Shown: in pieces, positions 1 through 64,000 of the stretch
How positions within the stretch are numbered: position 1 is the first letter of the stretch
Layout of the letters: the number at the start of each line of letters is the position of its first letter
IMG/VR virus record: IMGVR_UViG_3300021431_000003
Location: 64,001 to 128,000 of that record
Reading direction: 5' to 3' (one strand)
From: a virus
Taxonomy: Duplodnaviria > Caudoviricetes
Length of the DNA: 64,000 bases
Program-made: the position numbers and the translations under genes
The notes under the pieces: model-generated
Seen by the model: only the letters and a program-made list of their open reading frames with translations
Told to the model about the DNA's origin: nothing
The model's database searches: none

Positions 1-249
1 AGAGCTGTAGATATTCGTGAGAATAGAACTAAGAATGTATTTGAGCATATGGTTTATAATCTTGCGAAGACAGCTATGCTTAATGAATCTGCTGGTCATG
101 TATTTATTAAGGATTCTAGACTTGATATGGATAAGATTGTTGAGCATTGTGAAGTACTCTGTACTTTCATTACTACACTTGATAGTACAAAGCTTATTAA
201 TCTTGACGAGTCTTATATTGACCAGATGCTTAGAGATATGAAAAACTAA
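1..249 (+). CDS. Hypothetical protein, 5'-truncated (possible head protein)
   Basis: Frame 1 is open from base 1 (RAVDIRENRTKNVFEHMVYNLAK...) to TAA at 247-249, followed by a terminator; contains an MLNES motif. Confidence 0.75.
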   Translation, partial: RAVDIRENRTKNVFEHMVYNLAKTAMLNESAGHVFIKDSRLDMDKIVEHCEVLCTFITTLDSTKLINLDESYIDQMLRDMKN

Positions 250-256
250 ACAAAAA

Positions 257-285
257 ATAAGGGCGCTGTCAGAGAGCGCCCTTAT
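257..285. terminator. Bidirectional intrinsic terminator
   Basis: ATAAGGGCGCT-gtcagag-AGCGCCCTTAT flanked by A and T tracts between convergent units. Confidence 0.85.
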
Positions 286-288
286 ATT

Positions 289-467
289 TTATTCCGAAAA
301 CAAAAACATTTTCACCTCCTTATAATATTTTGAGCATTTCCTCGTCCATCGGAATGTCCAAATAATTTATTTTTCTAGTGGAAGTTAAACCACCAGAATT
401 GGTCATTGTCCTTGATGACAATTAAACGTACGTTGTCGTTAGTAGTCATTTCTTTTCTTATTATCAT
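289..467 (-). other. Small-ORF cluster (30-aa ORF 467-375; 6-aa minigene 309-289)
   Basis: AGGAGA RBS before ATG467; TAAGGAGGTG RBS before ATG309 (MFLFSE*); early-type promoter upstream. Confidence 0.45.
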
Positions 468-517
468 ATTAATATCTCCTCTCAGAAGTTTTAGAATAGC
501 ATCCGACCTCTACTATT

Positions 518-533
518 CACTATAATAATATAT
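518..533 (-). promoter_or_regulatory. Early-type phage promoter TATATHAT-N5-YG
   Basis: Minus strand ATATATTATTATAGTG followed by hairpin GAATAGTA..TGCTATTC. Confidence 0.6.
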
Positions 534-553
534 GTCTATTAAACAAAAGTTTT

Positions 554-578
554 GCAGGCTACCTCGTAGGTAGCCTGC
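554..578. terminator. Intrinsic terminator
   Basis: GCAGGCTACCT-cgt-AGGTAGCCTGC downstream of the 582-965 gene. Confidence 0.8.
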
Positions 579-581
579 TTT

Positions 582-965
582 TTATAACGTTACTTCAGCT
601 CTAGTCTCTGTATTTAGAATAAGACTAAATAGCATATTTGTTCTTGCACTACAAATCTCATATTCAGTTTTAGTAAGTTTACCTAACTTATACATTTCAG
701 ATACAAAATCCTCAAATGCAATAGTTAGTATACTGTTTATTTCAATATTACTAATAGGCTTCAATAAATCAATACTAAACTTTAATTCATTAAATTTAAA
801 ATCTAACCGATTCACAGAGTTTGGTTCTACATTTCCAAATGCGCCATATATACATCTAGCAAGTATATTATTATATTCAAATTCAGAATATGCTGTTTCC
901 CATAACTTTTTTCTTATATCTGTAATATCATTTACATAAGATACCCTCAAATTATTAGATTCCAT
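582..965 (-). CDS. Hypothetical protein
   Basis: 127-aa ORF with GAGGAG RBS, coupled to the upstream resolvase gene. Confidence 0.75.
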   Translation of the reverse strand: MESNNLRVSYVNDITDIRKKLWETAYSEFEYNNILARCIYGAFGNVEPNSVNRLDFKFNELKFSIDLLKPISNIEINSILTIAFEDFVSEMYKLGKLTKTEYEICSARTNMLFSLILNTETRAEVTL

Positions 966-978
966 ATCTATACTCCTC

Positions 979-1698
979 TCAAATATATTTAAGATTCATG
1001 TTTTCTTCATAATCCTTACGACTAATTATATTCTGATATTGTTGTTTACAGTATACTGCATTTAGATAAGATAAATCAATCTCTACTCTAGGTAATATAG
1101 AATAGAATTTATCTACAACTCCTCTTATAGTAAGAGCATCATCAACCCAAATATTACTATTATACATATCAGAATATAGCTTACCTATATTATCCCAGTC
1201 TGGTTTTACTAAAGGACGATTAAGTCCAAGTTCTGCCATGAAAGTTTCTTGTCTATTATAAGATTTTGGAGTTGGAAAGTAAGCTCTAAAATGTACATCA
1301 CATGGAGTACATATAAGATGATTAAGTTGTACTATCTCATTATCAACAAGTCTTTTCATATACTCATGATTTTGTGCTGCACCAGGAGAATATACATGAA
1401 TGAATCCTGGATCTGTAATAGCTGCATTAATAAGATTGCTTCTATTAACAAATCTATATCTAGGTCGCTTAGCACCTTCTGGAATAACATTTAATATAAC
1501 TCTTATAGTAGTATAATATAGATTATTTAAACGTCTGTCTCTTTCATGCAATATATCTATCATCTCATCATAGGAGATGTTATATATAGTACACATATAG
1601 TCAAGTCTTTCTTTATAGTCTAATGGTATATGACCGTACTTAGACTGGTATTCATTTAGTTTCTGTTTTATACTTGCCATAGTGCTCATCACCTCCAA
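979..1698 (-). CDS. RusA-like Holliday junction resolvase (likely start near 1689/1680)
   Basis: PEGAKRPR, KPDWDNIGK and WVDD motifs typical of the RusA family. Confidence 0.8.
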   Translation of the reverse strand: MEVMSTMASIKQKLNEYQSKYGHIPLDYKERLDYMCTIYNISYDEMIDILHERDRRLNNLYYTTIRVILNVIPEGAKRPRYRFVNRSNLINAAITDPGFIHVYSPGAAQNHEYMKRLVDNEIVQLNHLICTPCDVHFRAYFPTPKSYNRQETFMAELGLNRPLVKPDWDNIGKLYSDMYNSNIWVDDALTIRGVVDKFYSILPRVEIDLSYLNAVYCKQQYQNIISRKDYEENMNLKYI

Positions 1699-1707
1699 TC
1701 ATTCGTT

Positions 1708-1719
1708 TACTTAACTGTT
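1708..1719 (-). promoter_or_regulatory. Late-type promoter AACA-N6-TA
   Basis: AACAgttaagTAa upstream of the resolvase RBS. Confidence 0.65.
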
Positions 1720-1748
1720 CGGAAATGGGTATTTTGGAAAAGAAAGGT

Positions 1749-1773
1749 ACCAGTACCCTTTAGAGGTACTGGT
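1749..1773 (-). terminator. Intrinsic terminator
   Basis: ACCAGTACC-ctttaga-GGTACTGGT, T-rich tail on the minus strand. Confidence 0.7.
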
Positions 1774-1842
1774 TTTCGTAGTTATGACCTTTCTAAAAAT
1801 TAAAGAGGGTGATGAACTGCTTAATATCAGCTCAATTATATG

Positions 1843-4251
1843 TTATAATCCCCATAAAGAATTATACATATTAAGGCCCATATTTCTAAGAGAAGAACCA
1901 ATATTCATACTCATATTAGGTAAGAAGTCGGTGATTCTATCTTTTAGATTAAAAGTAGCCCACAATGTAACCATTCTAAATAAGTCAGGTTCATTAATAT
2001 TGATACCACATAAATTAGCAATATAATCCATTTCAGATACATTCTGTAATGTAGTACCTTTAAACATTGCACCTAAACTAGTCATTCCCATACCAGTATA
2101 TAAGTCTTGGATAGAGAAAGTTACGTCTACTACAGTAGGTAATCCATCTTTAGTCCACGAACCTTCTTTACCTCTATTAAATGACATCTCTGTAATAATA
2201 CCCATATCTATATTAAACATACCTCTATAAAATGCTTTAATTAGAAATGGTGTAGTATAAGAGTTTACATATTCTGAACGAGGTAATACAAGTGCCATAA
2301 GATGACATAGTGGTACATAGATATTTAGCCACCAAGAAAATTTATCATAGCTTGGAGTTGTTAATTTAATAGATATATTATATGATTTGGTAAACTGACT
2401 ATTAGACCATATTTGCGGGAATAGTAAACGTCCACCAGATACAATAGTTTTTACAGAGTTAGCAATAGTAGTAAATATAGAATTACCTCCTGCGACTTTA
2501 CTTACTATATTATTAATCTGCTCTTTAATATCAGTTAATGTACCATCTACTTTATCAAATGCCTCTCCAACTGCATTTGATGCGGTACCTAGTAAGAATT
2601 GAATTTCTCTTGCTCTATCAGAAAGAGCATTGATTGTAGATGATAAGGAAGACTCTGTTGTTTCATTAGAGAAGGAGTCTTGAAAAGATGCCTCTGAATT
2701 AATATAAAACGGAATTGCATTACCGTAATATACAGCTTGTTGGAAATCTTTAAAAGAACCTTCTTCTGGTTCTTCAAAGACATTATCTCTTTCTTCCCAA
2801 TTATATTTACTCTTAATTTCTTCTTCAGGTTCTGTTCCATCTGTAGTCTCTTCAGGAGTTTCAGCTTCTTCAACATCTTCTGCAGCTTGGTCTCCCAATA
2901 TTGTATCCTCTTCTTCTATATAAGGTGTATAATCTTGTCCTTTATAAATACCCCAATGAAATACATCAAGTGTTTTTCCATTAAGTCTTTTATTTTTAGC
3001 ATCATCTGCATTTCCAGCAAGTCCTAAGAAGATTGCGCCAGCTCTACACATAGGATTAACATAATTAAAATATTCTGCATATGCTGGCATAATTGTATAT
3101 AGTTTACCATTATAATCTTCTAGCATAGCTCTAAGTGAGTTCTCTGATATATCTTTATCTACATAAGCTTCATCTAATTGACTTATTAAAGCAGTTCTAG
3201 CATTTTCAGATGAACCTCCCATAAAGGATGTATTACCTGGAGTTATAAATAACAGTGGCATTCTAGATAGGATTTTTTCTGTAAATTCATAACCAGCCAA
3301 CTCTAGATTTTCACTAAATCTTGCCGATGTAGAACCACTGCTACTATTATTACCTGGAATAATTCTACAGTCTGTTGTAGGTAAGAATTGATATGGTGCA
3401 CCAAATATATTTCTAAGATTCTTATAGTTTATACCATTAACTGCTGTACTGTTTTTATACGCTTCAATAGCATCTGCTGGTCCAGTCATAACATAATTAC
3501 CGTTAGTATCTGTTTTATACATAATATTACCAGCTTCATCTACAGCGACATTTCCATCATCATCAAATAGTACTTGCCTAAATCTTGCTAAATGTTGTCC
3601 GATATTATAGAAGAATGTAGGAGCTACTTTTAATGAAAATTCATCAGTTACATCTAAGTCACCATCCGATATACCAGCACCAATATTAGCTGCTGCAATA
3701 AGAGTAGAATTGACTGCATCATTAGCCATAGCTTCTTGTGTTTTATCTAATTCTGTAGTATCATCTATATATTTCTCTAATATTCTAGTTTCATCTAATG
3801 TTCCACCTGGATTTAGATTTTCATATTTTATTGCACTTATACCAGATAAATAACTTGAGCTAGACGATATAGCTTTTGGTGGACCTGATTTAGTATTAAG
3901 CCATCCTATTTTATTACTTGAAGATGTACTAAAATATAAAGCATTAGAACTTCCTATATTTACCTTATAATTAGCATATCTCATATATACAATATTAGAA
4001 CCTACCGTTATACCTAAAATAATACCATCTGCTGTATTTGCTGATATACTGGCTATTTTAGCACAAGTATGTTCTTTTATTTGATACGCTCTTTTATCAC
4101 GTGATAATGATTTATCTGAATATAATATTACATTACTCATAAATATAATAAATGCAATACCTACATCACCTACAACCATTCTATTACATAATAAATTACC
4201 ATTTTTCTTATCATGGTCTGTATTTACAGCATATAATGTCGATTGTCCCAT
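1843..4251 (-). CDS. Virion structural protein (tail/baseplate-associated, probable)
   Basis: 802 aa, AAAGGAGG RBS, late promoter, adjacent to the tape-measure-like gene; C-terminal beta-rich region (FNIDMGIITEMSFNRG...GLPTVVDVTFSIQDL) resembles tube/baseplate-hub folds. Confidence 0.6.
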   Translation of the reverse strand: MGQSTLYAVNTDHDKKNGNLLCNRMVVGDVGIAFIIFMSNVILYSDKSLSRDKRAYQIKEHTCAKIASISANTADGIILGITVGSNIVYMRYANYKVNIGSSNALYFSTSSSNKIGWLNTKSGPPKAISSSSSYLSGISAIKYENLNPGGTLDETRILEKYIDDTTELDKTQEAMANDAVNSTLIAAANIGAGISDGDLDVTDEFSLKVAPTFFYNIGQHLARFRQVLFDDDGNVAVDEAGNIMYKTDTNGNYVMTGPADAIEAYKNSTAVNGINYKNLRNIFGAPYQFLPTTDCRIIPGNNSSSGSTSARFSENLELAGYEFTEKILSRMPLLFITPGNTSFMGGSSENARTALISQLDEAYVDKDISENSLRAMLEDYNGKLYTIMPAYAEYFNYVNPMCRAGAIFLGLAGNADDAKNKRLNGKTLDVFHWGIYKGQDYTPYIEEEDTILGDQAAEDVEEAETPEETTDGTEPEEEIKSKYNWEERDNVFEEPEEGSFKDFQQAVYYGNAIPFYINSEASFQDSFSNETTESSLSSTINALSDRAREIQFLLGTASNAVGEAFDKVDGTLTDIKEQINNIVSKVAGGNSIFTTIANSVKTIVSGGRLLFPQIWSNSQFTKSYNISIKLTTPSYDKFSWWLNIYVPLCHLMALVLPRSEYVNSYTTPFLIKAFYRGMFNIDMGIITEMSFNRGKEGSWTKDGLPTVVDVTFSIQDLYTGMGMTSLGAMFKGTTLQNVSEMDYIANLCGININEPDLFRMVTLWATFNLKDRITDFLPNMSMNIGSSLRNMGLNMYNSLWGL

Positions 4252-4279
4252 CTGTATACCTCCTTTATAGAGTAAATAT

Positions 4280-4291
4280 TATTCATATGTT
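4280..4291 (-). promoter_or_regulatory. Late-type promoter
   Basis: AACAtatgaaTAa. Confidence 0.7.
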
Positions 4292-4305
4292 CTAGACATA
4301 AAAAT

Positions 4306-4333
4306 ATGAGGGTTGGACGAATCCAACCCTCAT
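4306..4333 (-). terminator. Intrinsic terminator
   Basis: ATGAGGGTTGGA-cgaa-TCCAACCCTCAT, T tract on the minus strand. Confidence 0.85.
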
Positions 4334-4337
4334 TTGT

Positions 4338-7300
4338 TTAGCTCTTAGCGATTTGATAAATTGCATTTATAATGTCTTCTCCAGAGTTGTTATTATTTAG
4401 TGCAGTTCTTAATGCAGACAAACCATTCTTAGAGCCATTTGGAATTTTCTTATTATTACTATTATCTATCGCGGTGGTAGTATTTTCTGTATTGACAGCA
4501 ATCGTAGCTAATACAGCAAGAATATCATCTATCTTATTACTGTTGTCAGCAATAATAGCAGCGAGTCTTATTATATTAGCAAGATTATCTCCGCCATACT
4601 GAGTATAAGTATTGTTGTCTGCACCCATTATAGAACCTTTACCTGTATGTGGAGATACTATTGTATTATTATGAGCGTTAGTATTATTAGAAGAGCGTAC
4701 TACTCTACTGCTTCTAATATCATCCAGAGATTTTAATGGTCCAGTTCCTCTACCGTAACCAGTACGATAAGCTCCAGTAATTAAATCTCTGTTTACATCT
4801 CTTGTTACAATATTAGGAATTGTATTAGAGTCTGTAATTTTTCTCTTAGAAATTGGAATTCTGTTTAATTTAGCCAAATCAGTTTTACCATTTCTAGCAG
4901 AACCACGACCAAATCTACCATTACCAGAACCTTTATATCTAAGAACAAGTTTACATTCATTATCTTGAATAGTCCACGCACCAGGTTCTCCACGATTACC
5001 ATGACAAGAATCTGGGTTTGGAAGTTGATTATTGTTATCAAGATAGTACTTTGCTAGGCAATAAGAGTTGTACATACCATTACCGATAGAACCACCTGCG
5101 TCACCAGAACCAGCATTGAAACCGAATCTAGTTCCTTTAGAATTTGTAAATACATACATATCTGTATGTCCATGACCACTATGGAATCTAATGTCACCAG
5201 GTTGTACGTCATTAGGGTCAAACTTTAGAACTTCCCAATCAGATGATAAATTTCCGTCCTTATCATATATACATGTATTACTTGAAGCATTATTCCAGTT
5301 TTGAGTTCCAAAACCTTCGCCATGATAAGTATCACTATAATTCTTTTCAGCATTCCATCTAGATGTATAATAACCCATATAATGTATAACAGCAGACATC
5401 ATACCAGAGCAGTCAGGTCTTTCGTGTTCAAGTACAGTACCGTCTCTACATACAAGGTCATTATATTTAACACAATTACAGTCATAAGTTAGATCTGGGT
5501 CTGCATTATATAGAGCTTCAAATACCATAGCTGCAGCATATATAATATCATTACCATTATAAGCTGCTGTAGTATCAGAAGGTGTTGTATTATTATTAGT
5601 TTCAGTACCATAAAGTGCATCATAGAAATTACCAAATATATCTTTAGTTGCTCTTCTAGTATATTCACCTAAAAGTCCAATCAATCCAGTAGCTACACCC
5701 TTATTATTATCTGTAGAAGTAGAAGTAGTACTGTCAGTCGCTGTAGTATCTTCTTTCGTTGTTTCAGATATTGATTTTAATTTATCAATACTGATAAATT
5801 TATTTGAATCAATTATTTTATCATTTGTATTAGTGTTCTGTGTAGTATTATCAACAGGAACACCAGCGGTCCAAAGATTATCTTGACCTATCTCAGCAAG
5901 TTTTTCTTGTCTTTCAATTTCACCAGAGTTAGCAAAATTAATTGGGTCTTTTGCTCTACCAGTTATAGATAATTTATCTTCATTTACACCTCTACCAGAA
6001 CCACTAGAAGATTGTCCAGTAACAAGACCATATACTGCCAACGCAAATAAACGTCTCTTGAAACAATATAGGTGCTTATACTTGATATTTTTATATGCTT
6101 CAGATGCTGCTACAGAACCCCAGAAATCTGCAGAACCTTCAAGACCACGCTCAAAGTTAACAGCTGCTTCATCTGGTTTAGTAAGCTTCTTATATTCATC
6201 TACAGTATTTGCTACATTAAAGCCCATACTTCTGATTTGAGAAGCTGCTTTTTTAATTCTATTCTTACTCCAGTTAGAACCATCAGTAAGTTCTTCTTTA
6301 ACGTGTGCTAATTGTCCAGTCCATTCCCAATCAGAGAATCCATGAGCTCTAGCCCATGCAGGATGGTCATTCCAAGGTAGAGTCCATTGCATTAGTCCTC
6401 CACCCTCAGCAATATATCCTTTAAGTGCAACTGGCTTGATATTTTCAATTGTTCCACCGCCGCACTCTTGAACCCAGTTACCTATAGCACCACAAGCTGC
6501 AGCAGTACTACATCCACATTCATTAACTAAGAATGAATAGATTTCTGCACCGCCTTCGTCCATTGTAAGTGTAACAGACTCACCTTCGAGAGTAGCAGTA
6601 TAACTCTTTCCTATAGCAGCCTTTGCATCTCCTCTAACATTTACTCCTGTACTATCATTATTATTAGTAGTATTATTAGACGATGAACTGAAATTAACAC
6701 CTAAAGATTTAGCTGCATTATATATCATACTAGAAATGGTAGAATTTGTAACAGCTGATACACTAGAAATATATTTGTTAGCGAGAGATTCATTATTCTT
6801 GCCTCTACCTGTAGTAATTCTTACAGTAGAATTCTGTAGAGTATCAGCAAGGCTATAACGTGTACTGCCACGCCTATCTTCAGAATCTTCTACTATTACA
6901 TTACCATTCTTATCGAGCCCTCTAGCTACTACATAGTGAGAATACTTAGAACCATATGGTGTTCTACCACTATTCTGACTATCTCTACCCATTAAGATAA
7001 CAGGTTTACCCTGAGCGAGACTGTTTATTACATCAGCATTATTAGCATTAGAATTGGTTTTAATACCATTCTTATTGAGATAAGAATTAAAGTATTCAGG
7101 ATAAGTACCACCATTAACTTCTTTGTACTTATTATTAAGTGCATAGTTAACAGCATTACGCATATCACCATTCTTACCGTACATTCTAAGTACAGATGCA
7201 GCTGATGCAGGACCGCAACCAGAATCTGCGATAGTTTGGCTTTCAGAATCTCCTGCAGTTCTATAAGAACCAGAATAAGCTCTCTGATAGATATGATATG

Positions 7301-10300
7301 GGTCAGAACCATAACCAGAATCATTAGAATTATCCTTATCTCTACCGAGTCCAAAGAATCCTTTAACACCGCTCATTATTTTGGATGCAGTATTTTTAAT
7401 TCCTTGCCATAATCCACTTAATACACCACCATTAGATGCGGTAGCATTATTTGTTCCACTAGAAGAAAATGTAGTAGTACCATTACTAGAAGAACCAGTA
7501 TTATTTATCATAGTTGCAGTACTACTAGTATTACTTTTCGATTGAACTGCATTCATACCTGCAGCAAGAGATGCTGTAGCTAAAGAGAATGGTGCTTTAA
7601 CAACTCTGTTCATAGATTCTACAAAGTTGAATAGTCCACTCATAAATGGATTCTTCTTATCAAGTTCAATCTTCCAATAATTTTTACTTGTAGGCAAAAT
7701 AGACAGCTCATCAATTCCTCTATTGATAGAAGAGTTTTTGCTAGCTAAGCTCTTAAAGAATTCTTCAATCCCTTCAAACCCACCAGTTAGACTCTTGATA
7801 GAGTTATTGATTAGATTACCGAAATAAATACCTACTCTTTCTAATGGATTAGTATTCTTTAACCATCCAAAACCTCTCTCCAGACCCTTCATGAGAGGAT
7901 CTAGACTTCCAGTTAATGGACTAAGTTTATCGTTAGCATTTGCATTTGTAGCTACTCCATATTTGTCAATACCATCATATGATGTAGCAGCATCAAGAAC
8001 AGATTTTTCATCATACTTAGACATATCTACAGAATACTTAGAAGTATCAACACCTTCTATTTGTATTTTAGACATTTCATTTGTAGTGAAATATGCTGGC
8101 ATCATTGCGTCAAGAACAGCTTTAGTAATTTCAGCTTTCTTTCCACAGGGTTCAAATATTTCATTGATAATAGCACAAACACCAGCCATTGCTCTGATAA
8201 GTTTCCAATCAGAATGTTCTTCGTCTACATCAAATTGACTATTTGGGTCATCTTTACCAGAATTATATACGTCTTTAAGATGATGACTAGCATCCCATGG
8301 ACCAGTAAAGTTAGTAACATTGCTTGCTACTTCCTTTATTACGGATTCATCTTCAGCTACAAGAATAGCATTAAGATTAGAAATTACTTGAGTGCCTACT
8401 TCATTAAACTTGAATTTATTGGCATTAAGTTTTTCTTTACCCTTTAACTCATTACCATCTTCATCATATTGGTCAGAATAGTTGAAATCCTTTTCTCCAA
8501 AATACTGCCAAATAGATGAGAATATAGTAGAGAGCTTTTTGCGTACTTTATCACTCTTGCCTTTAGATTCAAGATTTGCTGTTTTTTCTAAGATTACACT
8601 CTTAGATGCTGAATCATAACCAAACATAGCTGACCATACATCTTTAGCACCATCACCAATCTTAGTAGTAATTGTCTTATTACCTATAAGATTATTATAG
8701 TCTTCGATACTAAGATTTGTATTATTCTTAGTATTATATGCTTCTACAGCAGCTTTAGCTTGAGCTCTTTCTTCTTTAATCTTAGACATGTCAATTCCAG
8801 GAATTAAGTCTAAAACATTAATAATCATTCCAACTAATGCATCTCTGATAGAATCAATAGAAATAATTAAAGTTGCAATAATACTAAGAGCTGCTAAAAC
8901 AGCACCTACGGCTGCAGCACCGCCGAATGATGCACCAGTTACAGCTTCAGCTAGTGTCATAATAACATCAGGAATTATATTAATAATACCACCAGTAAGT
9001 CTTTCTACAAAAGATGGTTTAGGTGTAACTATACCGAGTAGGTTTCTGCAATTATCTACACCAAGTAAGAAGTCTGCAACCATCATTACAATAGAAAGTA
9101 CGCTAGCAGCACCTTTAGCTGCAGCTGTAGAACCTTGTTTAGCGATATCATCAACACTATCGCCAATTACATCGCCAGTACCCTTAGCAACTTTTTCGGC
9201 TATTTCATCAGCATTTTCGTTTATACCTTTACCAAAAAGCTTAGCAATTTTTTCGTTCTTAAGAACCTTTGCTATCTTTTCTTTCATTTTACCTACAGAT
9301 TTTTTGATAAAATCAATAGCCTTTTCAAAGAAGTTTGCGTCTCCAGAGGCAATCTTTTCAGCAAGTTTATCAGCTTTCCACGCTTTCTTTGCAGCAGCCT
9401 TAGCAGCATCAGCTTCAGCTTTAGCTGCTTTTAATGCATTCTTTTCAGCAATCTTAGCAGCTGCAGCAGTCTCTCTATCAATCAATACCTGACCAATTTT
9501 AGAGAAAGCTCCATTTGTAATTTTATCTCCAACTTTACCAACGGCATTCATAGCAACACCGTGTATAGCAGCAATAGGTTTAGTTGCTTTTTCTGCAATA
9601 TTAGTAACACCTTCACCTAATCTACCGACTATCTTTGTTGGAGTAAATGGAATTTTCTTTAACGCTTTGAATGGAAGACCAAGAATCTTAGTTGCACCAG
9701 TCATGGCTTTAATACCCTTAGCTCCATTAAGAACTCCCATATTGCCTGCTCTTGCAGCAAGTCTTCCAACTAATCCAGCCATTTTACTTTCAGATGAACG
9801 TCCTACATAATCTGCATCTAATGCATTTGCATTTTCTAATGCCACTTGTTGTTGATAAGCAGCGTTTTCAGAAAGCGATTCATCTGCTAATTCATTATAT
9901 TCACTTAATGGAATATAACCACCATTACTATCAAGAGTATATGCCTTATTAGTTTTAGAATCTTTGAATATTTGTTGACCAGAAGCATTTGTTCCTATAT
10001 AATAATAATCTCCAGATATTTTAGAAGTTACTTGTTTACCAGTAGATTCATTAGTATATGTGCTAGTACCATCTTCATTCTTATTACCAGATATTTTATT
10101 ACCATTCTTACTAATAGCTTCACTTGGGAAGTTTATATTAGCAGAATATCCAGGAGATGTAAGTTGTACATTACCACCAACAGTGTTAGGTACGTCTATT
10201 GATGTTGCTTGTACATTTACTTGTTCTCCAGGAGATGTATCAGGAATTTGTATTTCTAATGCACCTTGTCTACCTTTAAATACATCCTTAGCATAATCTA

Positions 10301-13300
10301 CTAAACCTTGACCGACATTCTTAACAACTGTCCATACCATAGGAATAAGATTCTTACCTATACCATAAAGAACCTTTGGCACAAAGTCACCATATACAGT
10401 AACGAAACCAGTCTTCCAAAGTTCTACAATATGAGCTCCAACCTTAGCAAGGCTATTCCAGAATCCGCTAAGACCTCTATCTGGTGCAGCATATTCTCCT
10501 TCATTATGAATCCAATTATGAACCTTCTCAAATTTAGATTTAAAGAATTTTCTAATAGGATTAACGATACCAGAGATTATACCACCCTCATATTCACCAG
10601 TAGTTTTATTCTTGACACCAAAGATTTTATCTTTAGCTTTAGCAAGCCATGGCTTAACTTTTTCACGAATCGCAGGTAATATATCTTCTTTAATGAATCC
10701 TACTATTAATGGAACGAATACACCGCCAACAAATAGCCACTTGATAATCTTACCAATCTTAGAATCCTTCTTACCTTCAAAATTCTCTTTATCTTTTCTT
10801 AATTGTCTAGCATCCATTCTGTCGAAGAATCTACCGATAAAAGTATCCTGTTCTTGGTTCTTTTCTTTCCACGCTCTTACAGCATCAAGCTTACCTGCAA
10901 CAGCATTTCTAATACCAGATTTAAGAGTACCAGTAACAGATTTATATCTATCAGAACCTACTACTTTTTTAATAGCACCTCTCATAAATGTCTCTGTTAA
11001 AGAAGCTTTACCATAACCGTATCTAGCATAGAATCTACCATTAACTTTATTTTGTTCTTTAGCATCTAGTTCGTTGTATTTCTTACCATACAATTCAAGT
11101 GATAATTCATCAAGTCTTTCATCTTTATTCTTGATAGCAAGAGATATAACTTTATCTCTTTTAGCATCAGATGCCTTCTTTTTAATTTTTTCTTTAGTAT
11201 CATTAGCCCAGTCACTTACCTTAGCTGCAGCGGTTCTAATACCATTATTTATTTTATCTCTTACACCTTGAAGCTTAGATTGAACTCCATTTCTGATATT
11301 ATCAGAAATGCTATTCATAAGTTTCTGATATCTACCATCAATGAATCTTTCAACAAATACTGCATGAATTGCTTCTTGTTCTTTTTCAGTTAAGTCTTTC
11401 CAAAGAACATTATTTTCATGACCATTCTTACCAGCATATAGTTCTTTTACTAATTTCTGCAGTTCTGGACCTGCTTCTGGTTTAGCATCTTTATTATTAG
11501 AGTCAATTATAAATAACCTAGACCAAGCATATTCAGCTTTTCTCTTTAGATTCTCTCTGACTTTCTTCATTCTTTCTTCTTTAGTACCTTCAGCATTATC
11601 ATTAAATAAGATATTACCAGTACCTTTAATAAGTTTGATGGTTTGTCCTAGTTTACTTCTAACAAGACGTTTACCGATTTGCTTGATACCACCAATTATT
11701 CCACGACCGAATACTTGGTTTTCTTTCTTAGCTTGGATGTACATATTAACAAATTCATCATGAACTTGTTTTTGTTCATCCTTAGTACAAGCACTAAATC
11801 TACTTACACCAAGATTACATCTTTTTGTAATAGCATCAAGGAATTCAAACTTATCAGCTAATTCTTCTTTAAGCTTATTTTGAACCTCTTCGCTAGCTGT
11901 ATTAGCACTTCTTAGTGCTTCTAATGCAGATTGGTAAGAAGCTACTTCCTTATTCCATTCTTTTTCAGCTTCTTGTTGATATTGATAATTATTAAGTCGC
12001 TGAATCAAGGAATTATCATCAATCTTATGGTCACTTAAAGCAAGACCTACATTAAATCCTATCTTCTTTACACCTTTAATAGCACCACTGATAATAGACT
12101 TACCATGGGTTCTAATAGCATCCTTTACAAATAGAGAATGGATACCTGTAAATTTTGGTAAATCTGGCATAACAATAGGATTCATATATACACCAAGCTT
12201 AAGAGACTTAGCTATCATATCACCGAAAGACATGTAACTATCTTCTATAGTCTTTGGTCTATGGTCAGCAAGATAATCCTCTATGAATTGACGTTTAGCT
12301 GCATCATAAGATACAGGTTGACCTTTTCCAGGAATAACATTATAGCCGTCTACTTTATAATACATTTCAAAATTATAAGGAGTTTCTCCACGATAGATAA
12401 GAATCTTACGTTTCATTACCTTAATCTTCTTGACAGCTTCTTCTTCACTGCATTTTTCTTTATTCATTATCTTCTGCTTATATGTCTGAATATCATCTCT
12501 AATTCTTTCAGGAACACAGAGTTCTTTCAATGCGAGACCATCAAACATTTGACAAGCAGTATCAATTAATTCATTTATTTCATTATTAAGTACATTAGCC
12601 ATTCTAGTATCAGGAGCTAAATAACCCTTTAAGTCACCAGTAAGCATTGGAATATAATCATTCCAAAGGTCATTAGAAATAAAGTCACCCGCCTTAATAG
12701 AGTCTTTATTAATAGAACCTATCTTATCATTCTTACCAATAACATAACCACCATTAGCAGCATTTTCTTTAATAGCTTTTTGTGATCTAGAATCCTTTAC
12801 AGATTTAATATAAGCTTCTTTAGAACCATACTTAGCTTGTTCTTCTTTGGATAACTTGTCATATCCATTACCAATTGTTAAATCATAGTGGATGTTTTCA
12901 AGTATTTCTTCCATCCTTTTAGCTGCAGTATTTACAGTTTCAAGAGGAGAATCTTTACCCTTCCAGAAAGCTTTTTCTGCCTCAAAAGCAACTTCTTCAT
13001 CTGTAAGGCCTACACCTTTATGAGCTAATTCACGATTAGCCATAAGTTTAAGATTTCTAACAGCCTTCTTATCTCTAAGGTCTACATTAATACCCTTAGA
13101 TAATAAGTATTGCTGTACAGTCATCTTACTTCTCTCAATATCTTTATAATCTTTAGATGCTTTATTCATTTTATCTCTATGAAGTCTTAATTCCTTCATA
13201 ACAGATTTCTTAGTAGCATTATCGATGTTTCTAGTATTCAAGAATCTTTCAACATCTTTGTCTCTACCTTCTTTAAGCATCTTAATGATTCTTTTAGCAT

Positions 13301-16300
13301 CTTTACGGTCTAAATTATTTCTAAGCTCTTGACCTAATACATCATAAGAAGAGTTTACAAAATTATCAATCTCACCACTATTTTCGTCATAAGAAAGAAT
13401 ATTTAACAGAGATTCTATATCACCGCTAGTATAATCAGCAAGCTTTTCATCTATAGCAGACCATTGATCTGTTTTAGCCATTTTTAACTTACCTCTAGCA
13501 GCTAATCTCTGTCTTGCGGTCATATCATCTGCACGACCTCTTCTAATACGATTAGCCTTTAATCTACCACCAATACCTTCATCTCCAAGAAGTCTGAAAG
13601 GTTTAGTAGCTACACGACCAAGTCTACCAGCAATACCAATAGCACCGCTACCGATTTTACCAGCTTTTTCAAAGACGCCTCCAAGAAAATTATTTCCAGC
13701 TGCATTAGCTCTAATCTTCTTGAATATATCTAATGTGAAATCCTTGATATCAACAATTGTATTTGTTAATTCTTTAAAGATAGATTGAGCACCAGAAGTC
13801 ATAGGAGTTATTATATTATCACGAATAGCTCCGAATAATCCTCCTTCTCTCTTGGCATCTTCTCCATCACCATTCTTTTTACCAAAGATTTCATCCATTG
13901 TCTTATCTATAATTGTTTGTCCGAAACCCTTTAAAGGTTTAACAATATTATCATTTAATGCTCCTCTTACACCACCTCTACGTTTACCATTCTCACCTTC
14001 TTCACCAAGTAAGAAGTCTTTGAATTTATCAGTAGAAGTGACATATCCTGCAGTAGCACCAATAAGTGCACTACCAACAAGACCAAAAGGACCAGGGAGG
14101 AATAATGCTGCTGTAGCTGCACCAATTCCCATATTTTTAGCACCCTTCTTGAGTTTGTCTACATTCTTATCAGAGAATATACCACCCTCACCAAAGAGTG
14201 ACCCTTGGAAGATTTCAGAATTCTTTGCGAATCCTAAGCCTGTACCGATTAATAAACCACCTAATGGACCAAGAGGAGTTAATAAGCCAGCTGCCATACC
14301 AGCCATACCACCCTTAGCCATATCAGGAGCAGCTTTTTGAAGTTCTTTAGAGATTAAACCAGTATCTTTTCTCTTAGGATTACCATTAGAATCGACAATG
14401 ATTTCACCAGTTTTCTTATCCTTTTCTACATCACCAAATAAGAAGCTAGCAAAAGAACCAGTAGATTTGGTTAAAGTAGAAGCAGCACCTACTGCTGCAC
14501 CAAGTAATGGACCGCCAACTAATAAGCCAGCTACACCGCCTAATACACCTCTAGATGCCATATTACCTAAGAAAGCAGCTCTCTGTTTATCATCTTCAAG
14601 AGTTGTCCAATCAGTAAGTTTATTAATGTCAACCTGCTGAATTCTTTCTTTAGCCTCAGCATCTAACTGTTGATGCTGAGCTAATTCTTCTGCTGTTAAA
14701 CCATCATTAGCTTCAGCATTATATCTAAGACCTCTAATGAAGTTCTTTTCATTACGAGATTGAAGATTTCTTACAGATGTAGGAGCTGGGTTATAAACTA
14801 CACCACCCTTAGGAATAGTATAGATACCAGTCTGACCAATCTTAGAACCGTTAAGATATTCACCTGCAGAAAGTACAGACTGGAATGGACGACCAGTTCT
14901 ATTTACACCACCTGCAGCCATACCTCTTACATTTATTGTAGAGGCTTTAATACTAGCTAATTTCCTTTCAGCTTTTTCAAGTTTAGTTCTTAAATCATTT
15001 TCTAATCCAGGATTGCTAGCAAATAAAGGAGCTTGACCAGCTAATTGATTTCTTAATCTAATGACTTCAGCTTCAGCTTTAATTATAGCAGCTTGTTTTC
15101 TTACATTTGCTTCTTCAGAAGTTCTTACACTTATATTTTGACCTTCGTTAGAATGAGTCCTAATATAATTCAATCTGTCCATTGCATTTGCAGAAATATG
15201 CTGATTATAATCATATACGTCAGTACTTGCTTTAGATGCTATTTCAGCTCTTCTTAAAGCTCTTTTTTGTGCAGATGTTAACGATGGTGTTGGTGAAGGA
15301 GAAGGATTGCTACTAGAAGATTCTGGATTAGTTATTTTACCAGCTAATCTCTTAGCCTCATCAATTTCCTTTTTCCACATAGCATGTACATCATCTGCAT
15401 TCTTTGCCATACCTTTACGGAATCCAGCTGTAAAATGAGAGAGTAAACCTTCTTCTAAGATATTACCTTCAGAGTCCACATCACCAAAGATTTTATTTTT
15501 GATTTTGTCTACATGAGGCTTTATTTTTTCATTATAATAGTCCTTAACTGGACTCAAAAGTTCTCCAATTTGTTCTTGAACCTTTTTGAAGAATTTTTGA
15601 GTGTGTTCTTTCATTAATTGCCAGAGAGACTTTTTCTGGTCATCAGCTTTCAAATCTTCACCATAAATAAGATTACGTAACCAAGCATCTGTCTTTACAA
15701 TAGTACCAGTTACTTTATCCATAACAGCAAAGTTAGTCTTCTGAGTAAACCATTTAGCTGCAATAGCAAGTTTCTCTGTAGTACCAGTAGCTTTAGATAA
15801 GTTCTCCATTAAGCCCTTATCTTTATCATATTTATCAGTGGCTCTCTTAAGCTTATCAGTATTTTCTTTACCAATAAGCTCTTCCATTTTCTTCCACTTT
15901 TCTTTTTCTTTCTTAGCATCCTCTCTCTGCTGATTCAGTTTGAACTCAGATTCATACTGTGCACCTTCACCATAGTAATCTGATACAAGACGAGATATAC
16001 CAATCTGGTCACCTTCAGATTGATAATTATAAGAGTCAGTAATAAAGCTAACAGACTTGCCCTTTCTACGTGCCTGCTCCTCCACTCTCTTTATATTAGA
16101 TTCAAAGCTTTCTTTAGCTTTTTCTTTAGCTTTTCTTTCAAGCTGTTCATAATATCTAGATGTATACTTTTCATCAGTAGTGCCATTATATTTTACTATA
16201 GCACCATTTTCATATAGTATATCATTGAAATTAATTGGACTTGGTGGGTTTGGTCCACTATTGTTTACATTAAAAATAGAAAGATTTCTAAGATAAGAAG

Positions 16301-18218
16301 AATATGCTCTGATAGTATTAAGACTGCTTCCCATACTTCTAAGATATTGATATAGTGTAACGCCATATTCGTCTTTAGCTCTTAAAAGAACCTGAGCAGT
16401 AGGCATTTCTTGAATATGTCTTTCATTCATATCACCCTTAGCATCTACATAGCTCTTACCATGATATGACTTAGCATCTCCAGTAATACCTTCCATAGCA
16501 GCGAGCATTGCAATACCGCCTTGCTCATTAAGCTGCTTAATGGCACTATTCTGACTTCTAAGAATTTCAAGTAGTTGTCCATCAACTGCAGATATATCTG
16601 GACCACTGAATCCTTTTCTCATCTTAAGTCTTCCATTATCATCTTTTACATAACGAAGACGTTCACTGTGTTGGAAAATCTTCTTCATAGATGTGTAGAT
16701 AGCTTTTTCTGCAGTGGTCAAATCAGATTCTCTAAGAGAACCAAAATCGCCTGCAGCTTGAAGCTTAAGAGCAAGAGATTGGACTGCTGTATTAGCTCTA
16801 TCATATTCTTCTTTAGTAGCATACATAGAGTCAAAACTTCTATTAGTACCAGCTTGAATAGTGCCCTTGATAAGAGATTCTGTACCACGTTGAGCAGATG
16901 TAGTGATACTATCATATGCCTTCTTAGCAGATTTCATACTAGTCCATCTACCAGTAGTGTAATCAAATATCATTTCTTCGCCACCTGTCATAGCAGATGT
17001 CATTTTACGAAGATAATAAGGGATTACATCTATAATAGCCTTCTTAGTAATACCATCAAAAGGAATAGCACCCTTTACATATTTATTAGGGTCTACAGAT
17101 TCATTAGAACCAGTCTTAATTCCAAGAATCTTACCTAATAGACCAGCTAAACCAGCATCTTCTTTCTTTGCTGCAGCATTAGCTTTAGCAATAAGAGAAG
17201 GAACAAGATTTTCAAGAGTCTTATTAAGAGCCTTTGCTGCTTGGTCAAATCCTTTACCAAGTGCTTTATTAACAGCAGCCTTAGATAATTCTCTACCAGG
17301 GTTAGCAAGCATTGTAGCAAGTAAGTTAGCACCTTCAATGCCACCATCGCCAAATAACATATTGAGACCTGGGATAGCCTGCATTAATTCATTACTAGCA
17401 TTTCTTCCTATATACTTACCATATTCTCTAAGATTAATTACACCACCTCTACCGATGATATCATCATATCCTATCTTTTTTTTCTTATTAGGATCTTCAA
17501 TTTGTTTAGCATATAAATTACGCTGCATTTCGAGTAACTCATCCATCTGTTTAGTGAGTTTAGCAACGTTATTATCTACATTAGCCATAAACTTGTTGAG
17601 ATTTTCATTCATCTGGTTCTGTACTTTTGCAGTCTGCTCTGCATTCTGTTTTAAGAAACCAGTGATGTTTTGTAATCCACCATCAAGTTTATTTATAAGA
17701 CGTTCATTTTGAGTATACAGTAGCATTGTATTCTCTTTAGAAACATCCATCTGAGCTTTGCCAGTTTTGACGATAGCTTCTGTAGTAATAGCGGTCTGTA
17801 ACTTACTGTTCTTTTTAACAGCAGTAGCAATAACCTTATCACCATCAGTAACATCTTCATTACCGAAATCAAAGTCATCATCATCGATGTCCATACCTTG
17901 CATTAGGTTACCGCCATATTTATTCATAACTTCCAGCTCTTTATTCTTAGCATAGAAGTCACCAGTAGTAACACTATATACAATAGAATCAAAGCCAACT
18001 CTAGCAGCATCCATTACTTTATTATCAGTAATAGTCTTCTTAATTCTAGCATAAGTAGTTCTATAATCTTTAATAGAATGATATGCTTCTTTAAAGACTT
18101 CTTGATTCTCATTCTTAAAGTCTTTAACATAGGTAAACTTCTCAGACAATACATCTGCAGTAGTATAAGCAACCGATTTGCCTAAGTTAGCAAGATACTT
18201 TTGAACCTTAATAGACAT
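4338..18218 (-). CDS. Giant tape-measure-like virion protein with C39-like peptidase, phage tail lysozyme and NlpC/P60-like domains
   Basis: 4626 aa, largely helical, Gly-zipper/TM segments; SGCGPASAASVL...HYVVARG (C39-like), AAACGAIGNWVQE...GGGLMQWT (Phage_lysozyme2-like), DCSGMMSAV...GDIRF...GHTDMY (NlpC/P60-like). Confidence 0.8.
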   Translation of the reverse strand: MSIKVQKYLANLGKSVAYTTADVLSEKFTYVKDFKNENQEVFKEAYHSIKDYRTTYARIKKTITDNKVMDAARVGFDSIVYSVTTGDFYAKNKELEVMNKYGGNLMQGMDIDDDDFDFGNEDVTDGDKVIATAVKKNSKLQTAITTEAIVKTGKAQMDVSKENTMLLYTQNERLINKLDGGLQNITGFLKQNAEQTAKVQNQMNENLNKFMANVDNNVAKLTKQMDELLEMQRNLYAKQIEDPNKKKKIGYDDIIGRGGVINLREYGKYIGRNASNELMQAIPGLNMLFGDGGIEGANLLATMLANPGRELSKAAVNKALGKGFDQAAKALNKTLENLVPSLIAKANAAAKKEDAGLAGLLGKILGIKTGSNESVDPNKYVKGAIPFDGITKKAIIDVIPYYLRKMTSAMTGGEEMIFDYTTGRWTSMKSAKKAYDSITTSAQRGTESLIKGTIQAGTNRSFDSMYATKEEYDRANTAVQSLALKLQAAGDFGSLRESDLTTAEKAIYTSMKKIFQHSERLRYVKDDNGRLKMRKGFSGPDISAVDGQLLEILRSQNSAIKQLNEQGGIAMLAAMEGITGDAKSYHGKSYVDAKGDMNERHIQEMPTAQVLLRAKDEYGVTLYQYLRSMGSSLNTIRAYSSYLRNLSIFNVNNSGPNPPSPINFNDILYENGAIVKYNGTTDEKYTSRYYEQLERKAKEKAKESFESNIKRVEEQARRKGKSVSFITDSYNYQSEGDQIGISRLVSDYYGEGAQYESEFKLNQQREDAKKEKEKWKKMEELIGKENTDKLKRATDKYDKDKGLMENLSKATGTTEKLAIAAKWFTQKTNFAVMDKVTGTIVKTDAWLRNLIYGEDLKADDQKKSLWQLMKEHTQKFFKKVQEQIGELLSPVKDYYNEKIKPHVDKIKNKIFGDVDSEGNILEEGLLSHFTAGFRKGMAKNADDVHAMWKKEIDEAKRLAGKITNPESSSSNPSPSPTPSLTSAQKRALRRAEIASKASTDVYDYNQHISANAMDRLNYIRTHSNEGQNISVRTSEEANVRKQAAIIKAEAEVIRLRNQLAGQAPLFASNPGLENDLRTKLEKAERKLASIKASTINVRGMAAGGVNRTGRPFQSVLSAGEYLNGSKIGQTGIYTIPKGGVVYNPAPTSVRNLQSRNEKNFIRGLRYNAEANDGLTAEELAQHQQLDAEAKERIQQVDINKLTDWTTLEDDKQRAAFLGNMASRGVLGGVAGLLVGGPLLGAAVGAASTLTKSTGSFASFLFGDVEKDKKTGEIIVDSNGNPKRKDTGLISKELQKAAPDMAKGGMAGMAAGLLTPLGPLGGLLIGTGLGFAKNSEIFQGSLFGEGGIFSDKNVDKLKKGAKNMGIGAATAALFLPGPFGLVGSALIGATAGYVTSTDKFKDFLLGEEGENGKRRGGVRGALNDNIVKPLKGFGQTIIDKTMDEIFGKKNGDGEDAKREGGLFGAIRDNIITPMTSGAQSIFKELTNTIVDIKDFTLDIFKKIRANAAGNNFLGGVFEKAGKIGSGAIGIAGRLGRVATKPFRLLGDEGIGGRLKANRIRRGRADDMTARQRLAARGKLKMAKTDQWSAIDEKLADYTSGDIESLLNILSYDENSGEIDNFVNSSYDVLGQELRNNLDRKDAKRIIKMLKEGRDKDVERFLNTRNIDNATKKSVMKELRLHRDKMNKASKDYKDIERSKMTVQQYLLSKGINVDLRDKKAVRNLKLMANRELAHKGVGLTDEEVAFEAEKAFWKGKDSPLETVNTAAKRMEEILENIHYDLTIGNGYDKLSKEEQAKYGSKEAYIKSVKDSRSQKAIKENAANGGYVIGKNDKIGSINKDSIKAGDFISNDLWNDYIPMLTGDLKGYLAPDTRMANVLNNEINELIDTACQMFDGLALKELCVPERIRDDIQTYKQKIMNKEKCSEEEAVKKIKVMKRKILIYRGETPYNFEMYYKVDGYNVIPGKGQPVSYDAAKRQFIEDYLADHRPKTIEDSYMSFGDMIAKSLKLGVYMNPIVMPDLPKFTGIHSLFVKDAIRTHGKSIISGAIKGVKKIGFNVGLALSDHKIDDNSLIQRLNNYQYQQEAEKEWNKEVASYQSALEALRSANTASEEVQNKLKEELADKFEFLDAITKRCNLGVSRFSACTKDEQKQVHDEFVNMYIQAKKENQVFGRGIIGGIKQIGKRLVRSKLGQTIKLIKGTGNILFNDNAEGTKEERMKKVRENLKRKAEYAWSRLFIIDSNNKDAKPEAGPELQKLVKELYAGKNGHENNVLWKDLTEKEQEAIHAVFVERFIDGRYQKLMNSISDNIRNGVQSKLQGVRDKINNGIRTAAAKVSDWANDTKEKIKKKASDAKRDKVISLAIKNKDERLDELSLELYGKKYNELDAKEQNKVNGRFYARYGYGKASLTETFMRGAIKKVVGSDRYKSVTGTLKSGIRNAVAGKLDAVRAWKEKNQEQDTFIGRFFDRMDARQLRKDKENFEGKKDSKIGKIIKWLFVGGVFVPLIVGFIKEDILPAIREKVKPWLAKAKDKIFGVKNKTTGEYEGGIISGIVNPIRKFFKSKFEKVHNWIHNEGEYAAPDRGLSGFWNSLAKVGAHIVELWKTGFVTVYGDFVPKVLYGIGKNLIPMVWTVVKNVGQGLVDYAKDVFKGRQGALEIQIPDTSPGEQVNVQATSIDVPNTVGGNVQLTSPGYSANINFPSEAISKNGNKISGNKNEDGTSTYTNESTGKQVTSKISGDYYYIGTNASGQQIFKDSKTNKAYTLDSNGGYIPLSEYNELADESLSENAAYQQQVALENANALDADYVGRSSESKMAGLVGRLAARAGNMGVLNGAKGIKAMTGATKILGLPFKALKKIPFTPTKIVGRLGEGVTNIAEKATKPIAAIHGVAMNAVGKVGDKITNGAFSKIGQVLIDRETAAAAKIAEKNALKAAKAEADAAKAAAKKAWKADKLAEKIASGDANFFEKAIDFIKKSVGKMKEKIAKVLKNEKIAKLFGKGINENADEIAEKVAKGTGDVIGDSVDDIAKQGSTAAAKGAASVLSIVMMVADFLLGVDNCRNLLGIVTPKPSFVERLTGGIINIIPDVIMTLAEAVTGASFGGAAAVGAVLAALSIIATLIISIDSIRDALVGMIINVLDLIPGIDMSKIKEERAQAKAAVEAYNTKNNTNLSIEDYNNLIGNKTITTKIGDGAKDVWSAMFGYDSASKSVILEKTANLESKGKSDKVRKKLSTIFSSIWQYFGEKDFNYSDQYDEDGNELKGKEKLNANKFKFNEVGTQVISNLNAILVAEDESVIKEVASNVTNFTGPWDASHHLKDVYNSGKDDPNSQFDVDEEHSDWKLIRAMAGVCAIINEIFEPCGKKAEITKAVLDAMMPAYFTTNEMSKIQIEGVDTSKYSVDMSKYDEKSVLDAATSYDGIDKYGVATNANANDKLSPLTGSLDPLMKGLERGFGWLKNTNPLERVGIYFGNLINNSIKSLTGGFEGIEEFFKSLASKNSSINRGIDELSILPTSKNYWKIELDKKNPFMSGLFNFVESMNRVVKAPFSLATASLAAGMNAVQSKSNTSSTATMINNTGSSSNGTTTFSSSGTNNATASNGGVLSGLWQGIKNTASKIMSGVKGFFGLGRDKDNSNDSGYGSDPYHIYQRAYSGSYRTAGDSESQTIADSGCGPASAASVLRMYGKNGDMRNAVNYALNNKYKEVNGGTYPEYFNSYLNKNGIKTNSNANNADVINSLAQGKPVILMGRDSQNSGRTPYGSKYSHYVVARGLDKNGNVIVEDSEDRRGSTRYSLADTLQNSTVRITTGRGKNNESLANKYISSVSAVTNSTISSMIYNAAKSLGVNFSSSSNNTTNNNDSTGVNVRGDAKAAIGKSYTATLEGESVTLTMDEGGAEIYSFLVNECGCSTAAACGAIGNWVQECGGGTIENIKPVALKGYIAEGGGLMQWTLPWNDHPAWARAHGFSDWEWTGQLAHVKEELTDGSNWSKNRIKKAASQIRSMGFNVANTVDEYKKLTKPDEAAVNFERGLEGSADFWGSVAASEAYKNIKYKHLYCFKRRLFALAVYGLVTGQSSSGSGRGVNEDKLSITGRAKDPINFANSGEIERQEKLAEIGQDNLWTAGVPVDNTTQNTNTNDKIIDSNKFISIDKLKSISETTKEDTTATDSTTSTSTDNNKGVATGLIGLLGEYTRRATKDIFGNFYDALYGTETNNNTTPSDTTAAYNGNDIIYAAAMVFEALYNADPDLTYDCNCVKYNDLVCRDGTVLEHERPDCSGMMSAVIHYMGYYTSRWNAEKNYSDTYHGEGFGTQNWNNASSNTCIYDKDGNLSSDWEVLKFDPNDVQPGDIRFHSGHGHTDMYVFTNSKGTRFGFNAGSGDAGGSIGNGMYNSYCLAKYYLDNNNQLPNPDSCHGNRGEPGAWTIQDNECKLVLRYKGSGNGRFGRGSARNGKTDLAKLNRIPISKRKITDSNTIPNIVTRDVNRDLITGAYRTGYGRGTGPLKSLDDIRSSRVVRSSNNTNAHNNTIVSPHTGKGSIMGADNNTYTQYGGDNLANIIRLAAIIADNSNKIDDILAVLATIAVNTENTTTAIDNSNNKKIPNGSKNGLSALRTALNNNNSGEDIINAIYQIAKS

Positions 18219-18243
18219 ACGATTCCTCCTTTCAAGCTTAGTT

Positions 18244-18255
18244 TATGTATATGTT
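18244..18255 (-). promoter_or_regulatory. Late-type promoter
   Basis: AACAtatacaTAa upstream of GAAAGGAGG RBS. Confidence 0.7.
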
Positions 18256-18272
18256 GAGCAGCTTAAAAATAT

Positions 18273-18294
18273 AGGAGGGTGACGAATCACCCTC
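18273..18294 (-). terminator. Intrinsic terminator
   Basis: GGAGGGTGA-cgaa-TCACCCTCC, same loop as the 4306 terminator. Confidence 0.8.
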
Positions 18295-18301
18295 CAATTT
18301 A

Positions 18302-20401
18302 TTAAAGTCTTAAGATATTAGTATAATTGATTGCATCTTTTTCTCTTCTGTCGATACCTACAGCTTCACACGGGAATTGTCTGATATTGTCATTGACGAT
18401 AGAAGTATAATCAATATAATCCTTAACCCACTCAGGAACTTCCATATCATCTAAGATTGCTATACCAGTAATACCCTTAGTAAATTCTTTTTTCTGCATA
18501 AGAGTTACAGCTTTTTCATATACATTAGGATATTTTTCTTTAAGATCTTCTACATTCTTTTTATTAATATCAATCTTAATAAGAAGAACACTATTTCTGG
18601 TACTTAAATCTATAGGTGTAGTATTATCATCTCTAAGTTCATTATAAACTACAGATGCCTTAACACCAGATTCTCTTAATGGATTTTCATAAGCAGCTAC
18701 AGCTTTAATACGTTCTGGCTTAAAGTATTCTTTATTACCACTACGAATAGAATCAATAATTTGCTTTTCAAGAATTGCAAGTTGTTTAACAATTTCTACC
18801 TGAGAAATCTGCCCTGGATTGTCAAGAATCTGTTCCATAAGAATTCTTTGAAGTGCTGCTTTAGTAGAATCCGCAGTTCCTGATTTCTTGATACTTAATC
18901 CAGTAATTGCAAGTGCCTTTTCACGTGGAATAATACTAGATTCTTGACGTTCTTGATATGCACAATAATTCTTTTTTCCATCTGTAATCAAAGCACGCTT
19001 AAGCTGGAATTCATTCTTAAGAATAAAGAAGCTCTTACGCTTAGAACCATCATGACAAGTTGTGCTATTACTATTATCAGAATACTTACCCATATAATCA
19101 ATAGCAAGTTTTCCCATGATACTAGCTAAGATATTAATAATAGAACAACGGAATCCTACCTGAGGTGTAATTACATCTGGGCGTACATAATCCTGCATTT
19201 CAATAACTTCATCTTTATAGAAGTCATAGTCGTATCTTGTTTCAAATGCTGGTTTAACTTCTGCAGTCTTTTCATCAATCTCAATCTCTTTAATCTTCAT
19301 AGGAATATTAAATGTCTTATCGAGAATATAACGATACCAACCATCGAAACTAATAAAACAGCTATCTGTATCTGTTAGCATAGATACACAACGATACATA
19401 TTTTCTGTTCTATCAATTCTATCCATATACTGCTTATCATAATATACCCATTCATAAATCATCTGATAGAGTTCATCCATCATATCCTTAACTTCCTGAG
19501 GCGGTTTATTCGGGTCGATAAACGGCACATCAAGTGTAGAAAGAATCTGAATAATCTTATTCATAACTACTGTATTATCTACAAACCAGAACAGATTATT
19601 CTTATAGAACAACTTATTCAGTTCATGCTGAGTACAACGATTCAAGATATCCCAAATCAAAGTCATTTCTTTTTCAGTAGGAATCCAATAGAAACCACTA
19701 CTATAAAGAATCTTAAAGAATACTTCTTCTACATTCGGTACTTTATCTCTATCAATAATAAAGTCGTCTGGATACATACCAATAGGTTCTCTTCTTACAT
19801 TATTGATAAAAGTGATTACTTCATTAAGACTACTGAACTTAACATTATTTGCCATTGTAGCTTCAAATAACATAATTGCTGCAGCAATACAACTTCTACC
19901 CTGCATTGTAATAGACTGTGCTACATAAAGATTATAGAAGATTGAAGTATGATTACCAGATGCACCATACATTGCATTACCTGATACTTTTTCTGATGCT
20001 TGTAAGATATTATATTTCTCAAAGTTCTCACTACCCTTAGGATACATAAACATTTGATCTTTATAATATCCTCTTTGTTTGAGAAACTCCTGAATAAGCA
20101 TTACAAATGGATTAGGAACAGAACCATGCTTTTTAAACATAACACCACTTACTGTGATGATAGGTTCTCTACTCATAATATAATCTGTTACTTGCCATAA
20201 AGTAGTCTGTTCTTTCACTTTGGTATAATTGTTATCTAATACAGCAGGTGTATCATTACCTCGCTTCATAATAGAATAATCAATCGCTTCTACAAGTTCA
20301 TGTTCATATAAACCTGGAAAAGTTAATCTAAGTGCTTCAAGCACTTCCTGTCTATAAATGTCTGCAGTTCTAGACTGCACAATCTGTGTAATATCTTTCA
20401 T
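18302..20401 (-). CDS. Split family-B DNA polymerase, subunit with motifs B and C
   Basis: KVSGNAMYG (motif B), TDTDSCF (motif C), KKNY; start moved to 20401 after GAAAGGAG RBS. Confidence 0.85.
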   Translation of the reverse strand: MKDITQIVQSRTADIYRQEVLEALRLTFPGLYEHELVEAIDYSIMKRGNDTPAVLDNNYTKVKEQTTLWQVTDYIMSREPIITVSGVMFKKHGSVPNPFVMLIQEFLKQRGYYKDQMFMYPKGSENFEKYNILQASEKVSGNAMYGASGNHTSIFYNLYVAQSITMQGRSCIAAAIMLFEATMANNVKFSSLNEVITFINNVRREPIGMYPDDFIIDRDKVPNVEEVFFKILYSSGFYWIPTEKEMTLIWDILNRCTQHELNKLFYKNNLFWFVDNTVVMNKIIQILSTLDVPFIDPNKPPQEVKDMMDELYQMIYEWVYYDKQYMDRIDRTENMYRCVSMLTDTDSCFISFDGWYRYILDKTFNIPMKIKEIEIDEKTAEVKPAFETRYDYDFYKDEVIEMQDYVRPDVITPQVGFRCSIINILASIMGKLAIDYMGKYSDNSNSTTCHDGSKRKSFFILKNEFQLKRALITDGKKNYCAYQERQESSIIPREKALAITGLSIKKSGTADSTKAALQRILMEQILDNPGQISQVEIVKQLAILEKQIIDSIRSGNKEYFKPERIKAVAAYENPLRESGVKASVVYNELRDDNTTPIDLSTRNSVLLIKIDINKKNVEDLKEKYPNVYEKAVTLMQKKEFTKGITGIAILDDMEVPEWVKDYIDYTSIVNDNIRQFPCEAVGIDRREKDAINYTNILRL

Positions 20402-20465
20402 AAAGATACTCCTTTCGATTATCAGCTTACCTATTATCATATGATTATGATTAATAGATATCTAT

Positions 20466-20508
20466 TATAAATTTGTTATTCATGCTTTAAAAACAGAACA
20501 ATTATATA
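20466..20508. promoter_or_regulatory. Divergent pair of late-type promoters
   Basis: AACAaatttaTAa (-, 20466-20477) and AACAattataTAa (+, 20497-20508). Confidence 0.65.
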
Positions 20509-20593
20509 ATGAAAGACCTAAGTGTATGATTACTCATATACAAATAAAATCTAATTGCAATTATATTTTATATTTTAAAAGGAGGATATTCTC

Positions 20594-21055
20594 ATGGGAC
20601 TTTATACAAATCCTAATACAATGGAAGCAGCTCATGAAGTTGAGATGGAACTCAATATGGATGAGCTTCTTGAAGCATTCTACTATGATGACCATTATTC
20701 TGATTCTGATGAAGAGAAGCGTGAACTTCTTGAATCTGCTGATACTCTTCTTGAAGCAAAGAAGATTTCTCGTAAAACAATTGTTCGTCTTAACAAGAAT
20801 GATGATCTGACTCGTCGTACTGGTATGGCAGCACTTCAGCTTGCTAAGGATAATAACGATGCTCTTTGGAAGAAGCTTGTTAAGAATCGTATCATGGAGC
20901 GTAAGCTTCTTGCTGCTATTAAGAAGAAGTATGCTAATAAGGCTCAGCTGGCTGCTCGTAAGGGACAGCGTGCATATGTTTCTGGTCAGGGTACTGTAGG
21001 TAACCAGAATGTTAAGAAGATGCAGCCTAAGGAAATGTCTAAGACAAGAAATTAA
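20594..21055 (+). CDS. Hypothetical protein, probably virion-associated (acidic N-terminus, basic C-terminus)
   Basis: AAAAGGAGG RBS, late promoter, biased codons, repeated LLE(A/S) motifs. Confidence 0.8.
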   Translation: MGLYTNPNTMEAAHEVEMELNMDELLEAFYYDDHYSDSDEEKRELLESADTLLEAKKISRKTIVRLNKNDDLTRRTGMAALQLAKDNNDALWKKLVKNRIMERKLLAAIKKKYANKAQLAARKGQRAYVSGQGTVGNQNVKKMQPKEMSKTRN

Positions 21056-21067
21056 TAACATAAAAAT

Positions 21068-21183
21068 AATGGTATCGTATGAGTGACGATATCATTGTGT
21101 GCATATTTCGATTGTCATGATAACAATCGGTTCCTTTCTTTTTATAGGATTGCGGGTGGTATTATCCATCCGCAATTTCTTTC
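21068..21183 (+). ncRNA. Candidate small RNA 1
   Basis: Late promoter at 21057-21068, two hairpins, UUCCUUUC tract, terminator stem 21149-21176; no sense ORF with an RBS. Confidence 0.5.
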
Positions 21184-21189
21184 TCATTG

Positions 21190-21205
21190 ATATATTATTA
21201 TATTG
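21190..21205 (+). promoter_or_regulatory. Early-type promoter
   Basis: ATATATTATTATATTG upstream of the RNAP beta' C-terminal gene. Confidence 0.65.
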
Positions 21206-21266
21206 ATAGAATATGACATAGTCAAAAACTATCAAATAACAAATATATCTTGGAGGTAGTATATCT

Positions 21267-23480
21267 ATGACCAGTACAGTTTATGACTATGGTGTCTTTA
21301 CACCGTTAATTAATGGACAATCTGTTATTATCAATACAGCAGATATCACAAAAGAAACAATCGATGATTACCAGAACGATTTGAAAGACGTCTTTCTGGA
21401 TTATATCGAAAATCCTACAATCCAGAAAAATAAGGTTACATTTGTATTTGATAATGGTATGAGTGTTAACCTTCCGACAGCATATGCACTTATTAACATT
21501 ATCGCTTGGGGTTTCATTGTTAAGACAAATCAGACAATTAAACCTAAACACCTGTTCTTTAATAAGAAAGGTATCACTAATGCATATATCAAATCTTATA
21601 TTGATAAGTTTGCTATTATGCCTGTAAGAGATATGGTATCAGATGCTAATGATAGAATGATTATCCATAATCTCAATCGTACTATCTATGACAGTTTAAG
21701 GGACTTAAAGTTTGTAGATAAGTTTGCTTGGTACTTTAATAATAGTATCAATATGGAAGACTTTATTCTTATGTACTATTCATGCCCTGGATTTAAACAA
21801 ATTATGGATAGACATAATAATAACTACTATGCTCAATTTCCTCCCGAACAAATGAATCAAGAAGCATTAAACGATATGAATAAGCTTATCGAATATATCG
21901 TAGATGCTAAGAAATATATTGGACGTGACCATTGTCTATCTGATGCATTTAGAGCCAAAGAAGGTGTTAAACCTAAACAGGCTCGTGAGATGTATATTAA
22001 TATTGGTGTTAAGCCTAATGGTGAAGGTGGTATCTTCCCGTATGTAGTTAACACTTCATATATCTCTGGCGGTGCTAATAATGTAGCGTTCCACATTCTC
22101 GAATCTCTGATTGCACGTATTGCACAGAATCTTTCTAAGAAGAATACTTCTCGTTCAGGTCACTTCTCTAGAATTATGATTCTGAATTGTGCAGCAACAA
22201 GAAAATATACAGTACCATATTCTGATAAGATTGACCCTGGATATGATTGTGGTACTCGTAATTTTCTTGAGTATTATGTAGAAGATGAAACTGCTCTTAA
22301 GAAGATTGCAGATAGATGGTATCGTATTGACCCTATGGGAATCGAACATCGTCTTGGTAATGTATATAGAGTAGTAAAAGAGAATCAGGACCTTATTGGT
22401 AAGGTAATTTATCTACGTTCCCCGATTAAGTGCTTATCTGCAGCTCACGGTAGAGGTATCTGTAGAAAGTGTATGGGTGAACTGTATAATATCGTACCAG
22501 CTACTAATATTGGTGTATACAGTGTTACAAATCTTACTGAACGTCTTACTCAGATGATGCTGTCAGCTAAACATCTTCTTGAGGCAAAGATTGATAGTGT
22601 GACATTTGATACTTCTACTATGACGCCCGAGGAGATTTCTAAGTATATCCTTATTGATGAGGGTACAATCTTTATCAATCCTAATATTCCTGATATGAAG
22701 AAGTGGCATCTTATTATTAAAGATGGTGATATTCAGGAAGAGGTACTTGCATCTCTTGATGATGGAGATGATGATGATAACGATGACTTCAATATTGAAG
22801 ATACAATGAATTATATCAATGTATTCTATCTTAAGAAACAAGGTTCTAATGAAGTGATTACTATTAAGACATCTAATGTAGATAATCTGTATCTCACTGA
22901 TTGGCTTAATGATTATATTGAACTTAAGAATCTTGCTGATAATAACGAAGATATTGATATTCCTGTATCTGTACTTCTTGAAGATGTATCTCCATTGTTT
23001 AATGTAGGAATTCACAATGATGATATGTCTGAGCGTCTTGAGTCTGTTATTAAGGTTATCGACCTGAAGGCTAATACAGATTCTTATACTGCAGAGACAT
23101 TTCTTAAGGCTCTTTCTGATAGACTTAATAATATCGGACTTGACCATATTATGTCTGTTCATCTTGAGATTATCATTATGAATCAGATTAGAGATAAGAC
23201 TGACATTATCGAAATGCCTGATTGGAGTGTTCCTAATCAGCAGAATTATCAGATTTTGACACTGAAGAAAGCTGTAATGACACATCCTAGTATTACGATT
23301 GCAATGCAGTCTGAAAATATTGCTAGAATGTTGTATAATCCTCTCAGCTTTAGAAAGCACAAGCCATCTCCTTATGACTTAATGTATATGGTACAACCCC
23401 AGAAGTTTATTCATAACGACCCTGAGGTTAAGAATGATGGTACAGGTATGGATGCTCTGTTCAAGTATATGGGAGATTGA
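21267..23480 (+). CDS. RNA polymerase beta' subunit, C-terminal part (probably non-virion RNAP)
   Basis: KNTSRSGHFSR (bridge helix), DCGT, LRSPIKC...GICRKCMG zinc site, LTQMMLSAKH (trigger loop), VHLEIII. Confidence 0.9.
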   Translation: MTSTVYDYGVFTPLINGQSVIINTADITKETIDDYQNDLKDVFLDYIENPTIQKNKVTFVFDNGMSVNLPTAYALINIIAWGFIVKTNQTIKPKHLFFNKKGITNAYIKSYIDKFAIMPVRDMVSDANDRMIIHNLNRTIYDSLRDLKFVDKFAWYFNNSINMEDFILMYYSCPGFKQIMDRHNNNYYAQFPPEQMNQEALNDMNKLIEYIVDAKKYIGRDHCLSDAFRAKEGVKPKQAREMYINIGVKPNGEGGIFPYVVNTSYISGGANNVAFHILESLIARIAQNLSKKNTSRSGHFSRIMILNCAATRKYTVPYSDKIDPGYDCGTRNFLEYYVEDETALKKIADRWYRIDPMGIEHRLGNVYRVVKENQDLIGKVIYLRSPIKCLSAAHGRGICRKCMGELYNIVPATNIGVYSVTNLTERLTQMMLSAKHLLEAKIDSVTFDTSTMTPEEISKYILIDEGTIFINPNIPDMKKWHLIIKDGDIQEEVLASLDDGDDDDNDDFNIEDTMNYINVFYLKKQGSNEVITIKTSNVDNLYLTDWLNDYIELKNLADNNEDIDIPVSVLLEDVSPLFNVGIHNDDMSERLESVIKVIDLKANTDSYTAETFLKALSDRLNNIGLDHIMSVHLEIIIMNQIRDKTDIIEMPDWSVPNQQNYQILTLKKAVMTHPSITIAMQSENIARMLYNPLSFRKHKPSPYDLMYMVQPQKFIHNDPEVKNDGTGMDALFKYMGD

Positions 23481-23482
23481 TT

Positions 23483-23494
23483 AACATTGAATTA
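23483..23494 (+). promoter_or_regulatory. Late-type promoter followed by a hairpin
   Basis: AACAttgaatTAg, then GAGCCTCAC..GTGAGGCTC. Confidence 0.55.
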
Positions 23495-23540
23495 GAGCCT
23501 CACTGTATCGTGAGGCTCCTAATTTATGTGAGGTGATTAA

Positions 23541-25094
23541 ATGGATAACAGAAAGATTGTTGTATATAACAACAAAATAGTTATCAACGATTATGTATAT
23601 GGTGATTATCCTGGATTAGATAGTTCATTTGAAGTATTTGATAAGGCTACTCACACATATAGAACAATCGCAGCGGTATATGATAGAAAGGCTAGAACCC
23701 TGACTATTCCTAGAGGATTAGATATATCTTATTTGGAAAAGATGTTAGGATATAATGCTTTCTATGATAACACCTATATTCAACCAAGAAAGAATCTAAA
23801 TCAGATTCTAATCAAATATCCACCTAAAGATGAGAAGCAATCACAAGCAATTAACTTCTTATCTGGAAACGGAAACTACAAGTTTACTAAGAAATATTCA
23901 CAATTATTCTTAGCACTTGATACTGGTGCAGGTAAGACGTATCTCGGTATTGTCTATACTGCATTATTGAATTTGAAGACAATCATTATCACTACTTCTA
24001 ACGATTGGTTGTCTCAATGGAGAACCCGTTTTATAGAGCATACCAATATGATATCTTCTGAGATTCATTCTATAGAAGGTTCTATGGATATCAACAATAT
24101 CTTATCTAAACCTGATTCTGTATATGATAAGTATAAGTTATATACAGTAACTCATGCTACTTTACTTTCATATGCGAATGAACATGGATGGGAAGCTATT
24201 GATTATCTGTTTAGAAAACTTGGCATAGGTCTTAAGATTATAGATGAAGCACATCTTAACTTTGATAATATCTATCATATAGATTATGCATCATCTGTAT
24301 ATAGAACTCTATATCTTACAGCAACTCCAGTAAGAGGAGAAAGTAGTGAGAATAGAATCTATCAAATCTATTTTAAGAATATACCGATGTTAGATTTATT
24401 CGACCCAGAGAATGACCCTCATACTCATTATATCTCTCTTAGATATAAGAGTGGTTTCACTGTACAAGAGATTAATGCTTGTCAGAATAAATATGGGTTT
24501 AATAAACAAACGTATTCAGACCTAGTTGTGATGAAGGAAAACTTTGATTTCATCTCAAGAATAGTTATGGATATGGTATACCATATACCAGGAAAGAAGA
24601 TGTTTTTCTTTGCTACAAATAATTCTATAGTATTCTTCTATCAATGGTTAATATGTAATTATCCAGAACTACAGAATGATATAGGTATCTTTACTTCTAT
24701 AAATGAGAATAAAGCTGCAGCAAAGGATAAGACTTATATTCTCACAACTTCTAAATCAGCGGGAGCAGCAGTAGATATACCAGACTTAATGGTATGTATT
24801 AATATGGCTGAACCTACTAAATCCCCGCCACAGAATAAACAAAGATTTGGTCGTACTCGTGCTTATAATAGTTACTATATAGATGTAGTAGATACATCTC
24901 TAAAAGTAATCAGTAACTATTATAAACAGTCATATCCGATGTTTGAGAAGTATGCATTAGATTGTAGAGATGTAGTATTCAGTCAAGCTCAGTTAAAGAA
25001 TACTGCATTTAATGTAATGTATAAACGTCTCAAAGAGTTTGGAGGAATGCCGTTTGAGAATATAGACTTGAAGCATCCTCCAAAATGGTGGTAA
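23541..25094 (+). CDS. Superfamily 2 DExH helicase (UvsW-like)
   Basis: DTGAGKT, IIDEAH, LTATP and QRFGRTR motifs. Confidence 0.9.
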   Translation: MDNRKIVVYNNKIVINDYVYGDYPGLDSSFEVFDKATHTYRTIAAVYDRKARTLTIPRGLDISYLEKMLGYNAFYDNTYIQPRKNLNQILIKYPPKDEKQSQAINFLSGNGNYKFTKKYSQLFLALDTGAGKTYLGIVYTALLNLKTIIITTSNDWLSQWRTRFIEHTNMISSEIHSIEGSMDINNILSKPDSVYDKYKLYTVTHATLLSYANEHGWEAIDYLFRKLGIGLKIIDEAHLNFDNIYHIDYASSVYRTLYLTATPVRGESSENRIYQIYFKNIPMLDLFDPENDPHTHYISLRYKSGFTVQEINACQNKYGFNKQTYSDLVVMKENFDFISRIVMDMVYHIPGKKMFFFATNNSIVFFYQWLICNYPELQNDIGIFTSINENKAAAKDKTYILTTSKSAGAAVDIPDLMVCINMAEPTKSPPQNKQRFGRTRAYNSYYIDVVDTSLKVISNYYKQSYPMFEKYALDCRDVVFSQAQLKNTAFNVMYKRLKEFGGMPFENIDLKHPPKWW

Positions 25095-25135
25095 TAACAC
25101 AATGAAAAACTACTAAGTAAAGGTGGTGAGGGAAG

Positions 25136-25843
25136 ATGCAGACTGATTATTGTTATATGAATGACATGGTATACCAGTTATCAGATGAAGTTAGACTCAT
25201 GTTTCATACAGTAGCTTCATATAATAATGGTATGAGAACATTCTCTAATTATAACGAATATAAACTTAATGGCAAGACTGAAGGTAATACAATGATAAAA
25301 CGTGTATTATCATATTACTTGTTCTTTGAAGATAGACGGGATAAGATAGAGAAAATCAGTATCTATCCCGAACACATGTTTGAACTATTGAAATACTTTG
25401 AGCATATAAGACTTAATTGGATTGAAAGTGATAATTGTGGTATATATGGAGTCATGGATAATTCACTTGCTGTGGTAAACTATGACGAGTATATCTATAT
25501 GAGATTACCAATGGATAAGGTAATTAAGTTTATGCCTGGAGTAATGAAGACAGAAATGGGTGATATGAAATGTATAGATTTGTATCTTAACTCTACTAAT
25601 CCAGTTCAAATAACACATAGTACATTCTTAGGAATGTACTATGTGCTTCAACATTTTGATATGTTGAACTATGCAAATACAAGTTTGTCGTTTATGATGC
25701 TGATGAACACTCCTCTTAATAGAACTGATTTCACTACATCTGGTCAAGTTAACTCTGCGCCATTGAAAGATAACAGTACAGTGTCTGGTAGTGTAGGAAG
25801 AACGTTTAATAAGAGTAACAAGTCAGCATTCTTTGATGATTAA
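25136..25843 (+). CDS. Hypothetical protein
   Basis: 235-aa ORF, AACT-N6-TA promoter variant at 25108-25119. Confidence 0.8.
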   Translation: MQTDYCYMNDMVYQLSDEVRLMFHTVASYNNGMRTFSNYNEYKLNGKTEGNTMIKRVLSYYLFFEDRRDKIEKISIYPEHMFELLKYFEHIRLNWIESDNCGIYGVMDNSLAVVNYDEYIYMRLPMDKVIKFMPGVMKTEMGDMKCIDLYLNSTNPVQITHSTFLGMYYVLQHFDMLNYANTSLSFMMLMNTPLNRTDFTTSGQVNSAPLKDNSTVSGSVGRTFNKSNKSAFFDD

Positions 25844-25856
25844 GGAGGAAATAATT

Positions 25857-26276
25857 ATGGACGAGTATAAAAAAATGAATGATATCGTTAGTAATGCCAA
25901 AATGGATGAACTCTATATAGCAGTAAATGTGATTAATGATTGGATTTTAGAAGGATTTGATTTATCAACTCTTCCTGTTCAACTTGCAGATTTTGGTTAT
26001 TCAGAGAAAGATGTTAATACGATTAAAAACTCACTCATAAATATCAAAGAAGCTCTTAAGGATAAAGAATCCGCTGTTAAATCTGATAAACTGCAAATTG
26101 TTAGAAATTTGCTTAATTCTAACACGTCAACTTCTTTACCAGCACCATATTCTTGGAATCCTAATATCAAGCAAGATTTTCCTACAGAAATTTGTCGCAA
26201 TAGTAACTATGGCGACGATATTTCTAGTGCTCCATATTTAGGACCTATGCCTTTAGATGGCGGACTTAAGGATTAA
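25857..26276 (+). CDS. Hypothetical protein (paralog of next gene)
   Basis: TAAGGAGG RBS; INDWILEGFDLST...INIKEALKD. Confidence 0.75.
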   Translation: MDEYKKMNDIVSNAKMDELYIAVNVINDWILEGFDLSTLPVQLADFGYSEKDVNTIKNSLINIKEALKDKESAVKSDKLQIVRNLLNSNTSTSLPAPYSWNPNIKQDFPTEICRNSNYGDDISSAPYLGPMPLDGGLKD

Positions 26277-26289
26277 GGAGGAAATAATT

Positions 26290-26580
26290 ATGACATACGG
26301 TAATGGCACATTGATTAGATGCTTGGCTACAATCAATGATTATATCATTGAAGACGGTTTAGATTTATCTACCTATGCTGATACACTTGAAAAGAAAAAT
26401 TATCCAGAAGATATGGTTAATGCTGTTAGAATTGCCATTGAAAATATTAAAGAATCTTTGAGAGAGACATATATAGAACCAAAGCCAATGAATCCAGATG
26501 AAGAACTCCAGTTATCTGTAGACGATGCTATTGAAGGAATCAATAACTATATTGAAAATGGAGGGTATAAAGAATTATGA
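26290..26580 (+). CDS. Hypothetical protein (paralog of previous gene)
   Basis: Identical 22-nt RBS region; INDYIIEDGLDLST...ENIKESLRE. Confidence 0.75.
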   Translation: MTYGNGTLIRCLATINDYIIEDGLDLSTYADTLEKKNYPEDMVNAVRIAIENIKESLRETYIEPKPMNPDEELQLSVDDAIEGINNYIENGGYKEL

Positions 26581-26864
26581 GTTTTCTAGATTTTATAGGA
26601 TATGGTATTTTGTTAAAGATTCTTAAAGCTGTATTATGGATAGCAGCTAGTATAGGATTATATTTCTTCATTTACTGGCTCCTTAACGGTAAAAGAGATA
26701 CTAAAGAAGAACATAATCATGATAAACAACATGATGATGATTTTAATTTAAGGAAATATGAGTATTCGGGTGGTACAGTAAAGGACTTTAATGATAGATG
26801 TCGTAAAAGTTTCTTTGATAGCGTTGGATTACGTGAAGAAGAGGATGAAAAAGATGATGAATGA
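26577..26864 (+). CDS. Small membrane protein
   Basis: ATGA overlap with upstream gene; hydrophobic N-terminus (ILLKILKAVLWIAASIGLYFFIYWLL). Confidence 0.75.
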   Translation: MSFLDFIGYGILLKILKAVLWIAASIGLYFFIYWLLNGKRDTKEEHNHDKQHDDDFNLRKYEYSGGTVKDFNDRCRKSFFDSVGLREEEDEKDDE

Positions 26865-27042
26865 AATTAAATCAAATCAAAAGATAAATTATTATCCATA
26901 TTCTTTTGAACTGGAAACTACTCCAGCTCAAGTCCTACCTAAATTACCACATATTATTGCTACAGAACGAACAGTAATAGATAACTATACACCAGTTATC
27001 GGATTACATGAGGATGGTGAGAAAGATGATGAACATATATGA
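26854..27042 (+). CDS. Hypothetical protein
   Basis: Coupled ORF after GAGGA. Confidence 0.55.
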   Translation: MMNEIKSNQKINYYPYSFELETTPAQVLPKLPHIIATERTVIDNYTPVIGLHEDGEKDDEHI

Positions 27043-27370
27043 AATGTTTGAATTATTGTATATAAATTATATTAAGCATATGAACAATACTATATCAGAT
27101 AGATACATTGATATCGATGAAGTTTACAAAGCACGTGCTAAAAAGAAAATGAATCTGCGTTGTAAGAAGCCCGATTTAGAATATCCAGATGTACCTGATT
27201 TATATTATAGAAGTGTAGTTGAAGAAATGAATAAGATTAAAGATAAGCCAATTACTATAGATGATTTGATGAAGATAAATTTAGCAATGATTGGAATGTT
27301 TGAGGATTATGTTATTCCTAAGTCAAAATCAGATGATAAACCTAATGATACTTTAGGTATATTAAAATAA
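27026..27370 (+). CDS. Hypothetical protein
   Basis: Coupled ORF in the small-gene run. Confidence 0.65.
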   Translation: MMNIYEMFELLYINYIKHMNNTISDRYIDIDEVYKARAKKKMNLRCKKPDLEYPDVPDLYYRSVVEEMNKIKDKPITIDDLMKINLAMIGMFEDYVIPKSKSDDKPNDTLGILK

Positions 27371-27380
27371 ATTATACTTG

Positions 27381-27423
27381 TATATAATATAGGTGTAAGA
27401 GGAGGTAGCGATTAGCTACCTCC
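27381..27423 (+). promoter_or_regulatory. Early-type promoter with 5' hairpin
   Basis: TATATAATATAGGTG then GGAGGTAGC-gatta-GCTACCTCC. Confidence 0.6.
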
Positions 27424-27457
27424 AAAATTTATTTCATAACGAAAAGGAGAGTTTATT

Positions 27458-27838
27458 ATGACTACAAATGAAAGAGAAATTTTTGACAGGGCGGTTGATG
27501 CTTTGCATGATGTTGTCTATTCAATCGAAATTGATAAAGTTAATTTTGATGAATTAGAAAATCATGTAAGAACGTATGATGTTGGGAAAGCTAATAATGT
27601 TAAGGTATATCTTAATAATATTAAAAGCACTTTTTCGGCACAATCTGATACTGAACTTCAGGAGATTATCAATGTCGTTAATAATGTAGTTACAACTACT
27701 ACTAACGGCACTTCTTCTGTACAGAATCTGGAAGACCTCAAAGCTTTTCTGAATCAGGCGCTTCCTGCTTGGCAGAATGCAATGCAGAATCAGACTGTAT
27801 TTCAGCGGCAGTTCTATCAGTTCCCTACTCGCACATAA
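27458..27838 (+). CDS. Hypothetical protein
   Basis: AAAGGAG RBS; weak resemblance to the 25857/26290 paralogs. Confidence 0.75.
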   Translation: MTTNEREIFDRAVDALHDVVYSIEIDKVNFDELENHVRTYDVGKANNVKVYLNNIKSTFSAQSDTELQEIINVVNNVVTTTTNGTSSVQNLEDLKAFLNQALPAWQNAMQNQTVFQRQFYQFPTRT

Positions 27839-27848
27839 TGTAAACAAA

Positions 27849-27877
27849 AAGAATGGGTTATTTATTAACCTATTCTT
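27849..27877 (+). terminator. Intrinsic terminator
   Basis: AAGAATGGGTTA..TAACCTATTCTT + T tract. Confidence 0.65.
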
Positions 27878-27903
27878 TTTAAATTTAAAAGGAGTATATT
27901 TAT

Positions 27904-28125
27904 ATGGATAAGAAACTCAATCTGGATGAAATTGAAGAAAAATATGAGATATTAAGAAAACAATTTACTGAAGACATTAAGATTGCCATTAAAGGTGATA
28001 AATATGTTCAACAATCTCATATTAACTATTTGGACTCACTTCCAACTATCGAGAAGAAGTATGAGTTCTTAGTAGAGCTTTATCAACACTATTTTGATTA
28101 TTTCATTAGAGATAATCAAAAGTAA
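27904..28125 (+). CDS. Hypothetical protein
   Basis: AAAAGGAG RBS, 73 aa. Confidence 0.7.
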   Translation: MDKKLNLDEIEEKYEILRKQFTEDIKIAIKGDKYVQQSHINYLDSLPTIEKKYEFLVELYQHYFDYFIRDNQK

Positions 28126-28150
28126 TAATTAATGAAAAGGAGAAATTACT

Positions 28151-28561
28151 ATGGAAAACAATAACAGACTTGCACAGAGGATTCAGGAAATCAATGAGTA
28201 TGTAGTTAAGGAGTATTCCTATGATCCTCATTTTGATTTCGATATCGTTGATGAGCTTACAATTTATACCGCTAATTTGGTTAAGATGGGAATCTTTGAT
28301 TTCAAATTAGTTATAGCTATTGGAGAGTTTTACGCTTTGAATGATATAGCTAACGGAAATACTCCTCCAGTAGATATCAGAGAATCAGAAGGATTTAAAG
28401 CATTTAATAAGGTGATAAATGATGCAATGCAAAATTGGTTTGCAGCTCATCCTAATGAAGCACCAGTAATAAAGAATCTTGAAATGGTTCCAATGCCTGG
28501 TTTTAATAGTGCTGGTTGTGCAAATACTGACTTTGCTACTAGACATTTACTGAAGAATTGA
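28151..28561 (+). CDS. Hypothetical protein
   Basis: AAAAGGAG RBS, 136 aa. Confidence 0.75.
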   Translation: MENNNRLAQRIQEINEYVVKEYSYDPHFDFDIVDELTIYTANLVKMGIFDFKLVIAIGEFYALNDIANGNTPPVDIRESEGFKAFNKVINDAMQNWFAAHPNEAPVIKNLEMVPMPGFNSAGCANTDFATRHLLKN

Positions 28562-28569
28562 CAATATAA

Positions 28570-28594
28570 GAACGGGACTCTCAATGTCCCGTTC
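28570..28594. terminator. Terminator between convergent genes
   Basis: GAACGGGAC..GTCCCGTTC + T tract. Confidence 0.8.
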
Positions 28595-28603
28595 TTTTTT
28601 GTA

Positions 28604-29815
28604 TTACATACGTCCAGGTTTAATCTCAGGATACTTAACTACAATAAGACTATCGCTATAATCATAACGATATGTAGTTACGTTAGCAAGTTCTTCTCTC
28701 AGAGAATAATATTTCTCTAATAATCCCCACCAACGTTTATGCTCAGCTTCACTTAAACGTTCATGGTCTAAGAAGTCTTCGATTACAGAGATACGTGTAT
28801 TAATCATACGCATTAGATAGTATGCATCATCTTCGTCTGCGACATGACGGATACGCATCTTGTATTCATATAAGTCTTGTTCAAACTTGCGAATATTTTT
28901 TATAGCAGTCTGTTTTCTTAACTCTGCATATTTACTCTGTTTTACTTCAGACTTAGATTCATTCACAAATACGTAATATAGTTCTCTATTAGTATAATCA
29001 CAACTCTCAGTGATATTAGTATCATCAATAGTTGTAATAGCGTTCATCATGATTTCCATTTCACGTTTCTCAACTTCAGAGCCTGTAATGCCTTTCATCT
29101 TCTTTAGAAGTCTTAGTGCTGGGATACGTTTAATCTTGAGTTCTTTATATACAGATAGAGACCATGCTAATGATGTAAGCTTGTTTACACTACCATCATT
29201 AATCTTCATACCAGATTTACAAATCTTATCAAAGATAGAGTTTAGGTCTTCTCCATATCCACACATATGTACAAACTCATCTGCTAATACTTCTCCATTC
29301 TTATAAATAAAGAACATAGAAGTCATCTTACGTACAGTATCTTTAATACCATAGCTGATGATTGTATAGTATTGTGCAGTCTTAGGAATATTCAGACTAT
29401 CTCCCTTCTTTGTAAGTTGTAATGCAATAACCTTTCTTACTTCATCTACAGGTTCGGGGTCATTAACAATATGACCAACTTCATGAAGAATCATTGCAGT
29501 AAGTTCTCTAGGAGTAATCTGTAATGCTGGGTGAAGAATCTTAGAATCAATTTCGATTGTATACTGATTGAAACGTACTTTCTTATCATCTTGAAGAATC
29601 TCTGTAACCAGTTCTTTATCTACATGTGGATATACACACATACCAAAGAACATAGAATCACTTCTAGTAAATAGAATCTCTTTACAATGAGAGTCTTTAA
29701 AGAAAAGATTCAATTCTTTTTTTAACTGGTCAAGACCCTTTCTTCCATCAGAATCAATAATAGTAGCACAAGCATATTCAATACCAGTGAAATCATAATT
29801 GATTTGACGAATCAT
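28604..29815 (-). CDS. Head-associated protein with HExxH zinc-metalloprotease motif
   Basis: ELTAMILHEVGH and EVLADEF; lies immediately downstream of the capsid gene. Confidence 0.6.
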   Translation of the reverse strand: MIRQINYDFTGIEYACATIIDSDGRKGLDQLKKELNLFFKDSHCKEILFTRSDSMFFGMCVYPHVDKELVTEILQDDKKVRFNQYTIEIDSKILHPALQITPRELTAMILHEVGHIVNDPEPVDEVRKVIALQLTKKGDSLNIPKTAQYYTIISYGIKDTVRKMTSMFFIYKNGEVLADEFVHMCGYGEDLNSIFDKICKSGMKINDGSVNKLTSLAWSLSVYKELKIKRIPALRLLKKMKGITGSEVEKREMEIMMNAITTIDDTNITESCDYTNRELYYVFVNESKSEVKQSKYAELRKQTAIKNIRKFEQDLYEYKMRIRHVADEDDAYYLMRMINTRISVIEDFLDHERLSEAEHKRWWGLLEKYYSLREELANVTTYRYDYSDSLIVVKYPEIKPGRM

Positions 29816-29848
29816 ACGGTATATCCTCCTTTCATTGAATTCAAAAAA

Positions 29849-29876
29849 CGCCTAGTGCCTATGAAGACACTAGGCG
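29849..29876 (-). terminator. Intrinsic terminator after the capsid gene
   Basis: CGCCTAGTG..CACTAGGCG followed by T6 on the minus strand. Confidence 0.8.
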
Positions 29877-29909
29877 CTTGAAAGACCTTAAGTTATATAA
29901 TTACATTAA

Positions 29910-31937
29910 TTAGATAGCGTCAATATCGAAATCATTCTTACCGATGCTGCGTACACCATCACCACGACCAGTCGGGTCATTGTTGAAGCTGTAGTCAGTA
30001 CCATAGTTGCGGAGACCAGTAGGATTCAGGATGCGGATACGTCCCTGAACTGGCTGATATTCCTTAGCAATCCAACGCTCAAACGCATGTACTGCAGGAA
30101 GAGCAGGGTTGGTAATATTTCTGATTTCGTTAGAGAGATACATCTGATAATCATAGATTCTGTAGATGAAACGCTCAGAGTTTCTTGGGCAGAGGATAAT
30201 CATCAGGTTGTTGCTATCACGAAGCTTATCAGAACTAATGAACTGATACGTTCTCTTATCAGAAGTAACAACAGTCTTTACAAAGTCAAGCTCAACAGGA
30301 CCGATGCTAGAAGGAGACTGATAAGTATAATCGGTAGGAGTAATCTTACGGATAAGATCATCACGACCAATGATGTTGAACGTAACGTTCGGATCATTTA
30401 GAACATGGAGAAGCTGAGTAGCATGAGTATCAAGACTATCCATGAAGGTCTTGTATCTCCACTCGATTGGGTCGAGTGCATAGTTCTGAGATGGAGCGAA
30501 GTCAAACTGACGTGCAATCTTAGAATCTGCAGGCATATTGAGGAAGGACTCATCGAGGAATCTACGAATGAGGTCATCCTTATAGTTAGCCAGAGAAATC
30601 TTCATCAGAGACATAACCTTAGTAAGCTGGTTAATCTGATAGAGTGCAGCGATGTCCTTAACTTCCTCAGGAGAGATAGTTACATTAATCGGGATACGGT
30701 TAGGAATCTCGATAATGTCAGTACGAACGCTCCAAGAAACGCTAGGAGTCTTGAGCATTGCAGAAGAAGTATCAAGACGAGAAGTAAGCAGAACACCAAG
30801 AACGTTCTGGTTAGAAGTGGTGATACCGAATCTGTTATCCTTAGAGAAACCAGATACGAAACCAACAGTTCTGTATTGACCAGGAATTGCATTCTCAGAA
30901 GTAGTATTGTCAATAACTACAGTAGAACCATCTGCTAAAGTAACAGTAAGTGCCCAAGTATCTGCAAGAGTACCAGCAGCAACAGAAGTTACCATAGGAA
31001 GTGCAAACTGCTCACAAATCTGACGGTCATAAGTACCGTATGCAGGAACGAAATTACCCTTCCAATCAAATACAGCACCGATAACAGTCTGAGTTACAGT
31101 AGCATCAACAGTAGGAAGCTGAGCTGCAAGGTCAGAAGGAGTCTGAGTAGGAAGAACGTATGCAGTCGTAGTAGTATTAGTATACTTTACAGTAACATAC
31201 GTAACAGTTGCAGGAGTAGTAGCTGCATCGGACTGCTCAACAACGATGTTAACAGTCTGACCAGGATATACAACTCGATTGCCTACGAGACCAGAGATAT
31301 AGGACTCGATAGAAAGATTGGTGTTGTGGTCGGCAGGAACACCAAACAGAGTCTCGATAATATTAGTGTTCTCAGCTTCAGGAAGTGGGAGATAAAGAGA
31401 CTTAAGTGGTGCAGCCTTCTCGATTGCATCAGTCATCTTATATTGCTCTCTCCACATATCAATCTTCTCACCAGTCTCAGGATCAATGAGCCAACGAGTC
31501 TCCATAGATACAGTGAACTTAGGAGAAGTAGCTACGAGCTTAGGAATAGCACCCTTATCAAAGATATTGTTAAGCATGATATTCTTATGGATTGGGAAAG
31601 TCATACCGATAACAGGGTTAAACTGACCCATACCAGAATGCTCAAGAACAGCTTCCTTATCATTCTCATAAAGCTGCTCCATCATAAGGATGTGATCTTC
31701 ATACTCCTCTGCAGTCATACCCTTAGGATCTGCAGAATTTTCGATGAAGAAATTCTTCATTGCGGAATCAGTAATATCTCTTCTAAAAACCTTAGAAGGT
31801 TCAGTATAAATGTCAAGTCTACCCTCTTCCAAAATAGAATTGGAGAGGTTCAGGAACTCTTTCGCCATACCAGCCATAGGGTCATGTGCATAACCGTTAG
31901 AGCCAGGCTTGCGAATAGCTTCACCAACTACTGGCAT
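29910..31937 (-). CDS. Major capsid protein precursor (probable)
   Basis: 675 aa, strong high-expression codon bias, own late promoter (32039-32050), strong RBS and terminator, E-rich propeptide-like N-terminus; resembles AR9-type capsid proteins from memory. Confidence 0.7.
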   Translation of the reverse strand: MPVVGEAIRKPGSNGYAHDPMAGMAKEFLNLSNSILEEGRLDIYTEPSKVFRRDITDSAMKNFFIENSADPKGMTAEEYEDHILMMEQLYENDKEAVLEHSGMGQFNPVIGMTFPIHKNIMLNNIFDKGAIPKLVATSPKFTVSMETRWLIDPETGEKIDMWREQYKMTDAIEKAAPLKSLYLPLPEAENTNIIETLFGVPADHNTNLSIESYISGLVGNRVVYPGQTVNIVVEQSDAATTPATVTYVTVKYTNTTTTAYVLPTQTPSDLAAQLPTVDATVTQTVIGAVFDWKGNFVPAYGTYDRQICEQFALPMVTSVAAGTLADTWALTVTLADGSTVVIDNTTSENAIPGQYRTVGFVSGFSKDNRFGITTSNQNVLGVLLTSRLDTSSAMLKTPSVSWSVRTDIIEIPNRIPINVTISPEEVKDIAALYQINQLTKVMSLMKISLANYKDDLIRRFLDESFLNMPADSKIARQFDFAPSQNYALDPIEWRYKTFMDSLDTHATQLLHVLNDPNVTFNIIGRDDLIRKITPTDYTYQSPSSIGPVELDFVKTVVTSDKRTYQFISSDKLRDSNNLMIILCPRNSERFIYRIYDYQMYLSNEIRNITNPALPAVHAFERWIAKEYQPVQGRIRILNPTGLRNYGTDYSFNNDPTGRGDGVRSIGKNDFDIDAI

Positions 31938-32038
31938 ATTTGTATCCTCCTTTATTGTTAATTTTATAAATTGATTTAGATAGGTATTGCTGTTATTGGT
32001 AATAGAAGGTAATACAACATTTATTACCTTACTATTTT

Positions 32039-32050
32039 TATTATATTGTT
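32039..32050 (-). promoter_or_regulatory. Late-type promoter
   Basis: AACAatataaTAa. Confidence 0.7.
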
Positions 32051-32069
32051 AGAATTATCTGTGATGAAA

Positions 32070-33110
32070 TTAGAATAGGTCATTATAATCGCTAGATATA
32101 TTAGTAGATTCTTCTTGATAATCAGACATACTACTATCCGATACATCAAGCGATTGAACTTGGTTTGTATCATCGGGTTCTACAGGTACACCCTTTTCAT
32201 CTTCTTCATTTTCTTCTTCTTTTTCAGCGTTACTTTTTCCACCATTTACGTTAGGAATATTATCAATGATATCAGCAATAGCATTTAAAGTAGCAATACA
32301 TTGCTGATAGATAATATTATTCTCAATATAAGTTCTAGTAGAGTATGCAACAGTGATATTATAGTCAATCATTTCTCTAAGTTCAAGTAACTTCTCTGTT
32401 ACAAACTTAAGAATATTAATATTATCATTAGATTTAGGAATGTCATTAATACGAACAAGTGTAGAACCGATAATAGAATATACTTCAATAAACTGATTCT
32501 TTAACTCATGATTCTTAATAGCAATTTGTTCAGGAGTAAGAGAAGAGAATAATTCATCTTCAATTTTATTTAAATCATAATCTTCTCCATCTTCAGAGCC
32601 TTCTTCACTAGTGTCATCAGTAGTTTCTTCACTACCTTCTTCACCAGTATCATCTCCACCTTCTCCTCCATCGCTGTCGTCCATGAAGTTATCAGATTCA
32701 CCAGCACCTACATCATCTGTATCATCACCAGAACCATCGTCTGTGTCAGTATCATCTCCACCTTCTCCGTCATCCATGAAATTATCGGATTCACCAGCAC
32801 CTACATCATCTGTATCATCAGTAGTTGTAGTGGTATCATCTCCATCACTAGAATCATCATCCATGAAATTATCGGATTCACCAGCACCTACGTCATCTAC
32901 ATCATCAGTAGTATCATCTGCTGGAGGTGTAGTATCGCCAGCATTATCATCTGGAGCTGGAGTAGAAGAATCATCATTAGTACTTCCAGAATCATCCATG
33001 AAATTGTCGTTATCATCATCGTCGTTTTCGTTGTCAATTTGTTGACCACCGACATTGATTTCATTAACAACAGAACGCATCAGATTTCTATACTTATCTC
33101 TGTAATCCAT
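32070..33110 (-). CDS. Highly acidic repeat protein (possible scaffold/internal head protein)
   Basis: DDVGAGESDNFMDD x3, Asp/Glu-rich, helical C-domain; upstream of capsid gene. Confidence 0.75.
   Translation of the reverse strand: MDYRDKYRNLMRSVVNEINVGGQQIDNENDDDDNDNFMDDSGSTNDDSSTPAPDDNAGDTTPPADDTTDDVDDVGAGESDNFMDDDSSDGDDTTTTTDDTDDVGAGESDNFMDDGEGGDDTDTDDGSGDDTDDVGAGESDNFMDDSDGGEGGDDTGEEGSEETTDDTSEEGSEDGEDYDLNKIEDELFSSLTPEQIAIKNHELKNQFIEVYSIIGSTLVRINDIPKSNDNINILKFVTEKLLELREMIDYNITVAYSTRTYIENNIIYQQCIATLNAIADIIDNIPNVNGGKSNAEKEEENEEDEKGVPVEPDDTNQVQSLDVSDSSMSDYQEESTNISSDYNDLF
32675..33015 (-). repeat. Coding repeat DDVGAGESDNFMDD
   Basis: Three near-identical copies of TCCATGAARTTATCRGATTCACCAGCACCTAC plus a partial fourth. 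Confidence 0.85.
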
Positions 33111-33124
33111 ATACTCACCTCCAA

Positions 33125-35731
33125 TTACTCATCTTTATCAAGTTTCTTACCAATCTTATCTGGCATATCATATTGTTTCTTTCCTTTAAATACATAATTC
33201 TTGTTATAAAGAATTCTAGCACGTTGTCTTTCAAGGTCACGTTTAGTCTTCATGATTTCTCTTACTGCAGTTAAATCTTCTTTATCTTCTGCAATCTTAA
33301 GATACTTATCACACATCTTAATCTCAATATCAATATCATCAAGAATTAAATTACGTTCTTTTTCATTAATAACTTTAGAGCATCCAATAAAACCAATAAG
33401 TCCAATTACTGCAAGTACTGGATTAATTAGATATGCTGCACCAGATGCAAGAGCAATATGAATACATTTAGATGCAGATGGTAAGAAAGACCCTCTGATA
33501 ATACTCTCTCTACTATCACTAATCATAGCTCTCTTGGCAGCCTTCATAGTACGATTAAGTTCACTATCAAGCTTCATAGATAATTGTTTATCTTTATCTT
33601 TGAGCTTAAGAGCAGTACGTCTTAGATTTTCAGAAGCAATCTTAAGCTTACTGGTAAACGACATACCAGAACCTTCTTTAGCTTCATTAATAGCAGAATT
33701 CTTATATCTAGTAACAAGTTCAAGAGTATCATTCATAATATCATGTTTACACTTAAGCTGTTCATACATAATATCTATTGGAGGAATTGTGTCATCATTA
33801 TTTACATAAGTACCCTCTAATAGATTATCATATTTCATCTTTTCTACATCACTAATACATGTTCTAATAGCATCAGCTCTTTGAACAGCACCGAGATAAG
33901 AACCTGAATAAGAATGTCTAGAACATGCTAATTCATCCTCTAGAATATTTATATATCTAGGGCAATCAAATACTTCATTACAAAGTTTAACAGCTTCAGT
34001 AATATTATAAATATCCTCATTAGACATACTACTAATATTATTATTAATAGTAGACATCAGTTCAGCCTTAGTAAAGTCAAGTTGTTCATATAGAGTTGCA
34101 AGCATACCTACATATTTAACAGATTCTTCAAAATCAAAGTCCATATCAAAATCGAAATTAAAGTCATCATCATCCATAGATGCTTCGGCTTCTTTAGCCC
34201 ATTTCTCTTCCATACGCTTATCATTTTCTGCATCTGTATATAGGTCATTCTCTTTCATCTCAAGTGTATCTGTATCTTTCTTATACTGCTTATATAATGC
34301 AGTATACTTTTCTTTTTTCTTTTCATCTTCTGTTTCATCAGCAAGCTTTTTATACTTATCTCGTTCTTTAGCATATTGCTCAACAACCTTAGCCATTTGT
34401 TCTCTAGATATCTTCATCTTTAAGAATAGGTCTGTAATAAGAGTAATAACACCTAATACAGGATTTATAGCAGTAGCTCCTAATACGGCACCTAGTCTTA
34501 CAAATTGCATAATATCTGGAAGTTCTTGAATAATAGCTTCTGGTCGTTGTACAAAGATTCTATTAATAGCATCTTTAAACTTATTGATATCCTTTTTGTG
34601 TTCTTTCTTGAAGTCATGAATAATCTTTTTGATTTTCATTTTGTCAACTTCATCTTTTTCTTTATTAGTCTTAACTCTCTTTTCTTTCCACTTTAAGAAC
34701 ATGTCATGAATCTTATTTTCTTCAAGAGATTCTAAATCATCATTTTCTAAAGCTTCAATAATAGCACCTTCATCTACCAATAGATAAGATACAGGTTCGA
34801 TATCTTCTTCTGTAAAGAATTTAGCATTCTCAAGAATGTACTTCATATCATGAAGTCTTTCATCTGTAGATTCTTCCATCAAAAAATAATCAGTTACAGA
34901 TTCAATAATAAATGAATTCTTCACAGGAATACAGTTTTTAGTCATTAGATACATAATATTCTCTAATGCAATATTGTACTTAACTCCAAAAGGAATATCA
35001 TAGCTTTCAATAAGAGTACATATATCATATATACACTTTTGAAGAGATACTTCATTTAACGGACATTTACGAACTCTAGATTCAAGATTATATCTCTTAG
35101 ATAATTTAGCATGATTATTAAGAACTCTATCACATTGTTCATTAACCCAAGCTGCTTGAATGAATCTATTATAACACTCCTCAGCAACTTCTTCTTTATT
35201 ATCTTGAGATTGTTCTTCATCGTTACCAGAATTAGTATTCTTAACCTCTCCCATTTTACGACCATAAATATCACGTTTATATTTTCTGTGTGGATGTAAT
35301 GAGTTACCTAGATAACCACCATTAGCTTTAGCTCTTTGAACTGCAGTTTCATTATCTTTAGTATCATTAAGCATAGCAGTATGTCTATGCTTAATCCAAC
35401 CACGTTTATAATTATTTAATTGTCTTGTCTGTTTAGCATTACGTAATTTAGGAATAATCTTTCCCTCAATTAGACTAGCAGCATTTTCGATATTAGAATC
35501 TGTATCATTATCTACAATCATTCCAAATACTTCTAATACTTTAGTCAATGCTTCTTCTTCATTGTTTGATAAGGCTTGCCAATTTTCTAATACCATCTTA
35601 GCTTTATTATATGAGTAATTTTCAGATAGTGTCTCATATACATGCGATATATTGCAATTGATATTAGATACGTAAGAATCTGTAATTAGATTTCTTTGGC
35701 GAGCGATAATATCCTTATGTGTAAGATTCAT
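33125..35731 (-). CDS. Large virion (head) protein, hypothetical
   Basis: 868 aa, AAAAGGAGG RBS, AACT-N6-TA promoter (35763-35774), two similar hydrophobic segments (INPVLGVITLI / INPVLAVIGLI). Confidence 0.7.
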   Translation of the reverse strand: MNLTHKDIIARQRNLITDSYVSNINCNISHVYETLSENYSYNKAKMVLENWQALSNNEEEALTKVLEVFGMIVDNDTDSNIENAASLIEGKIIPKLRNAKQTRQLNNYKRGWIKHRHTAMLNDTKDNETAVQRAKANGGYLGNSLHPHRKYKRDIYGRKMGEVKNTNSGNDEEQSQDNKEEVAEECYNRFIQAAWVNEQCDRVLNNHAKLSKRYNLESRVRKCPLNEVSLQKCIYDICTLIESYDIPFGVKYNIALENIMYLMTKNCIPVKNSFIIESVTDYFLMEESTDERLHDMKYILENAKFFTEEDIEPVSYLLVDEGAIIEALENDDLESLEENKIHDMFLKWKEKRVKTNKEKDEVDKMKIKKIIHDFKKEHKKDINKFKDAINRIFVQRPEAIIQELPDIMQFVRLGAVLGATAINPVLGVITLITDLFLKMKISREQMAKVVEQYAKERDKYKKLADETEDEKKKEKYTALYKQYKKDTDTLEMKENDLYTDAENDKRMEEKWAKEAEASMDDDDFNFDFDMDFDFEESVKYVGMLATLYEQLDFTKAELMSTINNNISSMSNEDIYNITEAVKLCNEVFDCPRYINILEDELACSRHSYSGSYLGAVQRADAIRTCISDVEKMKYDNLLEGTYVNNDDTIPPIDIMYEQLKCKHDIMNDTLELVTRYKNSAINEAKEGSGMSFTSKLKIASENLRRTALKLKDKDKQLSMKLDSELNRTMKAAKRAMISDSRESIIRGSFLPSASKCIHIALASGAAYLINPVLAVIGLIGFIGCSKVINEKERNLILDDIDIEIKMCDKYLKIAEDKEDLTAVREIMKTKRDLERQRARILYNKNYVFKGKKQYDMPDKIGKKLDKDE

Positions 35732-35775
35732 ATTATATTGACCTCCTTTTCACAAGTGATTTTATATAAAAGTTC

Positions 35776-37077
35776 TTAATACACCCTGTTTGGGTCACTA
35801 GGAAGTACTTTATCAGATGTACCTCCATAGCTTTCTACTCTTAGACTATTTAAGTATTCTAGGTCAATATAAATTGCAATTGTAGATATTAATTTATCAG
35901 TAGGATTATCAGCATGTAATAGCATATCATCCCAATTAATATCAGTATCAAGTTTCATTCCACCACTATATAATTGTACATCAATGAATACAGATGGAGA
36001 AATAAACTTACTTACAAGATAATTAGAGATTTGAGATAACTCACCGTCGAAGAGTTCATTTAAATCAATGTCAATACTACCAGGTTTTTCTTCTTCCCAT
36101 TGTGCGTTAATAGTAAGCTTCCAACCTCTTGTATTGATTGGAGGTGGGTCATCATAATAATGCAGAGACATCATAAGAGTATTATCAATATTATATACTT
36201 CATCACCAAAAGTAATCTTTGTGAGTTCTTCTTTAGTAAAGTATACATATAATTGCATAGAAGGGAATCTTACTTCTACTTGCATTTCAATACCGAAGTC
36301 ATCTGATACATGACCGTATTTATTACCATCATCTTTAGTTACATCTTTAATTAAAAGACGCACTGGAATATGGTCTACTCTTACAAAGTATTCTTCACGA
36401 GCATTTACATTTGAACGTTTATACGTGATTGGAATATAAGAACGGCTATTTAAATAAGTAAGAAACTTAATAGGTTCTACAATTCTATCATCTTTAATTT
36501 CAAATCCTAAATCTCTTGCAATGAATAACATCATTGGATATGGTAATACATAATCTAAATCTACATCGTTAGATTCAGATAAGTTTGTTCTAAAAGCAAG
36601 CTTCATATATTTTTGAATATCGAGTTGCATTGCTCTAGATGGTACTTTAATTCTATAAGTGAAATTAAGAAGCATCATATCCATCTTCATTAAGATATAA
36701 CGCTGATTTATCGGGTCTTGAAAGAATGCCTTATCAATCTTAGTAGTATTAATAAACTGGTCGATACCAAATAAATTTTGGTCAAGTCTATCTCTATTAT
36801 AATCATCATCTATAGTAGGGATGATTGTTAGAGAAGCTTTATCGTCAGACGTATGAGACATAATAGTACCCTTATCTAATTTAGCTATTTCACCAAATAC
36901 ATGACTACCATCAGTATGAATCCAAGAAAAAAAGTCATCTTTAAACTTTTGTAAGAACCAATGTCTCATATATTCAATACATAACGCATAGCTTTGATGT
37001 AAAGGAGCAACAGTAATATTCTTATTAAGTTGCATTTCTCTCTTTACATCTTCCACACGTATTTCTCTATAAGCCAT
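35776..37077 (-). CDS. Hypothetical protein, probably virion structural
   Basis: 433 aa, AAAGGAGG RBS, within structural region. Confidence 0.65.
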   Translation of the reverse strand: MAYREIRVEDVKREMQLNKNITVAPLHQSYALCIEYMRHWFLQKFKDDFFSWIHTDGSHVFGEIAKLDKGTIMSHTSDDKASLTIIPTIDDDYNRDRLDQNLFGIDQFINTTKIDKAFFQDPINQRYILMKMDMMLLNFTYRIKVPSRAMQLDIQKYMKLAFRTNLSESNDVDLDYVLPYPMMLFIARDLGFEIKDDRIVEPIKFLTYLNSRSYIPITYKRSNVNAREEYFVRVDHIPVRLLIKDVTKDDGNKYGHVSDDFGIEMQVEVRFPSMQLYVYFTKEELTKITFGDEVYNIDNTLMMSLHYYDDPPPINTRGWKLTINAQWEEEKPGSIDIDLNELFDGELSQISNYLVSKFISPSVFIDVQLYSGGMKLDTDINWDDMLLHADNPTDKLISTIAIYIDLEYLNSLRVESYGGTSDKVLPSDPNRVY

Positions 37078-37097
37078 ACTATCCCTCCTTTACAAAA

Positions 37098-37125
37098 AAG
37101 AATGAGCCGTGATAGGCTCATTCTT
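37098..37125 (-). terminator. Intrinsic terminator
   Basis: AAGAATGAGCC-gtgata-GGCTCATTCTT. Confidence 0.75.
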
Positions 37126-37132
37126 TATTTTC

Positions 37133-37480
37133 TCATTCTGTAGTATCAGGTTCAGACAGAAGAATATAAGGCGAGGTGTGTTCCAAATATTTATAATAAT
37201 TAAGAACTCCACCCTGAAATGGTTCAGTCATTACATTCAACTGTTCATCAATCTTACTCCCTTCTGCCCTAAACCAGTAATATACTCGTCCTGGGATTCT
37301 ACTGCTAGTATCAACTGCAGCAACTACGACTGGGATAATTGCATAGAAATCTGATTCATTATCCACTAAACCAGTATCTAAGATAAAGCATTTATCTCCA
37401 ATCTTAAGATTTTTGGGTTCATCGCAGACATTCTTATTATTAAAGAAGTCCTGTGCAAGTGTTTCGATTCCATTTAACAT
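37133..37480 (-). CDS. Hypothetical protein
   Basis: Start moved to 37480 after GAAAGGA; early-type promoter TATATAATAAATATG at ~37520-37534. Confidence 0.7.
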   Translation of the reverse strand: MLNGIETLAQDFFNNKNVCDEPKNLKIGDKCFILDTGLVDNESDFYAIIPVVVAAVDTSSRIPGRVYYWFRAEGSKIDEQLNVMTEPFQGGVLNYYKYLEHTSPYILLSEPDTTE

Positions 37481-37537
37481 GATAAATCGTCCTTTCTTAT
37501 ATAAGATATGACTATTAGTCATATTTATTATATACAA

Positions 37538-38485
37538 TTAGAAACGATTTATCTGGTCTCCGATAACTACAACCTTCCAAGACTGACCAATATTAGTATT
37601 AGATGCAATACCAGTACCAAAGTCAATACTTGTATCATCTAACAATCCTCTATCTGGTCTTGGATAATTAGGAACTGGCATACCAGTAGATGTATCAATA
37701 ACATCAAACATCTTATCACCAGTATTAGGGTCATATACCACAACAGTTTCGATATTAGGATTATCTCCTAAAATCATACGATTCTGCTCTGGTGTGAGAT
37801 TACTCATGAAGTTATTAAAGTTCTGCTCTTCATTTGCTGGTACTGCATTCATACCAGACATAAGAGCACCCATATTACCAGCTACATTAGCAGAAGTATA
37901 CTGAAGTGCTGGATGTTGTGCTGCTCCGATAGGTGTATTAATATATGCATTATAAAGATCTGCAATATATTTATCATCATCTTGCTGATTTGCTGCAGCA
38001 GATTTAATGTCTTTAATTCTACGAATTTCAAGTTCATGGCACTTTGTCTTTACAGCGTTAATTTCCTTAATAGCAGAAATCTTAGAAGAGACAAGAGAAC
38101 TTGCTGTAGCACAAAGATCGGAGATATACTTGTACTTACCTTTTAAAGTCTTACTTCCTCTGATATGGTCAATCTCTCCTTTAACATCACCAGCAAGAAT
38201 ATCAAGCTGAGCGATAGATACTCTGAGCATATCATTAGTCTCTTCATATGTATCTTCGTATGGTTCATTAGTCTGACACAAAGGTAAACCAGAAGAATTA
38301 CTATTAGATTGAACTACTGTAACTTCTCCTCCATTTTGTTCAGACTTTCTAGGTCTTCCTCTTTTCCTTTTAGGTGGTTCTGCAATTGGATTTTCTACAA
38401 CGGGAGCAATTGCATTCTGAGTATCATTATCTTCTGGAATCTTAGCTCCTCTAGCTAAGACCTCCATATCTAAAAAGCTCTTCAT
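37538..38485 (-). CDS. AT-hook-containing protein
   Basis: PPKRKRGRPRKS (GRP core) then coiled coil; late promoter 38513-38524. Confidence 0.7.
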   Translation of the reverse strand: MKSFLDMEVLARGAKIPEDNDTQNAIAPVVENPIAEPPKRKRGRPRKSEQNGGEVTVVQSNSNSSGLPLCQTNEPYEDTYEETNDMLRVSIAQLDILAGDVKGEIDHIRGSKTLKGKYKYISDLCATASSLVSSKISAIKEINAVKTKCHELEIRRIKDIKSAAANQQDDDKYIADLYNAYINTPIGAAQHPALQYTSANVAGNMGALMSGMNAVPANEEQNFNNFMSNLTPEQNRMILGDNPNIETVVVYDPNTGDKMFDVIDTSTGMPVPNYPRPDRGLLDDTSIDFGTGIASNTNIGQSWKVVVIGDQINRF

Positions 38486-38564
38486 ATTGATTTCCTCCTT
38501 CTATGAGCATTTTATAGAAATGTTTTTGACATAAATGCTTAATAGGGTATGTTAACATTTAGAT

Positions 38565-38698
38565 AAGATGGTATTTAGGCCTCCATTTATACCATCTTAC
38601 GGTTGAAGGGCATGAATGATTTCCTCTTTGATGCATTGTTTATTCCTCTGAGAAGTCCTCCATGGTATCGGGGCCATGGAGGACAAACTTTATTTTTT
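38565..38698 (+). ncRNA. Candidate small RNA 2
   Basis: Late promoter 38554-38565, hairpin TAAGATGGTAT/ATACCATCTTA with CCTCC in the loop, terminator stem 38655-38684; no upstream + strand gene for it to terminate. Confidence 0.6.
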
Positions 38699-38709
38699 AT
38701 ACTAGAAGA

Positions 38710-38721
38710 AACAAATATATA
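38710..38721 (+). promoter_or_regulatory. Late-type promoter
   Basis: AACAaatataTAa upstream of the DNA polymerase N-terminal subunit. Confidence 0.65.
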
Positions 38722-38771
38722 AATGACTCAGATAACGTAATACGTAAGCTGAAGAATTGGAGGTTTTATAT

Positions 38772-40820
38772 ATGAAAAAATTCGATAATGATTTGTTGAT
38801 TGGTAATTATCCTCCTGGATATGACTTAGCATTGTTTAATACAATCTATCATTATCCACAGAAGGATAATAATGGAAAATGGAGACCTGGAGTAATTGAC
38901 CTTATTATTAAAGATAATGAAACAGGAGAGAAGTTTCTTGAAACTATTGTAGACCCGTTATATGAGTATTATATGCTTAAACCAGATGTAATGGTACCGA
39001 GTTACAATCTTGAATATGCAATGATAGATGACTGTAAGTGTATATTAGCACCTTATGGTCAACTTCAGAAAGATATTGCTGAACGTCTTGGAGAGCTTGA
39101 TAAGTTTTGGGAAAATATTCGTAACGGTAATAGAGAAGCAAATAAACGTTTGTGTAATTATCATCCTGCAGTATTAATGTCTGATATGGATATTGAAGAT
39201 AATATTCGTTTTCAGTTCTCACACACTTATGCTAATACGTATAAGAAAGCTTCGAAGTCTTATCTGGATATTGAGGCAGATACAATTCATTGTAAAGGTG
39301 ACTTTGTAGAGATGGGTGAGTGTCCGATTAATGCGGTATCATTTATTGATGACCAGTCATTAGTTATTCATTCATTCTTGTTGAGAAATGATGAGAATCC
39401 ATTGATTACAGAATTTGAAAAGATGGCTAATACACCAACAATGGAAAGTGAATTAAAGTCATTTTTAATAGATGCAGTTGGTGGTCCAGCTAATGCTGAT
39501 AAGTATAAAGTAAATCAGATGAGAGTACAATTCCATTTCTATGATGAGAAAGATGAATTAACAATGCTCAAGCATCTGTTTAATTATATTAATAATCTGA
39601 AACCAGATTTTGTATTGGCTTGGAATATGGCATTCGATATTCCGTATATCATTCAGAGAATCATTAATCTTGGTGCTAATCCAAAAGATATTATGTGTAG
39701 TCCAGATTTCAGATTCAAAGAAGTTAAATACTTCATTGATGAAAGAAACGAATTCAATTATGAAGAACGTAATGACTTTGCGAAGATTAGTTCTTATTCT
39801 GTATATCTTGACCAAATGATTCATTTTGCATCTAGAAGAAAAGGACGAGCAGCATTACCGTCTTATAGATTGGATTTCATTGGACAGATGACTTGTGGAG
39901 TTAAGAAACTCGATTATAGTCATATTACTCATAACCTTGCAGAGTTACCTTATAAAGATTATAAGACATTTGTATTCTATAATATCATGGATACAATTGT
40001 ACAGTATTGTATTGAATTCAAATCTGCGGATATTGATTCAGCATATAATAATGTACTTCTGAATAATACACGTTGGAGTAAGATTTATAGACAGACTGTA
40101 TATCTTAAGAATAGACAAGCCATCTTTAATTATAAGAATGGTTTTATTACAGGTAACAATGTAAATGCAAATACACCTAAAGTATCTTTCCCTGGTGCAT
40201 TTGTAGCAGACCCGAAACTCAATAGTGATTATTCAAAGCTTAGAATTAATGGTCGTCCAGTATCTATATATGATAACTTAGACGACTTTGATTATAAAGC
40301 TCTGTATCCGAGTATCACATCCGAATTTAATATGTCTCGTACAACTCTTATTGGTCATCTTACTATACCAGAAAAAGTATATGAATTTGAGAATAGATTT
40401 AATAGAGATGAGATTAAATGGAGAAGAGAAGCTCAGTTTATGGATGATTTACAATCACATAACTGGATTGAATTTTTCCATCGTTGGTTCCATTTTGGCA
40501 GTTATGAAGACATATATGATGATGTAATTGAATACTTTACTAAAGTTAAGTATCCTATGGGTGTATTGACATATCATAATTTTGATGATGTATCTGGTAC
40601 TCCTGAAGAAGATAATCGTAATGTATTTGTTCATTGTTCTACAGCAAGAGATTTACAGATTGTAGATGCTATTGCAAGTAAGAAACTAGATTATATGCAT
40701 CAACCGAGATTTGAGTTTGAAAAGTCTGACTTTAATAACTTTACAGAAATCTTTAATAGTCTTAAGGATGGTTATCTGTATAGTAAACCTAGACAAGTGG
40801 AGGATAGTAACAATGGATAA
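38772..40820 (+). CDS. Split family-B DNA polymerase, 3'-5' exonuclease + motif A subunit
   Basis: ExoI YLDIEAD, ExoII AWNMAFDIPY, ExoIII YNIMD, FPGAFV, motif A DFDYKALYPS; motifs B and C absent. Confidence 0.88.
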   Translation: MKKFDNDLLIGNYPPGYDLALFNTIYHYPQKDNNGKWRPGVIDLIIKDNETGEKFLETIVDPLYEYYMLKPDVMVPSYNLEYAMIDDCKCILAPYGQLQKDIAERLGELDKFWENIRNGNREANKRLCNYHPAVLMSDMDIEDNIRFQFSHTYANTYKKASKSYLDIEADTIHCKGDFVEMGECPINAVSFIDDQSLVIHSFLLRNDENPLITEFEKMANTPTMESELKSFLIDAVGGPANADKYKVNQMRVQFHFYDEKDELTMLKHLFNYINNLKPDFVLAWNMAFDIPYIIQRIINLGANPKDIMCSPDFRFKEVKYFIDERNEFNYEERNDFAKISSYSVYLDQMIHFASRRKGRAALPSYRLDFIGQMTCGVKKLDYSHITHNLAELPYKDYKTFVFYNIMDTIVQYCIEFKSADIDSAYNNVLLNNTRWSKIYRQTVYLKNRQAIFNYKNGFITGNNVNANTPKVSFPGAFVADPKLNSDYSKLRINGRPVSIYDNLDDFDYKALYPSITSEFNMSRTTLIGHLTIPEKVYEFENRFNRDEIKWRREAQFMDDLQSHNWIEFFHRWFHFGSYEDIYDDVIEYFTKVKYPMGVLTYHNFDDVSGTPEEDNRNVFVHCSTARDLQIVDAIASKKLDYMHQPRFEFEKSDFNNFTEIFNSLKDGYLYSKPRQVEDSNNG

Positions 40821-41418
40821 CAAGGTGGCAATGATATTTGAACAGTATGTAAAAGACCTTAAGATGTCTGCAACCGAACAGTATGTATATGTCGTCAGAG
40901 ATGATTTCTTTGGCGACATAGTCTTTACTGTAAACTCTACAAGTCTAAGTATGATGAAGTGTCCAGAATTATCTGATAAGTATTTTGGTAAGATGATATA
41001 CGCTGATTTCATAAGACAGAAGACTATTGGATTTGAAACAGAGATTGGTATTCTTGATAATAATGACTTCATAACTCTATACAATTGTAAAGAAAGATTT
41101 AACAGAAGTATCAGAATATTGAATCAGTTTAAATTCGATATACAGAGTGCAGATAAGATAAATCAGAAGTATGCATTAAATGAAGAAGAAGACTTCTTTA
41201 ATAATGTATTAACTCGTAAAGCTGATGAAGGTGCAGGAAGATATATCTTCAATGATAATATTATGTATACAGCACCTTGTATGTTTCCAGGTAGTAAAAC
41301 AACTGGTATAGATGTAACTAGTTATTATAAGACTGGTAATGATTATTATATCTCGTTGTTTAATACTCATAAAAAAACTGGTGATGTAATAACACTAATG
41401 AGATTCTTATGTTTATAA
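40813..41418 (+). CDS. Hypothetical protein
   Basis: GGAGG RBS overlapping the polymerase 3' end; start moved to 40813. Confidence 0.75.
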   Translation: MDNKVAMIFEQYVKDLKMSATEQYVYVVRDDFFGDIVFTVNSTSLSMMKCPELSDKYFGKMIYADFIRQKTIGFETEIGILDNNDFITLYNCKERFNRSIRILNQFKFDIQSADKINQKYALNEEEDFFNNVLTRKADEGAGRYIFNDNIMYTAPCMFPGSKTTGIDVTSYYKTGNDYYISLFNTHKKTGDVITLMRFLCL

Positions 41419-41424
41419 TAAAAA

Positions 41425-41456
41425 ATAATGGGGTCGTTTATTCGACCCCATTATTT
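41425..41456. terminator. Bidirectional terminator
   Basis: ATAATGGGGTCG..CGACCCCATTAT with A/T flanks. Confidence 0.85.
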
Positions 41457-41464
41457 TGTTGTGT

Positions 41465-41761
41465 TTAGTCTATAGCCCAAATGCATCCATTATATATTAG
41501 AAGCATTTGAATAAACGAATTGCTCATTCTAGAGAATTCTTCGACAAGATTGAATCCTGTCTTCTCTTCGAATTCCATCATAAACTTAGCAGCATCCTCT
41601 GAGTTTATGGTTCCGTACGGATTACCAAGGAGTCTGTATAATATATTCTCCTTGAAAAAATCCGAGAACTCATATATGTTGTTATGTACTACATCATCAA
41701 CATCGAACTCCTTTCCAAAGTACTTGTTTACAGCATTGATAAACTTCTCTGCATCTTTCAT
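41465..41761 (-). CDS. Hypothetical early protein
   Basis: GGAGG RBS, early-type promoter, structured leader. Confidence 0.75.
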   Translation of the reverse strand: MKDAEKFINAVNKYFGKEFDVDDVVHNNIYEFSDFFKENILYRLLGNPYGTINSEDAAKFMMEFEEKTGFNLVEEFSRMSNSFIQMLLIYNGCIWAID

Positions 41762-41777
41762 TTTGATTCCTCCAATT

Positions 41778-41836
41778 TACAGGTCAAATATTTTATAACT
41801 GTTTTCGGTAACCTGTATTCATATATATTATATATA
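41778..41836 (-). promoter_or_regulatory. Early-type promoter plus conserved structured leader
   Basis: TATATAATATATATG then TACAGGTTACCGAAAACAGTTATAAA..GACCTGTA. Confidence 0.55.
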
Positions 41837-41861
41837 ATCTCTCTTAGTTTTGCACAACCTC

Positions 41862-41873
41862 AACAATTTAGTA
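41862..41873 (+). promoter_or_regulatory. Late-type promoter
   Basis: AACAatttagTAa. Confidence 0.7.
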
Positions 41874-41900
41874 ATACTAATTGAGAAGGAGGTATTCCAA

Positions 41901-44201
41901 TTGGCTAAGAACGATAAGAAACGCTCATCTAATGGGCTTATAAAAAGACTTACTGATACAGTCCAGAATAATCTGGATAATCTATATCAAAAGACTTATT
42001 ATTCTCAACCTAGTAACAAACAAGATATCGAGAATATAAAAAACAAACTTGATACATCTATTGATAATATCGTTACAACCAATAGAAATAATACTGGTAA
42101 CGGTACAATGTCTACTTTATATTCTAGAATTCAAGCTGCTCCTATGTTAGGTGGACAAGGTGATGAACAGGCAAAGAAACTTGAAGAATTGATTAATGAT
42201 AATCAGGTTATTGAATCTGGTTTGATGGGATTTATTAATAATACTACTACAGTATTTGATTATGATAATAAGATTGATACAATTCTTAAGTATATGCCTA
42301 AGTTACAAGAGGCAATTGATACTAGAAAGGATAACGTATTATCAGCTGACCATTTCTCTAAGGACTTTATCAATATTACATCATCTAATATCAATAATGA
42401 TACAGAAACTTATAATGAGCATATCAAATACATTAAAGATACATATAAGATTCAAGACTTAGTAGATGAGATTTATGATAAAGCATCTAAATACGGTGAA
42501 GCTTTTGTATATGTAGTACCATATAAGAAAGCTGTAGCTAGACTGCTTCGTAATAAGAATAATATTAGAGCAGATTTAAATATAAGAGAACAGACTATCG
42601 TTTCAGAATCTGGTAATATAAGTATGGAATCACTACCTAAAGATCTAACTCAAAAAGATTTTGAAGATGCTGGTATTGGTAATATTAAACTTGAATGTTA
42701 TACAGGAGCAATTAATTCAATTGTAGAAAACTGTATGCGTTTTGAAAAAGCAGCTAAATCATTGAACGAGATGTCATTGAATTATGAAGGTGCAAATTTC
42801 TCAGAAGTAACGATTCTTGAAGCGGCTGAGAATGTACGCGATGTTGTAAAGGGACAGTTTGACAGGACTATTAAAGATGATTTATCATTTGATGGGTTTG
42901 ATGATAGAGGTCAAGACGGTCTTGTTGATAAGAATAAAGTAAAGAAGAAGGGTAAAGACGATAAGTATATTAATGTACCTGGTACTATTATCAGAATACT
43001 AGAAAGAAAACATGTTATTCCAATTTATATTGATGAATACTGTTTTGGATATTACTATATTGAAGTAGAAGGTCCTTATAATCCAGTAGGTGATTATGAT
43101 AAGATGCAAGACCCTACAATGTCTCTTAAGGGTTCTAACTCTATCTTATCTACAAATAGTATGATGGACCAAACTCAAAAGCAGAACAATATTATTCGTT
43201 ATCTATCTAATCAGATTTCTAATTTTATTGATGCTAAGTTTATTAATACTAACCAAGACCTTAGACAAGAGATTTATACTATTCTTAAGTATAATCAAGA
43301 TAATAACTCTTCTAAGATGAATAAGATTAGAGTTACATTTATTCCTCCTGATGATATGGAACATGTATACTTCAGAATGAATAAGGACACACATAGAGGT
43401 ATCTCTGATTTAGATAAGTCTCTTTTCCCAGCTACATTATTCTCTAGTATGTATATCACACATACTATCTGGAATATGACACGTGCTCAAGATAAACGCG
43501 TATATTATGTAAATCAGAATGTAGATACTAATATCTCTAAGACATTATTAAACACTATTAACCAGATTAAGAAAGGTAACTTTGGTATTCGTCAAATTGA
43601 GAATATTAACCATATTCTTAATATAACTGGTATGTTTAATGATTATATTATCCCTAGAGGTCCTGGTGGTACTCCAATTGATTTTGAAGTAATGCAAGGT
43701 CAATCTGTAGAGTATCAATCTGAATTGATGAATATGTTAGAAGAGGCTGCAGTAAATGCAACCGATGTTCCTATGGAAATGATTCAGATGCGTAACTCTG
43801 TAGATTATGCATCCCAGTTAACAATGTCATCTTCTAAGTTCTTACGTAAAGTATATAATCGTCAATCTAAGTTTCAGAAAAACATTACACGTATTGTAAA
43901 TAATATTTATAACAATGAATTTGATGATAATATTACATTAAATGTAGTATTACCTCCACCAATGTTTTTAAATATTACTAATACAAACCAGATGATGACC
44001 AACGTAAATGAATACTCTCAGTCGGTAGCACAATTGATTCTTGATCCAGATGAAGAAGAGCCAATCAAGAATGAAGTTATCCGTGAGATTAACAAATTCA
44101 ATCTTGGTTCTTATCTTAATATTCCTGAGTTGGAAGAGATTGCACATAAAGCTAAGCAACGTATGGCTGCAGAAAGTAATGAAGAAAACGGAGAAGAATA
44201 A
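41901..44201 (+). CDS. Portal protein
   Basis: TTG start after AAGGAGG; YGEAFVY and RAQDKRVYYVN resemble T4 gp20-type portal motifs (RAPERRIFY). Confidence 0.75.
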   Translation: MAKNDKKRSSNGLIKRLTDTVQNNLDNLYQKTYYSQPSNKQDIENIKNKLDTSIDNIVTTNRNNTGNGTMSTLYSRIQAAPMLGGQGDEQAKKLEELINDNQVIESGLMGFINNTTTVFDYDNKIDTILKYMPKLQEAIDTRKDNVLSADHFSKDFINITSSNINNDTETYNEHIKYIKDTYKIQDLVDEIYDKASKYGEAFVYVVPYKKAVARLLRNKNNIRADLNIREQTIVSESGNISMESLPKDLTQKDFEDAGIGNIKLECYTGAINSIVENCMRFEKAAKSLNEMSLNYEGANFSEVTILEAAENVRDVVKGQFDRTIKDDLSFDGFDDRGQDGLVDKNKVKKKGKDDKYINVPGTIIRILERKHVIPIYIDEYCFGYYYIEVEGPYNPVGDYDKMQDPTMSLKGSNSILSTNSMMDQTQKQNNIIRYLSNQISNFIDAKFINTNQDLRQEIYTILKYNQDNNSSKMNKIRVTFIPPDDMEHVYFRMNKDTHRGISDLDKSLFPATLFSSMYITHTIWNMTRAQDKRVYYVNQNVDTNISKTLLNTINQIKKGNFGIRQIENINHILNITGMFNDYIIPRGPGGTPIDFEVMQGQSVEYQSELMNMLEEAAVNATDVPMEMIQMRNSVDYASQLTMSSSKFLRKVYNRQSKFQKNITRIVNNIYNNEFDDNITLNVVLPPPMFLNITNTNQMMTNVNEYSQSVAQLILDPDEEEPIKNEVIREINKFNLGSYLNIPELEEIAHKAKQRMAAESNEENGEE

Positions 44202-44205
44202 AGAA

Positions 44206-44232
44206 ATCCCCAGTGACCGAAGTCACTGGGGA
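44206..44232. terminator. Bidirectional terminator
   Basis: TCCCCAGTGAC-cgaa-GTCACTGGGGA between convergent genes. Confidence 0.85.
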
Positions 44233-44244
44233 ATTTTATTTTTA

Positions 44245-45390
44245 TTATCGAAGAGTGTTAGTGGTATTGTAGCGTTTTACACGTGCTGCTTGAATTTCTT
44301 GTGCTGCATTATTATGAGCTTCATTGATAAAGTGTTCTCTATCATCACCACTCATAGAAGCTACAGCATCTGCGTATCTAAAGTTTTCACCGCCACCATT
44401 AGTACCTTCTTCAGTACCAATGGTTACACCAACATACGCTCTATTATCACTGTTAACCTGAGTATCCATTTCTTCACCAACTGCATTACCGTTAGATTCA
44501 TTGAAATAACCAGGCGACTTGTATTTATTATCACCATCATGAATACCAGCCTGTGCAATAGCGTTGTACTTGAAGTTATTGCTATCAACGATAACTCTAG
44601 AATTGGTAATATTTGCAGGATTACGCATAGCAAGAAGCATATCCTGAGCCTTCTGATATACAAAGTCGTTATTGATGAAGAATCCATTGAACGGCAGAGA
44701 TACTTCTGCGAACTGGATATCACCCTTATTACCAGTATAAAGGTCAGAATAGTTTGCTGTGGTAGGCTGACAAGCTGCAATAAGGAATGCACGCTCAATC
44801 TTAGTCATAGTGTTATCTGTAAGGAAGTACATGAACGAGAAGCACTCCTGATGAGGACCTGGGTCTTTACCAGAAACAGTATCAACACCATTAAAGGTCC
44901 AAGCATCGATAAGACCATGATAATGTTTAACCTGAGTATCTGGGTCCTTAATACCCGTAAGATAAAGCTCATGAGCCTTAGTCAGGATAGAACCAGAACG
45001 CTCGTAGTAGTTAAGCGAGAAGTTAGAGTTAGTAGGCTTCATAACCTTATTGATAACACTAACAGAACGAATACCGTTAGTAATTTCACCAGTTTCACCA
45101 GTGATATTATCAACGTTATCAATACCTCTGAAGTCATTCTCAAGAATATGAACATAGTTGTTAACAATAGTTCTAATATTCTCGTCCTGCATAGCAAGAT
45201 CTCTCAGGAACTGAGGAATGGATACTACACAGAGAAATGGATAACCCTTTTCATAGAGGTCCCACTGCTCCAGGTTACTAAAGTCAGTAACACCTCTCAT
45301 AAGATTAAAGTTGAGAAGCTCACGAGGGGTCTTTAAGCCTTTGAATGCACCACTAGTAGCTACAGAAGTAGGCGTTGCGTGATTTGCCAT
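44245..45390 (-). CDS. Tail tube protein (probable)
   Basis: Immediately downstream of the sheath gene, high-expression codon bias, beta-rich. Confidence 0.7.
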   Translation of the reverse strand: MANHATPTSVATSGAFKGLKTPRELLNFNLMRGVTDFSNLEQWDLYEKGYPFLCVVSIPQFLRDLAMQDENIRTIVNNYVHILENDFRGIDNVDNITGETGEITNGIRSVSVINKVMKPTNSNFSLNYYERSGSILTKAHELYLTGIKDPDTQVKHYHGLIDAWTFNGVDTVSGKDPGPHQECFSFMYFLTDNTMTKIERAFLIAACQPTTANYSDLYTGNKGDIQFAEVSLPFNGFFINNDFVYQKAQDMLLAMRNPANITNSRVIVDSNNFKYNAIAQAGIHDGDNKYKSPGYFNESNGNAVGEEMDTQVNSDNRAYVGVTIGTEEGTNGGGENFRYADAVASMSGDDREHFINEAHNNAAQEIQAARVKRYNTTNTLR

Positions 45391-45406
45391 AAGTTATCCC
45401 CCTTTC

Positions 45407-48400
45407 TTAAATACTGGTTACAGTACTAGAGAGAGTAGAATAATTCAGTGCAGTAAGTTCGAAGATTTCAGCCTGAGCAAATGGTCTGAATACAACTTCG
45501 ATTGCTGCATAGAAAATCTTATTTTCTAGTGCTGCATCATCTTGTACATACTTGAACGTAATCTTTGCAAACTTATTTCTCCAAGGCTTCATAGCAGTCT
45601 CGACAGCATCCTTATATACAGTGAGGTCATCAGCTGTAATGAACTGATATCTAGCTGCTGGGCAAGCCTTACGAATAGCCTGCATCATCATACAAACAAG
45701 AGCAACATTGTTCCAGTAAGAGAATTCACTCTCAGTAGGATTCATAGTATACTCAGTTTCGATAGAGAATCTATCATCATAGTAGCAACCATAGTTAACT
45801 CTAAGGTCACACATAAGCTGCTTCTCGTTGATGATAGTAGCATCATCTGATGGATATACACCACCAACGTTATTGAGAGAAGTCATCTCAGAAGTTGGAT
45901 AAATCTTAGGAATGTAGTTTACAGTACCCTCAATGATATTACCGATAGTAATACCATTAGCAATACCAGCAAATACATCTCCGATACTGTTTCTAAAATG
46001 ACTGATATAAAGGTTAGAAAGACCATAGGTACCAGTAACCTGAATTACTCTGTTATCATATGGATTTCTAATCTTATAGTAGAGACAAGTAACTGCAATA
46101 TGCATATCTCTTACATAAGCATATTCGGAAGTTTCAGATGTGAGGTCAAGACCAGTTTCAGTTCCTGGAATAATCTCTGCACAATCCTCATAACTCTTAA
46201 CCTTGCCGATACCCATGTCCATATAGCACATGAAGTCACCGCGATAAGCCGCAAGTCTCTGCATTGCAAGCTTAACATCATTATCGTAGTTAGCATCAAA
46301 TACTGCATTCGGGAAATAAATATCAAGGTTAAAGATATCCTTATCGAATTCACCAGCAAAGAATCTGTAATACTGTCTCTGATAAATCTTATCAATAGAA
46401 TATGGAATCTTTACTTCGGTAAGAGTATAAGTTGCTGTCTTGATATTCTTATCAATCCAAACAGACCACTTATTAGCTACAGCATATGCCTTTGCGAGAG
46501 TACCATCTGGATCCTCTTCAAGTGTAAATACTCTAGACATTTGCTGAGTTTTAGTAGTAGGAACAATATAACATGGCGTTCCCGTCTGGTCATCAACGGT
46601 GAATCTCTTTGCCTCAATCATAGGAATCTTAACAGATACAAAGTTCTCAGGAACGATTGCAGCATCGTTAAGGTCGAATGTTTCGGAAGAAACAATAAAT
46701 CCGTTCTTATGACCAGTAATAGCCATAATTTCAGACATAGAATTTCCGTACAGACCAGAATTGCTATCAGGTTTATTCGTATAGTCTTCATCGAATACGA
46801 ATACTGGTACAATTGCAGCATTCTTAAATGCTCTACCAGACCACTGTTCATCAGCTGGATTCTTAGCAAGATTATAACCATTAGAACCAAATTCAAGTCT
46901 TTCAAGAATACCCTTATTAGTTCTAATCCAGTTATAATAATAACCTTTTGCTACGAGATTTTCATCCTTAGACGTCATATTCTCCCAATCACAATATGCA
47001 TTAACAGTAATCGTATCGTTATCAAATACATCAAGATGTGAGTAGTCATAGAGATATGCTACTCTCTTGAGGAGATTAGATACTGCATAAGAACTGAATG
47101 CGTTGTACTTACCATTGAGAGCATGACCAAACAGGATATCATAAGTACCGATAAGGTCATTATCACTTGTACCAAGAATTAACTGGAGAGTTTCGAGAAG
47201 TGCATCATAAGCTTCATAATAAGTCTTAACAGAAATCTGGTTAGAATTATAATTTACTGTACTTTCAATATCAAATGTATAGCCAGTACTGTTATTTCTA
47301 GTATAAGGATTGAGAGAGAATGAGAATGTCTCAAGTTTCTTAGAAGTAGCGTAATTATAAACAGTAAGCTTATAAATAGATTTCTTCATAGTAACAGACG
47401 AAGTAGTATCATACTCAATACCGATAGTCTTGATAGATTCACCACGACCATTATCGAAAATAGAGAACAGTGGGAATACCCACTCAGAAATGATATAACC
47501 ACTAGCCTTAGTCATGAGGTCATTAATAAGTCTCGTGGTGCTATCATAAGGAGTAGTATCAATAACATCTTCACCCTTATTATACTTAGAAACAACAATT
47601 CTATTGTTTTCATCTACCGTAGCAATACCCTGAATAATTGCACGTTCAAATACGCCACTATCGACATATTCCTTAGTGTTCCAAGAATCTTTTACAATAT
47701 CGTAGAGGTCTGTTTCATTAGTAAAGAATCTGCTAATATCTACATTTTCAGCAACCTGTTTAAATGTAGGGTTAGAACCGCCATTTGTAGAATCTACTTC
47801 CCAATGACCAGTATATTCTCCACTATCTTCTTCGGTTTCAGCTACTACATATTTCATAATAGTATAGCCGCCACCTTCAGTAGAATAGTCCTTAAACATT
47901 CTATCTGTATTAGAAACAGTATTGATACCAGCACTTGTTTCTTTAATGATATCGGTCTCAGCGTCAAATACAGAAGAATAAGTCTTCTGTTTGCCACTAG
48001 TAAGACCAGTTGTAACATTTACTATCTTTCTTACAAGGTTTTTACCATCTTTATTGATATCGACAACTCTATTGTCATTATCATAATAAACAGACTGAGA
48101 AAAACCAGAAAGAATACCAGTAGTAGTATTCGGGTCGGAGATAAGCTTAGAAAGAAATCTACTATCAGGTGTATCTTCATTAGCTACAACGTCGATAATA
48201 TAATTCTTATAGAGGTCATATCTCTCCTTATGTTCATCAAGCTTAACATTTGCAAAAGTATAATTGTTATCGTTCTTTACACTAAACATAAGAGGAGCGA
48301 TAGAATACTTTTCAGGAGCATCTGCTGCTACTTCGATAGACCTGATTAAAGCTTCATTATTTTCTTCAGTAGTAATAGTTACTTCCTTGTACTTAGTAAG

Positions 48401-48721
48401 AACAACAGCAAGAGTTGCATTACCAAGAGTAGCGTCATCAAGAACAGCTCTCTTTGCAAGAATAGCAGCACCGTTATTAATATTCATAGAAGCCTGGAAC
48501 AGAGGCTGGCCATACTTCTTGAAATCAATGTTATCCTGTGTGCCATATCTATCGTAGAAATTGTTACCATAAGATAAAGTGATACCTTCAGGACCCTTAA
48601 CAGAAGCAAAGGTACTGAGGTAGGTAACTGCATCGGCAGGATTTGTAGTGGTAACTGGTACCATTGCAGTAGCCTGAGAGTTATCATACACTTTAAATTG
48701 TGTACCAGGATATCTACTCAT
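45407..48721 (-). CDS. Tail sheath protein
   Basis: N-terminal YPGT, FASVKGPE..FYDRYG; C-terminal FDANY..RGD..D and IFYAAIEVVF typical of contractile sheaths. Confidence 0.82.
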   Translation of the reverse strand: MSRYPGTQFKVYDNSQATAMVPVTTTNPADAVTYLSTFASVKGPEGITLSYGNNFYDRYGTQDNIDFKKYGQPLFQASMNINNGAAILAKRAVLDDATLGNATLAVVLTKYKEVTITTEENNEALIRSIEVAADAPEKYSIAPLMFSVKNDNNYTFANVKLDEHKERYDLYKNYIIDVVANEDTPDSRFLSKLISDPNTTTGILSGFSQSVYYDNDNRVVDINKDGKNLVRKIVNVTTGLTSGKQKTYSSVFDAETDIIKETSAGINTVSNTDRMFKDYSTEGGGYTIMKYVVAETEEDSGEYTGHWEVDSTNGGSNPTFKQVAENVDISRFFTNETDLYDIVKDSWNTKEYVDSGVFERAIIQGIATVDENNRIVVSKYNKGEDVIDTTPYDSTTRLINDLMTKASGYIISEWVFPLFSIFDNGRGESIKTIGIEYDTTSSVTMKKSIYKLTVYNYATSKKLETFSFSLNPYTRNNSTGYTFDIESTVNYNSNQISVKTYYEAYDALLETLQLILGTSDNDLIGTYDILFGHALNGKYNAFSSYAVSNLLKRVAYLYDYSHLDVFDNDTITVNAYCDWENMTSKDENLVAKGYYYNWIRTNKGILERLEFGSNGYNLAKNPADEQWSGRAFKNAAIVPVFVFDEDYTNKPDSNSGLYGNSMSEIMAITGHKNGFIVSSETFDLNDAAIVPENFVSVKIPMIEAKRFTVDDQTGTPCYIVPTTKTQQMSRVFTLEEDPDGTLAKAYAVANKWSVWIDKNIKTATYTLTEVKIPYSIDKIYQRQYYRFFAGEFDKDIFNLDIYFPNAVFDANYDNDVKLAMQRLAAYRGDFMCYMDMGIGKVKSYEDCAEIIPGTETGLDLTSETSEYAYVRDMHIAVTCLYYKIRNPYDNRVIQVTGTYGLSNLYISHFRNSIGDVFAGIANGITIGNIIEGTVNYIPKIYPTSEMTSLNNVGGVYPSDDATIINEKQLMCDLRVNYGCYYDDRFSIETEYTMNPTESEFSYWNNVALVCMMMQAIRKACPAARYQFITADDLTVYKDAVETAMKPWRNKFAKITFKYVQDDAALENKIFYAAIEVVFRPFAQAEIFELTALNYSTLSSTVTSI

Positions 48722-48814
48722 GTTTTATCCTCCTTTATTAAAAATTTTGTTATAATATTTTATTATTTGTGTGTGTGTGGTTAGTCAAGTAGTATGTGAG
48801 GCTACTAGACCATT

Positions 48815-48826
48815 TATCTTTATGTT
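48815..48826 (-). promoter_or_regulatory. Late-type promoter
   Basis: AACAtaaagaTAa. Confidence 0.7.
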
Positions 48827-48841
48827 AAAAATCTACGACTC

Positions 48842-49564
48842 TCAATCCATCATAATCTTCTCAAGAGGAGAGTCTTTATTACTATCTGCTGTAATAGAGG
48901 AGATAACTGCTTTATCCCACTCTTCTGATTGAATAGCAGTAAATGGTGATGTTCCTCTAGGTACATCTTTAATAGAAATCCACTGATACGCAGTATTATC
49001 AGAGTTATCAGTAATTCTAAATGGTGTATCAATATCTTTATTAGAACGGCATAGCTCTCCAATTACAACTCCAATAAGTTGTAAAGATACTCCATAACCG
49101 TTACCAGTAATTTGTGCATTTCTTAAAAAGTAATTCTGAAGTTCATCATAAGGAATATTATTAGGAAGTGCACCTGTATCAAGTGCAGAATACCAACGTT
49201 GGATATTCTCTGCATCTTGAGCGATATTATAGTTTATAACAATAACTCCTTCTTTATAATATTTTAGAATACGATAATCTTCAGGTTTGTTATTCTTTGT
49301 TAATACAATTCCCTTAGCAATTTCAATCTCATCTGGCTTAGTGAGAAATGTATTAGGGAATTTAAAGTTTCTCAGCTTTCCGATTGGTTTATCATTCTTG
49401 TCAAAAAGAGCATAAGGTATTACTCCAAACAGAGCAATACATTCACCAATAAACTCTGCAAGTTTATTAGAAAAGAACTTCTCAGGAACATAGAATTTAA
49501 AACAACCATCATTAGCAAATACATAAGAGTCACCTTTAACTTTAATGAAGCTAGGTGTATCCAT
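48842..49564 (-). CDS. Putative RNA polymerase beta' extreme C-terminal fragment (virion RNAP)
   Basis: C-terminus aligns by eye with the C-terminus of 21267-23480 (IGVVIGELCR~LEIIIMNQIR; SPFTAIQSE~SITIAMQSE; DSPLE~PSPYD); late promoter 49595-49606. Confidence 0.55.
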   Translation of the reverse strand: MDTPSFIKVKGDSYVFANDGCFKFYVPEKFFSNKLAEFIGECIALFGVIPYALFDKNDKPIGKLRNFKFPNTFLTKPDEIEIAKGIVLTKNNKPEDYRILKYYKEGVIVINYNIAQDAENIQRWYSALDTGALPNNIPYDELQNYFLRNAQITGNGYGVSLQLIGVVIGELCRSNKDIDTPFRITDNSDNTAYQWISIKDVPRGTSPFTAIQSEEWDKAVISSITADSNKDSPLEKIMMD

Positions 49565-49628
49565 GTATATCGCCTCCTATCTATATCAATTTATTACTTG
49601 GATGTTAAAGGTATAAAAATTGTGGGTT

Positions 49629-49644
49629 ATATATAATAGATATG
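49629..49644 (+). promoter_or_regulatory. Early-type promoter
   Basis: TATATAATAGATATG. Confidence 0.55.
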
Positions 49645-49689
49645 AAGAGATTTAGTCTCAAATATAATATTTACAAGGAGGACATCATT

Positions 49690-50379
49690 ATGTCTAAGAG
49701 AATGAAAAAGAAGAAGATGAGATATGCTAAGTGGGGTAATTTTAAAACTCCTGGCAAGATTCTCTATGAGGGAACAGTAAAAGGGTACAAAGTTGCTATC
49801 GTAAATGTATATGGTAGACACCCGTCTGCTTATATTCAGGTACCTGAAGACTTAGCTGATATAGCTTTTGAACTATTGCCAGTACATGGCGGCTGTAGTT
49901 TCAATGAAAAAATCTTCTTTAATGGAAAAGAAGAAGATAAAGGTTATAGATGGGTTGGTTGGGATTATGGTCACTTATGTGATTATGCTCCGCCTAGAGA
50001 TAAAACTCATCTTGATTTTTGGAATAGTTTTGGAGGAGATAACAGACCAAGACATACTACAGAAGAGGTGTATAATGATATTATCAAAGCCGTAAAAGAA
50101 CTTAGATATATTAATCAAGCTAAAATAGATTTATATTTCGAAGTTAATATGGATAAAGCTAAAGACGATGAATACTACTGGGATGACTTAAAAGAACAGT
50201 TTAGAAGTCTTGATGCTGAAACAATAGCGCCTATAAGAGAATGGAGCAAACTCTGGCTTAAAGGACTCTTTTTTGCTGGGTTCAATACACCAGAACAACA
50301 GAGAAAAGAAATCAATTATGTAATTGATATAATCAATATGGCTAAAAAGGGTGAATTGAAAATTACTTCTGAAGATTAA
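49690..50379 (+). CDS. Hypothetical early protein
   Basis: AAGGAGG RBS; HPSAY..VHGG..WVGWDYGHLCD motif common in phage hypotheticals. Confidence 0.75.
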   Translation: MSKRMKKKKMRYAKWGNFKTPGKILYEGTVKGYKVAIVNVYGRHPSAYIQVPEDLADIAFELLPVHGGCSFNEKIFFNGKEEDKGYRWVGWDYGHLCDYAPPRDKTHLDFWNSFGGDNRPRHTTEEVYNDIIKAVKELRYINQAKIDLYFEVNMDKAKDDEYYWDDLKEQFRSLDAETIAPIREWSKLWLKGLFFAGFNTPEQQRKEINYVIDIINMAKKGELKITSED

Positions 50380-50387
50380 GACCGATA

Positions 50388-50418
50388 AAGAATGGTGAGT
50401 GCTAAACTCACCATTCTT
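50388..50418 (+). terminator. Intrinsic terminator
   Basis: AAGAATGGTGAGT..ACTCACCATTCTT + T tract. Confidence 0.85.
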
Positions 50419-50423
50419 TTTTA

Positions 50424-50482
50424 TATATTATTAATGTGTAAGAGGTTACCGTAAAACGGTTATAAAGACTCCACGACCTCTT
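50424..50482 (+). promoter_or_regulatory. Early-type promoter plus conserved structured leader
   Basis: TATATTATTAATGTG then AAGAGGTTACCGTAAAACGGTTATAAA..GACCTCTT. Confidence 0.55.
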
Positions 50483-50493
50483 GGAGGCATATT

Positions 50494-50811
50494 ATGAGTA
50501 AAATTTCGGACCAGTATTATTTCATGAAAAAAGATGGCTCTGTATATCTTGGACGGTTTCCATCCAGACATATTCAAGAAATTTTAAAACCGTCAGGTAG
50601 CATCGCTATGTACTACTCGACGGATAACCCCAGTTTGGTTGAACATGGGGCTCCTGGAGGAATTCTTTTCTTTAGCATTAAAGAAGGTGAGAATAATCCT
50701 CTATATATAGACAAAACTGTACTTGAGACAAAGTGTCTATGTAAAGTGAATGTCTATAGGAAAAAGAATGGGTATGTAATGAAAATTTCAGCTTTGAAAG
50801 GAGGTGAATAA
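50494..50811 (+). CDS. Hypothetical early protein
   Basis: GGAGG RBS, 105 aa. Confidence 0.7.
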   Translation: MSKISDQYYFMKKDGSVYLGRFPSRHIQEILKPSGSIAMYYSTDNPSLVEHGAPGGILFFSIKEGENNPLYIDKTVLETKCLCKVNVYRKKNGYVMKISALKGGE

Positions 50812-50812
50812 T

Positions 50813-50995
50813 ATGGGTGAAATCAAAGGAATCAATGAGTATGGTCTCGCATTTAGCCTCTATTTAGAGGAGTGCGAATACTATAACGAGGAGCCGCTTA
50901 GCTACGATGAGTGGCTCGAAGAAGAAATCTACGAGCAGGAGGCTATCGACCGAATGCTCATGACAGATGCTGAAAGGTATGGAGAGGAGGATTAA
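50813..50995 (+). CDS. Small, highly acidic early protein
   Basis: GAAAGGAGGT RBS; 20 of 60 residues Asp/Glu. Confidence 0.7.
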   Translation: MGEIKGINEYGLAFSLYLEECEYYNEEPLSYDEWLEEEIYEQEAIDRMLMTDAERYGEED

Positions 50996-51017
50996 CCAAC
51001 CTCTCAGCATCAAGAAG

Positions 51018-51043
51018 GAAGGCGGGACTCATATCCCGCCTTC
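51018..51043. terminator. Terminator between convergent units
   Basis: GAAGGCGGGA-ctcata-TCCCGCCTTC + T tract. Confidence 0.8.
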
Positions 51044-51047
51044 TTTT

Positions 51048-52073
51048 TTATCGTCTTACCATTACTACCTTAATAGCACTTGTGATTTCTGTATCAGTAT
51101 GAAGAGTAATCTTCTTGCTTTCTGGATTATAGCTCCACTTAATATCACTAGGAACACCTTCTGTAGTGACATTTGTTTTTTGTGTACTATCCTTCTTAGC
51201 AATGATTTCGTCATACTTGTAATCAGATTCAGTTGCTTCAGATGTACCAAGTACGTGCAATTCGAATACACGGTTTTCATGATAATCTTCTACAAGCTTA
51301 GGAATGAGTACTTCTGCATCGATTGTTGTATCTGCTGCATTAACAGTAATCTCATCAGAAATCCACATATAAGTACCCCAAGGATTCTTACCACAGAGCA
51401 GAGTTTCAAAGATTTCAGAGATAGTCATACCCTTAAGAGAATCTCCTTCTTTAAATCCACCTATAGGATATTTAACAGTAGAATTCAATACAGTTTTGCC
51501 ATCTACAGTTTCACAAGCATAATCATCTTCTTCTACTCCATCCTTAGGATATAACATAAGGCACATAAGTTGAGCAAATGTAAGCTTGCGGAATTTAGTA
51601 CCCTTCTTAATGCCACCTACAGATACAGTAGTACCATTTTCAGATAAATCTCTAAAGATATCTGCATCAGCGATATGCATAAGAATATGATTAAGTTCAC
51701 ACTTAGTCACATATCTATTGTCTTCTTCCCAATGCATAGGATGAATACATCTATCGTGCGGTGGGGGAGGTGGAGGACAAGGTTTAGGCGGTGGGCATTT
51801 ACGTCCAGGAACAAAATAAGTATTTGGTACTGGATTAGGCTGTGCATCACCATAACCGTCTACATAATAATCTGGTCTATATGGACCAGGAGTAGGTTTA
51901 TCAGAGTAAGGTCTATTGATAACTTCTGGTCTCCTGAAATATTCTCTTGGATTTGGAGCAGGCTTTGGTGGTGGAGGACAAGGGCAACAACTATCATCCA
52001 CACCAGGAACCAATTCAGGTTTATCATTATCAATGAAGACACTCTCAAATTCATCATAGAAATCGTTAGCCAT
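51048..52073 (-). CDS. Pro/Cys-rich late protein with two GG-motif repeats
   Basis: CCPCPPPPKP, CPPPKPCPPPPPPH; VGGIKKGT..LMLYP and IGGFKEGD..TLLCG. Confidence 0.75.
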   Translation of the reverse strand: MANDFYDEFESVFIDNDKPELVPGVDDSCCPCPPPPKPAPNPREYFRRPEVINRPYSDKPTPGPYRPDYYVDGYGDAQPNPVPNTYFVPGRKCPPPKPCPPPPPPHDRCIHPMHWEEDNRYVTKCELNHILMHIADADIFRDLSENGTTVSVGGIKKGTKFRKLTFAQLMCLMLYPKDGVEEDDYACETVDGKTVLNSTVKYPIGGFKEGDSLKGMTISEIFETLLCGKNPWGTYMWISDEITVNAADTTIDAEVLIPKLVEDYHENRVFELHVLGTSEATESDYKYDEIIAKKDSTQKTNVTTEGVPSDIKWSYNPESKKITLHTDTEITSAIKVVMVRR

Positions 52074-52091
52074 ATGTCTTCACTCTCCTTT

Positions 52092-53426
52092 TTATATTAC
52101 AATTACTGCTACATATTTACCAGAAGAAATATCGCCAGTCTTCTTAAAGTTAATAGTGATTTCTTCATTAGTAAAATTAACAGATATATCTGTTAATACC
52201 ATCTCGCCAGTATTTACTTCATACAAGTTTACAGATGGATACTGATTTGCTTCGAGAGTAATATCATCAATTACCCAAGTACAATCATTATTTGAATCTG
52301 CAGTAAGAGCAGGATTAGACTTACGATAGATATTACCCTTAGAAGCAATATTAAGTGTAATAACCTTATTTTCTGCAGCAGTCATACGACCTTTTTCATC
52401 TACAGTAAACTGAGGAACAGTAAAACTATCCTTATCATCAATAGTAGAATCTACAATACCAGAATTATTACCATAAGTATTGGCAGTTACACCAGTAGAC
52501 TTAAGGGTAGCCTGGATTATTTGACCTGGTTTTACTGTAGTTGGGTCATCTGTATTAGAAGAAGATAATACTACATCAGTTGCATCTGCTGCAGCTTGTA
52601 AAGATACAAGACTGGTAAACAGCGCTTCAAGCTGTGTCTTAGTGACAGTAGATGCTTTGACTACTTTACCAGTAACACCATTGAATACTACAATAGTTTC
52701 ATCGTTAGAAGATGCGGGACCAATTACAACACCATCAAGGTTCATCTGAATAACAGAGAATTTGGTAGCATCATAAGCAGCCATATTACCGCAAGCGATT
52801 ACCATATCACCAACTTCAATAGGCTTATCATCAATATCAAGAATATCTGCATCAATAGCAGCAGCAGCTTTGAATGTCCAACCATTCTTAATATTAGTGA
52901 GTTCAGTAAGCTTCTTATTATTGATACTTGTATCTGTAGAAGTAATAGTACTGTCAGCAGCAAGAGTTCCCTTGAATTTCATTGCATCTACAGTAGATAC
53001 AACTTCTTGAAGTGCAGTAAATACAGCGCCAGAAGTAATAAGATTCACAGAGTCTTCAGTAATAGTAGTATCTACATTAATACCTACAATATTACCAGTT
53101 GTAGAATCAACAATGAGTACATCACCATTTGCTACAGCACGAATATCAGTAAGATTTTCTGTTACAAAGTCATATACTGCTTTAGCACCAGCAGCTTTAG
53201 AATTAGTAGAAGCAGAGTTGATTACTGTAGCAATATCTACAGAACCTCCACCGCCAGAACCAACAGTAACCCACTCTTCACCATTGTAATATTTCAGTTT
53301 TGCTTCATTTGTATTAAAGATAATCCAACCTGCAGCAAGTTTTGTTGTAGGGTCAACAGCAACTTTCTGAATAACACAATTCAAAAGTTGATTTCTAACA
53401 AGGTCAAGATTAGTCAAAATTTTCAT
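52092..53426 (-). CDS. Tail-fibre-like structural protein
   Basis: N-terminal MKILTNLDL..N..YYNGEEW shared with the LRR fibre; AKAVYD and SGAVF shaft motifs; FTVDEKGRMT. Confidence 0.65.
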   Translation of the reverse strand: MKILTNLDLVRNQLLNCVIQKVAVDPTTKLAAGWIIFNTNEAKLKYYNGEEWVTVGSGGGGSVDIATVINSASTNSKAAGAKAVYDFVTENLTDIRAVANGDVLIVDSTTGNIVGINVDTTITEDSVNLITSGAVFTALQEVVSTVDAMKFKGTLAADSTITSTDTSINNKKLTELTNIKNGWTFKAAAAIDADILDIDDKPIEVGDMVIACGNMAAYDATKFSVIQMNLDGVVIGPASSNDETIVVFNGVTGKVVKASTVTKTQLEALFTSLVSLQAAADATDVVLSSSNTDDPTTVKPGQIIQATLKSTGVTANTYGNNSGIVDSTIDDKDSFTVPQFTVDEKGRMTAAENKVITLNIASKGNIYRKSNPALTADSNNDCTWVIDDITLEANQYPSVNLYEVNTGEMVLTDISVNFTNEEITINFKKTGDISSGKYVAVIVI

Positions 53427-53433
53427 ACACTAA

Positions 53434-54084
53434 CCTCCTTTATCCAATCCATTGAACTGTAGCATTTGTTGCTCCCCAAGGAGCACCAGGTATACTTCCT
53501 TCTGGTTTATTTATAGTAATAGATGTAAGAGCTGCACCACCAAATGCACTATAACCAATACTAGTTACACTACTAGGTATAGTAATAGATGTAAGAGATG
53601 TGCAACCAGCGAATGCACTACTACCAATACTAGTTACACCATCAGATATAGTAATAGATGTAAGAGATGTACAACTAGCAAATGCACCATCACTAATACT
53701 AGTTACACTACCAGGTATAGTAATAGATATAAGAGATGAACAACCACTAAATACACCACTACTACCAATACTAGTTACACTATCAGGTATAGTAATAGAT
53801 GTAAGAGATGTACAATTAGCAAATGCACCATTACCAATACTAGTTACACTATCAGGTATAGTAATAGATGTAAGGGATGCATAATAACTAAATGCACCCT
53901 CACCAATACTAGTTATACCATTAGGTATAGTAATAGATGACACATTTCTAGAAATAATACTTTCTAATATCATATATCTAACGCCTCCTTTATCCAATCC
54001 ATTGAACTGTAGCATTTGTTGCTCCCCAAGGAGCACCAGGTATACTTCCTTCTGGTTTATTTATAGTAATAGATGTAAGAGCTG
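53434..54084. repeat. Exact 101-bp direct repeat (53434-53534 = 53984-54084)
   Basis: Identical C-terminal cap, stop codon and downstream RBS of both LRR genes. Confidence 0.95.
53440..53973 (-). CDS. BspA-type leucine-rich repeat protein (LRR_5), ~6 repeats
   Basis: [21 protein letters not shown] repeats; start moved to 53973 after AAAGGAGG. Confidence 0.88.
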
Positions 54085-56530
54085 TACAATCACTAAATGC
54101 ACGACTACCAATACTAGTTACATTATTAGGTATAGTAATAGATGTAAGAGATGTTTTTCTAAATGCATAATCGCCAATACTAGTTACACTATCAGGTATA
54201 GTAATAGATATAAGAGATGTACAAACATCAAATGCACCCTTACCAATACTAGTTATACCATCGGGCATAGTAATAGATGCAAGAGATGTACAATTATAAA
54301 ATACATAATCACTAATACTAGTTACACCATCGGGTATAGTAATAGATGTAAGAGATGCACAACCAGAAAATGCATTTCTACCAATACTAGTTACACTATC
54401 AGGTATAGTAATAGATGTAAGAGATGTACAATTAGAAATTGCATAACTACCAATACTAGTTACACCATCAGATATAGTAATAGATGTAAGAGATCTACAA
54501 CCAGCAAATGCACCATCTCCAATATTAGTTATACTACTAGGTATAGTAATAGATGTAATAGTTCTTTCTATATATTCTTTTAGATGATCCATATCAAATT
54601 TTATAGAAAAAATGTTTTCTGTAATAAAATTATATACACCATTAGCAGTAGGTACTTGTCTATCGGTACTATTATCATTTATTGTTGTAGTAACATCTTC
54701 ATTATGAATTAATATATTAGTGGCACCCCAAGGATAACCAGTTCTAGATTTATAGTTTTCGAGTAAAAGTATATCACAATGATTAAATGCACCATCACCA
54801 ATACTAGTTACACTATCAGGTATAGTAATAGATGTAAGAGATCTACAACCAGCGAATGCAGTACCACCAATACTAGTTACACCATCATGTATAGTAATAG
54901 ATGTAAGAGATGCACAACCACCAAATGCACCGTTACCAATACTAGTTACACTACCAGGTATAGTAATAGATGTAAGAGATGAACAACCACTAAATGCACC
55001 GCCACCAATACTAGTTACACCATCAGATATAGTAATAGATGTAAGAGATCTACAACCAGTAAATGCAGCATCAGCAATACTAGTTACACTACTAGGTATA
55101 GTAATATATGCAAGAGATGCACAACTAGAAAATGCAGTAGCACCAATACTAGTTACACTACTAGGTATAATAATAGATGCAAGAGATGTACAACCAGCAA
55201 ATGTATTATAACCAATACTAGTTATACCATTAGATATAGTAATAGATTTAAGAGATGTACAATTAAGAAATGCAGCATTACCAATACTAGTTACCTTATT
55301 AGGTATAGTAATAGATGTAAGGGATGTACAATAACTAAATGTATTACTACCGATACTAGTTACACTATCAGGTATAGTAATATATTTAAGAGACGTACAA
55401 TTAAAAAATACACCATCACTAATACTAGTTACACCATCAGGTATAGTAATAGATTTAAGAGATGCACAATAATTAAATGCACCAGCACTAATACTAGTTA
55501 TACTTGTATTAGATCCTATAATAACATGTTTAAGAGTATCTGTACTATCTATAAAAGTTTTAGTGTCAGCAATTGTTGTAAATGTATATAATTCAGGATC
55601 ACCTTCACACATTACATTTATTTTAGTATCATCTAAACTGCTACTAATAGAAGATAATGCATTATATACAGCTTTTGCGGTAGGCACTTGTCTATCTGTA
55701 TTGCTATCATTTATTGTTGTAGTAACATTTTCGTTATGAATCATTATACTATGAGCATCCCAAGGATAACCAGTTCTAGATTTATAGTTATCGAGTAAAA
55801 GTATATCACAATTAGTAAATGCACTATCGGCAATACTAGTTACACTACTAGGTATAGTAATAGATGTAAGAGATTTACAACCACTAAATGCATATTTACC
55901 AATACTAGTTACACTACTAGGTATAGCAATAAATGCAAGAGATGTACAACCATCAAATGTATTATCACCAATACTAGTTATACTACTATTAGGTATAGCA
56001 ATAGATGCAAGAGATGTACAACCACTAAATGTACTACTACCGATACTAGTTACACTATCAGGTATATTAATAGATGTAAGAGATGTACAACTAGCAAATG
56101 CACCATCACCAATACTAGTTACACCACTAGGTATAGTAATAGATGTAAGAGATGTGCAACCATCAAATGCATAATTACCAATACTAGTTACACTACTAGG
56201 TATAGTAATAGATGTAAGAGACGTACAATTTTGAAATGCCCAATTATAAATACTAGTTACACCACTAGGTATAGTAATAGATGTAAGAGATGTACAACCA
56301 CTAAATGTACTACTACCAATACTAGTTACACCATTAGGTATAGTAATAGATGTAAGAGATGTACAATTAGCAAATGCATTATTACCAATATTAGTAGTTA
56401 CACTACTAGGCATAGTAATATATTTAAGAGATGTGCAACTAACAAATGCTGCTATACCAATACTAGTTACACTATCAGGTATATTAATAGATGTAAGAGA
56501 TGTACAATTACTAAATGCACCAACATCAAT
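53520..56530 (-). repeat. ~35 coding tandem repeats of 69 bp in four blocks
   Basis: Recurrent CCAATACTAGTTACAC...GGTATAGTAATAGATGTAAGAGATG...AAATGCA on the + strand. Confidence 0.95.
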
Positions 56531-56884
56531 AACAGTTACACCAGCATTAGATCCTATAATAACACTTTTTGGTTTATTATTAGAATTAATATAAGTTTTT
56601 GTATCATATAATGTATCAAACTTATGCAATGTTATTTCATCGTCTATTACATTTATTTTTGTTTCATCAATTTTAAGTGGCTCTACTTCAATATGACACC
56701 ATTGTTCGCCATTATAATAGTATACTGAACCTACACTGATTGTAGTTTCATCTACTTCTTTTTCTGAAATTAATATACACGTTCTACCTATGAATAAATT
56801 AGAGTCAGGTAATGTATTAACTTTTTCTGGGGAAGCTAATTTGATTTCATTTCCCTGAAAATCTAAATGTGTATTAATTTTCAT
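53990..56884 (-). CDS. Tail-fibre/receptor-binding protein with three BspA-type LRR_5 blocks (~11+11+7 repeats)
   Basis: 23-aa repeats; inter-block caps YKSRTGYPW and VPTAKAVYN-type fibre motif; N-terminus like the 52092-53426 protein. Confidence 0.88.
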
Positions 56885-56905
56885 AAAGTCAATCCTCCTT
56901 TTATA

Positions 56906-57463
56906 TTAATTATTAGAGAATGGGTCATTAATAACATACTCCTCGTATCCAGATAAGTTACATTCACAATGCTGATATGGAGATACTGGTTCTGGACACT
57001 GAGGCACAAAATCAGGAATCATACCATCAAAACACTTTACAGGCTTAATAGAAATAATATTTTCAATACCAATTCTAAGAAGCTTGCTTTCATATGCATC
57101 GGAGTAGTCTACAATAATTGCAGTTACGTCAATCATATGAGGTTTATCAATGAGCTTTTCAATACCCTTAGAGCATTCAAAGTCAATGATTCTTGCAGCA
57201 AAAGTGCAAACTCCACGAGTCTGACTAACTGCTTTAATCTCATAAGTTTCATTCTCATGAATGTCAAATGTCTGTACGTGACCATGACAATCCACATAAC
57301 GAACAGATAATACTGTTCTTCCTACAATACCAACTTTGCCATGATAATGTGGATGACAATGATGGTGAGGAGGGCATGGATGAGGTGGTGGACAAGGCCC
57401 AGGACCGCAATTATAATCATCAAAATGTGGTACATTCTGATAGTAATAAACAGGCTTCTTCAT
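56906..57463 (-). CDS. Cys/Pro/His-rich late protein
   Basis: CGPGPCPPPHPCPPHHHCHPHYH; AAAGGAGG RBS; late promoter 57492-57503. Confidence 0.78.
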   Translation of the reverse strand: MKKPVYYYQNVPHFDDYNCGPGPCPPPHPCPPHHHCHPHYHGKVGIVGRTVLSVRYVDCHGHVQTFDIHENETYEIKAVSQTRGVCTFAARIIDFECSKGIEKLIDKPHMIDVTAIIVDYSDAYESKLLRIGIENIISIKPVKCFDGMIPDFVPQCPEPVSPYQHCECNLSGYEEYVINDPFSNN

Positions 57464-57491
57464 ATAGAATATCCTCCTTTATAATCAATTT

Positions 57492-57535
57492 TATATGTAT
57501 GTTTTGTTAGAATAGATAGGTGGAACTTTATAATA
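57492..57535. promoter_or_regulatory. Divergent late-type promoters
   Basis: AACAtacataTAa (-, 57492-57503) and AACTttataaTAa (+, 57524-57535). Confidence 0.65.
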
Positions 57536-57561
57536 AAATGCTCAAAAGGAGGTATTCTCAT

Positions 57562-59397
57562 ATGCTTATTGACCAAGCTAAATTTATATATGACTTTACT
57601 ACACCAGATGTAGAAGTAACAACAGAAAGTGCTTTATTAAATGAAGCAGCATCTACTTCGGAACGTTTTAAAACTGAAGTACTTGATGTAGATAAGTTTA
57701 TTAAGAATAATATGCTTAAAGAAGTATCTAATCCTGTATTCTTTAATGGTCCAACTCCAACAGAAGATGGATTGTTAAGTAATGAAATCTTTGGTATTAC
57801 TAAAACTGAACGTGCTGGTATTTATGCTTATATTAATCTAGGTGGTCAGTTTATTCAACCGTTAATTTATAAGACATTACTTAAACTCAATGGCAAAATT
57901 GCAGATGTAGTAAATGGTACAGATTATTTTATCATTAATGATAAAGGAGAACTTATACAGAGCGATGATGGTGATACTGGTATTGATTGGTTAAAGAAAA
58001 ACTTCTCTAAGATTAAATTTAAGAAGAATGAATCTGCATCTAGAAATAAGAGAATTGACTTTATTGAGAAAGTAAAAAATAAGATGTGGGTAGATAAGTG
58101 GATTGTTATTCCAGCTTATTATAGAGACGTAGATACTAGAGATGCTGGTATCGGTGTAGGTGAAATCAATAAACTCTATAGTAGCTTGATAATGGCTACA
58201 AAAGCACTTAAGGAAACATCTGGTTATGGACTTACATTAAGCGATGTTACTAAAGCAAGAGTACAGAATATCTTAGTACAGATTTTTGATTGGTTTGGTA
58301 ATGGTACTACTATTAATGGGCAAGAAACTCCAGCTAACTTACCTGGTAAGATGGGTCTTATTAAACGTGGTACATTATATAAGACTATTGACTATTCTGC
58401 TCGTCTAGTTATGTCTGCTCCTGATGTAAGTGGAGAAGATATAGATGACTTGATGATTGACATGGATCATTGTGCATTACCACTTGCTGCAGCACTTTGT
58501 TGTTTCAAACCATTTGTCATGTTCTGGTTAAGACGTTTCTTTGAAAATCAGTTTGCTGGTAAATTAGAGTATCCTATTATGATTAATGATAAAGAATCTA
58601 TCATGATACCTCTAGTAGATTATCAAATTGCATTTTCTGATATAGAGATTGATAAACAGATTGAACGTTTTATTCATGGTTATAGTAACCGTTTTATTCC
58701 TATTGAAATTCCAGTAGATAAAGAAGAGTTTGCTAGACGTTCTAAGAATAAGGAATATAAAGATTCTGTAACTGGTAAAGAAATGAAACTCAATCAGATT
58801 AATTTCTATATGTATTTTACTGGATATAAACTTAATAATTCTGAAGAATATAAAGAGAATAAGCAAGAATATTCTGAGACACTTAAAGTAAGAAGACGTA
58901 TTACTTGGTGTGACCTATTTTACTTAGCAGCATGTGATATTACATCTGATAAAATGTGTCTTGTAACTCGTTTCCCTATTGACTCTTATCTTAACCAGTA
59001 TCCTACTAAAGTAAGAATTAAGTCTACTGTAAAGACCGCTCCTATGGTTACTCAGATAGGATTTGAGGATAACATGAAACTCTATAAGTGGTATCCTGTT
59101 ATTGAAGATACTGATATTAACTCTAATACATCTCCAGTATTTGAAGACACACTTTCTATTAGTAATGGTCTTATCGAAGCAATGGGTATGGACTATGATG
59201 GTGATACAGCAATTGTTAAACCAGTGTACACAATTGAGGCTAATCAGGAATGTGAAAAACAGGCTAATGCAAAGATTCAGGTTCTTGGTATGAATGGCTT
59301 CACAACTAGAGGTGTATCAAAAGAAAACATTCTTTGTTTATATGAACTTACTATTCATCCAGATAAGAGTGTTAAGTTTGTTAATCCAGAGTTTTAA
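57562..59397 (+). CDS. RNA polymerase beta' subunit, N-terminal catalytic part (probably virion RNAP)
   Basis: DGLLSNEIFG, VIPAYYR, GKMGLIKRGTLYKTIDYSARLVM, VTRFP, catalytic GMDYDGD; start moved to 57562 after AAAAGGAGG. Confidence 0.9.
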   Translation: MLIDQAKFIYDFTTPDVEVTTESALLNEAASTSERFKTEVLDVDKFIKNNMLKEVSNPVFFNGPTPTEDGLLSNEIFGITKTERAGIYAYINLGGQFIQPLIYKTLLKLNGKIADVVNGTDYFIINDKGELIQSDDGDTGIDWLKKNFSKIKFKKNESASRNKRIDFIEKVKNKMWVDKWIVIPAYYRDVDTRDAGIGVGEINKLYSSLIMATKALKETSGYGLTLSDVTKARVQNILVQIFDWFGNGTTINGQETPANLPGKMGLIKRGTLYKTIDYSARLVMSAPDVSGEDIDDLMIDMDHCALPLAAALCCFKPFVMFWLRRFFENQFAGKLEYPIMINDKESIMIPLVDYQIAFSDIEIDKQIERFIHGYSNRFIPIEIPVDKEEFARRSKNKEYKDSVTGKEMKLNQINFYMYFTGYKLNNSEEYKENKQEYSETLKVRRRITWCDLFYLAACDITSDKMCLVTRFPIDSYLNQYPTKVRIKSTVKTAPMVTQIGFEDNMKLYKWYPVIEDTDINSNTSPVFEDTLSISNGLIEAMGMDYDGDTAIVKPVYTIEANQECEKQANAKIQVLGMNGFTTRGVSKENILCLYELTIHPDKSVKFVNPEF

Positions 59398-59402
59398 AAT
59401 TG

Positions 59403-59417
59403 TATATCATAATAACG
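59403..59417 (+). promoter_or_regulatory. Early-type promoter
   Basis: TATATCATAATAACG. Confidence 0.5.
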
Positions 59418-59664
59418 ATGAGAGTAAATTTATCTATACTATCATCGTATAGCCTTCAACTCTCATCCATACTATCCGAAAGGAGGTGTTAGTATGGGTG
59501 AAGGAATCGGAGGCGGCATTGGATTTTAATAAATCGAAGAGAATCCTGGCAAATGCAAATTTACCGAAATATATATGAAAGGATGAGATATATGAAACGA
59601 ATATAATAACTTTATAATTTCGAAAGTAAAACCCACACGCCGATGAGCGTGTGGGTTATTTTTT
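59417..59664 (+). other. Structured transcript with minigenes MGEGIGGGIGF* (59494-59529) and MKRI* (59592-59606)
   Basis: GAAAGGAGGTG and GAAAGGA RBSs; 5' hairpins; terminator 59629-59657. Confidence 0.55.
59629..59657. terminator. Bidirectional terminator
   Basis: AACCCACACGC-cgatga-GCGTGTGGGTT + T tract. Confidence 0.85.
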
Positions 59665-59667
59665 ATA

Positions 59668-60174
59668 TTATTCATCGTCACCTTCATAATAAGGTGCATC
59701 GCTGAACTTATCTTCATCTTCAGGGTCTTCTTGAATAAACTCCTCATTCTGTTCACCAGTAGGTTCTGTAACAGTTGGAACCTCTTCTACAGGCTGTTCG
59801 ACAACAGCGGTCTTCTTAGAGGACTTCTTCTTAGAAGAGGTGGTTGTGGTAGTTACAGTTTCTTCCTTAATCTTCTCTACACGAGCAGTATTGTTTCTCT
59901 CATCTTCAGCGATACCCTTATTGATTTCAATATCGTTGAGCTGAGCAGTATAAGAACGAAGTACTTCCTTGAAATTATCTGCAGTAAGTCTAACCTTAGT
60001 ACCATTATTTTTTTCCAGAGTAACGATAGCATAACAAGAAAGACACTGAGCAATTTCAGAAGCATTCATCTTCTTACGAATTCTAGCATAACGTTGAATA
60101 GTTGGTCTAATGGTAACAACAGGATAATTCTTAGTCTCTACAATTACCATGAACTTAGTTACATTAATAGCCAT
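59668..60174 (-). CDS. Hypothetical protein with low-complexity acidic C-terminus
   Basis: GGAGGA RBS, 168 aa, third gene of a late operon. Confidence 0.8.
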   Translation of the reverse strand: MAINVTKFMVIVETKNYPVVTIRPTIQRYARIRKKMNASEIAQCLSCYAIVTLEKNNGTKVRLTADNFKEVLRSYTAQLNDIEINKGIAEDERNNTARVEKIKEETVTTTTTSSKKKSSKKTAVVEQPVEEVPTVTEPTGEQNEEFIQEDPEDEDKFSDAPYYEGDDE

Positions 60175-60192
60175 TGTTTATATATCCTCCAA

Positions 60193-60618
60193 TCAATAGT
60201 CAATATCAATATCGCCGTCAATGAGAGAGTCAATATCATCTCCATCATCAATAAGAGCTTCTAAGTCCTCATACGGACAAAGAACATCTTCGATATCTTC
60301 AATAAGCTCATCTTCATCATCAATACCACAATCATCTAATGTATCTTGGAAAAGATCACCTTCTCCTTCAATATCATCAGTGATTTCAGAATCAATAAAT
60401 GCATTTACTTCCTCATCATCTTCAAGAAACTGAGTCTCGTCGTCATAACCAGAATCAATTTCAAGATCAGCCATCTTATCTGCTGCAGTAGTAGCCTCTG
60501 TAAGAATATCATTCTCAGCAAGAAGCCATTCATCTACAGCATTTTCTACAACGAGGTCTCTCTGAGCATTCATAACGTCTTCAATAATCTCGTCGACAGA
60601 AGCAGTTTTAGTAAGCAT
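60193..60618 (-). CDS. Highly acidic protein
   Basis: GAAAGGAG RBS; Asp/Glu-rich; VVENA, LAEN, LTEA motifs. Confidence 0.8.
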   Translation of the reverse strand: MLTKTASVDEIIEDVMNAQRDLVVENAVDEWLLAENDILTEATTAADKMADLEIDSGYDDETQFLEDDEEVNAFIDSEITDDIEGEGDLFQDTLDDCGIDDEDELIEDIEDVLCPYEDLEALIDDGDDIDSLIDGDIDIDY

Positions 60619-60635
60619 AATATAACACTCCTTTC

Positions 60636-61121
60636 TTAAGCATTAAAGATAGAATCATAATCAGAGTTTACATTAGTACCATCATCTGTAGTAAAGTGTA
60701 CATCATTTTCATCTGCATCACCATCTACATTAGGAACTGAGATATATAACTGAAAGTCTTCAGGAGTAATCTCATCGAAGTTTACATCTTCGCAATAGTC
60801 AGGGTCCATATTATTAAGATGCTCATCATCTGCTTTTAGACCAAGCTGTTTCTTAAGAACTTCACCATATGAATCACTAGCAATATCTTCTACAGTATCA
60901 ATTCTTTCAAGTACCTTATCAATAATATAATTGAAAGGTAACTCGCCTTCATCTCTATCTGCTTCAAAGATATTATTCTCATCATCCATAACTCTAAGAC
61001 ATAAATCATCAATGAAGTTATCTACACATGTAAAGATAGAATCAGATAATTCGTCATCTGCTACTACCATATCACATACAAAATCAGTCATAAGACTATC
61101 AAGTGTAACAGGCTGAGACAT
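60636..61121 (-). CDS. Acidic hypothetical protein
   Basis: GAAAGGAGG RBS; late promoter 61144-61155. Confidence 0.8.
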   Translation of the reverse strand: MSQPVTLDSLMTDFVCDMVVADDELSDSIFTCVDNFIDDLCLRVMDDENNIFEADRDEGELPFNYIIDKVLERIDTVEDIASDSYGEVLKKQLGLKADDEHLNNMDPDYCEDVNFDEITPEDFQLYISVPNVDGDADENDVHFTTDDGTNVNSDYDSIFNA

Positions 61122-61153
61122 ATAAAGTCCTCCTTTCCTAGATTATTGGTATG

Positions 61154-62347
61154 TTAAGACATGAGCTTTTTAATGCTATACTCAAGTACAAATATTAACA
61201 TAGGTATTGTGTAGAATAAATCAGCTGTAGGTTTAAAATCAATAGCTTCTAATAATGGTATAATAGAAGAATCAAGTTTAACATCGTTGAAATAGTCTAC
61301 GATAATATTATAGTATGCTTTCGGATCATTTGGTAATAGCTTTTCTTTAAATTTAACATTACTAATCAATTGTGCATCTACTGGATTAAACAATGATAGA
61401 CCAAAATCTTTATGTTTAATTATATAGTAATCATCTGCTACAGTAGAGAATAATGAATACTGGTCTTGTATAAGCTCAGCATTACAATTTTGATTAGTAA
61501 ATTTATCTACAGTTTTAGTCTCTAAAGCTCTAAATAGACTTTGATTATAATCAATAGAGAAAGTTCTTGGAACTGGTACTTCATGATTAATATAGATATA
61601 TTCAGTAGACCCAGATAAGATATCATTTCTATATAAGAATTCAATCATGTATGGATCATAGAGATTACCATAAGGACCAGTATAAGTAAATGTCTGTACA
61701 GAGTCATTATAGAATAGAGAGATATAATAATCCTTCATTTGTATAAGCAGACCATCTAATGCATCAATACAATCATAGATAGTTTCTTTTACTATAACAT
61801 TATAGCTTGTACCGACATTATTGATAATCATTCTATAAGTTTCAGTGACCTGATTATCAATATAAGATTCACCTGTTTGGTCAATTTGTGCATCAAATTT
61901 ATAAACGTTATTGTTATTATCTATAGTGTCATATGATACTGAATTAACTCTATAGATAAAATTTTTACCAGCCTGTTTAAGAGTGAAATGGTCACCTTGA
62001 TAAGGAATCCATGTATTAGGAAGTACAATACCACTAATAGATGGAGGTGCAGTAGATAGACCATCTTCATCGTACTCTAAGTCAATTTCAATCTGAATTC
62101 CTTGACTATAAAAGATTGCATCTTTAATGAGTTTATAACGAATTGGACTATTCTTACCAATTGCTACATATTCTGCTCCAGTACCTTCATCTAGCGTAGT
62201 AGCATCTTTATCAATATTATACCAATCACAAATAACAGGAGGCTTATTATTGAATACATAGTTAGCAGTTTTTACTTTCTGTATCATACCAGAAGTAAGA
62301 GAGTCAATAGCTTTAGTATATGACTTATTAATAAACTTACCACCCAT
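61154..62347 (-). CDS. Virion structural protein (possible neck/head completion)
   Basis: 397 aa, AAGGAGG RBS, late promoter 62374-62385; PYQGDHF..YRVNSV beta-barrel-like segment. Confidence 0.6.
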   Translation of the reverse strand: MGGKFINKSYTKAIDSLTSGMIQKVKTANYVFNNKPPVICDWYNIDKDATTLDEGTGAEYVAIGKNSPIRYKLIKDAIFYSQGIQIEIDLEYDEDGLSTAPPSISGIVLPNTWIPYQGDHFTLKQAGKNFIYRVNSVSYDTIDNNNNVYKFDAQIDQTGESYIDNQVTETYRMIINNVGTSYNVIVKETIYDCIDALDGLLIQMKDYYISLFYNDSVQTFTYTGPYGNLYDPYMIEFLYRNDILSGSTEYIYINHEVPVPRTFSIDYNQSLFRALETKTVDKFTNQNCNAELIQDQYSLFSTVADDYYIIKHKDFGLSLFNPVDAQLISNVKFKEKLLPNDPKAYYNIIVDYFNDVKLDSSIIPLLEAIDFKPTADLFYTIPMLIFVLEYSIKKLMS

Positions 62348-62399
62348 CTATATACCTCCTTGTATGGTTATATTATTGAAATGTTCAACAAACAAAAAA

Positions 62400-62425
62400 T
62401 AAGGGGTGAAGTAAATCACCCCTTA
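62400..62425 (-). terminator. Intrinsic terminator
   Basis: TAAGGGGTGA..TCACCCCTTA, T tract on the minus strand. Confidence 0.8.
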
Positions 62426-63454
62426 TATTTTATAACAGAAGTCGTCCATTCTCCATTCTGGTACACCGAAGTCTTTCTCATTTCTGTACTTGTTTCTATG
62501 CAAGAAGAACTGATACCCAAATACAGAGTAGTTCATAACTATATTAGTTATCATCTTATCATCTACATCTGCATCTGGGAAAAAGTGTACTTCTAGACTA
62601 AATGGCATTGCAGTATGAATAAACCAATATAAAGCTTTCTCATATGCTTTACCACGTCCAGCAATATATACACAATTATCTTCAGACTTTATTAGATTGT
62701 ATTTTATACCCAATACATCAAACGGTCCTTCTGCAATATATAACTTTACAGATCTACTTAAATCTACACTACATGGAAGTATATAGAAGTCATTATCTGG
62801 TGTATTCTTAAACACCTTATAATTGATATACTTCTGCTGCAATGATTCTTCTAGTTTACTTTCTGCATAACTACCAGATATGATATTTCTCATATTCAAA
62901 CTAGCATTACTTCTAGAAAGGAATCCTATAAAGTAGTAATTAAGTTGTTGTACAGTATTAGGATGTCTTGTAAGATAGTTAATACCATTGCGAGATAATA
63001 GGTCTGATATATTGAGTATAATCTTATTTTTTATACAATCTTCATATGTGAATCTAAAACCAAGTCTATCATTAACATACTTAAGTTTGTAATCAGATAA
63101 CTCATTCATGGTTATATTATCCCACAATAGATTATAGAATGAATTGTTTCCAGAAAATCCCATCTTAAAGTCTAAACCTTTATTAGAATTCAATATCTCT
63201 GGGTCAAGTTGTTTTGATATTCCGATATCATCTAAAAAGTTTTGGTTTAGATAACCATGAGATTTACATATGAAACAATTATAAGTGATCGGTTTATTAG
63301 GGTCATTAAATGGTCCTATATATAGCTTTGGTCTTTGTTCACCGCAAAATGGACAAGGACAAGCTATTTCGTTACCACCTGATACAAGTTGTGGTCTATC
63401 AAGTACTTGTAGAAGATATTGTTTTATCGCTTCCTTCTGTATCATTATCATCAA
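62423..63454 (-). CDS. DNA primase (DnaG-type)
   Basis: Zinc finger CPFC...CFIC; TOPRIM IAEGPFD and DAD; KDFG. Confidence 0.85.
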   Translation of the reverse strand: MMIMIQKEAIKQYLLQVLDRPQLVSGGNEIACPCPFCGEQRPKLYIGPFNDPNKPITYNCFICKSHGYLNQNFLDDIGISKQLDPEILNSNKGLDFKMGFSGNNSFYNLLWDNITMNELSDYKLKYVNDRLGFRFTYEDCIKNKIILNISDLLSRNGINYLTRHPNTVQQLNYYFIGFLSRSNASLNMRNIISGSYAESKLEESLQQKYINYKVFKNTPDNDFYILPCSVDLSRSVKLYIAEGPFDVLGIKYNLIKSEDNCVYIAGRGKAYEKALYWFIHTAMPFSLEVHFFPDADVDDKMITNIVMNYSVFGYQFFLHRNKYRNEKDFGVPEWRMDDFCYKI

Positions 63455-63677
63455 CTACTTTCTTATCTATATTAATCTCATACCCTAATGCTTCAGCATA
63501 ACGTATAAGACTTCTAAGAGTATAAGAGTTTTCTCCACTCTCTATATTACTTATTGTAGCTGTTGATAGTCCACTCATTTCTGACAATTGTTTCTGAGTA
63601 AGACCACGAGACTTACGAATATTCGTAAGTCTCATTCTAATGAATTGGTCTTGAATATATACATCTACATTATTCAT
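63399..63677 (-). CDS. XRE/Cro-C1 family HTH transcriptional regulator
   Basis: LTNIRKSRGLTQKQLSEMSGLSTATISNIESG..TLRSLIRYAEALG. Confidence 0.9.
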   Translation of the reverse strand: MNNVDVYIQDQFIRMRLTNIRKSRGLTQKQLSEMSGLSTATISNIESGENSYTLRSLIRYAEALGYEINIDKKVVDDNDTEGSDKTISSTST

Positions 63678-63999
63678 TTATACCAATCCTCACCTTCAAT
63701 TCAAGTTCTATAAGCTTATCTACATCTACACCAGCGCATTTGTTAGCATCAGCTTCTGGAGAAAGACTATAATATTTAGTAATAGATTCTTTTCGATATT
63801 GATATTCAGATATATCACTGATATCATCTCTTTCATCTATCATTATCAAAAAGGCATTATAATCTTTGATAAACATAAGGTCTTCAGAATTAAGGACATC
63901 TTCTGCTCCTTCTCTGAATACGCTAATGATATCTTTAGTATGAAGAACATGACCAATTTCATGTTTAATGCTTTCTTCTATATAAGCATTGATGTCTTG
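63670..63999 (-). CDS. ImmA/IrrE-like HExxH metallopeptidase, 5'-truncated
   Basis: Frame is open to the window edge: SIKHEIGHVLH ... PEADAN; stop overlaps the XRE start. Confidence 0.6.
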   Translation of the reverse strand, partial: QDINAYIEESIKHEIGHVLHTKDIISVFREGAEDVLNSEDLMFIKDYNAFLIMIDERDDISDISEYQYRKESITKYYSLSPEADANKCAGVDVDKLIELELKVRIGINE

Positions 64000-64000
64000 T

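Follow-up and report, generated by a model that had tools for sequence, protein, structure and literature searches.

Downstream of a virion protein gene of an uncultured phage, we found what is very probably a conserved and functional RNA element on the plus strand. The predicted RNA extends from 21068 to ~21183 (~115 nt) and folds into three hairpins; it is probably, though with less certainty than its conservation, transcribed late and independently from a start predicted at 21068. The full chain, i.e. a late small RNA that is nested in a 3′UTR, has its own transcription and blocks Shine-Dalgarno (SD) sites, is put forward tentatively, and we would not quite call it probable. Unless genome positions are named, all coordinates refer to the window, the whole stretch of 64,000 nucleotides that was analysed. 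It corresponds to bases 64001-128000 of a single virus record of 223,528 bp (~223.5 kb) with 33% G+C. The features of the locus are as follows.

18302-20401, minus strand: gene for a family-B DNA polymerase, divergent
20594-21055, plus strand: virion structural protein gene, 153 aa (phrog_26909, E 1.1e-07), with a strong ribosome-binding site (RBS) and coding score
21057-21068, plus strand: AR9-type late promoter motif AACA-N6-TA, matrix score 9.7 bits
21068-21078 / 21086-21096, plus strand: hairpin 1, 5′-terminal, 11 bp, beginning at the predicted +1
21108-21115 / 21123-21130, plus strand: hairpin 2, 8 bp, with CAUG in the loop (21116-21119)
21131-21139, plus strand: UUCCUUUCU, single-stranded and conserved, complementary to AGAAAGGAA-type SD sequences
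21147-21188, plus strand: intrinsic terminator, a 13-bp hairpin (21147-21159 / 21166-21178) with a T-rich tail
21190-21205, plus strand: AR9-type early promoter ATATATTAT-N6-G for the RNA polymerase gene, with G+1 at 21205
21267-23480, plus strand: RNA polymerase beta′-like gene encoding a split subunit, 737 aa (phrog_3015, E 2.4e-55)

By its sequence, the source is an uncultured jumbo phage and a distant relative of the AR9/PBS1 group. This placement is based on the product of 21267-23480, which showed ~25% identity to beta′ of the Bacillus phages AR9 and PBS1 and of Yersinia phage phiR1-37 (tblastn), and on the lack of a DNA match in a public phage collection (a blastn search with the locus against 50,697 public phage records returned none). 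The phage encodes subunits of a split multisubunit RNA polymerase, as required for AR9-type late units. Related loci were recovered using the RNA polymerase protein as query, with protein identities of 69-98%, and the synteny of the 20594-21055 gene and the RNA polymerase gene was unchanged in all of them. The largest gene of the window, a single ORF of 4626 aa with a strong ribosome site, lies at 4338-18218 on the minus strand.

All of the elements that a sequence-only reading had listed for this locus (a late promoter right after the upstream stop codon, a 5′ hairpin, a second hairpin, a complement of an RBS-AUG, and a closing terminator) were present where it had placed them. The fold of 21068-21186 reached −37.7 kcal/mol (z −4.62), and none of 200 shuffled sequences folded as well. 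The predicted +1 coincides exactly with the first base of the 5′ hairpin in the window group, L018, and L008, and these three stems are unrelated in sequence. The second hairpin spans 21108-21130, and the CAU in its loop was predicted to be unpaired with a probability of 0.99. In hairpin 1, a double change replaces G-C by A-U in L001, and wobble changes occur in L004. In hairpin 2, A to G changes give G-U pairs, which are workable in RNA of the plus strand only. The consensus fold from RNAalifold likewise had three hairpins, and in 10 of its pairs both partners had changed.

The terminator that closes the unit (21147-21178 and T-rich tail) contains six G-C pairs in its hairpin. It is common to the upstream mRNA and the predicted small RNA, and every relative has its hairpin at this position, even where the small-RNA module is lacking. 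Hairpin 3 fits the definition of a plain intrinsic terminator or 3′UTR, but the region as a whole does not. We consider it to be more than a plain terminator since the 90 nt before hairpin 3 hold a conserved promoter motif, hairpins with compensatory changes, and a conserved nonamer. A search of Rfam gave no matches at gathering thresholds in the window; the best sub-threshold match of the locus was L20_leader, with 22.4 bits compared to a threshold of 58.7.

In the passages of the AR9 paper covered here, late promoters have the consensus AACA-N6-TA/G, the last base of which is the transcription start (PMC5312081). The site at 21057-21068 shows this motif, with AACA at 21057-21060, six intervening bases, and TA at 21067-21068, right after the upstream stop codon (21053-21055). 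Because the last motif base is the start under the AR9 rule, the predicted +1 is the A at 21068. The bare pattern AACA-N6-TW was not enriched in the window (131 found vs 142 expected). Despite this, the late promoter class can be regarded as real in this genome because of its fixed distance to start codons: genome-wide, ~35 intergenic AACA-N6-TA sites are located 30-48 nt upstream of start codons. These ~35 validated sites have the extended consensus AACA-WWTWAR-TA-ATAT, and the scoring matrix was built from them. On this matrix, site 21057 ranked 49th; its 9.7 bits correspond to the score level at which chance coding hits start, and ~5 sites truly inside genes scored equally well or better in ~412 kb of strand. 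Taken by itself, the site is a credible but not an outstanding candidate promoter.

The late promoter right after the upstream stop proved to be a conserved motif. It occurs 1-7 nt after the stop in six diverged relatives, i.e. L001, L004, L003, L018, L008, and L002, with late-matrix scores of 8.8, 9.7, 10.8, 13.5, 13.1, and 0.2, respectively. Throughout the seven carrier lineages, the seven informative promoter bases were kept; the N6 spacer and the flanks diverge. Promoters of this type appear to drive non-coding RNA as well, as a late-type site lies 11 nt upstream of tRNA-Lys in this genome.

Several further observations were made on promoters and leaders in these genomes. The late promoter of tRNA-Lys (genome 22893-22990, outside the window) is very strong, with 17.7 bits; the phage late polymerase appears to transcribe this tRNA, and the same arrangement was detected for two tRNAs in G002. 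Late mRNA leaders are short (typically ~28 nt in this genome) and unstructured. At genome 9245-9380 (window −54755), a late promoter precedes a ~130-nt leader, and a strong, conserved hairpin lies in this leader ahead of the ribosome site of the next gene. This leader has homologs at G001 38598 and G002 14377 and may be regulatory. The early promoter ATATATTAT-N6-G at 21190-21205, directly after the terminator and outside the small RNA, matches the AR9 early consensus as given in the passages covered (PMC5312081). Its motif is repeated at ~40 intergenic places genome-wide, and all relatives have conserved the copy at 21190-21205. Among the predicted early transcripts, many open with G-A-U-A-G and carry the complement C-U-A-U-C a few bases later (e.g. 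window 21205-21240 and genome 136369, 138676, and 147256), so that early RNAs seem to begin with a conserved 5′-terminal hairpin.

Gene order was identical in all recovered relatives, and the intergenic region was found in two states. Seven lineages carry the module: (i) the window, (ii) L001, (iii) L004, (iv) L003, (v) L018, (vi) L002, and (vii) L008/L036. In its full form, it consists of the late motif 1-7 nt past the stop, ~90 nt of structured RNA, and then the terminator. In eight lineages (L009-L016 and L037-L042), the stop is followed by a short spacer and the terminator alone, and neither AACA-N6-TA nor UUCCUUUCU was detected in their intergenic regions. Promoter, 5′ hairpin, and UUCCUUUCU either co-occur or are jointly absent. 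In L002, the promoter scored 0.2 bits, the 5′ hairpin is missing, the pyrimidine stretch is a variant, and the terminator hairpin has no U tract; in the other relatives, 6-7 U follow this hairpin. From its sequence, the L002 module looks like a decaying copy. In the tree of the RNA polymerase, carriers were placed on both sides of the midpoint root, which suggests an ancestral module with one or two later losses. At positions 2865-2905 of L002, a 79%-identical relative, the module is truncated and the hairpin has no U tract, which may reflect decay or, alternatively, late transcription entering the polymerase gene.

UUCCUUUCU is perfectly complementary to AGAAAGGAA. It is identical in the window, L001, L004, L003, L018, and L008, and it was predicted to be unpaired in five of these six lineages (P(unpaired) of 0.85-0.98 vs 0.34-0.48 for the whole RNA); in L003, it was predicted to be mostly paired (P(unpaired) 0.35). 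Ribosome sites of the phage have the consensus AAAGGAGG, with 8-9 nt from GGAG to ATG. This consensus fits a 16S rRNA tail ending in CCUCCUUUCU, as in Firmicutes, which we take to be the tail of the host rRNA. UUCCUUUCU equals the Firmicute 16S rRNA 3′ tail in 8 of 9 bases, and its pairing with the canonical GGAGG is poorer than that of 16S rRNA. A CAU is located 4-12 nt upstream of UUCCUUUCU in the window group, L003, L018, and L008, with varying spacing and sometimes in a paired state; by chance, a CAU is expected in such a span in ~0.2 of cases per lineage, as estimated from base composition.

The complement of an RBS-AUG had been proposed as one continuous stretch. What survived of it is the exposed nine-base anti-SD sequence, identical in six of seven lineages; the long block is not conserved, and the distance to the CAU is not fixed. 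Ribosome sites of the GAAAGGAA type form a minority, with 8, 4, and 8 in three carrier genomes vs 4 and 2 in two non-carriers. They are slightly commoner in carriers, which is a weak difference only.

Since an exposed nine-base near copy of the ribosome's mRNA-docking tail is present, the RNA may well damp translation of some messages. We infer the following course of events. The phage non-virion RNA polymerase would start at A21068 from the promoter at 21057-21068, and transcription would stop at the shared terminator near 21183 to yield the ~115-nt RNA. The same sequence would also be carried as 3′UTR of the upstream virion-protein mRNA. The hairpins at +1 and at the terminator would protect the two RNA ends. 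Acting in trans, the unpaired UUCCUUUCU, as a near copy of the 16S tail, would pair with AGAAAGGA(A/G)-type SD regions of putative targets, possibly assisted by the nearby CAU in some lineages, and this presumed repression would keep 30S subunits off the paired messages late in infection. The anti-SD reading is based on the conserved exposed motif and on the analogy to the Streptococcus csRNAs (PMC3091779) rather than on an identified target.

That the locus could be just the 3′UTR of the 20594-21055 gene had been named as an alternative from the outset. In part, this is correct: no terminator lies between the stop and the region, and the upstream mRNA must therefore contain it; likewise, in all relatives, the terminator is that of the upstream gene. 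A structured 3′UTR and nothing more, with no start of its own, with hairpins that stabilise the mRNA, and with a pyrimidine stretch that acts in cis (e.g. by pairing with its own ribosome site or by binding a factor), would also agree with the moderate promoter score. We nevertheless consider it unlikely, as it leaves unexplained why the informative promoter positions were retained in seven lineages amid diverged surroundings and why the predicted +1 is the starting point of three 5′ hairpins of unrelated sequence. The RNA also pairs poorly with the start region of its own upstream gene (−13.7 kcal/mol, rank 156 of 196). Another way to account for an exposed motif that resembles the 16S tail in 8 of 9 bases, in line with the SD consensus, is that the RNA is made but, instead of pairing with RBSs, titrates a protein or nuclease specific to this tail or to pyrimidine-rich RNA, as a decoy or sponge. 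Such a role would suit a motif that is conserved though no conserved mRNA target was found. However, no candidate binding protein was identified, and both the nearby CAU and the small excess of start-region complementarity over shuffled sequences are better suited to pairing with mRNA, which makes the decoy distinctly improbable.

Two more readings concern the genes that could be expressed from this region. The late promoter might provide 21267-23480 with a second, late transcript through a leaky terminator, preceded by a structured leader of 200 nt. In the passages covered, AR9 has some continuously expressed genes that are preceded by both an early and a late promoter (PMC5312081), an early promoter does follow at 21190-21205, and the hairpin of L002 lacks a U tract. 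Nevertheless, the hairpin in between has 13 bp, six of which are G-C, and is followed by a T-rich tail, the other relatives have 6-7 U at this point, and predicted terminators work strongly in AR9 according to the same passages (PMC5312081). Furthermore, a leader of this length differs from the ~28 nt typical of late leaders here, and gene order is unaltered in the relatives that lack the late promoter; we regard this reading as very unlikely. On the minus strand, the complement of the motif forms a ribosome-site-like sequence that is followed by an ATG in all motif-carrying lineages, which could indicate a micro-gene with a very short ORF (MTIEICTQ in the window), and a sigma-70-like match is found at 21225-21197 on this strand. 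The peptides, however, are unrelated among the window group, L003, L018, and L008 and differ in length, the spacing to the ATG is 4-12 nt instead of the usual 8-9, the sigma-70-like hexamer was not kept in L018, L008, and L002, and the G-U changes in the hairpin suit the plus strand only. A micro-gene is thus hardly credible. No conserved ORF was found in the region on either strand. Coding on the plus strand was rejected as well: the two ORFs of at least 30 aa that are wholly intergenic both have GTG starts and lack a ribosome site, the internal ATG is missing from L004, and relatives with 98% identity differ by a 1-nt indel that puts them out of frame.

Candidate targets of a late small RNA with anti-SD action were searched for using RNAduplex against all start regions of three complete genomes (the source genome, G000, and the related G001 and G002), and scores were combined over 138 ortholog triplets. 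This target prediction, which had been proposed as a check on the sequence-only reading, yielded no conserved target over the three genomes. The best combined z was −1.87 (sd 0.67), which equals the expected extreme of 138, so that no target stands out. When the native flanks were compared with shuffled ones, the value observed for the best start region was reached by 1/30, 1/30, and 3/30 shuffles in the three genomes. In these models, shuffling of the flanks thus somewhat weakens the pairing of the RNA with its best start region.

The best duplexes in G000 had −32.9 and −30.7 kcal/mol. Individual candidates were rejected for the following reasons: (i) the gene for a 127-aa protein at genome 221193 was top in G000 (−32.9 kcal/mol), but ranked 46th in G001 and had a z of −0.98 in G002, and G003, which lacks the RNA, carries this gene as well; (ii) an AIPR-family gene at genome 144635 looked promising in both G000 and G001, but the homolog in G002 uses an ordinary GGAGG site; (iii) the gene at genome 163253 was among the best candidates in G000, but without consistent support in G001 and G002; and (iv) the neighbouring virion protein, DNA polymerase, and RNA polymerase genes were poor and inconsistent pairing partners. 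The AIPR-family gene (abortive-infection-like, PF10592) is located at genome 144435-145967 (L019) and at G001 127106-128326 (L021), and it is absent from G003 and G004. Its start region is identical over ~31 nt between G000 and G001, though the proteins are only 53% identical, and its start codon lies in the loop of a 6-bp inverted repeat. The AIPR gene and the next gene are each preceded by the same repeat element, a terminator plus an A/T-rich stretch.

The three complete genomes were also scanned for late promoters without a gene within ~50 nt downstream. Exactly two units composed of a late promoter, >100 nt without ORF, and a terminator were detected in each of G000, G001, and G002, namely the 21057 locus and the following unit or their homologs.

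38554-38698, plus strand: second unit with a late promoter, a hairpin at +1, UUCCUCU-type stretches, and a terminator

The remaining hits of the scan were tRNAs with late promoters and a few long leaders. The second unit resembles the 21068 RNA in its +1 hairpin, which opens with a similar A-A-(G-A)-U-G-G-U-A-U, in its exposed UUCCU-type stretches with a CAUG nearby, and in its strong terminator. In contrast to the 21068 RNA, it is free-standing between divergent genes and not nested in a 3′UTR, and its motif is UUCCUCU (twice) instead of UUCCUUUCU. The local alignment of 38554-38698 with 21057-21186 had a score of 28, which was matched by ~30% of shuffled sequences or random genome windows (1000 shuffles). 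A covariance model of the 21068 RNA, R1, did not find the second unit; it matched the locus itself and the G001 homolog, the remainder being ordinary terminators. R1 is not a sensitive test, since the diverged G002 homolog was missed as well.

The notion of a dispersed family of small RNAs can therefore be retained for shared architecture only, with no significant sequence similarity and with R1 blind to the second unit. Within this genome, exactly one further unit shares the build, and both units also occur in two related complete genomes. As a separate observation, a strong orphan late promoter of 17.7 bits at G001 12700-12990 is followed by ~290 nt without a called gene, which might hold a small ORF or another non-coding RNA; none of the orphan promoters of G000 corresponds to it.

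A broader proposition, which we think doubtful at present, is that in an uncultured clade of AR9-like jumbo phages two late RNAs per genome copy the tail of the host 16S rRNA and compete for SD sequences of the AGAAAGGAA rather than the GGAGG type. If true, the virus would re-programme late translation of early phage or host messages, and the 21068 RNA would be supplied both in free form and as the 3′UTR of a virion-protein mRNA. If the mechanism is right, jumbo phages would time translation with RNAs of their own, in addition to their own polymerases, and a natural anti-SD module of compact size would become available from a Firmicute-type system. Otherwise, the locus would be a clean case of a conserved structured 3′UTR, and the promoter-like motif would need another explanation.

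Among known systems, the late units of AR9 share with the locus the AACA-N6-TA motif with its last base as start, the early ATATATTAT-N6-G motif, and operons that end in intrinsic terminators, as far as the passages covered describe them (PMC5312081). Internal and antisense late promoters are reported for AR9, and a stand-alone late small RNA does not appear in these passages (PMC5312081). Small RNAs of giant phages have been mapped before in few phages: those of the Pseudomonas phages 201phi2-1 and phiKZ were mapped experimentally, and their function is unknown (PMC11512511). Like the 21068 RNA, they are short units of jumbo phages with a terminator soon after the start, and some are conserved by position among related phages (PMC11512511). 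Unlike it, they are mostly 5′UTR-derived products of premature termination in phiKZ-like phages with no anti-SD motif described, and they were seen experimentally, whereas the 21068 RNA is predicted only (PMC11512511). Against this background, the locus represents a concrete and testable case, with a promoter of a known polymerase type, well-defined predicted ends, and an exposed nine-base motif that points to translation initiation.

The csRNAs of Streptococcus depend on CiaRH, consist of a 5′ stem-loop and a terminator stem-loop, and occur in several copies per genome (PMC3091779). Their unpaired stretch is complementary to SD sequences, usually with a CAU anti-start codon, and a block of translation initiation was proposed (PMC3091779). 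In the same way, the predicted 21068 RNA has stem-loops at its ends and an unpaired SD-complementary stretch between them. It differs from csRNAs in having a phage late promoter instead of a CiaR box, a third, middle hairpin, and no sequence similarity; moreover, its gene is viral and lies within a 3′UTR. With a phage late-type promoter and no Rfam family at threshold, true membership in the csRNA family, which is marked by a CiaR-dependent promoter and a conserved nonamer, was rejected, and the likeness is one of functional analogy only. DapZ and MicL exemplify the type I small RNAs of enterobacteria, which are nested in 3′UTRs. RNAs of this type are transcribed from a separate promoter at or just after the end of the coding region and share the intrinsic terminator with the upstream mRNA, so that the sequence exists as a 3′UTR and as a free small RNA. 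They require host sigma factors as well as Hfq, and their seeds are not known to be copies of the anti-SD sequence. At the sequence level, the locus shows the same design, its promoter following the ORF and its terminator being common to the mRNA and the predicted small RNA; it differs in that the promoter lies 1-7 nt past the stop and is of a phage RNA polymerase type. By analogy, the closest counterparts of the 21068 RNA would be anti-SD small RNAs such as the csRNAs in function, and DapZ and MicL in arrangement.

Follow-up and report, generated by a model that had tools for sequence, protein, structure and literature searches.

The divergent intergenic region between the gene for a conserved 315-aa protein and the gene for the N-terminal part of a family B DNA polymerase very probably contains a non-coding RNA gene in an uncultured, AR9-like jumbo phage from the gut. 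The predicted RNA carries two boxes that each combine an anti-AUG, a spacer, and an anti-Shine–Dalgarno (anti-SD) sequence, and it probably acts by pairing with the start regions of messages. On balance, its targets lie mainly in the phage itself and include at least one of two genes, namely the divergent 315-aa neighbour and a 583-aa gene located elsewhere in the genome. The window, that is, the whole stretch of 64,000 nucleotides that was analysed, covers positions 64001–128000 of a complete phage genome of 223,528 bases with direct terminal repeats (hereafter G000). Among cultured phages, the Bacillus jumbo phages AR9, PBS1, and BpSp have the DNA polymerases closest to its own, at 31–32% identity. 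The features of the RNA unit and its surroundings are collected in Table 1.

Table 1. Features of the predicted RNA unit, its flanking genes, and its candidate targets (window positions, except where genome coordinates are given).
Feature	Position	Strand	Remarks
Late-type phage promoter, AACA-N6-TA	38554–38565	+	Recognised by sequence, enrichment before genes, and AR9 consensus; kept in all close homologues
Predicted non-coding RNA, about 134 nt	38565–38698	+	Folding z of the region −3.2; single copy; predicted transcript
5' hairpin, 10 bp, from +1	38565–38598	+	−11.1 kcal/mol
CCUCC in the hairpin loop	38580–38584	+	Subclade-specific, 5/20 loci
GGUUG motif directly after the hairpin	38601–38605	+	Conserved in many close homologues
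Box 1 (anti-AUG, spacer, UUCCUCU)	38611–38629; to 38637 with 3' extension	+	
Box 2 (anti-AUG, spacer, UUCCUCU)	38634–38649	+	
Intrinsic-terminator-like stem, 12 bp	stem 38655–38684; U-tract 38689–38698	+	
Conserved 315-aa protein (divergent neighbour)	37538–38485	−	Candidate target; AT-hook-like motif, coiled coil, small beta domain
Late-type promoter of the divergent neighbour	38524–38513	−	
Neighbour promoter, 28-nt leader, and start codon	38483–38524	−	Candidate target site
Polymerase promoter (late-type) and conserved leader hairpin	promoter 38710–38721; hairpin 38727–38752	+	
Family B DNA polymerase, N-terminal part, AR9 g132-like	38772–40820	+	Weaker candidate target
583-aa gene	G000:134073 (outside the window)		Candidate target; 31 kb from the RNA unit

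The promoter of the unit belongs to a class that is used throughout the genome. The motif AACA-N6-TA is found upstream of 48 of 188 genes, as against 12–27 for other spacer lengths, and this genome-wide use fits an AR9-type late transcription unit. In AR9, the late consensus is AACA-(6N)-TA/G, and the last A of the motif is the mapped start site (PMC5312081). The predicted +1 of the RNA is therefore 38565. Because both flanking genes have an AACA-N6-TA promoter of their own, the promoter at 38554 has no gene to serve ahead of the terminator. An earlier, sequence-only reading of this DNA had described an orphan unit here, and its late promoter, hairpin, two boxes, and terminator are all present where it had placed them. 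That reading had also proposed an Rfam check; a search run up to an E value of 10 matched the predicted RNA to no catalogued family. No paralogue of the unit was found in G000.

The RNA is predicted to consist of two stems that flank an unpaired, pyrimidine-rich middle segment. Hairpins of −8 kcal/mol or better occur at only 4.3% of 299 genic promoters. The 5' hairpin had been described as 11 bp long, and it is indeed present, with a stem of 10 bp in the RNA, since an eleventh pair would need base −1. Similarly, the terminator had been given an 11-bp GC-rich stem, which proves to have 12 bp, and its U-tract is offset by 4 bases from the stem. Both anti-SD/anti-AUG boxes were recovered at the positions claimed for them. 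When the middle segment was shuffled 200,000 times, a pair of CAU-spacer-anti-SD boxes appeared once; the pattern had been chosen post hoc. Alternative pairing of the middle segment is only weak and non-conserved, and the C/U-rich seed is conserved and sits in unpaired regions.

This layout of promoter, hairpin, boxes, and terminator is kept in all 20 close-clade loci used in the tests. The close relatives examined comprise the complete genomes G001–G005, the loci L001, L009, and L179–L182, and 11 of 11 loci fetched later, and their neighbour proteins are about 64–98% identical. The middle segment stays pyrimidine-rich throughout and contains one anti-SD box or two, with CAU usually ahead of the first. 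Both stems keep pairing through compensatory changes. In the 5' stem, two-sided changes affect 3 of 10 pairs and one-sided changes 4 (six sequences), while the terminator stem has two-sided changes at 10 of 12 pairs (ten sequences), part of which is due to register shifts. The loop CCUCC to which the sequence-only reading drew attention is present in this phage and is confined to 5 of the 20 homologues.

Conservation also bears on whether the unit encodes peptides. The boxes might be the ribosome-binding sites (RBSs) of tiny minus-strand open reading frames (ORFs), or a short sense ORF might be the product; each box does read as SD-spacer-ATG on the minus strand, and a frame of 17–19 aa is common to three relatives. 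However, the minus-strand frames shift by single-base indels between phages that are 98–99% identical (8, 17, 17, and 16 aa), the box-2 ATG is absent in G002–G005, the sense ORF is missing from most homologues, and no minus-strand AACA-N6-TA promoter lies ahead of the boxes. Small peptides were rejected as the product because these ORFs are lost or frame-shifted even between near-identical phages, which makes a coding function extremely improbable. Neither of the short ORFs that had been raised as possible functional products is kept in the homologues. Layout conservation, stem co-variation, and the non-conservation of small ORFs together bear out the proposal of a stand-alone RNA with several boxes.

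The same comparisons make it very improbable that the boxes are DNA operators or iterons, without any RNA function, that sit between divergent promoters. Two direct repeats between two divergent genes would suit such sites, but the repeat period ranges from 19 to 24 bases, and some loci have a single box. Moreover, the stems on either side co-vary as expected of RNA, and the one at the 5' end begins exactly at +1.

Candidate targets were sought among the start regions of the phage. Pairing energies were computed with RNAduplex plus opening terms, rather than with IntaRNA, on gene calls made in this analysis; accessibility scoring was taken up after plain duplex scoring had failed, with no orthogroup beating permuted labels (p = 0.17). 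Over all orthogroups, the test showed over-dispersion in both tails. The exact complement of the box core, AGAGGAA, occurs in 0–1 of about 180 phage starts, while GGAGGAA, which pairs with one G-U, occurs in 23–35. The conserved U of UUCCUCU is not accounted for by this pairing, given how rarely AGAGGAA occurs at phage starts. The CAU-bearing flank of box 1 beats shuffled flanks in four of six genomes (0–1 of 40 controls), and that of box 2 has an effect on pairing in one of six. Since flank shuffling weakens the best pairings, the fit of box 1 exceeds the SD word. GGAGGAA is kept in at least five of six genomes by only 5 of 128 orthogroups, among them the 315-aa and 583-aa genes, and it is with the starts of these two genes that box 1 and its extension are predicted to pair.

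The 315-aa neighbour is a clade-wide core gene (512 homologues) that usually lies divergent from the polymerase gene. The protein has no PHROG, Pfam, PDB, or Atlas family, and there is a weak hint of a small terminase (score 0.82, 13% of members). Its structural model has a pLDDT of 67 and matches only uncharacterised viral proteins, one of them from AR9; another weak structural match, a 301-aa entry, may be g169 of phiR1-37.

In G000, the predicted duplex between the RNA and the neighbour start is about −22 kcal/mol and reaches nearly to the predicted 5' end of the mRNA. With accessibility scored, the neighbour ranks 9, 4, 57, 25, 22, and 48 in G000–G005, respectively (9 of 191 in G000). Visual comparison had shown a resemblance between the neighbour start and box 1 with its 3' flank in all six of these genomes. 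A test set in advance compared the pairing of each RNA with its own neighbour start and with those of its relatives. On held-out loci (n = 14, comprising eleven new loci and the already-seen L179–L181), RNAs paired better with their own neighbour start (anchored p = 0.0008, free p = 0.0009). The same test gave p = 0.0065 without short and near-duplicate loci (n = 11), and p = 0.002–0.055 with one locus per similarity cluster, kin among the tested loci not being independent. The controls, which were two downstream genes, the neighbour coding sequence, and the reversed RNA, gave no signal. Within the six complete genomes that formed the discovery set, the neighbour co-variation was not significant (p = 0.2).

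Box 1 is itself a degenerate direct repeat of the neighbour start (38483–38503), 125 bases apart on the DNA. Consequently, homogenisation or gene conversion between these repeats could mimic the co-variation with the neighbour. The repeat also lends something to a purely cis-acting interpretation, which holds that the unit is a leader or attenuator of the polymerase gene, or an insulating promoter–terminator pair, and that the boxes are by-products of local duplication. The unit points towards the polymerase gene, and the offset U-tract makes read-through possible. Such an element is nevertheless distinctly unlikely. Downstream of the terminator, the polymerase gene has a promoter and a leader of its own, the folds show no conserved antiterminator, and similar units are found reversed at the same site and elsewhere in distant phages. 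Local copying would also leave the fit to the 583-aa gene, 31 kb off, unexplained.

The start of the 583-aa gene is the top match of the RNA in G000, with −36.8 against a mean of −19.5 (sd 4.2), and its G-U-tolerant helix of 16 bp with the box 1 region is the longest among 191 starts. Plain duplex energies across the relatives did not confirm this gene. With opening energies, its mean z over six genomes was −2.47, while the best-of-all values of shuffled-flank controls were −1.76 ± 0.22 (0 of 27), a control that ignores sequence shared among kin. It ranks 2, 1, 8, 2, 9, and 52 in G000–G005 when unbiased windows over the whole RNA are used, and first of 127 orthogroups in the five relatives with G000 left out and accessibility scored. 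The fit resides in box 1 in G000, G001, and G003, and in box 2 in G002, G004, and G005; G004 and G005 share a changed spacer in the target and a matching change in box 2. The own-versus-relative test for this gene gave p = 0.06, and in distant phages the fit fails (ranks 57, 23, 129, and 12). In its operon, which has a late-type promoter, this gene comes second. Its protein carries weak hints of PF12322 (T4_baseplate), seen in 16% of one Atlas cluster and, at an E value of 0.011 that is below the cut-off, in one homologue.

The polymerase gene is a weaker candidate. Co-variation of the RNA with its start was detected at p = 0.015 (p = 0.005–0.09 across held-out sets and subsets) and was absent in the six complete genomes. 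The loop CCUCC could pair with the polymerase SD, a weak match of −13 kcal/mol that ranks 34 of 197. The leader hairpin of this gene is of separate interest. Its core palindrome (ACGT-N3-ACGT or a variant), just before the SD, is kept in close and distant relatives, and TACGTA-like words precede the G000 genes at 12325, 24061, and 42069. The position of the hairpin is reminiscent of the translational operator of T4 gp43.

The sequence-only reading had foreseen a trans-acting RNA that blocks initiation on host or early phage mRNAs. Its anti-RBS part has some backing from target co-variation, for which the neighbour tests and the accessibility-scored rankings were positive and the plain-energy, all-orthogroup, and own-versus-relative tests of the 583-aa gene negative or marginal. 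The proposed early targets were not borne out: matches showed no early bias (57/350 versus 70/396, p = 0.63, on rough promoter classes), and the top candidates lie behind late-type promoters.

The real targets could instead be host mRNAs, or many starts at once, with the RNA serving as an anti-SD decoy that aids host shut-off. The boxes do look like the complement of a consensus start region, and AGAGGAA, which would complement their core perfectly, is rare in the phage. One relative, a complete phage of 212.7 kb (L175; CAADXH010000018.1), lies inside the metagenome-assembled genome 'Bacilli bacterium HGM10607', which is either a host hint or a binning error, and apart from the phage contig this bin contains about 100 GGAGGAA-spacer-ATG sites. 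However, box matches in the bin, which is not proven to be the host, were not enriched (12 versus 8 in the control), and no extended match was found. Five short bin-family matches were examined, and none lies in a CRISPR-like array. Host-only targets, moreover, would not predict co-variation with a phage gene start, and a host-directed role is unlikely.

Units of similar layout also occur in more distant phages. A loose screen scored 13 of 53 distant loci as having an orphan promoter–terminator unit at this site (one being a tRNA gene), and 8 of these 13 carry anti-SD plus CAU, several in the opposite orientation. They share only the layout, since neither a profile nor a covariance model (a weak one, with 5 pairs only) reached the distant same-site units or AR9. 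Neither phiR1-37 nor AR9 has such a unit before its polymerase gene.

These distant units bear on a further possibility, namely that the RNA is real but binds a protein, as a sponge or scaffold, through GGUUG and the pyrimidine boxes. GGUUG is conserved and is not accounted for by the predicted duplexes, and the U of UUCCUCU is retained although a C there would give better pairing. Against this, anti-SD plus CAU recurs at this site in distant phages within sequences that are unrelated, and the flanks of the boxes track the target starts. Because of this recurrence and tracking, pairing is favoured over a fixed protein motif, and protein binding as the main role is quite improbable.

Several other small units came to light in the same survey. 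In the distant phage L269, the corresponding intergenic gap is taken up by a gene for tRNA-Met(CAT) (330–405, minus strand) that has a late-type promoter of its own; this site is thus a hotspot for small RNA genes. L020/L300, L286, L291, and L296 have a different orphan RNA of 180–210 nt upstream of the 315-aa homologue, reversed, with anti-SD/CAU boxes and a related GC-rich terminator stem. In the gap between the 308-aa gene and the polymerase gene of L020, the strand opposite this reversed RNA holds a 54-aa ORF, hydrophobic with a basic tail, that starts from one box. The layout resembles a type I toxin–antitoxin system, and the ORF is probably due to chance in AT-rich DNA. Outside the window, G000 contains a second orphan unit of about 74 nt with an UUUCACAC motif (G000:12182–12255, plus strand), which is also found in G001–G003. 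Further orphan units with at least one anti-SD plus CAU box lie at G008:166493 (minus strand), G008:47738 (plus strand), and G007:25367 (plus strand). Lastly, a promoter-plus-hairpin leader of 50–190 bases (L102:3990–4185, equal to G004:143990–144185) occurs in about eight copies in G004, with weaker instances in G005, G002, and G006; it probably represents an early promoter whose structured leader is shared.

The predicted RNA has several counterparts among known regulators. It is most readily compared with the CiaRH-dependent csRNAs of Streptococcus (PMC3091779), which it resembles in having two stem-loops, an unpaired middle with anti-SD and CAU, a similar size, and its own promoter and terminator. 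The csRNAs, however, are driven by CiaR through TTTAAG repeats, while the RNA here has an AACA-N6-TA phage promoter, no such repeat, a single copy, and no Rfam match. LhrC of Listeria, RsaE, RNAIII, SprD, and FsrA (PMC4132741) likewise use redundant C/U-rich sites that occlude the SD, in a first loop and a single-stranded stretch. The present RNA differs from LhrC and other UCCC-motif RNAs in its UUCCUCU core without UCCC, its single copy, the lack of a site in the terminator loop, and its viral origin, and the Rfam models of the LhrC and RsaE/RoxS families do not match it.

Among phage RNAs, c4 of P1 and P7 (PMC12197685) also blocks a phage ribosome-binding region. It acts in the immunity of temperate phages, whereas the targets proposed here are core genes in a jumbo phage that has RNA polymerases of its own; the c4 models of Rfam do not match this RNA, and no ant-type target was among the top candidates. 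The small RNA upstream of the tail gene gp182/gp277 of phiKZ and 201phi2-1 (PMC11512511) is similarly a position-conserved jumbo-phage RNA, but it is derived from a 5' UTR, and the portion of that source drawn on here describes no target or anti-SD feature for it. An experimental analogue, not a homologue, is found in AR9 itself. The late start at 75478, listed as antisense to g090, has the second-highest step in Table S3 of the AR9 study (PMC5312081). Its transcript is very strong and structured, with an exposed anti-SD word at the 5' end; it shares the promoter class of the RNA described here, but has another site and layout and no similarity by the model built here. A literature search found no publication on this RNA family. 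The family appears to be uncatalogued; its functional kind, a trans-acting anti-SD small RNA, is already known, and the evidence for its targets, though stronger than is usual, is statistical.

Overall, the evidence tips slightly towards a base-pairing, trans-acting small RNA that trims a limited set of the phage's own messages. We infer its transcription, in vivo pairing, repression, timing, and purpose as follows. The non-virion phage RNA polymerase would make a 134-nt RNA, in which the +1 hairpin and the terminator would frame an unpaired middle with two UUCCUCU boxes. The 5' stem may protect the RNA end, as would be expected from the 5'–3' decay that operates in Firmicutes. The boxes would seed on GGAGGAA-type sites through one G-U pair and extend across the spacer and AUG. 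Such pairing would block 30S entry and lower initiation on a few core messages, with the 315-aa neighbour and the 583-aa gene as the leading candidates and the DNA polymerase as a weaker one. The likely effect would be that core-gene output is trimmed once transcription by the phage polymerase is running.

A broader and far more tentative proposal is that AR9-like jumbo phages may run a post-transcriptional layer of their own. Hairpin-box-terminator RNAs, re-invented in each clade, might tune a constant set of core genes for virion components and DNA handling, with the boxes co-evolving with the RBSs of those genes. Small RNAs of jumbo phages have been mapped before, and the portions of those reports used here (PMC12197685, PMC11512511) do not describe their targets. 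The family presented here offers named candidate targets and natural compensatory variants in about twenty genomes, and can be examined with reporters without phage culture. If the proposed mechanism is true, a virus that is transcriptionally independent of the host would, in addition, control the dosage of its core proteins by RNA–RNA pairing.

Follow-up and report, generated by a model that had tools for sequence, protein, structure and literature searches.

How can a phage keep the DNA of a tandem LRR array nearly identical from unit to unit and still carry different residues at a few fixed positions of each unit, and does such an array serve to vary host attachment? The question was raised by a preliminary description of a 64,000-nt stretch of viral DNA (hereafter, the window), which proposed about 35 LRR units of 69 bp in two genes, homogenised by gene conversion or unequal crossover and loosely analogous to lamprey VLR assembly. 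We consider it probable that the locus encodes a virion adhesin and owes its diversity to homologous recombination at the scale of unit, block, and module. As far as can be read from sequence, it looks like a probable enzyme-free route to vary host attachment. What appears to be new here is the exchange of an LRR block for a DGR-targeted tail domain after a conserved hinge, and the presence of the same cassette in an unrelated siphovirus.

Source genome and organization of the locus

The window corresponds to bases 64001-128000 of a virus record of 223,528 bp that carries direct terminal repeats (completeness 100%; G000). An RNA polymerase beta-prime fragment at window 57520-59397 found its best matches in Listeria, Bacillus, and Staphylococcus jumbo phages (~32% identity), which places the source phage among AR9/phiKZ-type jumbo phages; its host is probably a member of Bacillota. 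The public runs containing the LRR locus were gut metagenomes, one of them labelled sheep gut (runs with a small share of the locus were left out of the habitat assignment), and the source phage is a ruminant-gut jumbo phage.

The two LRR genes, their modules, and the flanking genes are listed in Table 1. The first ~65 aa of the 964-aa protein showed 30-34% identity to the N-termini of the 444-aa gene product and of P0006, an alternative allele. The ATG start of the 177-aa gene is preceded by an AAGGAGG site, and the terminal 101 bp of the two LRR genes, including stop and ribosome-binding site, are identical. An AAC[AT]-N6-TA motif at window 57492-57503 (minus strand), upstream of the 185-aa gene, resembles AR9 late promoters; if it is a true AR9-like late promoter, then the LRR genes would lie within a late operon.

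Table 1 Features of the LRR locus (positions in the window)
Feature	Position	Strand	Remarks
964-aa modular LRR protein, probable fibre/adhesin	53990..56884	-	anchor, LRR block, hinge, LRR block, hinge, LRR block, cap
N-terminal region of 964-aa gene, probable virion anchor	56540..56884	-	homology of first ~65 aa
LRR block 1, 11 units, last one shortened by hinge	55808..56539	-	
Hinge copy 1 (DILLL...QVPTA), where relatives exchange modules	55648..55807	-	88% nt identity to copy 2
LRR block 2, 11 units	54776..55501	-	
Hinge copy 2	54617..54775	-	
LRR block 3, 7 units	54062..54532	-	
101-bp exact repeat, copy A: C-terminal cap, stop, ribosome-binding site	53984..54084	-	
177-aa stand-alone LRR gene, 6 units + cap; paralogue of terminal module	53440..53973	-	
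101-bp exact repeat, copy B	53434..53534	-	
Upstream flanking gene, 185 aa	56906..57463	-	conserved, 91-95% identical in relatives
Downstream flanking gene, 444 aa	52092..53426	-	conserved, 87-91% identical in relatives; N-terminal anchor-like domain in common

The 69-bp units and their variable positions

The 35 units were aligned codon by codon, with unit numbering starting at V0. The proposed count was borne out, with 29 units in the 964-aa gene (11 + 11 + 7) and 6 in the 177-aa gene. The tandem period was 69 (TRF), all units lie in direct orientation within open frames, and the arrays are interrupted by two non-LRR hinge copies. Pfam LRR_5 (PF13306) matched the 964-aa gene with E = 5e-269 and the 177-aa gene with E = 5e-50 (877 and 169 bits, respectively; cut-off 27.7), so that the 23-aa LxxIxIPxxVxxIgxxAFxxC repeat stands above the Pfam cut-off in both genes.

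Framework codons were nearly fixed, synonymous sites included, as had been described: ACT was found in 35/35, CTT in 33/33, and ATA in 31/33 cases, whereas the genome-wide usage of these codons was much lower (0.51, 0.39, and 0.19, respectively). The residue was invariant at unit positions 1, 3, 14, and 17. The highest variation was concentrated in positions 5 and 6 (after IG) and 9 and 10 (after AF), hereafter the slots, with 2.3-2.95 bits of amino-acid entropy; positions 4, 7, 12, 15, 21, and 22 varied moderately too. The two slot pairs had been said to differ in most units. This applies to the complete four-residue set, which was distinct in 33 of the 35 units, but individual pairs are frequently reused (28 and 23 distinct codon pairs, respectively). 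The reported excess of T-ending slot codons was also recovered (128/140 vs. 90.8 ± 5.2 expected from codon usage) and is more readily explained if the slot codons derive from T-ending ancestors and have kept changes at codon positions 1 and 2.

The 177-aa protein was modelled as a TpLRR-type solenoid (AlphaFold2, pLDDT 88.5), and the best PDB matches to the model were TpLRR-type structures (4gt6, 4fs7, 4h09, and 6mlx; Foldseek). The predicted model places the slots after the second short strand and off the LxxIxI strand. In a solenoid, corresponding positions of successive units line up as a stripe, and from solenoid geometry and DSSP the slots would lie on one surface.

Framework homogeneity

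We applied identical statistics to 55 bacterial BspA arrays, chosen as best protein matches. The difference between units at four-fold sites was 0.044 in this phage and 0.033-0.133 in six phage arrays, in contrast to 0.19-0.73 (median, 0.52) in the bacterial arrays. The entropy profile along the unit was very similar in phage and bacterial arrays (Spearman 0.87), and pN was 0.49-0.59 in the former and 0.49-0.75 in the latter. Since both the variable positions and their divergence match those of bacterial arrays, the slots correspond to the ordinary x positions of the family; the unusual part is the homogeneity of the framework DNA rather than the location of the slots. An internal contrast to the homogenised array is provided by a second BspA-type LRR locus of the same genome, outside the window (G000:C1:195846-199402), whose diverged 624-aa and 205-aa genes show no DNA homogenisation.

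Four-fold-site differences elsewhere in the phage group were 0.36 between hinge copies, 0.13-0.38 in the tail domain described below, and 0.08-0.38 in flanking orthologues. Because these parts diverge at four-fold sites, neither AT-richness nor a sweep of the whole locus is sufficient to account for the homogeneity of the units. Synonymous divergence between genomes was 0.04-0.09 in units vs. 0.08-0.38 in flanking orthologues, and framework synonymous sites were the most conserved part of the LRR gene between genomes. At 11/11 four-fold framework positions the majority codon was identical in every jumbo locus examined, and also in the siphovirus copy.

Selection on the slots

Pairwise pN/pS over all columns was 3.05 in the source phage, 1.3-2.9 in the six phage arrays, and <1 in all 55 bacterial arrays. 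At the slots of the source phage it reached 5.7 (pairs being non-independent). A conservative parsimony count gave 38 nonsynonymous and 4 synonymous slot changes in this phage (omega ~3, P = 0.016). Slot omega was 3.3 in one relative (L012) and 0.8-1.2 in four others, values that saturation pushes down. Pooled slot omega was ~1.35 (P = 0.054) and that of core positions 0.69 by the parsimony count; by the conservative count, positive selection on the slots was significant in the source genome only. The count of distinct alleles pooled over all phages was saturated and nonsignificant (18/91 synonymous). Taken together, a combination of relaxed constraint and some positive selection on the slots is moderately supported by the sequence comparisons. 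Relaxed purifying selection is general in young protein repeats, for which some positive selection has been described as well (PMC5120217).

Recombination and unit turnover among relatives

Ten related loci and one protein without DNA (P0006) were compared. In the relatives, the LRR locus lies between the conserved 185-aa and 444-aa genes, and its alleles range from 2 to >30 units, arranged as one, two, or three blocks (approximate, pattern-based counts). Genes of the 964-aa and 177-aa types were adjacent in five of the phages compared.

The original proposal that gene conversion or unequal crossover homogenises the units and turns them over is supported by the genome-specific variants, changes in unit number, and identical caps observed. 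The nearest neighbour of a unit was in its own genome in 43% of cases vs. 13% expected, and unit identity was higher within than between genomes, if by a small excess (0.814 vs. 0.802; permutation test, P < 0.001). Thus, the features of a minisatellite in concerted evolution are present: paralogous units are closer within a genome and unit number is variable. The big and small genes had caps that were 100% identical within the source phage and within L016, but only 95% identical between the two phages, which points to separate conversion events. Linkage of rare alleles dropped from 1.28 to 1.0 within ~10 codons; this decay suggests conversion tracts shorter than one unit. A four-gamete test between the two slot pairs, of low power, found no case.

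The locus contains 17 exact repeats of at least 40 bp. The L012 and P0006 proteins differed at 0/857 aligned residues, and P0006 lacked exactly 92 aa (4 units); the junction of this difference is a 59-bp identical tract. Such a four-unit deletion is the outcome expected of unequal crossover and could have arisen in this way, or by assembly collapse. Two other length variants were observed among the relatives. The 444-aa flanking gene has only 146 aa in L014 (13143-13583), with both ends kept (an internal deletion or assembly collapse), and L012 (10621-11580) has a longer alternative N-terminal region (~330 aa; no match in the family search) in place of the short anchor region.

Contig pieces listed from two samples, one of which may be the source sample of the window, showed zero differences to it; rare variants are hidden in contigs. 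These pieces, including a second run of one sample, covered the slots of 21/35 units (the comparison used assembled contigs, and joints from short matches to BspA genes of other organisms were left out). Thus, neither the contig pieces from the two samples nor L012 and P0006, with all slots in common, gave a sign of fast hypervariation within a population, and turnover would be slower than that of an active DGR.

Module exchange at the hinge

The non-LRR hinge comprises ~55 residues and closes each LRR block; 15 copies could be aligned. Four modules were found after it: an internal LRR block, a terminal LRR block plus cap, a 400-aa tail domain (phrog_5302 "tail protein", E = 3e-65), and, in L018, a fibre-like segment. 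After the position of hinge copy 2, the relatives continue with a terminal LRR block, with the phrog_5302 tail domain, a DGR being present or absent, or with another fibre-like segment. The place of the terminal LRR block in LRR-only alleles is thus taken by a DGR-targeted domain in others, and tail-domain alleles retain an LRR block ahead of the tail domain. The tail domain was not found in G000. It had no match among PDB sequences, and its fold model was unusable (pLDDT 29.6); a C-type lectin fold of the L013 tail domain is not claimed. A search of viral_contigs and GenBank phages with the hinge gave no matches.

The L013 tail domain has a 120-nt VR at its end, with the template 263 bp downstream and 13/13 mismatches at template adenines. 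An RT follows the template (RVT_1, 58.5 bits), its frame broken once: within this DGR (L013:5204-6937) a single frameshift near 5975 divides the RT into two ORFs (5715-5978 and 6023-6937), and the gene is decayed, mis-assembled, or recoded. L026 has the same VR/TR pair, with 9/10 mismatches at A, and its RT would fall past the contig end. L023 (6821-6915) and L024 (6573-6670) have the tail domain without template or RT, and an 85-aa gene directly downstream; 16 of 22 differences between the L023 variable region and the L013 template were at adenines. No RT was found in the complete relative G001. The template of the relatives matched the tail domain only, LRR units never being the DGR target. 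Viral DGR targets are mostly tail proteins with a role in host recognition (PMC8144416).

The same modules were found in an unrelated siphovirus-type contig (L108, with Dit, Sipho_Gp37, holin, GH25 lysin, and integrase). Here, LRR block, hinge, and tail domain lie between Dit/Tal-type genes and holin/lysin, directly before the lysis genes. They form an island with GC of 0.33-0.35 in DNA of 0.47-0.50, 76-84% identical in nucleotides to jumbo alleles, with the framework codons of the jumbo alleles in the LRR units. The entire low-GC cassette (L108:4160-6569), common to the jumbo lineage, consists of LRR, hinge, tail domain, and 85-aa and 42-aa genes. Its occurrence both in the jumbo lineage and in a siphovirus-type contig with an integrase implies that the two have a host in common, and is the best evidence that it moves between phage families, with the AT-rich jumbo lineage as probable source. 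The receptor-binding role proposed earlier is favoured by context, since the allelic module is a phrog_5302 tail domain and the siphovirus copy sits in a receptor-binding slot; for the LRR-only allele this context is indirect. The placement of the L108 cassette is the best evidence that the gene may encode a receptor-binding protein. In the literature we found no description of phage LRR_5 arrays with DGRs, or of an interchange of LRR array and DGR at one hinge.

Search for a dedicated diversifier

The locus had been described as working without a recombinase or RT in the window. For RT and site-specific recombinases this could be extended to the whole genome: G000 gave no RT match (PF00078 and the L013 RT as queries) and no tyrosine or serine recombinase (PF00589, PF00239). 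It does, however, encode a UvsX-like recombinase outside the window (G000:12325-13605; phrog_97, E = 1e-35). A template-like copy of an LRR unit was not found in G000, where only a diverged LRR gene matched outside the locus. Silent third-position framework changes affected 4/169 adenines vs. 15/466 thymines (pooled, 34/870 vs. 106/2421). Since silent adenines had changed no more often than thymines, adenine mutagenesis is ruled out for the LRR units. A DGR at the window allele was therefore rejected (no RT, template, or adenine bias), as was a shufflon or invertase (PF00589 and PF00239 absent, all units in direct orientation).

Proposed mechanism and alternative explanations

Under the explanation that we favour, the protein would be a virion-attached adhesin with BspA-type LRR solenoids as binding modules, encoded by a variable host-recognition locus of an AR9/phiKZ-type jumbo phage. 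Ordinary homologous recombination, probably carried out by the UvsX-like protein, would act at three scales. Short conversion tracts among 69-bp units would keep the framework DNA near-identical and spread slot alleles, unequal crossover at identical tracts of 40-100 bp would add or remove whole units, and crossovers in hinge and anchor would trade whole C-terminal modules between phages, including the DGR-targeted tail domain. New slot residues would arise by point mutation and then be tolerated and, in part, favoured; the slots may contact the receptor, and their variants could alter host range. Several results count against this explanation: the conservative count gives significant positive selection at the slots in the source genome only, no four-gamete case was found between the slot pairs, the excess of unit identity within genomes is small, the four-unit deletion could be an assembly collapse, and neutral concerted evolution does not predict that synonymous divergence between genomes is lower in units than in flanking orthologues.

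It is rather doubtful, although worth serious consideration, that the units are instead newly and repeatedly amplified repeats under relaxed constraint, forming a spacer or a low-specificity sticky rod with near-neutral slots, specificity elsewhere, and recombination as a by-product; if the slots drift neutrally, then this is an ordinary mosaic fibre locus. The slots are the usual variable positions of the family, with a pN similar to that of bacterial arrays, slot omega is 0.8-1.2 in 4/6 arrays, G, S, N, D, and A dominate the slots of the source phage, tail-domain alleles still have an LRR block in front, and purifying selection is weakened in new repeat copies in general (PMC5120217). However, in relatives the slots contain many Y, R, K, and E residues, slot omega is ~3 in the source genome and L012, pooled omega is ~2 at intermediate positions (columns chosen after the fact), and the terminal LRR block of LRR-only alleles occupies the position of the DGR-targeted domain. 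A different reading would have the framework DNA itself selected for identity, as a recombination scaffold common to a population-wide pool of units (evolvability). The majority codon constant at 11 four-fold framework positions in all jumbo loci examined and the siphovirus copy would agree with this, as would the hinge and tail domain of the LRR gene differing at 13-38% of four-fold sites, but ~11 four-fold sites per unit give low power and the same picture could result from recent unit spread, AT-biased mutation, or frequent exchange between phages; we judge it quite improbable. Only tentatively, and with far more doubt than belief, do we suggest that selection for recombinability keeps a 69-bp scaffold conserved at the DNA level across the phage population, as an enzyme-free combinatorial receptor repertoire and a functional alternative to a DGR at this position of the gene, exported to unrelated phages.

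The T-ending slot codons (128/140) and the DGRs at this locus in relatives would be accounted for if the NNT slots had been left by DGR-type mutagenesis of adenines, with an AAT-rich template that acts in trans or acted at an earlier time. This is very unlikely, given that the complete genome has no RT or template-like unit copy, silent framework adenines vary no more than thymines, non-adenine positions are variable as well, and the template of relatives matches the tail domain only. Hardly credible, too, is an assembly artefact behind the regularity or order of the array: the exact repeats of at least 40 bp and the breaks of Logan contigs within the array could favour one, but the frame is open over 964 codons with 33 distinct slot combinations, zero-difference contig pieces listed from public runs cover the slots of 21/35 units, and the same architecture recurs in ten independent relatives.

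Comparison with known systems

The phage arrays share the 23-residue repeat, the fold, and the variable positions with BspA/TpLRR proteins of bacteria and protists, and likewise show the repeat-number variation of that family (PMC2843621). They differ in being phage-encoded, with no membrane anchor seen, a far more homogeneous framework, and pN/pS >1. LRR proteins are common in uncultured (gut) phages. In Goslar, gp161, gp86, and gp92 join an anchor to LRR or carbohydrate-binding domains and are proposed to act in host recognition (10.64898/2026.04.21.720040); in the part of that report drawn on here, the jumbo-phage anchor-plus-LRR layout resembles that of the 964-aa protein, the anchor (DUF7941) appears to be different, and neither a homogenised array nor an interchange with a DGR is described.

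By analogy, the mode of working is most likely similar to that of PRDM9 or T-even gp38, and unlike that of VLR. TALE repeats are comparable coding repeats with variable specificity positions. The PRDM9 zinc-finger array, a coding minisatellite in concerted evolution, varies at its specificity positions and in its number of units (PMC2779102); the phage LRR would be a protein-surface binder, with omega of 1.3-3 vs. ~10-14 reported for human PRDM9. In T-even gp38/gp37, conserved motifs alternate with hypervariable segments and homologous recombination swaps segments at the conserved motifs (PMC3157838). The LRR locus resembles this system in having no dedicated enzyme and differs in its tandem 69-bp array, two-residue slots, unit-number change, intragenome conversion, and fold, its function being predicted. 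The tail-protein DGRs of phages (BPP-1 Mtd; PMC8144416) have counterparts in L013 and L026, with VR/TR pairs at the C-terminus of the LRR gene, whereas RT, template, and adenine bias are all absent from the window allele.

The analogy with lamprey VLR could not be sustained. VLR is an LRR solenoid whose conserved framework is used for template-like exchange, and its binding face corresponds to the LxxIxI strand. In the phage locus the slots lie off this strand, no fast hypervariation within a population was seen, and neither a library of silent donor cassettes, nor an incomplete germline gene or expression locus, nor a deaminase was shown; VLR-type cassette assembly was rejected.

The relatives constitute a natural allelic series, in which the same gene in one phage group terminates either in an LRR array that recombines or in a domain mutated by a DGR. 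With this series, two routes to diversity in host recognition can be compared directly, and it can be asked whether identity at synonymous sites is maintained for the sake of recombination. The series also adds weight to the view of BspA-type LRRs as phage adhesins in the gut, previously mostly based on annotation.

Other features of the window

The 1104-aa gene at 45407-48721 had no match among families or phages, and a sheath identity is not claimed for it. The proteins encoded at 51048-52073 and 56906-57463, for which the family search gave no match, have N-termini with Pro/Cys/His-rich stretches (CPPPP-type). A 4626-aa ORF extends over window 4338-18218 on the minus strand.

What the first reader, a model, noticed from the sequence alone, without database searches (positions are those of the whole stretch)
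59403..59664. Early transcription unit encoding only minigenes behind a switch-like leader
Seen: early promoter, then helix GATGAGAGT/ACTCTCATC enclosing CTATAC/GTATAG. Its 3' strand overlaps TCATCCATACTA, which can instead pair with TAGTATGGGTGA and bury the AUG next to a perfect RBS (GAAAGGAGGTG). The ORF is the 11-aa MGEGIGGGIGF; a second RBS precedes MKRI* (AUG AAA CGA AUA UAA); a terminator follows. Established: lambda bar minigenes (AUG AUA stop) cause peptidyl-tRNA drop-off. Inference: a regulated micropeptide, a ribosome/tRNA sink, or a structured ncRNA with decoy RBSs.
Basis: partly seen in the sequence, partly recalled or inferred. Interest (0 to 1): 0.7.

Follow-up and report, generated by a model that had tools for sequence, protein, structure and literature searches.

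The report
Jumbo-phage micropeptide borrowed by its hosts
A giant gut phage carries a tiny early gene for an 11-residue peptide that is conserved across related phages, and Ruminococcus bacteria have copied this whole gene into their CRISPR arrays and chromosomes, which suggests they turn the phage's own peptide against it.

Summary
Real. In a 223.5-kb AR9/phiKZ-like phage, an early promoter, strong RBS, 11-codon ORF (59494-59529) and terminator sit behind the virion RNA polymerase beta' gene. All 33 loci with at least 54% polymerase identity, and scattered distant ones, keep a 9-22-aa acidic, Gly-rich ORF there; the core is under coding selection (pN/pS 0.15). So the peptide, not the RNA, is the product. 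The 4-codon second ORF (3 of 33) and the start-burying helix (nearest clade only) are accessories; the tRNA-sink and decoy-ncRNA readings fail. A Ruminococcus MAG holds three near-copies of this gene (first 30 nt identical to the window) as oversize, sense-strand Cas13d spacers spanning RBS to stop, with no other spacer matching this phage. Three other genomes carry it as chromosomal promoter-terminator cassettes. All host copies tested lack the inhibitory leader. Best reading (about 45%): the peptide restrains the phage's own early machinery (superinfection exclusion or feedback) and hosts express it for immunity; the target is not shown. The scan found this family and the capture before on other DNA (e1-5496167); I re-verified it and add two cassettes. 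No expression data could be obtained.

The parts
57520..59397 (+). Context: N-terminal part of the beta' subunit of the virion RNA polymerase (catalytic DxDGD motif)
   Evidence: phrog_2986; hits annotated virion-associated beta'; no match to solved non-virion enzymes, whereas the genome's second DxDGD gene matches AR9 nvRNAP 7S00/7S01
59398..59417 (+). Early (virion-RNAP-type) promoter; predicted start site G at 59417
   Evidence: AR9 consensus and spacing; enriched in genome; kept upstream of nearly all family members. Not experimentally mapped
59417..59467 (+). 5' leader: 5' strand pairs either locally (with 59437-59446) or long-range (with 59459-59467)
   Evidence: 5' hairpins are generic for early genes here
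59459..59474 (+). Anti-start strand that can bury the AUG region (59490-59501)
   Evidence: MFE fold; changes on both sides of the helix in 10 close relatives (derived from each sequence's own fold); absent from most distant members and from all host copies tested
59478..59488 (+). Near-perfect Shine-Dalgarno sequence
59494..59529 (+). 11-codon micropeptide gene, the functional core; family motif M-(F)-[GD]-[DE]-x(2-4)-hydrophobic-G, acidic and Gly-rich
   Evidence: 33 distinct members; pN/pS 0.15 in frame, above 0.9 in the other two forward frames; third-position excess p about 1e-4; rule fires once in the genome and never outside this slot in 670 kb
59472..59521 (+). Stretch found, from the RBS on, as sense-strand oversize spacers in Ruminococcus sp. 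UBA7013 type VI-D arrays
   Evidence: 40/40, 40/40 and 48/50 nt identity; 30/30 against 17-24 for all other spacers and 17-22 for shuffles
59577..59606 (+). Second RBS and 4-codon minigene; accessory, lineage-restricted
   Evidence: only window, L015, L016 of 33
59630..59664 (.). Bidirectional intrinsic terminator
59668..60174 (-). Context: convergent 168-aa gene of unknown function; the unit stays next to it or its gene cluster even when inverted or when the polymerase gene is elsewhere
   Evidence: no family or cultured-phage match

Best explanation
Shown by sequence: a stand-alone early gene for a cytoplasmic 11-residue peptide under coding selection, repeatedly taken over whole by Ruminococcus. 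Inferred: the injected virion RNA polymerase makes the roughly 250-nt transcript at once; the leader folds first into the open form and later into the start-buried form, so in this clade the peptide is made in a limited burst. The peptide works as a short linear motif (acidic start, hydrophobic residue plus Gly) that binds a phage component active at the very start of infection, the virion RNA polymerase or another ejected protein being the first candidates, and damps it. For the phage this blocks a second, related phage or ends its own earliest phase. A host that makes the peptide before infection, from a CRISPR precursor RNA or a chromosomal cassette and without the inhibitory leader, blocks the incoming phage. 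Peptide variants track phage clades, so hosts collect several.
For: Coding selection and universal retention in the clade. Five of six oversize spacers in two VI-D arrays are complete RBS-ORF-stop genes in the translatable sense; the other 23 spacers are 25-34 nt; array direction follows from the conserved 3' end of the Cas13d repeat (10.1101/314401). Cas13d needs spacer-complementary RNA (PMC8209922), so sense spacers cannot target this mRNA. The only three spacers that match this 223-kb genome all hit this 50-nt gene. No reverse transcriptase was found in that MAG, so capture from an abundant RNA is not supported and selection after capture is implied. Three further genomes carry family genes between a host-type promoter and a terminator, two of them in a slot behind spoIIID where relatives carry other cargo. 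The six host copies folded are much easier to open (5-10 against 18.6 kcal/mol). A gene useful to both phage and host most simply acts on phages (inference).
Against: The target is not identified; linkage is to a gene cluster, not strictly to the polymerase gene. All five spacers come from one MAG, and two share a 5' end and 44 nt, so there may be fewer independent events. Mature Cas13d guides are trimmed to 20-30 nt (PMC5935466), which would cut the gene, so translation must come from precursor RNA. Capture is rare: 4 genomes among some 600 searched. Two cassette promoters also resemble the phage early promoter, which would fit an infection-triggered toxin instead.
Confidence: 0.45

Rival explanations
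1. The peptide is a host-takeover factor that binds a host protein (RNA polymerase, a protease or chaperone pocket). Hosts keep copies as an infection-triggered abortive device: cassettes fired by the phage polymerase, spacers translated when Cas13d is disabled (CreTA/CrePA-like logic).
For: Early timing is typical of takeover genes; the phage leader can limit translation; two cassettes contain an early-promoter-like motif; Cas13d binding would normally cover the RBS; loose likeness of distant members to the sigma-A region 3.2 finger or Clp docking loops (from memory, untested).
Against: The G494 cassette has a canonical host -35/-10 promoter shared with unrelated cargo; host copies lack translational repression; rapid clade-specific turnover fits a phage partner better than a conserved host pocket (inference).
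Confidence: 0.22
2. Arbitrium-like signal: the mature peptide is read by a phage receptor and shifts the phage towards a carrier or dormant state; hosts fake the signal.
For: Size and acidic-hydrophobic-Gly pattern resemble RRNPP-type pheromones (own knowledge); explains benefit to both sides and clade-specific variants.
Against: No signal peptide or precursor; no TPR_12 domain in the genome (one family tested only); no adjacent receptor gene.
Confidence: 0.1
3. Host copies are by-products: a very abundant, ribosome-protected early RNA is captured preferentially; the phage peptide has some other role, such as an assembly cofactor.
For: Spacer ends coincide with RBS and stop, as a protected fragment might; two share a 5' end; the MAG is incomplete, so a reverse transcriptase may be missing from it.
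Against: Cas1 here is not RT-fused; three chromosomal cassettes with intact frames behind host promoters are not explained.
Confidence: 0.13
4. One reading: ribosome/tRNA sink, or ncRNA with decoy RBSs (including a CsrA sponge).
For: Very strong RBS; GGA over-used for Gly (53% against 27% in the phage); 4-codon ORF with rare codons in three close phages; second RBS without ORF in two.
Against: Three-base periodicity; drop-off falls as minigenes lengthen from 2 to 8 codons (PMC2490762) and this ORF has 9-22; no CsrA in five host genomes; leader and tail not conserved.
Confidence: 0.07

Closest known systems
AR9/PBS1 and phiKZ early transcription units (virion RNAP promoters; PMC5312081)
   Same: Promoter consensus, 6-nt spacing, G at +1, two-polymerase genome
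   Different: No such peptide gene found at this site in cultured phages Goe21, BpSp, LPJP1, SA1, JD-Fnp4; no paper found describing one
Superinfection-exclusion and immunity genes (T4 Imm, lambda SieB, P22 SieA), including prophage copies that protect hosts (own knowledge)
   Same: Proposed logic: an early phage product blocks related phages and benefits a host that expresses it
   Different: Those are membrane or periplasmic proteins of tens to hundreds of residues, spread by lysogeny; this is a soluble 11-mer of an apparently lytic jumbo phage, captured as spacers and cassettes
Lambda bar minigenes and CreT RNA toxin (PMC2490762, PMC12737573)
   Same: Strong RBS plus very short ORF; CreT also sits in CRISPR loci
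   Different: They act through rare codons and 2-8 codon length; here residues are conserved, codons vary, length is 9-22, and the gene sits inside the array as a spacer
Arbitrium AimP / RRNPP peptides (own knowledge)
   Same: Short phage peptide with clade-specific variants
   Different: No secretion precursor, no adjacent receptor, not a temperate phage
Type VI-D CRISPR arrays (PMC5935466)
   Same: cas13d-cas1-cas2, 36-nt repeats, about 30-nt spacers, WYL genes nearby
   Different: Five spacers of 54-130 nt are whole sense-strand genes; no precedent found in the papers searched

Membership tests
bar-type toxic minigene (main ORF) | 2-8 codons | tested here: not met
   9-22 codons in 33 members; length rule
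bar-type toxic minigene (main ORF) | conserved rare codon before the stop rather than conserved residues | tested here: not met
   third positions vary, residues fixed, end variable
bar-type toxic minigene (4-codon ORF) | RBS, at most 8 codons, rare last codon | tested here: met
   59577-59606; but only 3 of 33 members
bar-type toxic minigene (4-codon ORF) | peptidyl-tRNA accumulation, Pth-suppressible toxicity | not testable with these tools
   needs experiment
Arbitrium/RRNPP | secreted precursor with signal peptide | tested here: not met
   whole ORF is 11 aa, acidic
Arbitrium/RRNPP | adjacent TPR receptor | tested here: not met
   neighbours are RNAP and the 168-aa gene; no TPR_12 in genome; other TPR families not searched
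Type I toxin (small hydrophobic peptide) | transmembrane helix | tested here: not met
   42% Gly, 18% Asp/Glu in near clade, 9-16 aa typical
RiPP precursor | linked maturation enzymes | tested here: not met
   none adjacent; the only radical SAM gene lies 40 kb away
Known structured RNA (Rfam) | score at gathering threshold | tested here: not met
AR9-type early transcription unit | consensus promoter, 6 nt, G at +1 | tested here: met
AR9-type early transcription unit | transcribed by virion RNAP without protein synthesis | not testable with these tools
   no reads obtainable
Superinfection-exclusion gene | expression blocks a related phage | not testable with these tools
   inferred from host capture only
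Type VI-D CRISPR locus (host side) | Cas13d, Cas1, Cas2, 36-nt repeat with conserved 3' end | tested here: met
   NF038189 at 858 bits
Targeting Cas13d spacer (host side) | about 30 nt and complementary to the target RNA | tested here: not met
   54-130 nt and same sense as the mRNA

The most novel reading that the evidence does not exclude
Bacteria use Cas1-Cas2 and CRISPR arrays (and a chromosomal cargo slot) to capture whole phage micro-genes and express them, gaining peptide-based immunity to jumbo phages: the array serves as a gene-capture and expression platform, and an 11-residue peptide shuts down a jumbo phage's earliest step.
Probability: 0.4. Interest if true: 0.95.

Novelty: categorically new. 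Interest (0 to 1): 0.8.

Why it matters
If right, CRISPR arrays can store coding genes that act as peptides, not only guides, and jumbo phages have an unannotated 11-residue control point in their earliest phase. How the virion RNA polymerase phase is limited and how lytic jumbo phages exclude each other are open questions; a synthetic 11-mer makes both directly testable. Even if host copies are inert, the spacers name Ruminococcus as host of this uncultured clade, and the family is invisible to standard gene callers.

Tried and rejected
Rfam at gathering and relaxed thresholds: only terminator-driven chance hits. tRNA/tmRNA: none. Sigma-70 scan: not enriched, no good site here. Second copy in own genome: none; motif absent from longer phage proteins. 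Cultured phages: no homolog of the 168-aa neighbour, no unit behind the polymerase gene. Complex and structure prediction were not sent: the peptide is below the 30-residue minimum. CsrA sponge: no CsrA in hosts; C-ending codons are shifted towards host usage, GGA excess remains unexplained. Family-wide riboswitch-like leader: rejected (start paired in 30% of members against 24% of control genes). Source phage for the second captured peptide type: not found. Protospacer for a standard spacer: one 18-nt hit, probably chance. Purine test of array direction was weak (16 of 22, p 0.05). Motif likeness to sigma finger, ClpX loop, GroES loop, DnaJ G/F region: too little information to test. Literature searches found no description.

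Full report
Setting. The window is part of a complete 223,528-base virus record. The gene ending at 59397 is the N-terminal part of an RNA polymerase beta' subunit. It does not match the solved non-virion enzymes, while a second catalytic gene elsewhere in the genome does, so it is most likely the virion enzyme of an AR9/phiKZ-like jumbo phage. The finding fills the 270-base gap between this gene and a convergent 168-aa gene.

Observation. All listed elements are present at the stated coordinates. The promoter matches the AR9 early consensus including the G six bases downstream, predicts a start at 59417, and is enriched in the genome, 14 against 2. A 5' hairpin is normal for early transcripts of this phage.

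Relatives. Using the polymerase as anchor and two further searches, I found 33 distinct members. All 33 loci at 54% identity or more carry the unit, as do 8 of 34 at 40-54%; the close ones form one clade and the distant ones are scattered. In some it is inverted or moved within the same gene cluster. The detection rule fires once in the whole genome and never outside this slot in 670 kb. In the six-codon core of 18 close members, 44 of 58 minority cells are at third positions; pN/pS is 0.15 in frame, 0.08 over the first four codons, and 0.9-1.4 in the other forward frames; permutation p is about 1e-4, not corrected for kinship. Starts may be ATG, GTG or TTG, and all stop after 9-22 codons. The peptide is therefore the selected product and not a decayed gene. 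The 4-codon second ORF occurs in 3 of 33. The start-burying helix is strong in the nearest clade, with changes on both strands, but not across the family.

Host copies. A scan of bacterial genomes found Ruminococcus sp. UBA7013, with two arrays of a type VI-D system, one beside viperin, cas13d, cas1 and cas2. Of 29 spacers, 23 are 25-34 nt and six are 53-130 nt; five of these six are complete RBS-ORF-stop genes. Three are near-copies of the window's gene and are the only spacers matching this genome above shuffles; two encode a related acidic 10-mer of unknown source. The repeat's conserved 3' end fixes the direction: the genes are in the sense of the precursor RNA and cannot guide Cas13d to their mRNA. 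The three near-copies begin at or after the end of the anti-start strand, and opening the start costs 6-10 instead of 18.6 kcal/mol. No reverse transcriptase was found in this MAG. Separately, three genomes of another Ruminococcus-type genus carry family genes as chromosomal cassettes; two lie in a slot behind spoIIID where relatives hold other cargo. Capture is rare among the genomes searched.

Mechanism. Shown: anatomy, coding selection, whole-gene host copies by two routes. Inferred: early, possibly burst-like translation; action as a short binding motif; a phage target. A gene kept by lytic phages and by their hosts, with the hosts shedding its translational brake, most simply restrains phages: superinfection exclusion or feedback on the earliest phase, borrowed as immunity (0.45). 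A host-directed factor reused as an infection-triggered suicide device (0.22), inert capture (0.13), a pheromone-like signal (0.10) and RNA-level sinks (0.07) remain. The target could not be tested: no reads were obtainable and the peptide is too short for the folding tools.

Comparison and verdict. It fails membership of bar minigenes, arbitrium, type I toxins, RiPPs and Rfam families, and its spacers are not ordinary guides. It may work like a superinfection-exclusion gene, but size and route of spread have no precedent in the papers searched. I rate it categorically new, interest 0.8, with the caution that the CRISPR evidence rests on one metagenome-assembled genome and no function is demonstrated.

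Noticed in passing
L149 5882-6011 and L160 448-532: Two more oversize sense spacers encode a second type of acidic, Cys-containing 10-mer with its own RBS; source phage not found in IMG/VR.
   Followed up: partly
L154 600-1200; L334 1360-1590; L326; L327; L332: Variable cargo slot behind spoIIID in a small Ruminococcus clade: repeated promoter and terminator modules with different small genes in each species, integron-like in layout; other cargo has no match in the phage.
   Followed up: partly
L149 369-6388: Prokaryotic viperin gene directly upstream of cas13d-cas1-cas2 and the array.
   Followed up: partly
L160 705-797: The stop codon of one captured gene is completed by the first base of the next repeat, which differs from the consensus there.
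   Followed up: no
L020-L022, L054, L024, L032 upstream of the peptide gene: Extra short upstream ORFs, some overlapping the peptide start, replace the start-burying helix; L026, L027, L031, L120 have an anti-RBS sequence in a hairpin loop.
   Followed up: partly
L114 5540-6060 and L115 5310-5790: Bacillus phages Goe21 and BpSp have a long early leader near the same polymerase gene with a shared hairpin and an RBS plus short ORF; not this family.
   Followed up: no
L110, L067, L079-L082 downstream of the polymerase gene: Promoter plus RBS plus other short ORFs (an acidic 17-mer, two 14-19-mers, a 5-mer) that do not fit the family rule.
   Followed up: no
window 53440-56884 (-): BspA-type leucine-rich-repeat proteins (PF13306).
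   Followed up: partly
window 4338-18218 (-): A 4,626-aa ORF, not examined.
   Followed up: no
window 51048-52073 and 56906-57463 (-): Proteins with Pro/Cys/His-rich tracts.
   Followed up: no
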